From assembly GCA_039800325.1 (NCBI GenBank), contig JBDLQY010000047.1, positions 1 to 18,103 on the forward strand: a stretch of 18,103 nucleotides of DNA. The letters are read 5' to 3'. This document shows, piece after piece, positions 1 through 18,103 of the stretch. A program made the position numbers and the translations under genes. Source of the stretch: Pseudomonadota bacterium. Its GTDB lineage: Bacteria > Pseudomonadota > Gammaproteobacteria > Burkholderiales > Burkholderiaceae_E. The number at the start of each line of letters is the position of its first letter. Positions within the stretch are counted from its first letter, which is position 1. The notes under the pieces are model-generated. The model worked only from the letters and a program-made list of their open reading frames with translations. It searched no databases and was not told where the DNA came from.

Positions 1-2
1 GC

Positions 3-551
3 TTGCCCCTGTACACCCACGCGCAACACAACCATGCGGCGCACACACCTTACGCAGGCCTGCAACAGCGTGAGATCAAGTCACTCTCTGAAGCCGACAT
101 TCAGGAATTGCGCCGTGGCGGGGGTTGGGGGCTGGCGCTGCCAGCAGAGCTCAATGGCATGCCGGGACCCGCACATCTGCTTGAGCTCAGGGAACAAATC
201 CCGCTCACCGCAGACCAGATACAAAAGATTCAAGCCCTCTTTGACAGCATGAAGCAGGCCGCTATCCCTGCAGGTGAGCGCCTGATCCAAGCCGAGTCGG
301 CCATTGAGACAGCATTTGCCTCGGGCAAGATTGATCCAGCGACGCTGCGCCAACTGGTTGCTGCGGCCGAATCTGCGCGCTCAGAGTTGCGCATCATTCA
401 CCTGTCGCAACACTACAAGACGGTTCCCCTGCTGCGGCCCGAGCAGGTTCAGCGGTACAAAGTCCTGAGAGGTTATGCGCAAGACCCTTGCAAAAATATT
501 CCCGCGGGGCATAACCCCGAGATGTACCGCCGACACATGGGCTGCAAATGA
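3..551 (+). CDS. Spy/CpxP (LTXXQ-motif) family periplasmic protein, 5' end cut by the window edge
   Basis: The frame is open from the window edge to TGA at 549-551. Two LTXXQ-type motifs (LTADQ, LRPEQ) sit in helical Q/E/R-rich sequence typical of the CpxP/Spy/ZraP family. No signal peptide is visible, so the true N-terminus probably lies upstream of the window. Confidence 0.6.
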   Translation: MPLYTHAQHNHAAHTPYAGLQQREIKSLSEADIQELRRGGGWGLALPAELNGMPGPAHLLELREQIPLTADQIQKIQALFDSMKQAAIPAGERLIQAESAIETAFASGKIDPATLRQLVAAAESARSELRIIHLSQHYKTVPLLRPEQVQRYKVLRGYAQDPCKNIPAGHNPEMYRRHMGCK

Positions 552-749
552 TCCTTTGAAGCCCTACCTCAGCCGATAGGCGTGAATCCATGCGTGGATT
601 GAGTAGACACCTCCAGCTCTCTGGGGGTGTCGCTTCTTGCGCATTCCCAGCAGGGTGTTGCAGGCAGCGCAGCGCACCTCACGCAGCGCCATTCATCCTC
701 GCTGCATGACCCCTGCTCGTCCCAAGCAGTGATCTGGCGAATGTGGAGC

Positions 750-778
750 AAGTAGTATGGTCAGCTCATACTACTTTT
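750..778 (+). terminator. Rho-independent terminator-like hairpin
   Basis: Perfect 10-bp stem AAGTAGTATG (750-759) / CATACTACTT (767-776) with a 7-nt loop, running into TTTT (775-778). It lies about 200 nt after the stop at 551, so the transcript it ends is uncertain. Confidence 0.5.
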
Positions 779-794
779 CGAGCTCGAAACCACA

Positions 795-828
795 CAAAGA
801 AAAAGCGCCAGGTGGTTGCTGGCGCTTT
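795..828 (-). terminator. Rho-independent terminator downstream of the tRNA-Val fragment
   Basis: GC-rich 10-bp stem AAAGCGCCAG (802-811) / CTGGCGCTTT (819-828) with loop GTGGTTG. On the minus strand the stem runs into TTTTCTTTG. It sits 10 nt downstream of the CCA end of the minus-strand tRNA fragment. Confidence 0.65.
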
Positions 829-837
829 GGAAATGCT

Positions 838-890
838 TGGTGGGTGATACATGGATCGAACATGTGACCCCTGCCGTGTGAAGGGGCAGG
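838..890 (-). pseudogene. 3' fragment of a tRNA-Val(CAC)-like gene (anticodon arm to CCA); 5' half absent
   Basis: The reverse complement reads CCTGCC-CCTTCACAC-GGCAGG-GGTC-ACATG-TTCGATC-CATGT-ATCACCC-A-CCA. This gives a canonical T arm with a TTCGATC loop and an acceptor 3' strand plus ACCA identical to E. coli tRNA-Val (ATCACCCACCA). The anticodon loop contains TTCACAC (CAC = Val) but carries 2 extra C, making a 9-nt loop. No GGGTGAT acceptor 5' strand or D arm lies upstream, where the sequence reads ...AATGTGAAATTAACGGA. Confidence 0.6.
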
Positions 891-899
891 TCCGTTAAT

Positions 900-912
900 T
901 TCACATTGTGAA
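900..912. repeat. 13-bp perfect palindrome TTCACA-T-TGTGAA beside the tRNA fragment
   Basis: Read directly from the sequence. The half-site TGTGAAG (907-913) repeats the anticodon-loop core TGTGAAG at 877-883. It may be a recombinase core-type site; function is unknown. Confidence 0.4.
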
Positions 913-1117
913 GTGCATGCCTCGCGGTCTTTTGCAGCAACTCAGCACGAGCTGCAAGAGGGTCCTAACGTGCTGCGTTTGGGAAATCACCCGCAAGGCT
1001 GGAGGTCGCAGGCTTGGTCAAGCGGCGTAAGCCTGCTCGGGTTAAGCACCATCGTTTTTGGCGAGGCCGGCGATACGAACTGCATCGCGCCTGGCATACC
1101 CCCCTGGGTTTGCCCGC

Positions 1118-1147
1118 ATGACAACTGTCATCAGGACTTCACAAAAT
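1118..1147 (+). promoter_or_regulatory. Candidate sigma70-type promoter of the LacI-family gene
   Basis: ATGACA (1118-1123), an 18-nt spacer, then CAAAAT (1142-1147). The match is weak and was made by eye only. Confidence 0.25.
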
Positions 1148-1157
1148 CCGCGGAAAC

Positions 1158-1171
1158 TGTAATCGATTACA
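1158..1171. promoter_or_regulatory. LacI/GalR-family operator, perfect palindrome TGTAATCGATTACA
   Basis: A 14-bp perfect palindrome fitting the family consensus TGNAANCGNTTNCA. It ends 13 nt upstream of the GTG start of the LacI-family gene at 1185. Confidence 0.65.
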
Positions 1172-1184
1172 TCGTGCGCCACCC

Positions 1185-2222
1185 GTGAACATTCAAGAAG
1201 TCGCTCGCAAGATCGGCGTGTCCGTCGCCACAGTGTCCCGCGCGTTCAACACGCCGCAACAGGTCAAAACCGCTACTCGCGAAAAAGTACTTCGCATGGC
1301 AAAGGCACTGGGCTATCTCCCCAACGCTAGCGCGCGCACGCTACGCACTAGTCGCAGCCGGGTCCTGGGCGTACTGATGCCGACCCTGACCAATCCAGTC
1401 TTCGCCGAATGTCTAGAAGGCGTGGCCGAGGCAGCGCATGCAGCCGGCTACGCCATCCTCCCTATGACTACGCACTATGACGCGGCGCTGGAAACGCGTT
1501 GTGTCGCCCTGATGCAGGGCGCGAGCGTCGACGGTCTGCTGTTAGTGGTCTCCAACCCCAGCACGTCACAGGCGCTGCAGCAGTTGCAGCGCGCCCGTAT
1601 GCCTTATGTGCTGCTTTACAACCGCCACCCAAAACACCCCTGTGTCAGCGGCGACAGTGAAACGGCGGTCGCTGAGGTGGTGGCGCGGCTGGTAGCCCTG
1701 GGGCATCGACGCCTCACCATGGTCAGCGGGCCCATGAGTGCCTCGGACCGCGCGCAGCAGCGATACAAAGGATTCCTGCAGGGCCTCAAGCGCGCGCAGA
1801 TGAAGGGGCCGTGCCTGCTAGAGGTTCCCTTCATGGAATCGGCCATCGAAGCGGTTGTGGCCCACCTGAAGTCCGACAACAGACCGACCGCCCTAGTCTG
1901 CTCCAACGACCTACTTGCCCTGCGTTGCCTGCGCGCGGCACAACTTGCAGGTCTGCGCGTACCACAGGACATCAGCATTGTGGGCTTCGATGGCATCGCT
2001 CTGGGTCTGGACACCATGCCAATGCTCACCACCGTTGTGCAGCCCAATCATGAAGCTGGCCGCCTGGCCGTGCAGTGGCTAGTTCAGGCAATCGAGCGCC
2101 GTAAACGGCCGACGCCACGTGAGAGTGTGATGCTAGCCCACCAGTTTCGGGCTGGCGAATCGTGCGGACGGGCCCCAGCGGGCCGTCCATCCAGGTCCCG
2201 ACCCCGGGCCCGTCAACTGTGA
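1185..2222 (+). CDS. LacI/GalR-family transcriptional regulator
   Basis: GTG start. N-terminal HTH (NIQEVARKIGVSVATVSRAFN), then YLPNASARTLR and a periplasmic-binding-protein-like sugar-binding fold. The 345-aa length is typical of the family. Confidence 0.9.
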   Translation: MNIQEVARKIGVSVATVSRAFNTPQQVKTATREKVLRMAKALGYLPNASARTLRTSRSRVLGVLMPTLTNPVFAECLEGVAEAAHAAGYAILPMTTHYDAALETRCVALMQGASVDGLLLVVSNPSTSQALQQLQRARMPYVLLYNRHPKHPCVSGDSETAVAEVVARLVALGHRRLTMVSGPMSASDRAQQRYKGFLQGLKRAQMKGPCLLEVPFMESAIEAVVAHLKSDNRPTALVCSNDLLALRCLRAAQLAGLRVPQDISIVGFDGIALGLDTMPMLTTVVQPNHEAGRLAVQWLVQAIERRKRPTPRESVMLAHQFRAGESCGRAPAGRPSRSRPRARQL

Positions 2223-2233
2223 AGGAGTACTCC

Positions 2234-3244
2234 ATGTTCAAGCCTTTGAGAACCATCGCCCGGGCCGGATTGCTGGCCCTGGGCTTCGCTGCCACGGCAG
2301 CCGTAGCCCAAACCGCCATCTGCTACAACTGCCCACCCGAGTGGGCTGACTGGGGCTCTCAGCTGCGCGCCATCAAGGCCAAAACCGGTATTACCGTTCC
2401 GCCAGACAACAAGAACTCCGGCCAATCGCTGGCCCAGCTGGTTGCCGAGAAAGCCAGCCCCGTGGCCGATGTCACCTACCTGGGCGTCACCTTCGGCATT
2501 CAGGCCCGCAAGGAAGGCGTGGTCACCTCCTATAAGCCAGCCGCCTGGAATGACATCCCCAACGGCCTGAAGGACCCCGACGGCCACTGGTTCACCATCC
2601 ACTCTGGCACCCTGGGCTTCATGGTCAACGTAGATGCCCTCAAGGGCAAGCCGATCCCGCGATCCTGGGCCGACCTGCTCAAGCCCGAATACAAGGGCCT
2701 CGTTGGCTACTTGGATCCTGCGTCGGCCTTCGTGGGCTACGTGGGTGCGGTCGCCGTCAATCAGGCGCGCGGCGGAACGCTGGATAACTTCGGCCCCGGG
2801 ATCGACTACTTCAAGGCCCTGAAGAAGAACGACCCGATCGTGCCTAAGCAGACTTCGTATGCGCGGGTGCTCTCGGGCGAGATCGCGATCCTGCTCGATT
2901 ACGACTTCAACGCCTATCGCGCCAAGTACAAAGACAAGGCCAACGTCGAGTTCGTGATTCCGGCCGAAGGCACACTGGTCGTCCCCTACGTCATGAGCCT
3001 AGTGAATAAGGGGCCCAACGCCGACAACGGCCGTAAGGTGCTGGACTTCGTGCTGTCCGACGAGGGCCAGGCGATCTGGGCCAACGCCTACCTGCGCCCG
3101 GTACGCGCCAGCGCCATCCCGAAGGACGTGCAAGCACGTTTCCTCCCAGCCAGCGAGTACGCTCGCGCGCGCACCGTCGACTACGGAAAGATGGCCGAGG
3201 TGCAGAAGGCCTTCTCCGACCGCTATCTGAAGGAAGTCCAGTAA
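2234..3244 (+). CDS. ABC transporter periplasmic substrate-binding protein (family 1, PotD/AfuA/PhnS-like)
   Basis: RBS GAAGGAG (2221-2227) lies 6 nt before the ATG at 2234. Signal peptide MFKPLRTIARAGLLALGFAATAAVA-QT. I preferred this in-frame start to the ORF-track start at 2162. Confidence 0.9.
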   Translation: MFKPLRTIARAGLLALGFAATAAVAQTAICYNCPPEWADWGSQLRAIKAKTGITVPPDNKNSGQSLAQLVAEKASPVADVTYLGVTFGIQARKEGVVTSYKPAAWNDIPNGLKDPDGHWFTIHSGTLGFMVNVDALKGKPIPRSWADLLKPEYKGLVGYLDPASAFVGYVGAVAVNQARGGTLDNFGPGIDYFKALKKNDPIVPKQTSYARVLSGEIAILLDYDFNAYRAKYKDKANVEFVIPAEGTLVVPYVMSLVNKGPNADNGRKVLDFVLSDEGQAIWANAYLRPVRASAIPKDVQARFLPASEYARARTVDYGKMAEVQKAFSDRYLKEVQ

Positions 3245-3245
3245 G

Positions 3246-4097
3246 GTGAGCGGCGCATCGCCCGTGACTGCCCGCGCGGGCGATGCCGGCGCGGCGAAGG
3301 TCCGGTGGCAGCTGGCGTGCATAGCGCCGGCCGTCGCCTTCTTCGCTGCGTTCTGGCTGCTACCGATCGCGCGACTGATCGCCCTGCCCGCTGAAAAGGG
3401 CTGGCAGACCTACTTCGTCGTTCTGACCGAGGCCAAGTACCTTACCAGCCTGCTCAACACACTTCTGCTGTCGCTGGCTGTCACTGCCCTCACGCTGGTG
3501 CTGGGTGCCGCAGTCGGCATCTTCCTGGCGCGCACCCGGTTTATCGGGCGACGCGTGCTGATCTCGCTGCTCACGCTACCCCTCTCGTTTCCAGGCGTGA
3601 TCATCGGCTTCTTCGTCATCCTGCTCGGAGGGCGGCAAGGCGCGATCGCCACGCTGGCCGACTCGCTGGGCCTGGGCCGCTGGACTTTCGCCTACGGCCT
3701 GCTAGGCCTGTTCTTAGCCTACCTGTATTTTTCGCTGCCGCGTGCCATCGCCTCCTACGCAGCGGCCGCGGAAGCAATGGACCGCGCGCTCGAGGAAGCC
3801 GCGCGTTCGCTGGGCGCCTCGCGCTGGCACATCATCCGCGACGTGTGGCTGCCCGAACTCGCACCCACAACCCTGGCCTGCGGCGCCATCGTGTTCGCCA
3901 CCGCCATGGGTGCCTTCGGCACCGCCTTCACGCTGGCCAGCAAGTTCGAGGTGATTCCCATCACCATCTACAACGAATTCACCAACTACGCCAACTTCGC
4001 GCTTGCGGCCTCGCTGTCAATCACGCTGGGCCTGGTGACTTGGGCGGCTCTGGCCCTCGCCCGCCGCCTGGGCGGCACCACCGCACTGGGGGCCTGA
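3246..4097 (+). CDS. ABC transporter permease 1
   Basis: GTG start 1 nt after the upstream TAA. Multi-pass hydrophobic protein with an EAA loop (EEAARSLGASRWHIIRDVWLPELAP). Confidence 0.85.
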   Translation: MSGASPVTARAGDAGAAKVRWQLACIAPAVAFFAAFWLLPIARLIALPAEKGWQTYFVVLTEAKYLTSLLNTLLLSLAVTALTLVLGAAVGIFLARTRFIGRRVLISLLTLPLSFPGVIIGFFVILLGGRQGAIATLADSLGLGRWTFAYGLLGLFLAYLYFSLPRAIASYAAAAEAMDRALEEAARSLGASRWHIIRDVWLPELAPTTLACGAIVFATAMGAFGTAFTLASKFEVIPITIYNEFTNYANFALAASLSITLGLVTWAALALARRLGGTTALGA

Positions 4098-4099
4098 CT

Positions 4100-4906
4100 A
4101 TGTCCACCGCACACTCCCCTGCACGCGGAGCCCCCATCCTGCTGGGCCTGACCCTGCTAGTCGCCGTCTTCATGATCGGGCCAGTGCTGCTATCGGTCAG
4201 CGCCGGCCTCATGCAGAACTACAGCACCGGCTGGCGCAGTGGCTTCACACTTCGCTGGCTAGGAGAGGTCTGGGAGAACTACGGTTCGACCGTCATGGCC
4301 TCGATCCTGATCGCGACGGCGGCTGTCGTCGGGAACATCGTTCTGGGCGTGCCCTGCGCCTACGCGCTAGCCCGTTCGCGCCGGCGCTGGACAGCCTGGT
4401 TCGAGGAACTGATGACATTGCCCGTGGCGGTGCCGGGACTAGCCACCGCGCTGGCCCTGATCCTCGCCTACGGCCAATTGCGCGGATTCCGCCAGAGCTT
4501 CCTGTTCGTTCTGGTGGGGCACATGGTCTTCACCCTGCCCTTCATGGTGCGCACCGTAGCTGCAGCTTTTCGGCGCCACGAGTTGATCGCGCTCGAGGAG
4601 GCCGCCTCCACCCTGGGTGCGTCGTTCGCGCAGCGTTTCATGGGCGTACTGGTGCCAGCGGTCTTTCCGGCCATCGTCAGCGGCGCGCTGATGGTCTTCA
4701 CCCTGTCCATCGGCGAGTTCAACCTCACCTGGATGCTGCACACACCGCTCACCCGCACACTGCCCGTGGGCCTGGCCGACAGTTACGCATCGATGCGCAT
4801 AGAGATCGGCTCGGCCTACACCCTGGTCTTCCTCGTCGTCGTGCTGCCGCTGCTATGGCTGCTGCAACTCGCCGCATCCCTAGCCGAGAAGCGTTATGGA
4901 ACTTGA
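4100..4906 (+). CDS. ABC transporter permease 2
   Basis: ATG at 4100, 2 nt after the upstream TGA. Begins MSTAHSPARGAPILLGL and has an EAA loop (LEEAASTLGASFAQRFMGVLVPAVFP). The upstream in-frame extension to 3845 overlaps permease 1 and was rejected. Confidence 0.85.
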   Translation: MSTAHSPARGAPILLGLTLLVAVFMIGPVLLSVSAGLMQNYSTGWRSGFTLRWLGEVWENYGSTVMASILIATAAVVGNIVLGVPCAYALARSRRRWTAWFEELMTLPVAVPGLATALALILAYGQLRGFRQSFLFVLVGHMVFTLPFMVRTVAAAFRRHELIALEEAASTLGASFAQRFMGVLVPAVFPAIVSGALMVFTLSIGEFNLTWMLHTPLTRTLPVGLADSYASMRIEIGSAYTLVFLVVVLPLLWLLQLAASLAEKRYGT

Positions 4907-5942
4907 ACGCACCCCCATCACCATCCGCCAGTGCGCGAAGACCTACCCCGACGGCACGCGCGGCCTGCAGCCCACCGATCTGGACATCGAGCCGGGCGAG
5001 GTGCTAGCCTTGCTTGGCCCCTCGGGCTGCGGCAAGACCACCCTGCTGCGCATCGTGGCCGGTCTGGAGACGCCCGATGCGGGCGCGAGCATCCTGTTCG
5101 GCGATGACGACGTCACCCGCGTGCCGGTCGAACAGCGCGGGATCGGTATGGTCTTCCAGCACTACGCGCTGTTTCCACAGATGAACGTGGCGGCTAACAT
5201 CGGCTATGGCCTACGCATACGCGGTACTTCCGAGACCGAGGTGCGCCGCAGCGTAGGTGACCTCATCGAGCTGGTACGCCTGAAGGGGCTGGAGCACAAG
5301 CGCCCCGGCGAACTCTCGGGCGGCCAGCGACAGCGAGTAGCCCTGGCACGCGCGATCGCGGTGCGCCCGCGCGTACTGCTGCTAGACGAACCGCTGACCG
5401 CACTCGACGCCAAACTCAAGGAATCTCTGCGCGACGAACTGGCGGAGTTGCTGCGCCGTCTGCACATCACAGCTATCCACGTCACTCATGACCAGCAGGA
5501 GGCCATGTCCATCGCTGATCGCATGGCGGTCATGCAGTCGGGGCAGGTCATCCAGATCGGTACCGCAGAAGACCTCTATCGCTCGCCGCGCCATCACTTT
5601 GTTGCGAGCTTTCTGGGGCGGGTCAATGTAGTACGCCTCGTGCAGGATGACGGTGGCGCGACAGGCATCCGCCTGGGCGGGCTGTGGCTGCCCTGCGCAC
5701 CTCAAGATTCGCAAGACCACGTGCTGCTTCGCCCTGAGGACATCCAGGTCACGCCAGCGCCGGATAGTGCCGTGCGTGTGAGCCATCGCGTGTTCCTGGG
5801 TGATCGCACCCACCTGCGCGTGACCGCCCCAGAAGTCGGCGAACTGCTCGTGGACGTGGCACGCGACTGTCCCTTGCACGTGGGTGATCGTGTGGCCTTG
5901 AGTATCGACCCACACGTCCTCATGACCTGCGGAACCTCGTGA
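4896..5942 (+). CDS. ABC transporter ATP-binding protein (PotA/FbpC-like with C-terminal TOBE-like domain)
   Basis: Walker A GPSGCGKTT, signature LSGGQRQRV, Walker B LLLDEP, H-loop HVTHD. Overlaps the permease 2 stop by 11 nt. Confidence 0.95.
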   Translation: MELERTPITIRQCAKTYPDGTRGLQPTDLDIEPGEVLALLGPSGCGKTTLLRIVAGLETPDAGASILFGDDDVTRVPVEQRGIGMVFQHYALFPQMNVAANIGYGLRIRGTSETEVRRSVGDLIELVRLKGLEHKRPGELSGGQRQRVALARAIAVRPRVLLLDEPLTALDAKLKESLRDELAELLRRLHITAIHVTHDQQEAMSIADRMAVMQSGQVIQIGTAEDLYRSPRHHFVASFLGRVNVVRLVQDDGGATGIRLGGLWLPCAPQDSQDHVLLRPEDIQVTPAPDSAVRVSHRVFLGDRTHLRVTAPEVGELLVDVARDCPLHVGDRVALSIDPHVLMTCGTS

Positions 5943-6766
5943 TGAGCACCTTCCTTTATCAGGTCACCGACCTGCACATCCGCGAGCCCGGACGCAAAGC
6001 CTATGGCCGTCTGGACACCGCACCTTATCTGAAGCTGGCCGTCCAGACCATCGCGCGCTGCCCGCAACCGCCCACCGCAGTGGTGCTGACGGGCGACCTG
6101 ACTGACTTTGGGCGCACCGCGGAATACGAGCATCTCCGCGCCCTCTTGGACGGCCTGAACTGCCCCTATTACCTACTTGTCGGGAATCACGACGAAGCCG
6201 ATAACCTGCGCTCCGCCTTTTCGGAACATGCTTACCTGGGCCGCTCAGGACCCCTGCAGTACTCGGTACCTATTGGTGATCTGCAACTGATCGCACTAGA
6301 CACGACTGTCCGAGGACAAAGTCATGGCGCGCTTGACGCACATCGCCTGGACTGGCTGGCACGCGAGCTGGATTTGGTATCAGACCGGCCGGTTGTCATT
6401 GCCATGCACCACCCGCCTTTCACGACCCTCATCGGCCATATGGACAAGATCGGACTCCTGCAGGGGCGCGAGGAGCTCGAGCAGATCATCTCCCGGCATC
6501 CAAACATCGAGCGTGTTATCTGCGGTCACCTGCATCGGGCAATCGACGTGCGCTTTGGCGGCACGATCGCGTCGACCTCGCCAGCGCCGGCCCACCAAGT
6601 TGTACTCGATTTGCATCCCGAAGCAGTGTCCCAATGGAATCTGGAGCCCGGAGGGTTACGCGTCCATGCGTGGACGACGCATACCGGCCTAGTCACCCAT
6701 ACCCTGCCGGTAGGTGAATTTGAGGGGCCGTACCCGTTTCACGTGGGCGGCGTGCTGATAGACTGA
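5942..6766 (+). CDS. Metallophosphoesterase, GpdQ/CpdA-type phosphodiesterase
   Basis: Calcineurin-like motif set in order: DLH, GDLTDFG, GNHDE, MHHPP, GHLH. ATG at 5942 overlaps the ATPase stop (TGATG); GTG at 5939 is an alternative start. Confidence 0.85.
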   Translation: MSTFLYQVTDLHIREPGRKAYGRLDTAPYLKLAVQTIARCPQPPTAVVLTGDLTDFGRTAEYEHLRALLDGLNCPYYLLVGNHDEADNLRSAFSEHAYLGRSGPLQYSVPIGDLQLIALDTTVRGQSHGALDAHRLDWLARELDLVSDRPVVIAMHHPPFTTLIGHMDKIGLLQGREELEQIISRHPNIERVICGHLHRAIDVRFGGTIASTSPAPAHQVVLDLHPEAVSQWNLEPGGLRVHAWTTHTGLVTHTLPVGEFEGPYPFHVGGVLID

Positions 6767-6778
6767 TCGATCGCCCAA

Positions 6779-6791
6779 CAAAAGGGCTCGT
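6779..6791 (+). repeat. 13-bp direct repeat CAAAAGGGCTCGT, copy 1
   Basis: Exact copy of 16280-16292. It starts 13 nt after the phosphodiesterase stop, where GC content drops. Confidence refers to its being an att/junction repeat rather than chance. Confidence 0.35.
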
Positions 6792-7139
6792 GGTCATAGC
6801 ACCGAAGAAAATACCGGCTGCGCTGCCTGACGCGGTTGTGTCGAAGCAGCCGTCCAAATTTTCACTGTCATGCTTCGTACCGACAACTTCGGGCCTACAA
6901 CTACCTTGACGCCAACCCGCTTTGGCTGTGAGTCTTGTCTGTGGACATTCAACAGGCTTAGCAGGAACCGCGCCCGTGTTGGACTTTGGCGGGGCTTACA
7001 AGCCATTTTTGCTATGCCTGTCATCCCCGTCGCCGGCGGCGTGAAAAACATCCCACTCTTGAGCGAAAAACCGCGTTTTCTTGCTGATTTAAGCGATTTT
7101 TGTGGCAACGCCAGGAAACAGAAGCTGCGAAAAGTCTGC

Positions 7140-7640
7140 TCATGACGGCAGGTCCGCTACCTGGCCTGAAGCAGCGCCTTTAACCTGATGGGGCTTGCGC
7201 CCAGTGATGGGTTGTGCCCGCATCCTTGCCATGGCACTTGTCAGCCAAGCATCCTGCTCTGCCTGCGGGGGCTGCGTGAAGGGCTTAGGAGCTTGCCTGC
7301 GAGCAACCGACGGCAGGCCCGAACCGAGCTGTTGAGATGGCACTCTTTGCGCAGGCTTGGGCGCAGAGCGTTGTCTTGGCTGTTGCGGGGCCTTAGCGCG
7401 CTTTGCTGAACCACGCTTGGAAGACGGAGACGCGGGTGCTTTAGGGGTGCCCCTTGTAGTAGGGGTCACTTTCTTACGTGCAGCGCTGGCGACCACGGAA
7501 GGCGAAGCCCCGCTTGATGCTCCCACCGGTTGGGCAGCCGCGCCTGAGGTCCCCTTCGTCAGTGCAGCCCACACGTTGTCAGAGATGAGCTTCCACAGCG
7601 CCAGCTGGTCCTCTGCACTCACAAACTCGAAAAATCGCAT
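7140..7640 (-). CDS. Hypothetical protein: short structured N-terminus plus long basic P/A/S/Q-rich low-complexity tail
   Basis: Strong RBS AAGGAGG lies 6 nt upstream of the ATG at 7640 (MRFFEFVSAEDQLALWKL...). I chose this start over the ORF-track start at 7769, which would run through the upstream terminator. Confidence 0.55.
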   Translation of the reverse strand: MRFFEFVSAEDQLALWKLISDNVWAALTKGTSGAAAQPVGASSGASPSVVASAARKKVTPTTRGTPKAPASPSSKRGSAKRAKAPQQPRQRSAPKPAQRVPSQQLGSGLPSVARRQAPKPFTQPPQAEQDAWLTSAMARMRAQPITGRKPHQVKGAASGQVADLPS

Positions 7641-7676
7641 GATTGGCCTCCTTTTCTTATATTTATCGTCAGAGGG

Positions 7677-7702
7677 AAAAAACCGGCCTTTATTGGCCGG
7701 TC
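7677..7702 (-). terminator. Rho-independent terminator-like hairpin after the 157-aa gene
   Basis: The minus strand reads GACCGGCC-AATAAA-GGCCGG followed by TTTTTT. It lies 18 nt after the stop of the 7720-8193 gene. Confidence 0.55.
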
Positions 7703-7719
7703 CTGTGGGGAGGTTGAAT

Positions 7720-8193
7720 CTAGACGGAAGCGGACTTGCGCAGCGAGAGCGTCTCCCGCTTGAATCCACGCTTCACATATCCACTGAGTGTTTCGATCTG
7801 CGCGTCTAGATCGCCACGATCGACCGCTTGCATGACGACCTCCAACGTCGCTATGACTTCGTCAAGACCTTGCGCCTCGATCGCATTCTTGCCCTTCTGT
7901 AGTTCCAGGGTCTTCGCTCCGTACTTGATGCACAGGTACGTTTTCCCGTCGTCTCCCAGCCACCACCATGGCCTGACCCGCTTTGGCAGCTCAACTGTCC
8001 GCCTCGCTCCAGTCTCTTGGTCAGCGATCGTCTTGAATCGCATCGGAGCGAACGTTGTTCCTTCCTTGCGTGCCTTTGCGAACTGGATCTGCTCACCAAT
8101 CTTGCTCACAAGCTTTCGCCGACGATGAACTTTGGGATCTGCTGAGGGCTGCCGCTTGGTCGCGACCAACTTAAGGGCGCTGATTCCTGACAT
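7720..8193 (-). CDS. Hypothetical 157-aa protein (contains the RVRPWWWLGDDGKTY segment)
   Basis: RBS GAAGGAG lies 6 nt upstream of the ATG at 8193 (MSGISALKLVATKRQ...). No motif I can name with confidence. Confidence 0.6.
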   Translation of the reverse strand: MSGISALKLVATKRQPSADPKVHRRRKLVSKIGEQIQFAKARKEGTTFAPMRFKTIADQETGARRTVELPKRVRPWWWLGDDGKTYLCIKYGAKTLELQKGKNAIEAQGLDEVIATLEVVMQAVDRGDLDAQIETLSGYVKRGFKRETLSLRKSASV

Positions 8194-8301
8194 TGCTACT
8201 CCTTCATGTGTTGCAGGAATCAGCAATTTATTTTCGAGGGTTCCGATAGAGCAACCGAACTGCAATGACCCGCCGCATTGAACGGACTCTGAAACCGGCG
8301 A

Positions 8302-9882
8302 TCAATCCTTGGCTGTACCAGCGCCCGTCACACGACTTCTTGCAAGCGACTCCTCGTGCTTGATCCAGTCCGTGTGCTCGCGCTGCTGGCGTTCCTCATC
8401 AAGCGACCGTGGCGTGAACCTTTCCAGCCTCTTCGGAGCCAGATGCCAGTACGGGTTGCCTGTTTGCTCGCGCAGCGTTAGCTCGATGTGATGCTTGAGA
8501 TCTGCCCCTAATCGCTTCTTGAAGAAGATCGCGTCATGTACGTTCGCAATGGGACGATGCCCATGCTCCGCCGCTACGCGACGGACGATATCCATCGTGG
8601 ACGTTTCGTCATGCTGGTAAAGGTAGGCAAGTAGCTTCGCCTTGCTCACTCTCCCCGACTCTGTTTGCAGGATCGTGAGTTTTGCAAGATCTGGATAGGA
8701 CTGCATGAACTTCTCGAAGATGTACTGGTCGAGCATCTTCTGTTCAGCGATGAAGCCCTTTACCACTTCATCCGAAAGGAAGCGCTCTCGCTCGGCAGCG
8801 TTCCTCAGGATATCTACCAGAGCTGGATTGACCCAGTTACCAGACCCGTCAGTCCAGCCCTTACCTGCCGCACGTGCGCCGAAGCTGATGGCGGTGAAAG
8901 CTTGCTTCAGTAGCGGCAGCTGGAAGTCCTTCGGCACCGCGCTGTCTTCTTGAAACGTGAAGTAGCGAACCGTTCCCATGAAGTCCGCCTTGTCCTCCAG
9001 ATACAGCAAAGACATCGGAAAGTACGCCTTGACATCGGGTCGTATGCCCATGTCGATGAGCAGATTCCTCGCAAAGCCCATCTTCCACGCCACGACGCTG
9101 CTGCGAATGTCGTACTCCCAGCAGTTGCCAAGCATCGCCCTTCTCAGCTGTTTATGCACGCTCTGCACGCTCAAACCGTCGTAGTACATCCGGCCAAACG
9201 CGCTGGGGTTCTTGCGCTGGACGAAGTACCCGTTGTTGACGTCTGCAATGCTCAGAATCGTCATGGCCTGCTGGGCGAGATGCGTCCGCTGACTAGTGCT
9301 CAGCAAGCTTGCGCCGTCGGTGAGCCATAAGGCGAAGGCTTTAAGCGACTCTTTGTCTACTGGAACAAGGTCAAAGATCTCGGCAAGCTTGTCTGCGCGC
9401 CACTGCGTTGTGAATTCCGGGAAGAGGAACCTGAAGAGCGCAAGCCGGGACTGCTGATTTCCCAGAAGCGCGGCTTCCAGTGCTGCATCGGAGTCCGCAT
9501 GTGAGACAGACTGAGCGACGTCGGTAGAGACAGTCTGCAGCGAAGCAAGTGCACTTAGCTTTACCTGGGAGTTCTGCTTGGTGAACTTCGAGCCCGTGAC
9601 AACCTTCTCGACCAGAGACAGGTTGTTGTCTGATAGCCATTTGTGCAGGCGTATCTTGTCTGGGCCGATTTGTCCTCCCTTGTTCGCGAGCTGCTGAAGG
9701 GAGATGCTGTACAGGTCGAACTTTCGCTGCTCCGGGGTTTGCCCGTGCTGGATCGCAGCGTGAAGCATCTGCTCCAGGACAGCGATGTACTTGTCAAGTG
9801 CACGCTGCGCTGCGGCTTTGGGCTTGGGGAACGCAAGCGTCAAAGCGTGCAACACAACAGGGTCGGCGGATATCTTGATCAT
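8302..9882 (-). CDS. Divergent family-A (Pol I/T7-like) polymerase-domain protein, with no exonuclease domain recognised
   Basis: Long 526-aa ORF. Motifs recognised by eye: SAFGRMYY..LSVQSV (pre-A), WEYDIRSS (motif A, Asp258), KADFMGTVRYF, LLKQAFTAISFG (motif B, Lys326/Phe334-Gly335), FMQSYPDL, ANVHDAIFF (motif C, His449-Asp450). There is no clear SD before the ATG at 9882, so the start is uncertain. Confidence refers to the functional call; the ORF itself is very likely real. Confidence 0.6.
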   Translation of the reverse strand: MIKISADPVVLHALTLAFPKPKAAAQRALDKYIAVLEQMLHAAIQHGQTPEQRKFDLYSISLQQLANKGGQIGPDKIRLHKWLSDNNLSLVEKVVTGSKFTKQNSQVKLSALASLQTVSTDVAQSVSHADSDAALEAALLGNQQSRLALFRFLFPEFTTQWRADKLAEIFDLVPVDKESLKAFALWLTDGASLLSTSQRTHLAQQAMTILSIADVNNGYFVQRKNPSAFGRMYYDGLSVQSVHKQLRRAMLGNCWEYDIRSSVVAWKMGFARNLLIDMGIRPDVKAYFPMSLLYLEDKADFMGTVRYFTFQEDSAVPKDFQLPLLKQAFTAISFGARAAGKGWTDGSGNWVNPALVDILRNAAERERFLSDEVVKGFIAEQKMLDQYIFEKFMQSYPDLAKLTILQTESGRVSKAKLLAYLYQHDETSTMDIVRRVAAEHGHRPIANVHDAIFFKKRLGADLKHHIELTLREQTGNPYWHLAPKRLERFTPRSLDEERQQREHTDWIKHEESLARSRVTGAGTAKD

Positions 9883-10400
9883 GAGACTGCGACGCGAGCG
9901 ATTGCGTTCTCCTCCTCAAGGTATTTAGCGTCACAGATGATCAAGTCACGGCAGCGTGAAGACAAGAAAAAGTCACACGCATATAGTAATTTCTGACTTG
10001 GCGAAGACCTGAGGCCGCCACCCCACAAGGAAGCCGGCGCAGCCGGTCGATACCACCGATCCACTCCTCTGCTGACGCTTGCGTCTTGCCCTGTTGCAGC
10101 GCAGCGTTGCTCGTGGCGTAAGTGCCACGGATATGTAGCGCTGTGGCGCTTTCGCCATGCTGACCGGTTGAGCGTTCAGCTCTTGCGACACGCTTAAACG
10201 CCCTACAGCACGCGATCTCGCAGTTGGGCATGCTGCGGGTGCTGCCCTACCTGTTTACGCGTTGTAGGGCGCCTACGTTGCTTGCGGGCGTTGGGCACTC
10301 TTTCAGTGCATTCGCTCCAGGAAAATCTAACAAAAGTCGCAATTTCCATTGTTTCGCCGCGGTAGCGTTGAAATCATTGAGGAAATTTACTGGGCAAAAG

Positions 10401-10409
10401 TTATCCACA
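10401..10409. promoter_or_regulatory. Perfect consensus DnaA box TTATCCACA
   Basis: Exact 9-mer at the edge of an AT-rich tract (about 10320-10400) in the noncoding region between the polymerase-like gene and the recombinase. Confidence 0.4.
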
Positions 10410-10563
10410 GCCTATTCGTCCAGGACCTCGGCTTACCACCCAACACTTTGATTGAGACGGGCATCTGGAAGAGTCCTTTCGCGCTGCCCGCACTTTGGTT
10501 GCCCGCATAAATACGAGAAAACAAAATGGCTGGACAACACGCAACGCAAAGGAGATCGCGCAG

Positions 10564-11136
10564 ATGGCACAGGCAAGGACACTGAACGCAGCAGAGCTCG
10601 AACGGGTACTAGCGCACATTGCAACCAGCCGACACTCAGTGCGTAACAGAGCGATGCTGCTGCTGACGCATTTAGCGGGCTTGCGTATAGGGGAAGTGGC
10701 TGCGCTGCGATGGTGCGACGTGGTAAACCAGGACGGCAGCGTTAAAGACGAAATCCGCTTGCTGGCCACGATGACCAAGGGCGGTCATGCTCGTACAGTG
10801 TTTGTGAGCAAACGACTACGCGAAGAACTGCAGCGGTACGCTAGCAGCACCAAATGCGTGGAAAGCGGCTACCCGTTCTTCTACAGTCAGAAGTCGGTGC
10901 GGCGCGGATTCACGCCTAACAGCCTATCTCAGACCATGTCGCTTCTGTATGCCCAGGCTGGGCTGGAAGGAGCCACCAGTCACAGCGGACGACGCTCGTT
11001 TCTGACCAATCTCGCGAACAAAGGCACCGCCATACACCTGCTTAAGGCGCTAGCCGGGCATCGCAACATATCCACGACTGCTACGTACCTTTACAGCAGC
11101 CCTGCCCAGCTCAAAGCTGTTGTGGAGCTGGTTTGA
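10564..11136 (+). CDS. Tyrosine site-specific recombinase, catalytic domain only (about 190 aa, FimB/FimE-sized)
   Basis: Catalytic residues appear in order: R (AGLRIGEV), K (TKGGHARTV), HxxR (HSGRRSF), H (GHRNISTT), Y (ATYLY). There is no N-terminal SAM-like/arm-binding domain. AAGGAG lies about 9 nt upstream of the ATG at 10564; the ORF-track start at 10495 is the alternative. Confidence 0.85.
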   Translation: MAQARTLNAAELERVLAHIATSRHSVRNRAMLLLTHLAGLRIGEVAALRWCDVVNQDGSVKDEIRLLATMTKGGHARTVFVSKRLREELQRYASSTKCVESGYPFFYSQKSVRRGFTPNSLSQTMSLLYAQAGLEGATSHSGRRSFLTNLANKGTAIHLLKALAGHRNISTTATYLYSSPAQLKAVVELV

Positions 11137-11499
11137 CGCCTATGGTGCTGGCGGAAACGGAGTCATACGGGGCCAAACGCGCCGAATTCCAACAAGGTCC
11201 AGTAAAAGCTGGCTCAGGATGGACGGTAAATAGGTTGGTAGGATCGCTGCGCGCCGCCAGTAAATCCCTCCGGAAATCGTAGATATCCGGCCACCTAAGC
11301 TGGAGCTCATGAGGAGAGCCTGGTCACTCCGAAGAGGTCTACGCAATATTGCTACACGCTAGGCGGTCAACGGGCAGCCTACATGGTGCCACGCCCAAGT
11401 GGGGCGTACGGATGTAACGCTGTCATGAGCAACACTCAACACCCCGGGAGGTCTGGTGGCGCCGTTGGTGTGGGTATTGCGATAGTTATGTTGTGCACC

Positions 11500-11512
11500 G
11501 CCCACCAATTCC
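11500..11512 (+). repeat. 13-bp direct repeat GCCCACCAATTCC, copy 1
   Basis: Exact copy of 16235-16247. The flanks are also partly similar (9 of 15 nt upstream, then AACTAC and CCCCG downstream with indels). It lies 184 nt before the META gene ATG at 11696. Confidence 0.35.
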
Positions 11513-11695
11513 AAACTACAACTGCCCCGGTGCAAAACCGCATAGATGCTGGGCCTCGTCTGCTGACAGTCAAGAGACCGGCAGAGAAAAACGGGAGCAA
11601 AGAGACTCGGACGGCGAAAAAGGCGGCCTTTTGGCGCGGCCGTAGTCTTATGCTGTACCAGCAAGCACACCTGGCGATAAGATGCTGTTCCAACA

Positions 11696-12640
11696 ATGCA
11701 AAGCACCCGCAAGGAAGTCGCCAACGCGGCCATCACCGGAAGTACCTGCTGGCGCCGTACCCAGTGGATGTTCGCGTTGGCTCTCCTGAGTGGAGCCGGG
11801 CTAACCACCCCATCTTTGGCAGCGGAGTGGGCTTTAGATGACGTGCGCGGCGCACGTTATGGCGGCGTGGAAGGAATCCCCGGAGAGTTTCATCTGGTCC
11901 AAGGTAAATGGACTGGTCAACCTCTCGATCCTGGGGCAGCCAGCAAGCCCACCGTGATGCTGCTGGACGACACCCTGGCCACCGGAGAGGCGGCAGGTGG
12001 CGCGCACCCCGAAGCGGCGGTTGTGTTGGCGGCCTCCTTTGGTGGCTCTGGCGTGTTTCACTATCTGGCCGTGTTGGAGCGGCGCGACGGCCGTCCGGTC
12101 AGTCGCCAGACGTGGGCACTGGGCGACCGGGTGCAGATCAAGCAGGTGCAAATCCATGGTCAGCGTATCCTCGTGGACATGGTTCGAAGCGGCCCCGGCG
12201 ACCCGGCTTGCTGCCCAACGGAATGGGTGACGCTTGCTTACGCTGTGGGGCAAGACCGGTCGATGGCTGTAGGACAGCCACGCCCTGTTCAACTTGCGGA
12301 TATCGGCGGCCCGAACTGGGTCCTGCGCACTTGGGGCGATGGTGAACAGGCACAATTGAACTCGTCGATATCCCTGACCTTCAAGGACGCCGCTTTGCGC
12401 GGGCATGCTGGGTGTAACTCTTATGTGGCCGGTACACAGGCAGGCGCGACCGGCAGCGCGCTCGCCATGGCGCCTGCAGCAACCACCCGAAAGATGTGCG
12501 AGCCCGACGTGATGCGCTCAGAGAGTCGTTTCCTTGAGGCGCTTGCACGCGCCGCCCGGTGGCGATTTGATGGTGGGCGTCTGGCGCTCAGTGCGGATGA
12601 TGGTTCGCCATTACTGACGTTCAGCCGTGAACCACGATGA
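11696..12640 (+). CDS. Secreted META-domain (HslJ-like) protein with an unassigned N-terminal domain
   Basis: The C-terminal half fits the META pattern (WVLRTW...ISLTFKDAALRGHAGCNSY...TRKMCEPDVMRSESRFLEAL...GGRLALS...LLTF). The N-terminus has WRRTQWMFALALLSGAGLTTPSLAA, which is signal-like and possibly Tat-like (RR). An alternative start is ATG 11768. The stop overlaps the next start (ATGA). Confidence 0.75.
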   Translation: MQSTRKEVANAAITGSTCWRRTQWMFALALLSGAGLTTPSLAAEWALDDVRGARYGGVEGIPGEFHLVQGKWTGQPLDPGAASKPTVMLLDDTLATGEAAGGAHPEAAVVLAASFGGSGVFHYLAVLERRDGRPVSRQTWALGDRVQIKQVQIHGQRILVDMVRSGPGDPACCPTEWVTLAYAVGQDRSMAVGQPRPVQLADIGGPNWVLRTWGDGEQAQLNSSISLTFKDAALRGHAGCNSYVAGTQAGATGSALAMAPAATTRKMCEPDVMRSESRFLEALARAARWRFDGGRLALSADDGSPLLTFSREPR

Positions 12641-14730
12641 CTGATCATGCCTGGCTAATGGAGGCGGCTCGTCGGGTACGCCCGGCTGCGGTTCCAACCG
12701 AACCGATTGCGCTTGCAGATGATTTGCAGATGGCTTGGTCTCAGGTCGCGAGGGCGAGCGGCCTTACACCGCGCGAGCTGGCGGCAGCCGTTGCGCTGAC
12801 GAACGGGCTCGATGCTGTAGACCCTAAGCAGATTGATTTTTCTCAAGCCAGCCTCCTGCCCGAAAGGATGTGCCGCCAGCAAGGCCTGGTGCCGGTGTCG
12901 CACGACGAAGCTACGCTGGTCATTGCGGTCAGCGATCCGCGGCTGCCGCTCGAGCAGCTACAAGCGTTGCGCTTCTCGGCTCAGCGCTCGATTCGTCTTG
13001 CTGTCATGGCACCTGACGACATCGATACCGCGCAGCTGCGCTTGTTCTCTCAGGAACACCGCAGCAAATCCGTCGGCGACTTGCCCGAGGTGGACCTCCT
13101 GGCTGACGATGGGGTGAGGAATGTGCCACAAGCCGTCAGCCTAGCCAAGGCCATCTTCCGGGCTGCGCTCGATCTGAATGCGTCTGACGTGCATGCCCAT
13201 CCCTTTGTGGGTGGTGGGGCGATCCGCCTGCGAGTGGATGGCGTCATGCGGCGCGTGTCGACCATCAATGCCTCTACGCTTGAGGCGCTGGCGCGCTACC
13301 TGAAAGCGCAGGCGGGCCTGGACCCCAACCCGCTCAAGCCCCAAGACGGACGACTGCGCCTGAGATACGGACGCCGCATGATTGACGTGCGGCTGTCCAT
13401 TCTTCCGGCATATGACGGCGACCGCATCGTTTGCAGGCTGCTTGACCAAAGCCGGAATTTCTCTTTGCAGTCGAGCGGTTTTTCTACGGCCGAGCAGCAA
13501 ACCTTGCAACGCCTGGTGCTGCGTGACGCAGGCATGGTCCTGTTGACTGGCCCGACGGGCTCTGGCAAGACGAGCACCCTGTACGCGCTGCTTTCGGAAC
13601 TCAACACCGTCGATGTGAACATCATGACGATCGAGGACCCCGTGGAGTACGTGTTGCCAGGTATCTCGCAGATCCAGGCGAACGAAAAGCAGGGGCGTTC
13701 ATTCGCCGACACCTTGCGGTCCATCTTGAGGCAAGACCCGGACATCGTGCTGGTCGGTGAAATTCGCGATGGTGAAACCGCACGCGTTGCAGCGCAAGCC
13801 GCATTGACAGGCCACCTTGTGCTGTCGACCCTGCATACGAACGACGCCATGGGAACGATCCCGCGGCTTCTTAACCTTGATCTTGATCCTGCGATCCTTG
13901 CCGACGCCTTGCTTGGCGTTGTGTCCCAGCGCCTGGTGCGCAAACTCTGCGAGGCATGCCGCGTCGCGCCATCCGTTCCCTATCGTCCGGGCGAGGAAGA
14001 GTTTCATCGGCTCACGGGCAGCTATCCGCGCTACCGCGCGCAGGGATGCAAGCGTTGCGCCATGACAGGCTTCCGCGGCCGGCTCCCGATCGTTGAGATA
14101 TTCGAGACAACCCGCGAGCTTCGCCACGCGATCCAGACAGGCGAGCACAGCTTGCGCGCCTTGACTGCCGCAGTGGGCGGCAGACACCACCTCATGTCCA
14201 GAAGTGCGGAGGCCCGGATCCGGGCCGGGGAGACCACGCCAGCGGAAGCCCAGCGGGCGATGGGAATGGGGTTCTGGTACGAGCTCGCCGAGTCACACGG
14301 CGTCGACACCGGGACGCTGCGTGACGAGTTGGCCGAGGAGGTTCTCGCCGGCCGGCGCTTGAGGGTGCTGGTTGTGTCGACCGACCCCCTGCTTGCAGAC
14401 GAGGTGCGAAGCGCCGTGCCCTACCAGCTGGATTGCGCTGACAGCGTGGCCGCTGCGTCCGAGGCGCTGGATCAGCAACTTGGCGTGATGGCGGTTGTCA
14501 TCGACGCGCATTTGATCGAAGCGGCCGGCGGGCATGCCTTGCGGGAGTCATTGGAAACGATGGCAAATGCCAGTCCGTGGGCAGGCTTGCCACTGCTGCT
14601 TGTCCGTGCAACGGCTGCGCCGGATGACGAGCAACTCCTGCCGGAACGTATTCGTGTTCTGACAGCGCAGGAGTCAACGGCCGAGCCGATGCGGCAGGCA
14701 CTTCTTCAATTGATGGGGCATCACGTATGA
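12637..14730 (+). CDS. PilB/GspE-family type IV filament assembly ATPase with an extra C-terminal receiver-like domain
   Basis: T2SSE N-terminal domain, Walker A GPTGSGKTS, Walker B DIVLVGEIRD, His box GHLVLSTLHTNDA, tetracysteine CEAC...CKRC. About 125 additional C-terminal residues have a CheY-like beta-alpha pattern (RVLVVSTDP...VVIDAHL...LPLLLV). Confidence 0.9.
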   Translation: MTDHAWLMEAARRVRPAAVPTEPIALADDLQMAWSQVARASGLTPRELAAAVALTNGLDAVDPKQIDFSQASLLPERMCRQQGLVPVSHDEATLVIAVSDPRLPLEQLQALRFSAQRSIRLAVMAPDDIDTAQLRLFSQEHRSKSVGDLPEVDLLADDGVRNVPQAVSLAKAIFRAALDLNASDVHAHPFVGGGAIRLRVDGVMRRVSTINASTLEALARYLKAQAGLDPNPLKPQDGRLRLRYGRRMIDVRLSILPAYDGDRIVCRLLDQSRNFSLQSSGFSTAEQQTLQRLVLRDAGMVLLTGPTGSGKTSTLYALLSELNTVDVNIMTIEDPVEYVLPGISQIQANEKQGRSFADTLRSILRQDPDIVLVGEIRDGETARVAAQAALTGHLVLSTLHTNDAMGTIPRLLNLDLDPAILADALLGVVSQRLVRKLCEACRVAPSVPYRPGEEEFHRLTGSYPRYRAQGCKRCAMTGFRGRLPIVEIFETTRELRHAIQTGEHSLRALTAAVGGRHHLMSRSAEARIRAGETTPAEAQRAMGMGFWYELAESHGVDTGTLRDELAEEVLAGRRLRVLVVSTDPLLADEVRSAVPYQLDCADSVAAASEALDQQLGVMAVVIDAHLIEAAGGHALRESLETMANASPWAGLPLLLVRATAAPDDEQLLPERIRVLTAQESTAEPMRQALLQLMGHHV

Positions 14731-14759
14731 GTTGCGCCACACGATCAAAGGAAGACCGC

Positions 14760-15518
14760 ATGAAACATCGTACGTACGGCTTCACGCTGATCGAAATTCT
14801 GGTGGGTATCGCCATCGTTGCAGTGCTGGCGGCGCTGGCGATTCCGTCGTATCAGTCCTACGTTACGCGAAGCCGCATCGCCGAAGCGCTGACGGCTGCT
14901 GATGCCGCGAGAACTACCGTGCAAGAGGCCCTGACCGCGGGGCAGCCTGTGGCAGCCGATTTACTGGCTTCGTCTGGAAAGGCGGCCGACGCCGTTCATT
15001 CGGTCCGTTGGCAGACTGCACCCGCAGGCTCGCCCGCTGCAGGAGCGATCGTGGCCAGCATCAACATTCCTGGCCTGGGGAAGCGCGCAGCACTTGCACT
15101 GGAGTGGCGCGCGGATGGCGGGTGGCACTGCGTCAGTGCCGAGGGCTATGCTGCAGGTGAAAAGTGGGTCGAGCCAGCCTACTTGCCATCCAGCTGCAAG
15201 GATGCAAGCCAGCCGATGCCGCATGTGATGGCGCACAACTCGGCGCCTGACGCTCAGACACCGGGCAGTCGCCCGGCTTGTCAGCCGAATCAGGTCGAAT
15301 TCGGCGGGCGTTGCAATGACGTTTGCAATCCGGGATGGGTGCGGCGCGGCACACAGTGTGAGCTCGCGCCAACCACCCAGATGGCTCCGCCTCAGCCGTC
15401 GGCCCCCGCGCTCCCGCAGTGCAAGCCGCATCAGGTTCTGGTCGCGGCAAACCAGACTTGCGTGAATGTCTGCTCGGAAGGATGGCGCATCAACGGCAAC
15501 CGATGCGCGCAGCTATGA
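14760..15518 (+). CDS. Type IV pilin (class III signal MKHRTYG/FTLIE) with a roughly 100-aa C-terminal Cys-repeat extension
   Basis: RBS AAAGGAAG lies before the ATG at 14760. Has G/FTLIE with Glu+5, a hydrophobic alpha1-N, and a D-region disulfide pair (WHC...PSSC). At 252 aa it is much longer than typical major pilins. Confidence 0.9.
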   Translation: MKHRTYGFTLIEILVGIAIVAVLAALAIPSYQSYVTRSRIAEALTAADAARTTVQEALTAGQPVAADLLASSGKAADAVHSVRWQTAPAGSPAAGAIVASINIPGLGKRAALALEWRADGGWHCVSAEGYAAGEKWVEPAYLPSSCKDASQPMPHVMAHNSAPDAQTPGSRPACQPNQVEFGGRCNDVCNPGWVRRGTQCELAPTTQMAPPQPSAPALPQCKPHQVLVAANQTCVNVCSEGWRINGNRCAQL

Positions 15519-16042
15519 CTTCAGACCAAGGACCACAAAGGAACAGCGCGCCGGATGCGAGCGACAGCATCGCGAGGATTCGCAGTCTCGCCCACGAGCA
15601 CCCGCGAGAGCCCACTCAGCCGGCTACGAACCGCGCGGCCCATGGTTCGACGCACCCGCAAGCGGCGCGGCGCGGTCGCCTGCTCCCCAAGGCGTCGATC
15701 GTCGTCTTGTGTGGATGTGCGCTGGCGGCTCTGGGGGCGTATCACTTTTGGGGACAGCGGGCGCCACCACCGCTTTCGGAAAGTGTGCGCTCCGTCGGCA
15801 CAGCAATCGCCGAACATGTGCGCGCGCATGGAAGCTTGCCCGCTTCGCTCACCGAGTTGAATGCTTTCCCCAAGTCCGCGCAAGAACGCGATGCAGATGC
15901 ACTCAAGCAACCGCCTGGCGCCAGTCTTGAGTTCTTCTATTTCAAGATGCCGCCTAGCGACTTCACCCTCATTGGAAGGAATTCCGGTGAAACGTGGATC
16001 TATCAGCCCGGGCAGGCGGACCCTGTGCGCCGTCTACCTTGA
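15515..16042 (+). CDS. Hypothetical single-pass membrane protein, translationally coupled to the pilin
   Basis: The ATG at 15515 overlaps the pilin stop (ATGA). One TM segment (ASIVVLCGCALAALGAYHFW) follows a charged N-terminal region. No named motif. Confidence 0.55.
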   Translation: MTSDQGPQRNSAPDASDSIARIRSLAHEHPREPTQPATNRAAHGSTHPQAARRGRLLPKASIVVLCGCALAALGAYHFWGQRAPPPLSESVRSVGTAIAEHVRAHGSLPASLTELNAFPKSAQERDADALKQPPGASLEFFYFKMPPSDFTLIGRNSGETWIYQPGQADPVRRLP

Positions 16043-16067
16043 GCTTCGCAACTCGATTTGCGAAGCT
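16042..16067 (+). terminator. Operon-end hairpin (perfect 10-bp stem, no T tract)
   Basis: AGCTTCGCAA (16042-16051) / TTGCGAAGCT (16058-16067) with loop CTCGAT, starting at the last base of the stop codon. It is followed by GGCACC, so it is not a canonical intrinsic terminator. Confidence 0.4.
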
Positions 16068-16234
16068 GGCACCCTGGCTTGAAGGTCTGTCATCAGATGA
16101 CCGGACTTCGTTGCAGCGCGAGCAGCTGTCGCCTGCAAGTTCCTCGCGGCAGGGCGCTGGAAGACACACCGCCTGATGCTGATACCAGGCGGCAACAGGC
16201 GCCATCTCTGCTGATGTGGGTGAGGTTGGCTTCT

Positions 16235-16247
16235 GCCCACCAATTCC
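16235..16247 (+). repeat. 13-bp direct repeat GCCCACCAATTCC, copy 2
   Basis: Exact copy of 11500-11512. It lies in the intergenic region after the pilus-like operon. Confidence 0.35.
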
Positions 16248-16279
16248 GGTTTCGAACTACCCCCGAGAAGTTGGTGGCC

Positions 16280-16292
16280 CAAAAGGGCTCGT
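16280..16292 (+). repeat. 13-bp direct repeat CAAAAGGGCTCGT, copy 2
   Basis: Exact copy of 6779-6791. It lies just before the drop to lower GC at about 16300. Confidence 0.35.
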
Positions 16293-16434
16293 TCAACTAA
16301 CTCGCTTAGTTTTCAGGCCCCCTGTTTTTGGTGGGGTCGGGGATTCGAAGTCGGAGCTTGCCGGTTGGACGTTCAAAAATTCAGAGTTCGTGCTACCATT
16401 CGTCGATGCGATTCAACTTATCAACGAAAAAGAA

Positions 16435-16758
16435 ATGACGACCTCAAAGGCGTGGACCCTCGATGACGTGGCCAAGACTTTTCGCGCGTGCGAGAGCCTG
16501 TTCCACGCAATGGGTGATCCTGCTCGGCAACAGATCGTCTTGCTGCTGGCCGAGCATGAGCGCTTGAATGTGAATCAAATCACCGACCTGATGCATCTCT
16601 CACGCCCCTCCATCTCTCATCATCTGAAAGTGCTCAAAGATGCTGGCATGGTCAGTATTGCGCGCGAGTCGCGAGAAAACTTTTACAGCCTGTTGTGGGA
16701 TGAGCCGATTGGTCGCCTGAAGTTGCTGATTGAGCAGAGCGAGATCGCCTGTAGGTAA
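16435..16758 (+). CDS. ArsR/SmtB-family transcriptional regulator
   Basis: Winged-helix pattern (FHAMGDPARQQIVLLLAEHERLNVNQITDLMHLSRPSISHHLKVLKDAGMV). Starting at ATG 16435 gives 107 aa, typical for the family. The ORF-track start at 16216 was rejected. Confidence 0.85.
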   Translation: MTTSKAWTLDDVAKTFRACESLFHAMGDPARQQIVLLLAEHERLNVNQITDLMHLSRPSISHHLKVLKDAGMVSIARESRENFYSLLWDEPIGRLKLLIEQSEIACR

Positions 16759-16819
16759 ATCCTTTTTTTCACCAATCCGTCGATATGTTTCGACCATTCA
16801 CCCAAAGGAAAACCAACCC

Positions 16820-17605
16820 ATGAAATCGAACCCAGTCGTTTTGATCACCGGCGCTTCTGGCGGCATTGGCAAGGCTCTGTGCGAAGAGTTTGCCAAGAAC
16901 GGCTATGACCTGATCTTGGCCGCTCGTAGCGTCGACAAGATGCAAGCACATGCCGCAGACCTGCAACACCGCTTCAAGATTCAAGTCACCTCCATCGGTG
17001 CAGACCTCGAAAGCCCAAAGGGCGCTGAGCAGCTGCATGCCGAAATCAAGAAGTCCGGCAAAGTGCTGACCGCCTTGGTCAACAACGCTGGCTACGGCGT
17101 ATTTGGTGAGTTCAAAGACTCTTCGCTGGCTTCTGAACTGGCCATGATGCAGCTCAACATGAACACGGTCGTTGCGCTGACAAAGTTGTTCCTGCCAGAT
17201 CTGTTGGCGACGCGCGGGAAGATTCTGAACACCGCCTCAACAGCAGCCTTTCAGCCAGGACCCTACATGGCGGTTTACTGCGCCACCAAGTCTTTCGTAT
17301 TGAGCTTTTCTGAGGCGATTGCCTCTGAGTTGGAAGGCACGGGCGTCACCGTCACAGCCTTTTGTCCTGGTCCGACTGCCTCGGGCTTTCAAGAAAAGGC
17401 AGACCTTGGTAACTCGGCTCTGATCAAGGGAAAAAAACTGCCCACATCGGAAGAAGTTGCAGCACTGGGATACCGCGCCATGCAACGCGGACAGCGCGTC
17501 TATATCCCTGGCGTCGTCAATTGGGTCATGGCCCAAAGCATGCGTTTTACGCCGCGCGATCTGGCCACCAAAGTGGTCAAGATGTTGATCAAGCCTGTCG
17601 CATAA
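16820..17605 (+). CDS. Short-chain dehydrogenase/reductase (SDR) family oxidoreductase
   Basis: TGASGGIGKA cofactor motif, NNAG, and catalytic YCATK (YxxxK). AAAGGAAAA lies upstream of the ATG at 16820. Confidence 0.9.
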   Translation: MKSNPVVLITGASGGIGKALCEEFAKNGYDLILAARSVDKMQAHAADLQHRFKIQVTSIGADLESPKGAEQLHAEIKKSGKVLTALVNNAGYGVFGEFKDSSLASELAMMQLNMNTVVALTKLFLPDLLATRGKILNTASTAAFQPGPYMAVYCATKSFVLSFSEAIASELEGTGVTVTAFCPGPTASGFQEKADLGNSALIKGKKLPTSEEVAALGYRAMQRGQRVYIPGVVNWVMAQSMRFTPRDLATKVVKMLIKPVA

Positions 17606-17614
17606 GGTCTCACC

Positions 17615-18103
17615 ATGATGAACAACATGAGCGACTACTTCGTCGCCGAGAAGCAGGAGAGTGTCATTTTTGTTGTCGTCGGGCTGCTAGCGATTGGTTT
17701 CAGCCTGTGGCTATGGATGAATGGGCACCGTCTAAAGTCCATGGCCTATCCGCTGGTGGTGATTGCATTGATGCAGATTGTGGTGGGTGGCACCGTCTAT
17801 CTCCGAACCGACTCGCAAGTGTCCACCTTGAGCGCACAGTTACAGGTGAACCCTGTAGCCCTTAAAGCCGAGGAGACTGCACGCATGGAGACCGTCATGA
17901 AAAACTTTTCGATCTACAAATCGATCGAAATGCTGCTGTTGATTATGGGGGTCGGAATGATTGCCTTCTTCCAGCGTCACGACGTGGCTGCGGGTATTGG
18001 CGTGGGACTGGTATTGCAGGCGGCGTTCACACTGACGCTGGATATTTTTGCTGAGACCAGAGGCGCTGACTACTTGTCAGTGGTGCAGAGCATTACAACC
18101 TGA
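17615..18103 (+). CDS. Hypothetical integral membrane protein (about 4 TM segments)
   Basis: Begins 10 nt after the SDR stop. Hydrophobic segments include VIFVVVGLLAIGFSLWLW, YPLVVIALMQIVVGG, MLLLIMGVGMIAFF and GIGVGLVLQAAFTL. Ends with TGA at the window end. Confidence 0.55.
   Translation: MMNNMSDYFVAEKQESVIFVVVGLLAIGFSLWLWMNGHRLKSMAYPLVVIALMQIVVGGTVYLRTDSQVSTLSAQLQVNPVALKAEETARMETVMKNFSIYKSIEMLLLIMGVGMIAFFQRHDVAAGIGVGLVLQAAFTLTLDIFAETRGADYLSVVQSITT

Follow-up and report, generated by a model that had tools for sequence, protein, structure and literature searches.

The 18,103-nt stretch of DNA analysed here (the window) encodes at 8302-9882, on the minus strand, a 526-aa protein with an ATG start, in which a preliminary description had read by eye the palm and fingers motifs of family A polymerases. 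The locus raises the question of whether this protein, designated POL, is a polymerase of the Pol I/T7 type, and of what it would copy. The best explanation of our results was that POL has the family A fold, in or beside the TV-Pol group, and that the trio formed by POL and two small partner genes is the replication module of small integrative elements and some temperate tailed phages, a reading to which we assign a probability of roughly 0.6. The observations behind it were the fold, the conservation of catalytic residues, the gene order, a POL-DUF6641 fusion, the presence in phages, and a variable cargo beside a constant backbone.

Predicted structure of POL

The AlphaFold (AF2) model of POL had a pLDDT of 85.3. 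An N-terminal α/β domain (about residues 1-170) was followed by a thumb of two helices (177-215; H177-189 and H196-215), a β-hairpin (E219-226 and E232-235) bearing R231, a palm strand (E254-259) with D258, fingers holding K326 and F334-G335, a separate helix holding Q423 and E426, and a palm hairpin (E446-454) with H449-D450. Both Asp residues at the catalytic positions, D258 and D450 (codon 8533-8535), were located on predicted palm strands. The residues named beforehand, including A451 after H449-D450, were confirmed at these positions, and the 124 residues from K326 to D450 equal the distance from K758 to D882 in Pol I, as checked on the real E. coli polA sequence. The absence of an exonuclease domain also held: POL matched no Pfam or NCBIfam family, no exonuclease or nuclease domain was found in it or, with Pfam, in 35 diverse members, and no conserved acidic pair was present in the N-terminal 215 residues of diverse members, where only G97 was invariant. 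The N-terminal domain differed among clades, and its variation ran parallel to that of a 23-nt motif upstream of the gene.

Comparison of the model with the PDB using Foldseek gave 42 matches at E<1e-3, all of them family A DNA polymerases (best 1.3e-6), including the Aquifex, Taq, Klenow, Bacillus fragment, T7 and Pol theta structures. The right-hand fold of thumb, palm and fingers of family A was thus found in POL, with an rmsd of 6.5 Å over 337 columns for 1kfs; the TM-scores reached only about 0.35, which is explained by the additional N-terminal domain and by the differing orientation of the domains. Tighter matches were obtained in BFVD, where virophage and giant-virus proteins annotated as "DNA replication" or helicase/primase/polymerase aligned with E values of 4e-10 to 4e-8 and an rmsd of about 5 Å over about 340 columns; these were assigned to the TVpol-helicase type by protein name rather than by their own domain make-up. 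In Sputnik and OLV, proteins of this class have the TVpol domain at the N-terminus (PMC3671162).

The proposed match to family A was therefore borne out by structure and not by sequence profiles. No DNA_pol_A (PF00476) match was obtained in the Pfam search of POL and the 35 diverse members, phmmer and hmmsearch against PDB sequences returned nothing relevant, and profile-only methods gave no significant link from POL to family A or any other family. With hhalign, which was run against small alignments, POL gave P=0.053 for five DNA polymerase sequences and P=0.037 for T7-like RNA polymerases. The pairs aligned with Pol I were FGR231/TGR668, K326/K758, F334-G335/Y766-G767, Q423/Q849 and H449-D450/H881-D882, in the register read by eye; motif A was not placed in that register.

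Conservation of the active site

Conservation was counted over about 150 representatives of clusters at 50% identity, with column totals of 127 to 135. The two Asp residues, on which the polymerase reading depended, were conserved among homologues (D258 in 132/134 and D450 in 127/127), and they correspond to the two catalytic Asp of family A, D705 and D882 of the HD motif. R231 (131/131), K326 (132/134), F334 and G335 (133/134 each), Q423 (126/127) and H449 (127/127) were kept to the same degree. POL therefore has counterparts of R668, D705, K758, G767, Q849, H881 and D882 of Pol I and T7 DNA polymerase. It differs from these enzymes in having neither the 3'-5' nor the 5'-3' exonuclease domain, in the absence of E710, D732, H734, R754 and E883, in the change of Y766 to Phe, and in the lack of detectable similarity at the profile level.

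These deviations, noted earlier for the single protein, were family-wide. Position 263, that of the steric gate, was occupied by Val (89), Ala (34) or Ser (7) and never by Glu. In motif B (R-x3-K-x7-Y-G), K326 and G335 were retained, the Tyr was replaced by an invariant Phe and the Arg was missing: the position of R754, four residues before the Lys, was variable with Arg never dominant, and the residue three before it was Lys in 56/135. For D732 and H734, the cluster representatives showed no conserved equivalent. The HDE of family A was HD[A/G/C/S] throughout, the Glu never being present. Because several residues that canonical family A enzymes require are missing across the family, the substrate of POL and even robust polymerization are unproven. 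We infer that POL is a catalytically competent nucleotidyl transferase, with polymerase activity, priming and the use of dNTPs as predictions.

Relation to known polymerases

The preliminary description had recognized no named system at this locus, and our comparison replaced this with two close points of reference. The nearest described group, judged from the structure matches and the published description of the group, is the TV-Pol family. TV-Pols are minimal, nuclease-less relatives of family A and predicted primase-polymerases (Iyer, Abhiman and Aravind 2008, PMC2579912), whose domain combines a thumb of two helices, an invariant Arg on a hairpin, two Asp in a palm of the RRM type, and a conserved Lys in the fingers. 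They are carried by small mobile elements with a lambda-type integrase, and more broadly occur with an integrase, resolvase or transposase or with a D5-type helicase, never joined to nuclease domains; a subset has an extra N-terminal domain (PMC2579912). The POL model followed the same order of thumb helices, Arg hairpin, palm strand, fingers and palm hairpin, and the thumb, Arg hairpin and two-Asp palm of the minimal domain were all found. The context was also that of TV-Pols: there was no nuclease, and POL lay on mobile elements, with a recombinase in 27/38 loci, and in phages. POL differed in the fingers, where the Arg of RxxxK was missing, the conserved Asp was not kept (D300 is Asp in 43/135) and K326 alone was conserved. 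Its N-terminal domain was α/β in the model whereas that of TV-Pols is all-helical, no D5-type helicase was near POL, and its partners (DUF6641, DUF6876 and a Lys/Pro-tailed protein) are undescribed for TV-Pols. The best annotated BFVD matches were virophage proteins of the replication or helicase/primase/polymerase kind, through which the likeness of POL to named TV-Pol members (Sputnik V13, CCPol, and the Loktanella and Brucella proteins) is indirect and structural.

Among enzymes that have been studied, CCPol-MP (PMC7581432) comes nearest to POL. CCPol, a TV-Pol member, uses dNTPs and needs a small partner protein for priming (PMC7581432), and CCPol-MP has terminal transferase activity and was shown to initiate independently of a primer (Bebel et al. 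2020, PMC7581432). The POL module resembles the CCPol-MP/PolA-SSB primases of Bacillota (PMC7581432; Rice 2023, PMC10061031) in that a polymerase gene on an integrative element has a small familyless gene directly 3' and a site-specific recombinase nearby, with a fusion and translational overlap suggesting a complex of both proteins. The OB-fold partner, the helicase in the operon and the large serine recombinase of the PolA-SSB elements were all absent from the POL module: Foldseek did not identify DUF6641 as an OB-fold SSB, the POL operon had no helicase, and the recombinase was of the tyrosine type. The POL module occurs in Pseudomonadota and their phages instead of Bacillota, and the sequence of CCPol is recognizably Pol I-like, whereas POL has no DNA_pol_A match. 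Pipolins (piPolB) and casposons are likewise small integrative elements with their own primer-independent polymerase and a recombinase or integrase, but their polymerases belong to family B and are not homologous to POL, and casposons integrate by Cas1.

The terminal transferase activity of CCPol-MP, together with the loss of conserved counterparts of the triphosphate-binding R754, H734 and D732, would fit a POL that is not processive and acts as an origin-binding initiator, as a transferase that adds one or a few nucleotides in protein priming or in tailing, or as repair or lesion-bypass cargo. We consider this unlikely, since the two metal-binding Asp were nearly invariant over >130 diverged clusters, as were the Lys of the O helix, the minor-groove Gln and the Arg of the hairpin, which argues for selection on templated synthesis.

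Partner proteins of the trio

The two neighbours of POL had been taken for ORFans, which did not hold for either. The first, at 7720-8193 on the minus strand, encodes a 157-aa protein of the Pfam family DUF6641 (PF20346, 1.2e-16; phrog_31551) and is a putative accessory subunit; the mechanical ORF extends to 8265, and the start of the 157-aa form was taken from P0271. DUF6641 lay directly 3' of POL in 49/60 loci, with a median gap of 118 nt, and was divergent to POL in 2 further loci. The two reading frames overlapped in L043, L044, L055 and L085, and P0154 is a natural fusion of POL and DUF6641 in one protein. The AF2 model of DUF6641 (pLDDT 83.7) consisted of a helix, five strands and two helices, and had no fold match in the PDB with Foldseek; the best match was to prefoldin (E=0.18), and OB-fold proteins were missing from the matches listed. 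A physical interaction between POL and DUF6641 appears plausible from these data, and the adjacency, the fusion and the overlapping frames are hints of a complex that may prime de novo with dNTPs. DUF6641 may nevertheless not be a dedicated polymerase subunit, because it was found with a recombinase and without POL in L014-L016.

The second neighbour, at 7140-7640 on the minus strand, encodes 166 aa, and alignment showed it to be conserved downstream of DUF6641 (29/51 loci). The N-terminal helix of its product is conserved (MRFxEIxxxEDQLALWKLISDNVW) and leads into a low-complexity tail rich in Lys, Pro and Ala. No match was found in the family libraries searched, and the composition would suit a polycationic protein that binds DNA. 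The co-occurrence of the three genes proposed earlier was thus observed across loci.

The island and its distribution

The trio lies in an island of at most 6767-11695, between a Metallophos gene ending at 6766 and a META-domain gene starting at 11696. The lower GC reported for this block was real, although the difference was small: positions 7001-11500 had a GC of about 0.56, and the two flanks about 0.65 and 0.63. Repeat searches for the ends of the island were negative, and neither att sites nor an empty site nor an excised circle was found. The tyrosine recombinase noted beside the gene was confirmed on the plus strand at 10564-11136 (190 aa; Pfam Phage_integrase 7.7e-25, phrog_216), or 213 aa if counted from 10495. 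It consists of the catalytic domain only, in which the catalytic R, H-x-x-R, H and Y can be recognized, and is transcribed divergently from POL; a recombinase of 190-203 aa was found upstream of POL on the opposite strand in 27/38 loci. The DnaA-box region came down to a single perfect box, TTATCCACA, at 10401-10409 on the plus strand. This box was strain-specific, being missing at the same position in the other POL loci compared, and on this comparison of sequences it does not belong to the conserved module.

POL itself, earlier called an orphan, had 940 matches, and its family comprised 752 clusters at 50% identity, mostly from freshwater Burkholderiales. In GTDB genomes, 80 POL loci were found, with at most three copies per genome. 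Distant homologues were present in 12 IMG/VR contigs; the two that were scanned (L118 and L119) contained tape-measure, terminase or portal genes, and the order in L119 was integrase, DUF6641, POL, small ORFs and terminase, with no other recognizable replication gene. No homologues were found in the PLSDB plasmids and GenBank phages searched. A typical element consisted of the trio and the short tyrosine recombinase, with DUF6876 and a slot for variable cargo; the cargo differed by locus and included ThiC, chromate resistance (ChrA/ChrB), an MFS transporter, GST, TIR with caspase, and others. POL and its two small partner genes make up the conserved core of small integrating elements, and also of phages, that are widespread in freshwater bacteria.

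A conserved motif upstream of POL

A non-coding motif of 23 nt, TTACTATATGCGTGTGACTTTTT, was located at 9967-9989 on the minus strand as the one perfect copy in the window; it points in the direction of POL, whose start lies about 85 nt further downstream. Its consensus is TTACTATA[AT]G[CT]GTGTGACTTTTT. The motif was found 5' of POL in 80/89 loci, 98/100 copies were co-oriented with POL, and it was kept even between POLs of only about 40% identity and in MAGs assigned to other host classes; it was absent from DUF6641 loci without POL. Extra copies lay 18-140 nt upstream of other ORFs, and upstream of DUF6641 where this gene was divergent. Copies within one locus shared the same variant of the 3' half, and a distant POL clade had a different 3' half. 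The motif included a good -10 hexamer (TATAAG or TATATG), and no conserved -35 element was visible near it. In some loci the GTGTGAC half-site was palindromic. Copies were contained in repeated units of 110-260 nt, at times flanking cargo, and the motif was also present in intergenic DNA of three phage contigs. These features would suit a promoter, an operator or an origin-like site. The co-variation of the N-terminal domain of POL with the motif would be expected for a site-specific DNA-binding initiator.

The motif is a new item without explanation, and it keeps alive, at low probability, the reading of POL as a minimal (about 520 aa) single-subunit RNA polymerase or site-specific primase that would read the motif to transcribe the POL operon together with some cargo genes. 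The position, orientation and persistence of the motif, the further copies before other ORFs, the variants that track locus and clade, its absence where POL is missing, and the lack of a visible conserved -35 element would all agree with this. The resemblance to T7-like RNA polymerases suggested earlier held for the shared ancestral fold, the missing steric-gate Glu and the HD followed by a small residue (HD[A/S/G/C]), and the long oriented motif before genes adds to it. The motif C of T7 RNA polymerase is HDS, and its Y639 senses the 2'-OH. The hhalign value was no worse than that for DNA polymerases, with GR, K...YG, the helix before motif C and HD aligned. The resemblance failed at Y639, whose equivalent is an invariant Phe, while Q423 is DNA polymerase-like, corresponding to Q849. 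POL is about 350 residues shorter, with no identifiable promoter-binding N-terminal domain or specificity loop. No match to RNA_pol (PF00940) was obtained with Pfam, and the PDB matches listed by Foldseek (top 50) were DNA polymerases, with no RNA polymerase among them. Moreover, the only studied TV-Pol strongly prefers dNTPs, the palindromic half-site found in some loci points to a dimeric repressor more than to a single-subunit enzyme, host RNA polymerase may use the -10 hexamer, the repeats flanking cargo also fit a recombination or origin site, and a POL promoter before POL itself would require another source of first expression. If the transcription reading were true, POL would be a second and much smaller lineage of promoter-specific family A-type polymerases beside the T7 and mitochondrial RNA polymerases, with its motif in front of its own operon, some cargo genes and genes in a few phage contigs, and with variants co-varying with the clade.

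Function of the module

Most likely, POL starts and copies the DNA of its own element. The element would be excised by the tyrosine recombinase; POL with bound DUF6641 as accessory would initiate DNA synthesis on it, probably independently of a primer as in CCPol-MP; and the strand would be extended by POL, which would finish the copy or hand over to host enzymes. Excision and replication are proposed here from the gene content. Several findings stand against this reading. Sequence profiles do not tie POL to family A, and residues of canonical family A enzymes are missing. A helicase is missing too, unlike in most TV-Pols and CCPol-MP, neither a helicase nor a serine recombinase being found in the window or the loci examined. 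DUF6641 matched no OB fold or other solved fold and also occurs apart from POL, the searches for att sites, an empty site and an excised circle were negative, and the PLSDB plasmids and GenBank phages searched gave no homologue.

Defence genes in the neighbourhood suggested another role, in which the trio would be an anti-phage or accessory system making nucleic acid on infection, comparable to retrons or DRT. TIR and a caspase-like protease were beside the module in L007, AbiJ and an AAA/STAND protein in L014-L016, a restriction-modification pair with RelA/SpoT in L012, and a weak reverse-transcriptase match in L036; the motif copies in the three phage contigs could permit phage-triggered expression. 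PADLOC models, however, matched none of the four proteins, the defence genes were variable cargo among ThiC, ChrA/ChrB, MFS and GST, and phages themselves carried homologues adjoining the integrase. Several diverged copies per genome with recombinases are, furthermore, typical of mobile-element backbones. A defence role is thus very improbable. The replication module, the favoured of the two suggestions made earlier, is preferred because the trio is constant while the cargo varies, and because distant homologues in tailed phages are placed with the integrase gene on one side and the terminase gene on the other.

UmuDC adjoined the module in L001 and L002, as might be expected if POL were lesion-bypass cargo. 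It lies outside the module, since the flank that contains it stayed 99% identical between L001 and L029 while the module diverged.

Locus of the polymerase-like gene

The gene of POL, the 526-aa polymerase-like protein, occupied 8302-9882 on the minus strand with an ATG start, and the reading frame and all residues cited for it in the preliminary description proved to be correctly placed. Downstream of POL were two ORFs in the same orientation, namely the DUF6641 gene (7720-8193, minus strand, 157 aa), which matched Pfam DUF6641 and phrog_31551, and a third gene (7140-7640, minus strand, 166 aa), whose product contained a conserved N-terminal helix and a Lys/Pro/Ala-rich tail. The tyrosine recombinase gene seen beside this module (10495-11136, plus strand) lay upstream of POL in the divergent orientation and was confirmed by its match to Pfam Phage_integrase (7.7e-25). 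The lower GC content noticed earlier was also borne out, with about 0.56 at 7001-11500 versus about 0.65 (1501-6000) and about 0.63 (12001-15500) in the flanks. This block was bounded by a Metallophos gene and a META-domain gene, both of ordinary chromosomal neighborhoods, and the module within it was a reduced form containing neither DUF6876 nor cargo.

No convincing direct repeats were found as att sites or island ends, and no tRNA gene was present. Every contig with the flanking genes also carried the island, and a metagenome scan for the empty site found nothing. Two nested perfect 12-nt inverted repeats (9802-9813/10096-10107 and 9831-9842/10073-10084) bracketed the POL start and its upstream sequence. 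An invertible promoter switch operated by the FimB/E-sized recombinase was considered, but the repeats were strain-specific and inverted repeats were not enriched near the POL starts of other loci, so they probably do not form a general switch. The DnaA-box region described earlier did contain one perfect box by sequence match (10401-10409), but this sole perfect box was absent from the other loci, and an origin of this kind was rejected.

Size and distribution of the POL family

The view of POL as an orphan was not upheld. In a collection of 90%-identity clusters, 940 proteins matched POL, most of them full-length with 54-63% identity and all of them unnamed or annotated as "hypothetical". 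A profile search of 1.84 billion cluster representatives recovered 752 clusters with E<1e-3 (more than 750 clusters counted at 50% identity), 301 of which had E<1e-30. Searches of Pfam, PHROGs, NCBIfam, PADLOC, and PDB sequences with POL gave no match, family searches with 35 diverse members likewise gave nothing, and this large clade is covered by no Pfam, NCBIfam, or PHROG family. The distant members could be aligned only from about residue 150 on, indicating that the N-terminal domain is the variable part.

The locus scan, with one genome per GTDB species, yielded 80 POL loci, most of which belonged to freshwater Burkholderiales (Limnohabitans, Polynucleobacter, Comamonadaceae, and Oxalobacteraceae), with a few in MAGs labelled Methylococcales, Legionellaceae, Rhizobiales, Thiosymbion, and Bacteroidetes. 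Single genomes carried as many as three diverged copies. No match was obtained by tblastn with three POL versions against PLSDB (72,556 plasmids) and 50,697 GenBank phage records; the family has so far been found only in uncultured phages and chromosomal islands.

Predicted fold of POL

The AlphaFold2 model of POL, built with 30 homologues as input, had a mean pLDDT of 85.3. Foldseek against the PDB gave 42 matches with E<1e-3, each one a family A DNA polymerase, including the Aquifex and Taq enzymes, Klenow, the Bacillus fragment, T7 DNA polymerase, Pol theta, the apicoplast polymerase, and phage Pol I enzymes. The TM-scores were low (about 0.35) and the rmsd was large for most matches, and the core superposed on 1kfs with 6.5 Å over 337 columns. 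The match to family A was thus upheld by structure but not by profile: hhalign of the POL family profile was not significant against single sequences of PolA, T7 DNAP, and T7 RNAP, nor against small alignments of five family A DNAPs (P 0.053) or four T7-like RNAPs (P 0.037). An attempt to enrich the Pol I alignment recovered only enterobacterial Pol I homologues of about 90% identity.

Among predicted viral structures, the two best-matching proteins were uncharacterised and came from uncultured tailed phages (E 1e-28 and 2e-20; 21-24% identity). The next best were replication proteins of virophages and giant viruses, with rmsd of about 5 Å over about 340 columns, such as the Zamilon 'DNA replication protein' and the Qinghai Lake virophage 'helicase/primase/polymerase', and these outranked the canonical phage Pol I proteins. 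Proteins of this type in the virophages Sputnik and OLV bear an N-terminal TVpol domain (PMC3671162).

The model consisted of two antiparallel helices (177-215), a hairpin (219-235), a palm strand (254-259), a helical insertion (262-401), a long helix (414-439), a β-hairpin (446-454), and a final strand (481-486), a predicted order of elements that corresponds to the minimal TV-Pol/family A core of Iyer et al. (PMC2579912). The N-terminal 215 residues contained no conserved acidic residue, which argues, in agreement with the preliminary description, that POL has no exonuclease.

Active site

Residues were counted in the 150 listed representatives of 50%-identity clusters. Both Asp residues singled out earlier were conserved, D258 in 132/134 and D450 in 127/127, as were R231 (131/131), R247 (131/135), K298 (K or R, 131/133), K326 (132/134), Q423 (126/127), and E426 and H449 (127/127 each). 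F334, the Phe that replaces the motif B Tyr, and G335 were retained in 133/134. The spacing of 124 residues between K326 and D450 was equal to that between K758 and D882 of E. coli Pol I.

The by-eye motif register was reproduced in part by hhalign, in alignments that were non-significant overall: FGR231 was paired with TGR668, K326 with K758 (K631 of T7 RNAP), F334-G335 with Y766-G767 (Y639-G640), Q423 with Q849, and H449-D450 with H881-D882 (H811-D812), while motif A was left unaligned. The assignment of motif A rests on the first palm strand of the model and on conservation.

The deviations noticed in the single protein were family-wide among the representatives. The steric-gate position was V, A, or S and never Glu, K326 was not preceded four residues ahead by the Arg equivalent to R754, and the residue following HD was A, G, C, or S and never Glu. 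In addition, the positions of Pol I D732 and H734 had no conserved counterpart. The catalytic core is therefore strongly selected, but given the family-wide deviations the known rules do not reveal which sugar it prefers or how it handles triphosphates. K298 and R247 are candidates for the residues that take the place of R754 and H734. POL retains both catalytic Asp, the O-helix Lys, and the minor-groove residues but lacks several residues thought essential in family A for triphosphate binding and sugar selection, and it thereby offers a natural test of the minimal family A active site.

DUF6641 and gene order

The two neighboring genes had also been taken for ORFans. One of them encodes the Pfam family DUF6641, and both recur with POL, so that the three genes do co-occur: DUF6641 was directly 3' of POL on the same strand in 49 of 60 loci, with a median gap of 118 nt, and the third gene came next in 29 of 51. 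DUF6641 was upstream of POL and divergent in two more loci. On the 5' side of POL, a tyrosine recombinase of 190-203 aa on the opposite strand and a DUF6876 gene were each found in 27 of 38 loci. The commonest order was recombinase (minus), DUF6876 (plus), 0.3-5 kb of variable cargo, POL, DUF6641, and the third gene. In another architecture (loci L001 and L029), the trio was followed downstream by a full-length 341-aa integrase.

The recombinase in the window (10564-11136, plus strand) belonged to the 190-203 aa size class, also seen in L003, L006, L026, and other loci. The module-linked recombinase consisted of the catalytic domain alone, without a core-binding domain; its size resembled that of the FimB/FimE invertases, and NCBIfam invertase models matched at 2e-10. 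It may integrate the island, invert DNA, or shuffle cargo.

One cluster representative, P0154 (650 aa), was a POL-DUF6641 fusion whose C-terminus matched Pfam DUF6641 (5.7e-13), and the two frames overlapped in L055 and L085 (9484-10152), L043, and L044. The fusion and the overlapping frames are genetic evidence that POL and DUF6641 act together. DUF6641 also stood beside a short recombinase with POL absent (L014-L016) and was divergent to a POL homologue of 25% identity in L012. The DUF6641 model (pLDDT 83.7) comprised a helix, five strands, and two helices and had no significant fold match in the PDB; consequently, its identity as an OB-fold SSB, which was considered, could not be demonstrated.

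Between the third gene and the 341-aa integrase of L001, a small minus-strand ORF contained a 24-nt tandem repeat in about seven or more copies (13156-13395), which suggests a Gly/Pro-rich repeat protein.

A conserved motif upstream of POL

A non-coding 23-nt motif, TTACTATA[AT]G[CT]GTGTGACTTTTT, was located about 85-95 nt 5' of the POL start codon in nearly all loci; the window contained a single perfect copy at 9967-9989 (minus strand). Of 89 loci, 80 contained one or more copies with at most three mismatches; POL and the motif had the same orientation for 98 of 100 copies. The motif was retained in L096 and L097, though their POL proteins are about 40% identical, and was replaced by ATACTATAAGCTGCACTACTTTT in the distant clade of L012. 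DUF6641 loci without POL contained no motif. Some loci carried the palindrome GTGTGACTTT-N4-AAAGTCACAC.

In 17 loci, 2-4 copies were found inside repeated units of 110-260 nt, which sometimes flanked a cargo gene on both sides (L065, L062, and L041), and the motif could accordingly be a recombination site for cargo. All copies of one locus shared the same 3'-half variant in L044 and L062. Extra copies were positioned 18-140 nt 5' of other ORFs, and those of L095 faced a divergent DUF6641 gene. The motif could also be a host promoter with an operator, in which TATAAG would make a good -10 hexamer. No convincing sigma-70 -35 element was associated with it, and the sole consensus match of the sigma-70 promoter search was on the opposite strand and not above shuffled controls. 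The motif had no Rfam match, and Rfam over 6700-11800 gave zero matches. It could equally be an origin or priming site for POL or, if POL is an RNA polymerase, its promoter.

The motif-bearing phage contigs of IMG/VR include 3300023184_000010 and 3300027772_000037. The exact 20-mer occurred between genes on three such contigs, within the part of each that was examined: L108 at about 7251-7273 (minus strand), L110 at 663-685 (plus strand), and L107 at 4610-4632 (plus strand). In L110, the motif lay 17 nt ahead of the start codon of a 119-aa ORF, followed by two large ORFs that, by position and sequence, are likely scaffold and capsid genes. The other four of the seven IMG/VR matches shared one common flanking sequence; in L109, the one inspected, the motif was within a 687-aa ORF that by eye was cellular cyclase-like, and all four were discounted as chance.

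Cargo slot and phage relatives

In loci L026-L102, the content of the slot of 0.3-5 kb between DUF6876 and POL changed from locus to locus. The cargo included ThiC; ChrA/ChrB (chromate resistance) with a metallo-β-lactamase-fold protein; DUF2130; a trypsin-like protease; an MFS transporter; VWA and MerR; GST; a glutamine amidotransferase; a weak reverse-transcriptase match; TIR with a caspase-like protease; and a dCache sensor with H-NS. In pairwise DNA comparison, homology between loci resumed about 220-400 nt 5' of POL. The variable cargo and the resumed homology define a constant module with an adjoining cargo slot, which is the layout of a genomic island rather than of a single defence system. 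Of the two roles proposed earlier, the replication module thus agreed with the island and phage context, whereas the defence role was made less likely by the varying cargo, and no PADLOC model matched the module proteins. In streamlined Burkholderiales of fresh water, these loci make up a family of islands that share a cargo hotspot.

Close POL relatives were absent from IMG/VR. A distant clade (25-30% identity) was found on 12 IMG/VR contigs of 5-48 kb, and the two that were scanned (L118 and L119) carried tape-measure, tail-fibre, large terminase, or portal genes. At 4412-9248 of L119, a 36-kb tailed-phage contig, two integrases and DUF6641 were followed by the POL homologue; next came five small ORFs (one HNH), a small terminase, a large terminase, and a portal; no other recognisable replication gene was found on it. 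The replication module of temperate siphoviruses sits where L119 has DUF6641-POL. This gene order indicates that the module serves temperate phages too.

Relation to known polymerases and proposed role

Among the systems studied so far, CCPol-MP of SCCmec comes closest. Its polymerase, CCPol, belongs to the A family and was assigned to TV-Pol by Iyer et al. (PMC7581432). CCPol extends primers with dNTPs, and for de novo priming and ssDNA binding it requires a small partner protein, whose gene comes immediately after that of CCPol (PMC7581432, PMC10061031). Iyer et al. predicted that TV-Pols tied to integrases or resolvases replicate small 'replicative transposons' (PMC2579912), so the concept dates from 2008, and the characterisation of one relative followed in 2020 (PMC7581432).

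On the CCPol-MP analogy, together with the fold, the conserved active site, the synteny, the cargo, and the phage data, we consider it somewhat probable (about 0.6) that POL and DUF6641 start and perform the DNA synthesis that copies the phage genome or the excised element. POL would then be an active polymerase that primes and uses dNTPs in a complex with DUF6641, and the element would undergo excision. By analogy, this putative polymerase would work like the TV-Pol/family A stock and probably descends from it. POL differs from that stock in having neither RxxxK nor a DNA_pol_A profile match, and the module differs from the PolA-SSB primases in having no OB-fold partner, helicase, or serine recombinase. 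On account of these differences, the POL family is regarded as a distinct, large clade of family-A-like polymerases from mobile elements, accompanied by partner proteins specific to it and by a conserved cis element. The original finding was real, and its interpretation was largely right.

The literature searched contained no mention of DUF6641 or DUF6876, and the POL-DUF6641 architecture was undescribed in the TV-Pol literature found. To our knowledge, CCPol-MP of staphylococci is the only polymerase-plus-partner pair studied so far; the theme now reaches Pseudomonadota and phages, with DUF6641 as a partner of unrelated fold. Small islands with cargo can be recognised by this module in Limnohabitans, Polynucleobacter, and other abundant bacteria of fresh water. 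Because it is present in several cultured strains, among them Limnohabitans sp. Rim28, 15K, 2KL-51, Bal53, and G3-2, direct tests of excision, replication, and the function of the motif are possible. Priming with dNTPs, or initiation at a defined sequence, would make POL a useful tool; should POL prove to be a small RNA polymerase with promoter specificity, it would inform the divergence of RNA and DNA polymerisation within the fold.

Sequence beyond the island

Past the island, 12637-15518 encoded an MshE-type T2SS/type IV pilus ATPase (697 aa) and a pilin-like gene, which are ordinary chromosomal context with no relation to the module. A second lower-GC stretch (0.52-0.57) was present at the right end of the window (16001-18103) and contained ORFs at 16216-16758, 16730-17605, and 17615-18103.

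Follow-up and report, generated by a model that had tools for sequence, protein, structure and literature searches.

The 18,103-nt stretch of DNA analyzed here (the window) contains what appears to be one copy of a three-gene accessory type IV pilus module, in front of which this lineage would have added a gene for a periplasmic META-domain protein. It couples a distinct extension ATPase, fused to a receiver-like domain, with a single special pilin and a bitopic membrane protein of a new kind, and in none of the loci compared is it linked to an assembly platform. Judging from sequence comparison of related loci, the conserved unit is this rare trio of ATPase, modular pilin and single-pass membrane protein, and we lean, if only somewhat, toward viewing it as an accessory extension motor with a pilin of its own and a matching bitopic partner, which together use resident PilD, PilC and PilQ in trans.

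Organization of the operon

Four co-directional ORFs on the + strand occupy positions 11696-16042 of the window, coding for a META protein (11696-12640, 314 aa), a GspE/PilB-type extension ATPase (12637-14730, 697 aa), a type IVa prepilin (14760-15518, 252 aa) and a single-pass membrane protein, ORF4 (15515-16042, 175 aa). ATGA overlaps, read directly from the sequence, connect the META and ATPase genes (12637-12640) and the pilin and membrane protein genes (15515-15518), while the 29-nt gap between ATPase and pilin (14731-14759) holds AAAGGAAG shortly 5′ of the ATG at 14760; an alternative pilin start, the ATG at 14727, would overlap the ATPase stop codon. The genes are free of frameshifts. 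The preliminary description of this DNA had proposed that the genes form a tightly coupled operon of type IV filament character, with no gene for a platform, a peptidase, a secretin or minor pilins; this was borne out by the overlaps and by domain and HMM searches, as was a GC content (60-67%) above that of the flanks on the left (54-59%, 6500-11500) and on the right (52-57%, 16000-18103).

A distinct family of extension ATPases

The ATPase was assigned by its T2SSE domain (PF00437, E = 4.5e-105), its motifs and comparison with its family, and it also carries an N1/MshEN-type domain at residues 62-142 (12820-13062; PF05157, E = 3.6e-14). Walker A, Asp box, Walker B, His box and two CxxC (Cys4) motifs are intact and are invariant in 58 family members, and the enzyme looks functional. 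Its scores lie under every NCBIfam equivalog cut-off, at 400.8 vs. 630.25 for GspE (TIGR02533), 371 vs. 675.65 for PilB (TIGR02538) and 327.8 bits vs. 850 for TfpB (NF053534), which excludes it as an equivalog of any of the three. With this protein we define a small, separate family of roughly 100 clusters, 40-64% identical to it and some 694 aa each, mostly from Betaproteobacteria. The c-di-GMP-binding MshEN motif, defined by paired 24-residue RLGxx(L/V/I)(L/V/I)xxG...Q motifs (PMC5013675), was searched for with a regular expression and was found in none of the 58 family members, in contrast to 17 of 109 canonical ATPases.

At the C-terminus, comparison of a profile of this region (A6) with the PDB uncovered a receiver (CheY)-like domain, which extends approximately over residues 573-691 (14353-14709). 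The match to CheY was full-length (E = 4.9e-5, profile positions 26-144), and the invariant Asp623, at least 90% conserved in the 58 sequences, aligns with the phospho-acceptor D57 of CheY. The acidic pair equivalent to D12/D13 is replaced by S..D, and PF00072 yielded no match at E up to 1 with residues 549-697 of the window ATPase alone; the sole PF00072 signal in the family was a faint match in an Aliikangiella relative. Because the acidic pair is missing and the window sequence gives no Pfam match, the domain may be a pseudo-receiver. It had been overlooked in the preliminary description.

The modular pilin and its bitopic partner

The prepilin was identified by its N_methyl (PF07963), Pilin (PF00114) and TIGR02532 matches, its motif and the positions of its cysteines. 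Since it has a class III signal peptide (MKHRTYG/FTLIE) in addition to the N_methyl and TIGR02532 matches, it would need a prepilin peptidase. Its core resembles major T4a pilins, as seen from the Pfam/NCBIfam matches, and contains a C124-C146 disulfide region; it is followed by a C-terminal extension made of two four-cysteine modules, at residues 174-200 (nt 15279-15359) and 221-249 (nt 15420-15506). Both modules are present in the pilin of the closest relative, which is 52% identical. The longer pilins of other relatives contain a domain of about 100 aa and 10 cysteines with sub-threshold Ly-6/uPAR-like matches, and they may carry a Ly-6/uPAR-like three-finger domain, a fold that is regarded as metazoan. 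The extension presumably displays an adhesive or binding module, making this a modular pilin. In modular (bimodular) pilins, such as PilB and PilC of Streptococcus sanguinis (10.1101/2021.01.27.428410, also PMC8179133; PMC9934059), a pilin module is likewise followed by an extra C-terminal module that is likely displayed on the fibre. Unlike those pilins, the window pilin has short four-cysteine repeats as its extra modules and is accompanied by its own ATPase.

For ORF4, a bitopic inner-membrane protein characterized through AlphaFold and its blastp homologues, the model predicts a disordered N-terminus in the cytoplasm, a single transmembrane helix spanning residues 59-80 (nt 15689-15754) and a small alpha/beta periplasmic domain (residues 87-175, pLDDT >90 over 90-170). 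It matched no family in Pfam, NCBIfam or PHROG, and its fold had no match in the PDB (best Foldseek E = 0.47). A search of 1.84 billion proteins yielded 89 representatives of the family, and its members adjoin the pilin or ATPase gene at loci L005, L006, L008, L009 and L119, the last being the closest relative (blastp E = 1e-11 to 3e-32); ORF4 is thereby the conserved third member of the module. That it belongs to a conserved family had gone unnoticed in the preliminary description. GspL, PilN, TcpR and BfpC are bitopic proteins that anchor or align the ATPase in type 4 filaments. ORF4 has the same topology (cytoplasmic N-terminus, one transmembrane helix, small periplasmic domain) and, like them, is genetically linked to an extension ATPase, but the above searches revealed no sequence or structural similarity to these proteins, and since no structural relative was detected, a docking role could be proposed by analogy only.

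Conservation of the trio and position of the META gene

The family loci comprise 33 clustered sources (the window and 32 related loci, many of them on short contigs) and, as the 34th, locus L119, in which the ATPase is 64% identical and the ATPase-pilin-membrane protein genes are all present. The trio co-occurs in Paucibacter sp. B51, a Rhodocyclaceae MAG, a Comamonadaceae genome, Aliikangiella and L119 in differing gene orders, and this retention of co-location while order varies argues for selection acting on co-location. Of the 33 clustered sources, 21 contain the pilin cluster and 16 that of ORF4, and a separate bitopic gene comes after every pilin gene, even at loci with two pilins.

Sequence and predicted fold agree that the C-terminal domain of the first gene product is a bona fide META domain. 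The secreted two-domain protein begins with a hydrophobic, signal-like helix, which precedes a beta-rich domain (residues ~45-200) and a META/HslJ-like domain (residues 203-309; PF03724, 79.2 bits vs. a cut-off of 24), and its AlphaFold model (pLDDT 88.8) matched two META proteins in Foldseek, 2LA7 (E = 1.3e-4) and 2KTS (E = 1.1e-3), the latter of which we take to be E. coli HslJ from its identifier NP_415897.1. The META domain is common to these proteins, whereas the beta-rich N-terminal domain is additional in the window protein. The idea that META, ATPase, pilin and membrane protein genes form a conserved quartet did not hold: no homologue of the window META protein was found at any other ATPase-family locus, including that of the closest relative, where a divergent upstream gene is separated from the ATPase gene by 113 nt, leaving no space for a META gene, and homologues of the same architecture occupy unrelated neighbourhoods. 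Among the family loci and META homologue contexts examined, translational coupling of META and ATPase is confined to this lineage. The META gene would be co-transcribed with the ATPase gene here but stands outside the conserved module and, as part of the accessory-motor reading and with the same slight preference, we regard it as a lineage-specific passenger.

Genes encoding small secreted proteins often adjoin the module, and they differ from locus to locus (META, YcgJ, PliI-like, Cys-rich lipoprotein): YcgJ does so in some 11 loci, and in three loci the neighbour is a META-domain protein, of one or the other of two architectures. In the Rhodocyclaceae locus, an additional gene for a two-receiver response regulator follows the ATPase gene.

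No platform, peptidase or secretin gene at the family loci

Of the components of a complete type IV filament system, the locus encodes a class III pilin and a GspE/PilB ATPase, while a platform, a Peptidase_A24 and secretin or alignment proteins are missing. No second prepilin motif is present in the six frames of the window, and no other gene in the window or in a longer JGI contig (L003) matched a pilus or secretion family. HMMs for PilC (built from 42 sequences), PilD and secretin found nothing in the 33 clustered sources, of which 12 extend for 3 kb or more to either side, whereas in 79 ordinary GspE/PilB loci they detected PilC in 41, PilD in 13 and secretin in 12 (Fisher p = 5e-9 for linked PilC). 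With L119 judged by its gene list, a linked platform, peptidase or secretin is found in none of the 34 family loci. Nor do PilM/N/O/P families appear in the Pfam listings of genes from L003, L004, L006, L008 and L009. Compared with the canonical pilB-pilC-pilD arrangement of T4aP and gspE-gspF of T2SS, the module has in common the ATPase fold and motifs, the Cys4 zinc site and the N1 domain, as well as a type IVa-like prepilin with a G/F..E leader and a C-terminal disulfide; in contrast, it has no linked platform or peptidase, minor pilins or PilMNOPQ, and its ATPase falls below the PilB/GspE cut-offs and bears an extra receiver-like domain.

Possible mode of action and alternative explanations

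Whether the operon borrows a resident machine or represents a reduced system, as originally asked, remains the right question. The canonical G/FTLIE leader, together with a peptidase, platform and secretin that are never part of the module, points to reliance on a resident machine in trans. From what is generally known of Burkholderiales, we assume that the module-bearing genomes carry a resident T4aP or T2SS. Under the accessory-motor reading, resident PilD, PilC and PilMNOPQ (or a Gsp machine) would serve the module, and the dedicated ATPase would dock on that machine, possibly via the disordered N-terminus that ORF4 exposes to the cytoplasm; once the receiver-like domain is switched on, the ATPase would drive the special pilin into a fibre, the CheY-like domain probably gating its activity. 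That a resident T4aP can be served by a further extension ATPase of separate phylogenetic origin has a precedent in TfpB of Acinetobacter baylyi (PMC8213720; reviewed in PMC11656802), where pilus synthesis needs PilB and TfpB with the resident machine, the PilC platform and the PilQ secretin (PMC8213720). By its NF053534 score the window ATPase is not TfpB; it also carries the C-terminal CheY-like domain and always occurs in strict linkage with a modular pilin and bitopic protein of its own, and for this ATPase dependence on a resident machine is what we infer. Extension ATPases are usually specific to their own platform (PMC11656802), so that a borrowed platform would require co-adaptation.

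An origin of the locus as a decaying remnant or as the edge of a canonical pil/gsp cluster, to which the incomplete gene set is the sole pointer, is scarcely credible, as unrelated metabolic genes fill the window itself and, in four chromosomal contigs of 1.9-6.0 Mb, flanks of at least 10 kb, the same incomplete set recurs across orders under strong purifying conservation, and frameshifts are absent; nor do the window flanks, L003 or the 33 related loci show a canonical pil cluster. We also find it highly improbable that the module travels on a mobile island, or that it is phase-variable under the control of the short tyrosine recombinase encoded next to it (10495-11136, + strand, 213 aa; PF00589, phrog_216), a gene that we treat as context only. 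The mobile-looking surroundings noted at the outset are real insofar as this recombinase, similar in size to FimB/FimE-type invertases (NF007370, E = 2e-10), lies 559 nt upstream, the left flank holds a gene of the phage family DUF6641/phrog_31551, the flanks are lower in GC, and two independent assemblies break at 16337. However, there is no tRNA gene or direct repeat at the flanks, no plasmid or phage relative was found for a 526-aa ORF, and the ATPase family was not found in plasmid and viral collections. Neither the recombinase nor the low-GC flanks accompany the module elsewhere, and no other locus examined has a recombinase beside it. As for a Fim-type invertible promoter switch, no convincing pair of inverted repeats brackets 11137-11695 and three assemblies are collinear here, and this candidate was rejected.

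It is rather unlikely that the trio is a self-contained reduced filament, or endopilus, in which the ATPase works the pilin without PilC/GspF, the bitopic protein couples the membrane, and a short fibre in the periplasm might present or push out the small periplasmic proteins that are often encoded nearby. The lack of linkage in 34 of 34 loci, a bitopic protein conserved as much as the pilin and endowed with a confidently modeled, novel periplasmic domain, and the recurrence of YcgJ and of META proteins as neighbours are all consistent with such a filament, but these secreted neighbours differ between loci, a single-pass protein is an unlikely substitute for a polytopic trimeric platform, and the canonical leader still calls for a peptidase from elsewhere, which already excludes full autonomy. 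Moreover, no type 4 filament system described so far does without a platform and a peptidase, both of which two accounts list as part of the universal core (PMC10191384; a 2026 archaeal TFF preprint); the invariable core that these machines are regarded as sharing consists of pilin, peptidase, ATPase and platform. Distinctly improbable, in our view, is a platform-independent assembly unit of receiver-gated motor, modular pilin and single-pass partner, the last with a periplasmic fold not seen before, that borrows at most the peptidase; if true, it would overturn the universal requirement for PilC/GspF. A regulatory or competitive role is also fairly doubtful: here, the receiver-fused ATPase would signal or compete for the resident motor site, altering pilus dynamics, and the pilin would serve as a minor subunit, at the tip or in priming, or would stay in the periplasm anchored to the membrane. 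The receiver-like output or input domain and the response regulator following the ATPase gene in Rhodocyclaceae would fit, as would the ability of PilB to act in signalling in M. xanthus (PMC5544727) and the fact that bulky modular pilins are mostly minor pilins (10.1101/2021.01.27.428410; PMC9934059). Against it stand the invariance of the complete ATP-hydrolysis and zinc motif set, the strict adjacency to pilin and partner, suggestive of a mechanical substrate, and the similarity of the pilin core to major T4a pilins.

The accessory-motor module would constitute a possibly widespread way to re-task a resident pilus machine for a different, signal-controlled adhesive subunit, the less likely alternative being a filament assembly route without a platform; either outcome would inform our view of how a motor selects its pilin and its platform. 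Among the genomes bearing the module, Paucibacter sp. B51 is listed at NCBI as a named, non-MAG genome and, if the strain is available, would offer a small system for genetics.

Operon structure

In agreement with the preliminary description, the operon comprises four co-directional, coupled genes on the + strand, which code for a META-domain protein (11696-12640), a GspE/PilB-type ATPase (12637-14730), a pilin (14760-15518) and a bitopic membrane protein, ORF4 (15515-16042). Direct reading of the junctions revealed ATGA overlaps at positions 12637-12640 and 15515-15518, and a 29-nt gap between the ATPase stop codon (14728-14730) and the pilin ATG at 14760. The pilin has two candidate starts: the ATG at 14760 is immediately preceded by AAAGGAAG, located within the gap, and yields a 7-residue leader, while the ATG at 14727 overlaps the ATPase stop codon as ATGA and yields an 18-residue leader; the gene callers give 263 aa (JGI) vs 252 aa (Logan). 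No sigma-70-like promoter or terminator was found inside the operon, and no Rfam family in the window. The previously proposed domain assignments were confirmed by Pfam and NCBIfam for the first three genes: META (PF03724, 79.2 bits, residues 203-309; Pfam) in gene 1, T2SSE (E 4.5e-105) and the PF05157 N-domain in gene 2, and N_methyl, Pilin and TIGR02532 in gene 3. Gene 4 matched no Pfam or NCBIfam family.

Conservation of the ATPase, pilin and bitopic protein

The ATPase belongs to a family of about 100 clusters at 90% identity, with members of about 694 aa that are 40-64% identical to the window ATPase over nearly the full length. Among the named members are proteins of Paucibacter (sp. B51, GCA_027863535.1), Aliikangiella (sp. 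IMCC44359, CP199292.1), Comamonadaceae (OZ239421.1) and Rhodocyclaceae (GCA_016702335.1), whose genomes are complete or near-complete and carry the ATPase, pilin and ORF4 genes together; a relative from a Sideroxydans MAG is truncated at 533 aa. Neighborhoods were taken from four long chromosomal contigs (1.9-6.0 Mb) and from 27 metagenome loci found by means of peptide patterns specific to the family. In all-against-all ORF clustering of the window and 32 related loci, many of them on contigs of just 2-5 kb, the recurrent partners were the ATPase (33/33), the pilin (21/33) and the ORF4 homolog (16/33). Pairwise BLAST matches of ORF4 to pilin-adjacent proteins of Paucibacter, Comamonadaceae, Rhodocyclaceae and Aliikangiella had E-values from 3e-4 to 2e-14. 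Depending on the lineage, the three genes are arranged as ATPase-pilin-TM, as pilin-TM-ATPase, or with the TM gene divergent from ATPase-pilin, as would be expected of a functionally linked set rather than of a frozen syntenic block.

The META gene belongs to the quartet whose lack of conservation, according to the preliminary description, would refute its proposal, and it is indeed not part of this neighborhood: the window META protein had no BLAST match in any other family locus, so that what is conserved is the trio of ATPase, pilin and bitopic protein. In the closest relative, L119 (ATPase 64%, pilin 52% and TM protein 41% identical to those of the window, both Cys modules of the pilin being shared), a META gene could not be accommodated, because a gap of only 113 nt separates the ATPase from a short divergent upstream ORF. 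Those homologs that share the architecture of the META protein (about 300-317 aa, 30-40% identity) are encoded next to carbonic anhydrase, TonB receptors, RNase T and the like, and no ATPase was found near them. META-domain proteins of another architecture, with an N-terminal META domain (341 and 374 aa), directly flank the module in two loci, L008 and L106. The presence of periplasmic passengers beside the module is thus a loose tendency.

The META protein itself yielded an AlphaFold model with a pLDDT of 88.8, whose C-terminal domain is related by Foldseek to two META proteins, 2LA7 and 2KTS; the latter (NP_415897.1) is E. coli HslJ. The beta-rich domain at the N-terminus lacks a clear relative. 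Its possible relationship to the PliI-like ORF cluster c36 of other loci was rejected, as hhalign aligned just a 22-column FG-GAP-like motif with a probability of 2%.

Absence of linked pilus components

Nothing else in the window belongs to a pilus machine, as had been noted initially: HMM searches, a six-frame motif scan, which detected a single prepilin leader in the entire window, and Pfam revealed no platform, peptidase, secretin or other pilins, and no pilus or secretion family was found in the other window genes or on the longer JGI contig of the same organism (L003). The suggestion that the operon might be the edge of a canonical pil cluster can be set aside as well, since neither this contig nor the family loci carry linked pilus parts.

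For comparison, we made use of a scan based on the ATPase alignment, which employed the generic motifs TGPTGSGK and LRQDPD and was of little use for family context: of the 80 loci among the matches listed, 79 were ordinary GspE/PilB loci, and one, L010, was a distant member of the family. The 79 ordinary loci served as controls for PilC, PilD and secretin linkage; their ORFs were clustered, and HMMs were built from three clusters which we take to be PilC/GspF, prepilin peptidase and secretin. These HMMs matched 41/79, 13/79 and 12/79 control loci, respectively, and 0/33 of the clustered family sources, window included, 12 of which have at least 3 kb on each side of the ATPase (Fisher p 5e-9 for PilC linkage, family vs controls). 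The 34th family locus, L119, was judged by its gene list instead of the HMMs. A Pfam scan of 112 flank ORFs from the family loci also yielded no recurrent pilus family. Given the lack of PilC, PilD and secretin matches in the family sources and of any recurrent pilus family in their flanks, incompleteness is a property of the family, and not of the window or of assembly edges.

The ATPase

Walker A (with K311), the Asp box, Walker B, the His box and the two CxxC pairs are all preserved, without variation in 58 family members, so that by its sequence the ATPase is predicted to be an active extension-type motor. Its scores fall short of the curated cut-offs for GspE, PilB and TfpB, and it therefore belongs to none of these equivalogs. 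The 24-residue c-di-GMP motif of MshEN (as defined in PMC5013675) is missing from its N-domain, and was found in 0/58 family members vs 17/109 controls.

Unlike ordinary PilB and GspE, the family ATPases have a C-terminal extension of about 150 residues. While it has no Pfam match on the window sequence alone, its family profile matches CheY along the whole length (E 4.9e-5), with D623, invariant in the family, aligned with the CheY phospho-acceptor D57, but with S..D in place of the acidic pair. We describe the domain as receiver-like. REC domains can occur together with MshEN domains (PMC5013675).

The pilin and the bitopic protein

The core of the pilin is that of a normal T4a pilin, with the leader G|FTLIE, an 'AIPSYQSYV' helix and a C124-C146 disulfide region, to which about 100 residues with Pro-rich linkers and two 4-Cys modules are added. 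It fits the term modular pilin as applied to PilB and PilC of S. sanguinis. The pilins of its relatives, mostly 350-520 aa long, carry further modules of this kind and end in a 10-Cys domain, which the window pilin does not have.

This domain, about 100 aa in length and bearing a terminal 'C.C....CN' signature, forms the C-terminus of long pilins in L004 (12082-13341), L006 (5928-7175), L008 (10143-11411) and L009 (10127-11350), and also in L092, L094, L100, L101, L103, L106, L115 and L116. It has no PDB sequence match. Sub-threshold matches to the Ly-6/uPAR-like Quiver family (PF17064) were obtained for 10/10 members tested (best E 9.6e-6; 22.6 bits vs a cut-off of 27.3 for the first member), with a full-length match for the member shown. 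If true, it would be unusual for a bacterial pilin to carry a three-finger domain.

The bitopic protein represents an undescribed family, with only 89 representatives among 1.84 billion proteins, similar in size to the ATPase family. Its AlphaFold model, built from a 14-sequence alignment, consists of a disordered N-terminus, one TM helix (59-80) and a small alpha/beta domain with pLDDT >90; the cytoplasmic tail, predicted to be disordered, contains short conserved acidic/Leu motifs. Although modeled confidently, the periplasmic domain has no PDB match. The topology is pilin-like, and a motif resembling GspG 'YxxxxGxYP' made ORF4 and the proteins of ORF cluster c16 candidate pseudopilins, an assignment that was dropped, as the best Foldseek hit in PDB had an E-value of 0.47. 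Where a locus has two pilins, a separate bitopic gene comes after each pilin gene: it is of the ORF4 type for long pilins and, for short pilins (~150-270 aa), often of a second type, which is about 160 aa long and contains 'IEAYRLSQGKYP'.

Possible mode of operation

A class III prepilin leader needs a prepilin peptidase. Since the module never carries this enzyme, it certainly depends on host functions at the prepilin processing step. The most economical extension of this dependence is that the resident platform and outer-membrane conduit would also be used by the module. In such a scheme, the cognate pilin would be loaded by the dedicated ATPase, an alternative motor; the bitopic protein would be an adaptor specific for this pilin or an anchor of the motor, and the receiver-like domain would be the on-switch. 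An experimental precedent is provided by A. baylyi, in which a second extension ATPase, the phylogenetically distinct TfpB, works with PilB on the resident T4aP (PMC8213720; PMC11656802). On the other hand, extension ATPases are usually platform-specific (PMC11656802), which counts against easy borrowing of a resident platform and keeps alive the reading in which the module assembles its filament independently of any platform. We regard such platform-independent assembly as improbable; it would be of high interest if true. A question of interest to specialists is which platform serves this motor.

Literature searches for a receiver-fused GspE/PilB, or for a platform-less ATPase-pilin-bitopic module that is conserved, yielded no description of either. 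The components come from known families (T4F ATPase, T4a pilin, META), and it is their composition that is new.

Genomic context and neighboring genes

The left part of the window (1185-6766) contains genes for a LacI-family regulator, an ABC importer (binding protein, two permeases and ATPase) and a metallophosphoesterase, and is unrelated to the module. Upstream of the operon there is a gene for a 213-aa tyrosine recombinase (10495-11136), preceded by a 526-aa ORF (8302-9882, - strand), which on the same strand adjoins a DUF6641/phrog_31551 gene and a Pro/Ala/Ser-rich 209-aa ORF (7720-8265 and 7140-7769). The 526-aa ORF matched no Pfam, NCBIfam or PHROG family, and tblastn searches of 72,556 plasmids and 50,697 phages gave no match. 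Together with the recombinase, this region may constitute an uncharacterized integrative element. None of the recombinase, DUF6641, 526-aa and 209-aa genes is found beside the module in the loci of other genomes.

The operon had been described as lying between lower-GC, mobile-looking flanks next to a recombinase. The GC contrast is real, but it does not define an island containing the operon, and neither a tRNA gene nor flanking direct repeats that could mark island boundaries were found. Phase variation by the adjacent recombinase was rejected: the promoter region is not surrounded by inverted repeats, and no inversion was seen between the three assemblies, which are collinear. The ATPase family had no member in viral contigs by a family-specific pattern scan, and no full-length member in the plasmid collection by tblastn (best identity 37-39%, coverage <80%). 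A look-up of the SDR protein from the right flank gave no record. L001 and L002, which are independent Logan assemblies of this sequence, both stop exactly at 16337, where GC content falls from about 63% to 52-57%. This position may mark the border of a repeat or a junction that varies between strains; neither a repeat nor a tRNA gene was detected there.

In other loci, small periplasmic proteins recur beside the module: YcgJ (PF05666) in about 11 loci, a ~125-aa Cys-rich lipoprotein, and a PliI-like 200-aa protein (31.1 bits vs 27), often with a TetR regulator. They occur in L008 (12299-12637), L090, L095, L100-L104 and others, and may be co-regulated passengers or clients. Four loci (L091, L092, L099 and L101) contain two family ATPases and/or two pilins. 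In the Rhodocyclaceae locus L006, a 279-aa two-receiver protein (10145-10984) is encoded right after the family ATPase, with a BLUF photoreceptor gene 0.5 kb beyond, which hints at two-component or light control of the module in that genome.

Follow-up and report, generated by a model that had tools for sequence, protein, structure and literature searches.

A type IVa-like pilin bearing two tandem four-cysteine modules, a proposed short member of a rare pilin family

The window, which is the whole stretch of 18,103 nucleotides analysed here, contains a prepilin gene (14760-15518, + strand) made up of four parts: a leader, a type IVa pilin module, a Pro-rich linker and two 4-Cys modules. The kind of protein that it encodes, a modular pilin, is known; what appears to be new from the sequence comparisons is the 4-Cys type of module on a pilin. 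The window pilin is further proposed to belong, as a short form, to a rare and so far undescribed family that would also include two diverged orthologues (P0006 and P0024) and a set of longer pilins.

Gene structure and the pilin module

The pilin open reading frame occupies positions 14727-15518 (+), and translation is likely to start at the ATG at 14760, giving a product of 252 aa that public gene callers report likewise (P0001). This start is preferred over the ATG at 14727 because a Shine-Dalgarno-like AAGGAAG can be read at 14748..14754 (+), 5 nt 5' of ATG 14760. Scans for a promoter and a terminator found nothing. The product begins with a class III signal peptide leader of 7 aa, MKHRTYG (14760..14780, +), which is recognised by the Pfam N_methyl model (PF07963, 26.7 bits against a cut-off of 21.2) and by the prepilin model TIGR02532 (27.1 against 16.3). 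Class III signal peptides were defined by the models IPR012902 / PF07963 / TIGR02532, and the window pilin has a leader ending in Gly, a hydrophobic stretch of about 20 aa and a Glu at mature position 5. The junction between leader and mature protein reads MKHRTYG followed by FTLIEILVGIAIVAVLAALAIP, and cleavage by prepilin peptidase is predicted after Gly7, leaving a mature N-terminus of FTLIE. At the other end, the C-terminal AQL and the TGA stop (15507..15518, +), read directly from the DNA, overlap the start of the partner gene in the sequence ATGA.

The type IVa pilin module comprises residues 8-146 (14781..15197, +) and consists of the α1 helix, a β-sheet and a D-region closed by C124 (15129-15131, +) and C146 (15195-15197, +). 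It matches the Pfam Pilin family PF00114 with 39.3 bits against a cut-off of 22, covering profile positions 1-108 of 108, and in a search of PDB sequences the PAK pilin 1oqw aligned as far as the WHC motif (E 1.5e-12). AlphaFold2 models residues 10-150 with a pLDDT of 80-93 as a helix at residues 10-59 and four strands. C124 and C146, 21 residues apart and invariant in 16 of 16 aligned family members, probably form a disulfide. The combination of a leader shorter than 10 aa (here 7 aa), a PF00114 match above the gathering score and a two-Cys D-region is that of the type IVa major-pilin family, whose members are also processed by prepilin peptidase and polymerise as the main subunit of a filament, as the window pilin may do. 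When the full model was compared with the PDB by Foldseek, nothing significant was found, the top match being a shortened P. aeruginosa pilin at E 0.67; because weak Foldseek scores are typical for lollipop-shaped pilin models, the pilin assignment rests on sequence evidence. Taken together, these results support a pilin module that ends, complete, at the D-region disulfide, ahead of the tail.

Two four-cysteine modules on Pro-rich linkers

The window pilin contains ten Cys, at residues 124, 146, 174, 185, 189, 200, 221, 234, 238 and 249. The D-region is followed by linker 1 (residues 147-173, KDASQPMPHVMAHNSAPDAQTPGSRPA; 15198..15278, +), which is predicted to be disordered, with a pLDDT below 50 at residues 162-172; its length varies among orthologues, with large indels in P0006, and its dN/dS is 0.55. 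Module 1 extends over 27 aa from C174 to C200 (residues 174-200, CQPNQVEFGGRCNDVCNPGWVRRGTQC; 15279..15359, +). Linker 2 (residues 201-220, ELAPTTQMAPPQPSAPALPQ; 15360..15419, +) is Pro-rich, is likewise predicted to be disordered (pLDDT below 50) and differs in length between P0006, P0024 and the window pilin. Module 2 extends over 29 aa from C221 to C249 (residues 221-249, CKPHQVLVAANQTCVNVCSEGWRINGNRC; 15420..15506, +). Both modules are predicted to form two β-hairpins, and both have the Cys spacing C-x10/12-C-x3-C-x10-C, in which GW follows the third Cys.

The repeat exceeds chance. A local alignment of module 1 with module 2 under BLOSUM62 scored 64, which was reached by 1 of 5000 shuffles, with the same outcome whether or not the Cys positions were held fixed. 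The two modules also contain a DNA echo of 24 nt, with the copies 141 nt apart. The first-pass annotation had described a pilin fold complete at the D-region disulfide and then two related modules of the same Cys spacing separated by a Pro-rich linker; the profile, structure and model matches of the pilin module bear out the first part, the Cys positions and the alignment test agree with the second, and the coordinates given there for the modules, 15279-15359 and 15420-15506, are exact.

When 14 modules from 8 pilins were aligned (A8), all four Cys, C1-C4, and a Gly two residues after C3 proved invariant. The module has the consensus C-x-P-[NH]-Q-[VIL]-x(4-6)-[GT]-x-C-x-[ND]-V-C-x2-G-[WYF]-x3-G-x2-C. 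In the AlphaFold2 model of the tail the modules have a pLDDT of 72-76, and the strands of module 1 lie at model positions 14-17/20-25 and 29-32/35-38; module 2 has a pLDDT of 72-77 across the full and tail models. Each module is therefore a predicted minidomain of two β-hairpins, at moderate AlphaFold2 confidence, and the disulfides would pair C1 with C2 and C3 with C4, one in each hairpin.

Similarity of the module to known domains

No Pfam family scored above threshold for the tail or for the homologous modules, and the tail had no match among PDB sequences, so that the admission at first reading that the repeat was not recognised was justified. To check whether the repeat occurs in other proteins, the 104-aa tail was run as a single-sequence HMMER query over 1.84 billion representatives; this search found one true relative, P0006, which is itself an orthologous pilin. 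Three further matches of that search (P0007-P0009) proved on inspection to be low-complexity, FN3 or sushi-like noise. A word-indexed homology search with the whole pilin returned only P0001 itself and generic N-terminal pilin matches, and with the tail alone returned no candidate with enough words in common; a family profile search, in contrast, recovered relatives. A scan of JGI metagenomes gave generic pilin N-termini only, and a candidate checked after it, L107, is an unrelated pseudopilin.

Membership in two known families was considered and rejected. The tail scores 23.4 bits, and module 2 alone 21.5 bits, against DUF5874 (PF19202), whose gathering threshold is 27.1; the match is partial (profile positions 6-35 of 74), lies within the tail on module 2 only, is found in one of the 14 homologous modules and is absent from P0006. 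An EGF-like domain has six Cys paired 1-3/2-4/5-6, whereas the modules have four, and no EGF model exceeded its threshold. The best EGF matches were all partial and sub-threshold, namely EGF_MSP1_1 (E 0.034, 14.6 bits against 27) and cEGF (E 0.088), and the same is true of the Pfam model EGF_Teneurin on the modules (E 0.31-0.57).

Other comparisons pointed, below significance, toward the same class of fold. The module profile A8 searched against the PDB gave as its top match the TNFR-like CRD1 of HCMV UL144, over the whole module at a non-significant E of 0.082, and further non-significant matches to ENF peptides and R-spondin furin repeats. Foldseek with the tail model gave, also without significance, the EGF repeats of NELL, uromodulin and Pvs25 and the Cys-rich regions of the insulin receptor and HER3, as well as 4-1BB at E 3.6. 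Eukaryotic and viral β-hairpin modules (the C-terminal half of EGF, UL144 CRD1, R-spondin) share with the window module the pattern C-x-P-x-[QE]-V-x4-6-C...C-x2-G-[YWF]-x3-G-x2-C and two consecutive β-hairpins, which in the window module are predicted. The window module differs in having four Cys rather than six and in its bacterial host, and the matches stay below significance (best E 0.03-0.3). Thus the resemblance to EGF, TNFR-CRD and furin repeats describes a class of fold, not membership in a family, and nothing in these comparisons is evidence of common descent.

The cassette and its relatives

The pilin gene is the second of three in a compact, conserved cassette. Before it lies the gene of a PilB/GspE-like ATPase to which a CheY-like domain is fused, and after it that of a small bitopic membrane protein, the partner. 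The assembly ATPase (697 aa; 12637..14730, +) has MshEN and T2SSE domains (PF00437, E 4.5e-105) and scores 400.8 bits as GspE and 371 bits as PilB, below both equivalog cut-offs (630 for GspE). Its orthologues, at 47-61% identity, adjoin related pilins. Residues 572-697 (14350..14727, +) form a CheY-like receiver-fold domain, recognised through a profile of 10 orthologues (A9) that aligns with CheY 1udr over its full length (E 9.4e-5) and places an invariant Asp against D57; as a single sequence this domain has no Pfam match. A literature search found no paper on a REC-fused PilB.

The partner is a protein of 175 aa (15515..16042, +; alignment A5) whose N-terminus is disordered; a single TM helix comes next, followed by a conserved, presumably periplasmic domain of about 85 aa. 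Searches of Pfam and the PDB gave no match for the partner, and the A5 profile finds a counterpart beside every modular pilin (E 1e-30 to 1e-94), while diverged copies adjoin the plain pilins. As for a GspG- or pilin-like nature of the partner, an hhalign comparison with XcpT aligned the expected helix with a probability of 3%. Upstream, a META-domain gene (11696..12640, +; PF03724, E 2.9e-22) overlaps the start of the ATPase gene by 4 nt. It was rejected as a component of the system after tblastn found it at 0 of 16 related loci, and it is excluded from the cassette because relatives lack it, though it belongs to the local operon. No PilC, PilD or PilQ gene was found in the window or, in relatives, within 10 kb; the T2SS genes GspC, D, F, L and M were not found nearby, and minor pilins, PilY1 and a retraction ATPase were not found in the cassette. 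Neither a tRNA nor flanking direct repeats marked the boundaries of an island, and a search of IMG/VR found no relatives and so gave no sign of phage origin.

Pilins located beside orthologous ATPases are of more than one kind. Plain 2-Cys pilins of about 200 aa occur in three orthologous cassettes (L008, L010, L012). Long-form pilins occur in others (L005, L007, L009, L013, L016, L018) and consist of the pilin, one to four modules interleaved with Pro/Ala-rich linkers, and, at the end, a conserved domain of about 95 aa that contains 8-10 Cys, resembles Ly6/uPAR and is lacking in the window pilin. Because orthologous cassettes carry either plain pilins or pilins with one to four modules, the tail can be regarded as a graft, the word already used of it in the first-pass annotation. 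The long forms include a 481-aa protein of Neptuniibacter sp. PT1 (AP025763, P0010), two of Pseudoalteromonas porphyrae (WP_054206495.1 and WP_054455630.1), one of Pseudoalteromonas sp. (WP_169328556.1), and those of the Rhodocyclaceae, Propionivibrio and Burkholderiales MAG loci L005, L009, L013 and L016. They share with the window pilin the cassette (the ATPase with its C-terminal extension and the partner), a homologous pilin module whose D-region reads YLPxSC, modules of the form C-xn-C-x3-C-xm-C and Pro-rich linkers; they differ in their size, 368-550 aa, and in the Ly6/uPAR-like terminal domain, and some are annotated just as "pilin". The modules of these long relatives look like spacers under a head domain.

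The proposed family was defined by a D-region reading YLPxSC, one or more C-x(10-19)-C-x3-C-x2-G-x(7-10)-C module and an adjoining partner gene of the A5 type, with, as a usual fourth feature, an adjoining ATPase of about 690-700 aa that has a C-terminal receiver-like domain. All four features of this cassette-borne Cys-module pilin family are present at the window locus. The family is rare, with about 20 clusters among 5.8 billion.

Conservation of the tail and its possible role

The diverged orthologues P0006 and P0024, at about 50-56% identity, retain all ten Cys and the full architecture, and all eight tail Cys are invariant in both. Against P0006, dN/dS is 0.30 for the pilin module and 0.31 for the Cys modules, compared with 0.55-0.63 for the linkers, which also contain indels; dS in this comparison exceeds 1. 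The strain variant P0050 differs by 7 substitutions across leader and pilin module but by only 1 in the tail. The orthologues of module M1 and those of module M2 each keep their own identity. Judging from these substitution patterns, the tail of the short form is under purifying selection, and the extension proposed at first reading is conserved in relatives.

The best explanation of the whole, which is held with little more than even confidence, is that the protein is a type IVa-class prepilin whose tail projects disulfide-stabilised modules from a filament for binding or adhesion or as a stalk. After removal of the 7-aa leader, the α1 helix and the PilA-like globular module would polymerise into a type IV filament, as the pilin family suggests. 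The tail of about 105 aa would sit on the surface-exposed C-terminus directly after the D-region disulfide, in the order Pro-rich tether, 27-aa module, second Pro-rich tether and 29-aa module. The cassette may borrow the resident type IV pilus machinery, as is presumed because a platform protein, a secretin and a prepilin peptidase are all missing from it, and assembly might be gated through the receiver domain of the ATPase. The modules would then stand off the filament surface, where they could mediate binding or adhesion or form a stalk. The longer relatives have the terminal Ly6/uPAR-like head borne on such modules, and the window pilin and its two orthologues would represent a "stalk-only" short form. 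Incorporation into a filament, display and a binding role are all putative. One general consideration against this explanation is that, if each subunit bore a tail of about 105 aa, the filament might pass less easily through a secretin. It also counts against it that none of the matches of the module to characterised binding modules, in structure or in sequence, is significant.

Among the alternatives, the one that survives best, though it is unlikely, holds that the 4-Cys modules are rigid spacers and that the functional unit is the Ly6/uPAR-like head of the long forms. Its corollary, to be doubted to the same degree, is that the short form lost or never had a head and acts as a steric "brush" that masks the pilus from phage or antibodies or changes its bundling. 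The position of the modules between pilin and terminal domain in L005, L007, L009, L013, L016 and L018 fits this idea, as does their number, which varies from one to four as that of spacers would. EGF-, TNFR- and furin-type modules commonly serve as spacers. However, three diverged lineages carry the short form, the modules have a dN/dS of about 0.3, positions other than Cys are also kept (P, Q, the GW/GY/GF motif and G), and M1 and M2 retain their own identities. A pure spacer is disfavoured because the constraint on the modules exceeds what it would need.

A bolder proposal, and a doubtful one, is that the locus is the short form of an undescribed, self-contained plug-in type IV filament cassette whose pilins have become scaffolds for displaying extracellular modules of eukaryotic type, namely EGF/TNFR-CRD-like hairpins and, in the long forms, a Ly6/uPAR-like three-finger domain. 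If true, the cassette would represent a new kind of ligand or receptor mimic carried on pili, through which aquatic Beta- and Gammaproteobacteria might engage eukaryotic hosts or prey, and an unusual bacterial case of EGF/TNFR/Ly6-type folds on a filament subunit.

It is improbable, somewhat more so than that proposal, that the protein forms a short periplasmic pseudopilus of the T2SS or endopilus type, whose tail would be retained inside the periplasm or within the outer-membrane channel and there bind cargo or serve as a plug. Several points would suit a pseudopilus: the score of the ATPase is slightly better as GspE than as PilB, the cassette is without minor pilins, PilY1 and a retraction ATPase, and modular pseudopilins such as GspK are known (PMC8179133). 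Nevertheless, the pilin module matches PF00114 and the PAK, PilE and FimA structures, whereas GspG-K models match at the N-terminal helix only; in addition, the ATPase falls under the GspE equivalog cut-off and the T2SS genes listed above are not nearby.

Very unlikely is a tail whose Cys bind metal in clusters of the zinc-ribbon or redox type and form no disulfides, making it a metal-sensing or redox element. The eight tail Cys do include C-x3-C pairs, and there are stray weak matches to Fer4_6 (E 4) and, for the head domain of relatives, to a Zn-binding PDB chain. Pilin C-termini, however, are exported into an oxidising compartment. The spacing and the G-aromatic motif fit extracellular modules rich in disulfides, conserved His or Asp ligands are absent, and the weak matches of any consistency are all to disulfide modules.

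Finally, although the short form is known from metagenome assemblies only, it is hardly credible that a frameshift, assembly chimera or read-through joined a pilin to an unrelated open reading frame, and the merged-ORF or sequencing error that the first-pass annotation had named as a way to overturn its reading is effectively refuted, since four Logan contigs, each from a different sequencing run, carry the pilin gene with identical DNA, the same protein is present on a JGI contig, P0006 and P0024 share reading frame, modules and stop with the window pilin, and the downstream gene is translationally coupled (ATGA) in both the window and L085.

Comparison with known pilins

The reading preferred here, a filament subunit with a displayed tail, has a wider bearing. 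Type IV pili acquire functions by the grafting of modules onto pilins, and the known catalogue of such modules was built from domains that bear signatures. The locus would add a module type invisible to that catalogue, consisting of tiny disulfide-rich hairpin domains on a scaffold like that of a major pilin, and ties it to a compact, recurrent three-gene cassette whose ATPase has a fused receiver-like domain. Three leads follow: a small disulfide-stabilised candidate module by which pili might display or bind; the relatives in the culturable Pseudoalteromonas and Neptuniibacter, which may contain a bacterial three-finger domain; and the question of how an accessory pair of ATPase and pilin draws on the resident pilus machinery or competes for it. 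A literature search found no paper on Cys-rich or Ly6-type pilins, nor on DUF5874.

Modular pilins were said at first reading to be already known, and they are indeed an established concept (Raynaud et al. 2021, PMC8179133). Their structural definition there is a self-sufficient pilin module with extra modules joined by linkers, and this is the arrangement of the window pilin. The concept also asks of the extra module a direct part in what the filament does, such as adhesion or binding; what the window pilin shows in this respect is purifying selection on the modules (dN/dS about 0.31). The InterPro-based census of 2021 could not detect pilins with the 4-Cys module because the module has no InterPro signature. 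PilB (pilin plus vWA) and PilC (pilin plus lectin) of Streptococcus sanguinis (PMC8179133) share with the window pilin a complete N-terminal pilin, a linker and one or more extra C-terminal modules, which the pilin fold does not require. They are minor pilins of a monoderm, each with one large known domain (vWA or lectin), whereas the window pilin is from a proteobacterium, has a module like that of a major type IVa pilin, carries tiny tandem 4-Cys minidomains on Pro-rich tethers, and travels with its own ATPase and partner protein.

PAK PilA (1oqw) and Neisseria PilE resemble the window pilin in the short leader, F+1/E+5, α1, the four-stranded sheet and the D-region; both stop a few residues past the D-region, whereas the window pilin runs on for about 105 residues, in which there are eight additional Cys. 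ETEC CofB, a type IVb minor pilin with β-repeat and β-sandwich domains on a flexible linker and a proposed tip adaptor (PMC8179133), likewise has a pilin followed by a flexible linker and extra domains of repeat type. Unlike the window pilin, CofB is of type IVb, forms a trimer, has other folds and is not Cys-rich, and no sequence relation between the two was detected; what they have in common is the plan of a pilin extended by linker-borne domains.

The pilin and its tail

Four co-oriented, overlapping genes form a run in the window, and the pilin gene comes third. Its reading frame spans 14727-15518 (+), and the ATG at 14760 is the likeliest start, given a putative ribosome-binding motif, AAGGAAG, at 14748-14754 just upstream; the resulting 252-aa product has the length reported by public gene callers (P0001). 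Cysteines occupy residues 124, 146, 174, 185, 189, 200, 221, 234, 238 and 249. The N-terminus, MKHRTYG/FTLIE, reads as a class III signal of the short type IVa form and has Glu5; both PF07963 and TIGR02532 exceed their cut-offs on it. The globular domain matches the entire PF00114 (Pilin) profile at 39.3 bits (cut-off 22), the closest solved structures are major type IVa pilins (PAK PilA, E 1.5e-12; FimA; PilE), and AlphaFold2, given a 16-sequence alignment, models residues 10-150 at pLDDT 80-93 as a long α1 helix followed by four strands. Foldseek with the whole pilin model returned nothing informative. The profile, structural relatives and model therefore bear out the first-pass annotation in placing the end of the pilin fold at the C124-C146 D-region.

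Beyond it lie module 1 (15279-15359, +) and module 2 (15420-15506, +), both with C-x10/12-C-x3-C-x10-C spacing and GW after the third cysteine; the coordinates and sequences first given for them proved exact on re-reading. Their kinship, also proposed at that stage from the shared spacing, exceeds chance: the BLOSUM62 local alignment scores 64, a value reached by only 1 of 5000 shuffles even with the cysteines fixed. A 24-nt DNA echo occurs at a distance of 141 nt in this region.

The tail is real, as independent assemblies, diverged orthologues and selection attest. The DNA of the gene is identical in four Logan contigs, each from a different sequencing run, and the protein is also encoded on a JGI contig; there is no sequencing error merging two ORFs. 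Two diverged short-form orthologues, P0006 (305 aa; E 8e-9 in an HMMER search of 1.84 billion representatives) and P0024 (282 aa), preserve the order of pilin, linker, module 1, linker, module 2 and stop, together with synteny and ten of ten cysteines, so the extension has been conserved in these relatives rather than lost by frameshift or fusion. Between the window pilin and P0006 synonymous sites are saturated (dS > 1), with dN/dS at 0.30 for the pilin module, 0.31 for the pair of cysteine modules and 0.55-0.63 for the linkers, which also show large indels. Of the substitutions in P0050, a close strain variant, seven fall in the leader and pilin module and only one in the tail. A frameshift or fusion artefact is effectively excluded by the four-run identity, the orthologues and this selection, and its probability is negligible. 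Orthologous copies of module 1 are more alike among themselves than to module 2; thus, the duplication is older than the three lineages (window, P0006 and P0024).

Nature of the module

Fourteen modules from eight pilins (alignment A8) define the unit C-x-P-x-Q-x(n)-C-x3-C-x2-G-x(7-10)-C, in which the four cysteines and the glycine are invariant. The repeat was not recognised at first reading, and indeed Pfam searches with the modules and tail gave only partial, sub-threshold matches (EGF_MSP1_1, EGF_Teneurin and cEGF among them), while a PDB sequence search with the tail gave no match. Judged by sequence, the module belongs to no known family. DUF5874 was rejected (23.4 bits against 27.1; 1 of 14 homologous modules matched), as was membership in the EGF family, which is defined by six cysteines. 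When the tail is modelled by AlphaFold2 together with its two orthologues, each module is predicted to form two β-hairpins in succession (pLDDT 72-76), and the linkers to be disordered (< 50). Foldseek with this model found nothing significant (best E 0.26); its non-significant list is mostly made up of tandem EGF repeats (NELL1/2, uromodulin, Pvs25, FVII/FIX), the insulin-receptor and HER3 cysteine-rich regions and TNFR 4-1BB, and also has a few unrelated entries, for example reovirus σ1. In the PDB the module profile scores best against HCMV UL144, whose TNFR-like CRD1 is matched across the full module (E 0.082), and other top matches are R-spondin furin repeats and insect ENF peptides, which correspond to the C-terminal hairpin of EGF. 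From the A8 pattern, the predicted hairpins and these weak EGF-, TNFR- and furin-type matches, the module is therefore described as a β-hairpin minidomain with two disulfides, similar in kind to EGF, TNFR-CRD or furin repeats but not assigned to any of these families, with cysteines probably paired C1-C2 and C3-C4.

The cassette and its relatives

Upstream of the pilin is a PilB/GspE-like ATPase (12637-14730, +; 697 aa) whose C-terminal 125 residues (14350-14727, +) make up a CheY-like receiver fold. A profile of ten orthologues of this region matches CheY (1udr) over its full length (E 9.4e-5), and its invariant Asp aligns with D57 of CheY; the N-terminal acidic pair is degenerate, and Pfam with the single sequence gave no match. 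A literature search yielded no account of a REC-fused extension ATPase. Downstream, a bitopic membrane partner (15515-16042, +; 175 aa), translationally coupled to the pilin stop through an ATGA overlap, has no Pfam or PDB match, and its likeness to the α1C helix of GspG-type pseudopilins was not significant (hhalign probability 3%). The META-domain gene (11696-12640, +; 314 aa), whose C-terminal META domain matches at E 2.9e-22, shares 4 nt with the start of the ATPase gene and so looks co-transcribed with the cassette in the window; it was rejected as a cassette member, being absent from 16 of 16 related loci.

Those 16 orthologous loci (47-61% identity) came from an ATPase-based genome scan and derive from Burkholderiales, Rhodocyclaceae, Sideroxydans, Lysobacteraceae and Neptuniibacter. 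The partner adjoins every related pilin, at E 1e-30 to 1e-94 beside modular and ~1e-5 to 1e-6 beside plain pilins; one locus (L087) has pilin and partner with no ATPase within 10 kb. The constant partner, the receiver-fold ATPase and the missing META gene point to ATPase-REC, pilin and partner as the recurrent unit, the cysteine tail being an add-on in a subset. Plain two-cysteine pilins of ~200 aa without a cysteine-rich tail, each with a diverged partner gene, occur in other Betaproteobacteria (L008:3745-4341, L010:1616-2200 and L012:8087-8716), which makes the tail an optional graft within one cassette family, as the grafting proposed by the first-pass annotation predicts. The family is a rare one, with 20 clusters recovered when 5.8 billion were searched with a profile. 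Cultured carriers, for example Pseudoalteromonas porphyrae and Neptuniibacter sp. PT1, bear generic annotation only.

Long pilins beside orthologous ATPases have 368-496 aa and 16-26 cysteines, and reach 550 aa in the cluster search. Their tails comprise one to four C-xn-C-x3-C-xm-C modules, linkers rich in Pro and Ala, and a terminal domain that is conserved; window module 1 has a close counterpart in one L013 module (CQPNEAFSISMGRCFKRCNVGWYFIAGSSQC). The terminal domain, absent from the window pilin, takes up the last ~95-120 codons (L005:8106-9365, L009:3976-5220, L013:2330-3820, L016:3907-5154, L007:49-1155 and L018:8063-9508), with 8-10 cysteines and the pattern ...F-x-C-x-F-x-C-x4-C-N. 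All 12 of 12 members match the whole Pfam QVR profile (Quiver, u-PAR/Ly-6-like), the best at E 2.9e-6 and none reaching the gathering score; stray matches fall to UPAR_LY6, ecTbetaR2 and Activin_recp, and PDB sequences gave none. Possibly it is a bacterial version of the three-finger domain, with the pilin as its display stalk. The tail of L018:8063-9508 (Neptuniibacter sp. PT1, AP025763) contains a near-exact tandem duplication of a ~38-aa unit (...PVPTAN[KQ]A[PS]SGPAPITKCPGTLKLGSDGRCHT...), each a two-cysteine half-module plus linker, which suggests recent repeat expansion in this stalk.

Similar TetR-family regulator genes lie just upstream of two cassettes (L005:4609-5178 and L016:3297-3878), and immediately 3' of the L016 ATPase is a gene for a response regulator that has two receiver domains (L016:8124-8963). 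These are candidate cassette regulators; neither kind is present in the window.

Flanking DNA

Upstream of the pilus operon, GC content falls to 0.55-0.58 at ~6800-11200, against 0.62-0.66 elsewhere. This stretch, between an ABC-transporter/metallophosphatase block and the cassette, contains ORFs at 7140-7769 (-), 7720-8265 (-), 8302-9882 (-) and 10495-11136 (+), comprising a DUF6641 gene, two ORFs of 209 and 526 aa that match no family, and a short gene for a tyrosine recombinase, or a fragment of one (213 aa). The stretch is a possible genomic island; neither a tRNA nor flanking direct repeats were detected. Next to the Neptuniibacter cassette is what may be a transposase fragment, a call made by eye only. 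Contigs L001 and L002, from different runs, both end at window ~16337, just 3' of the partner gene and within the 5' part of an ArsR-family ORF (16216-16758), which suggests a strain-variable junction or repeat.

Proposed function and comparison with known modular pilins

A complete type IVa pilin module thus carries a conserved tail of two minidomains on flexible tethers, within an accessory cassette that has its own ATPase. The prepilin would be processed and then polymerised via α1 with resident pilus machinery, because the cassette lacks a platform protein, secretin and peptidase (in the window and its relatives alike, the neighbourhood contains no PilC, PilD, PilQ or minor-pilin genes), and assembly may be gated by the receiver-like domain of the ATPase. 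The C-terminus, surface-exposed in type IVa filaments, would project the disulfide-stabilised modules outward, to serve in binding or adhesion or to form a stalk. On balance we lean towards this model of display, binding or stalk. In long relatives the modules clearly lie between pilin and terminal head, an arrangement that speaks for a stalk in those proteins and would suit a pure spacer or brush; in the short form, however, the modules alone are displayed and their non-cysteine positions are still constrained, making a mere spacer rather unlikely. That the cassette builds a non-surface pseudopilus is distinctly improbable. Metal binding by the tail cysteines is very improbable.

Modular pilins are established, with Streptococcus sanguinis PilB and PilC as characterised cases, and a census counts 264 architectures in > 1,200 proteins; it depended on second modules defined in InterPro, and modules without a signature would, as its authors pointed out, escape it (PMC8179133). 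Our literature search found no paper describing such a cysteine-module pilin. Like the S. sanguinis proteins, the window pilin qualifies structurally as modular, but it differs in carrying tandem, tiny four-cysteine hairpin units, a new module type, on a scaffold resembling a major type IVa pilin, in a diderm and with its own genetic cassette. It is a well-founded lead that can be extended, not a categorical surprise, and its promise lies in the family context of eukaryote-like modules, among them a possible three-finger head, and of an assembly ATPase fused to REC.
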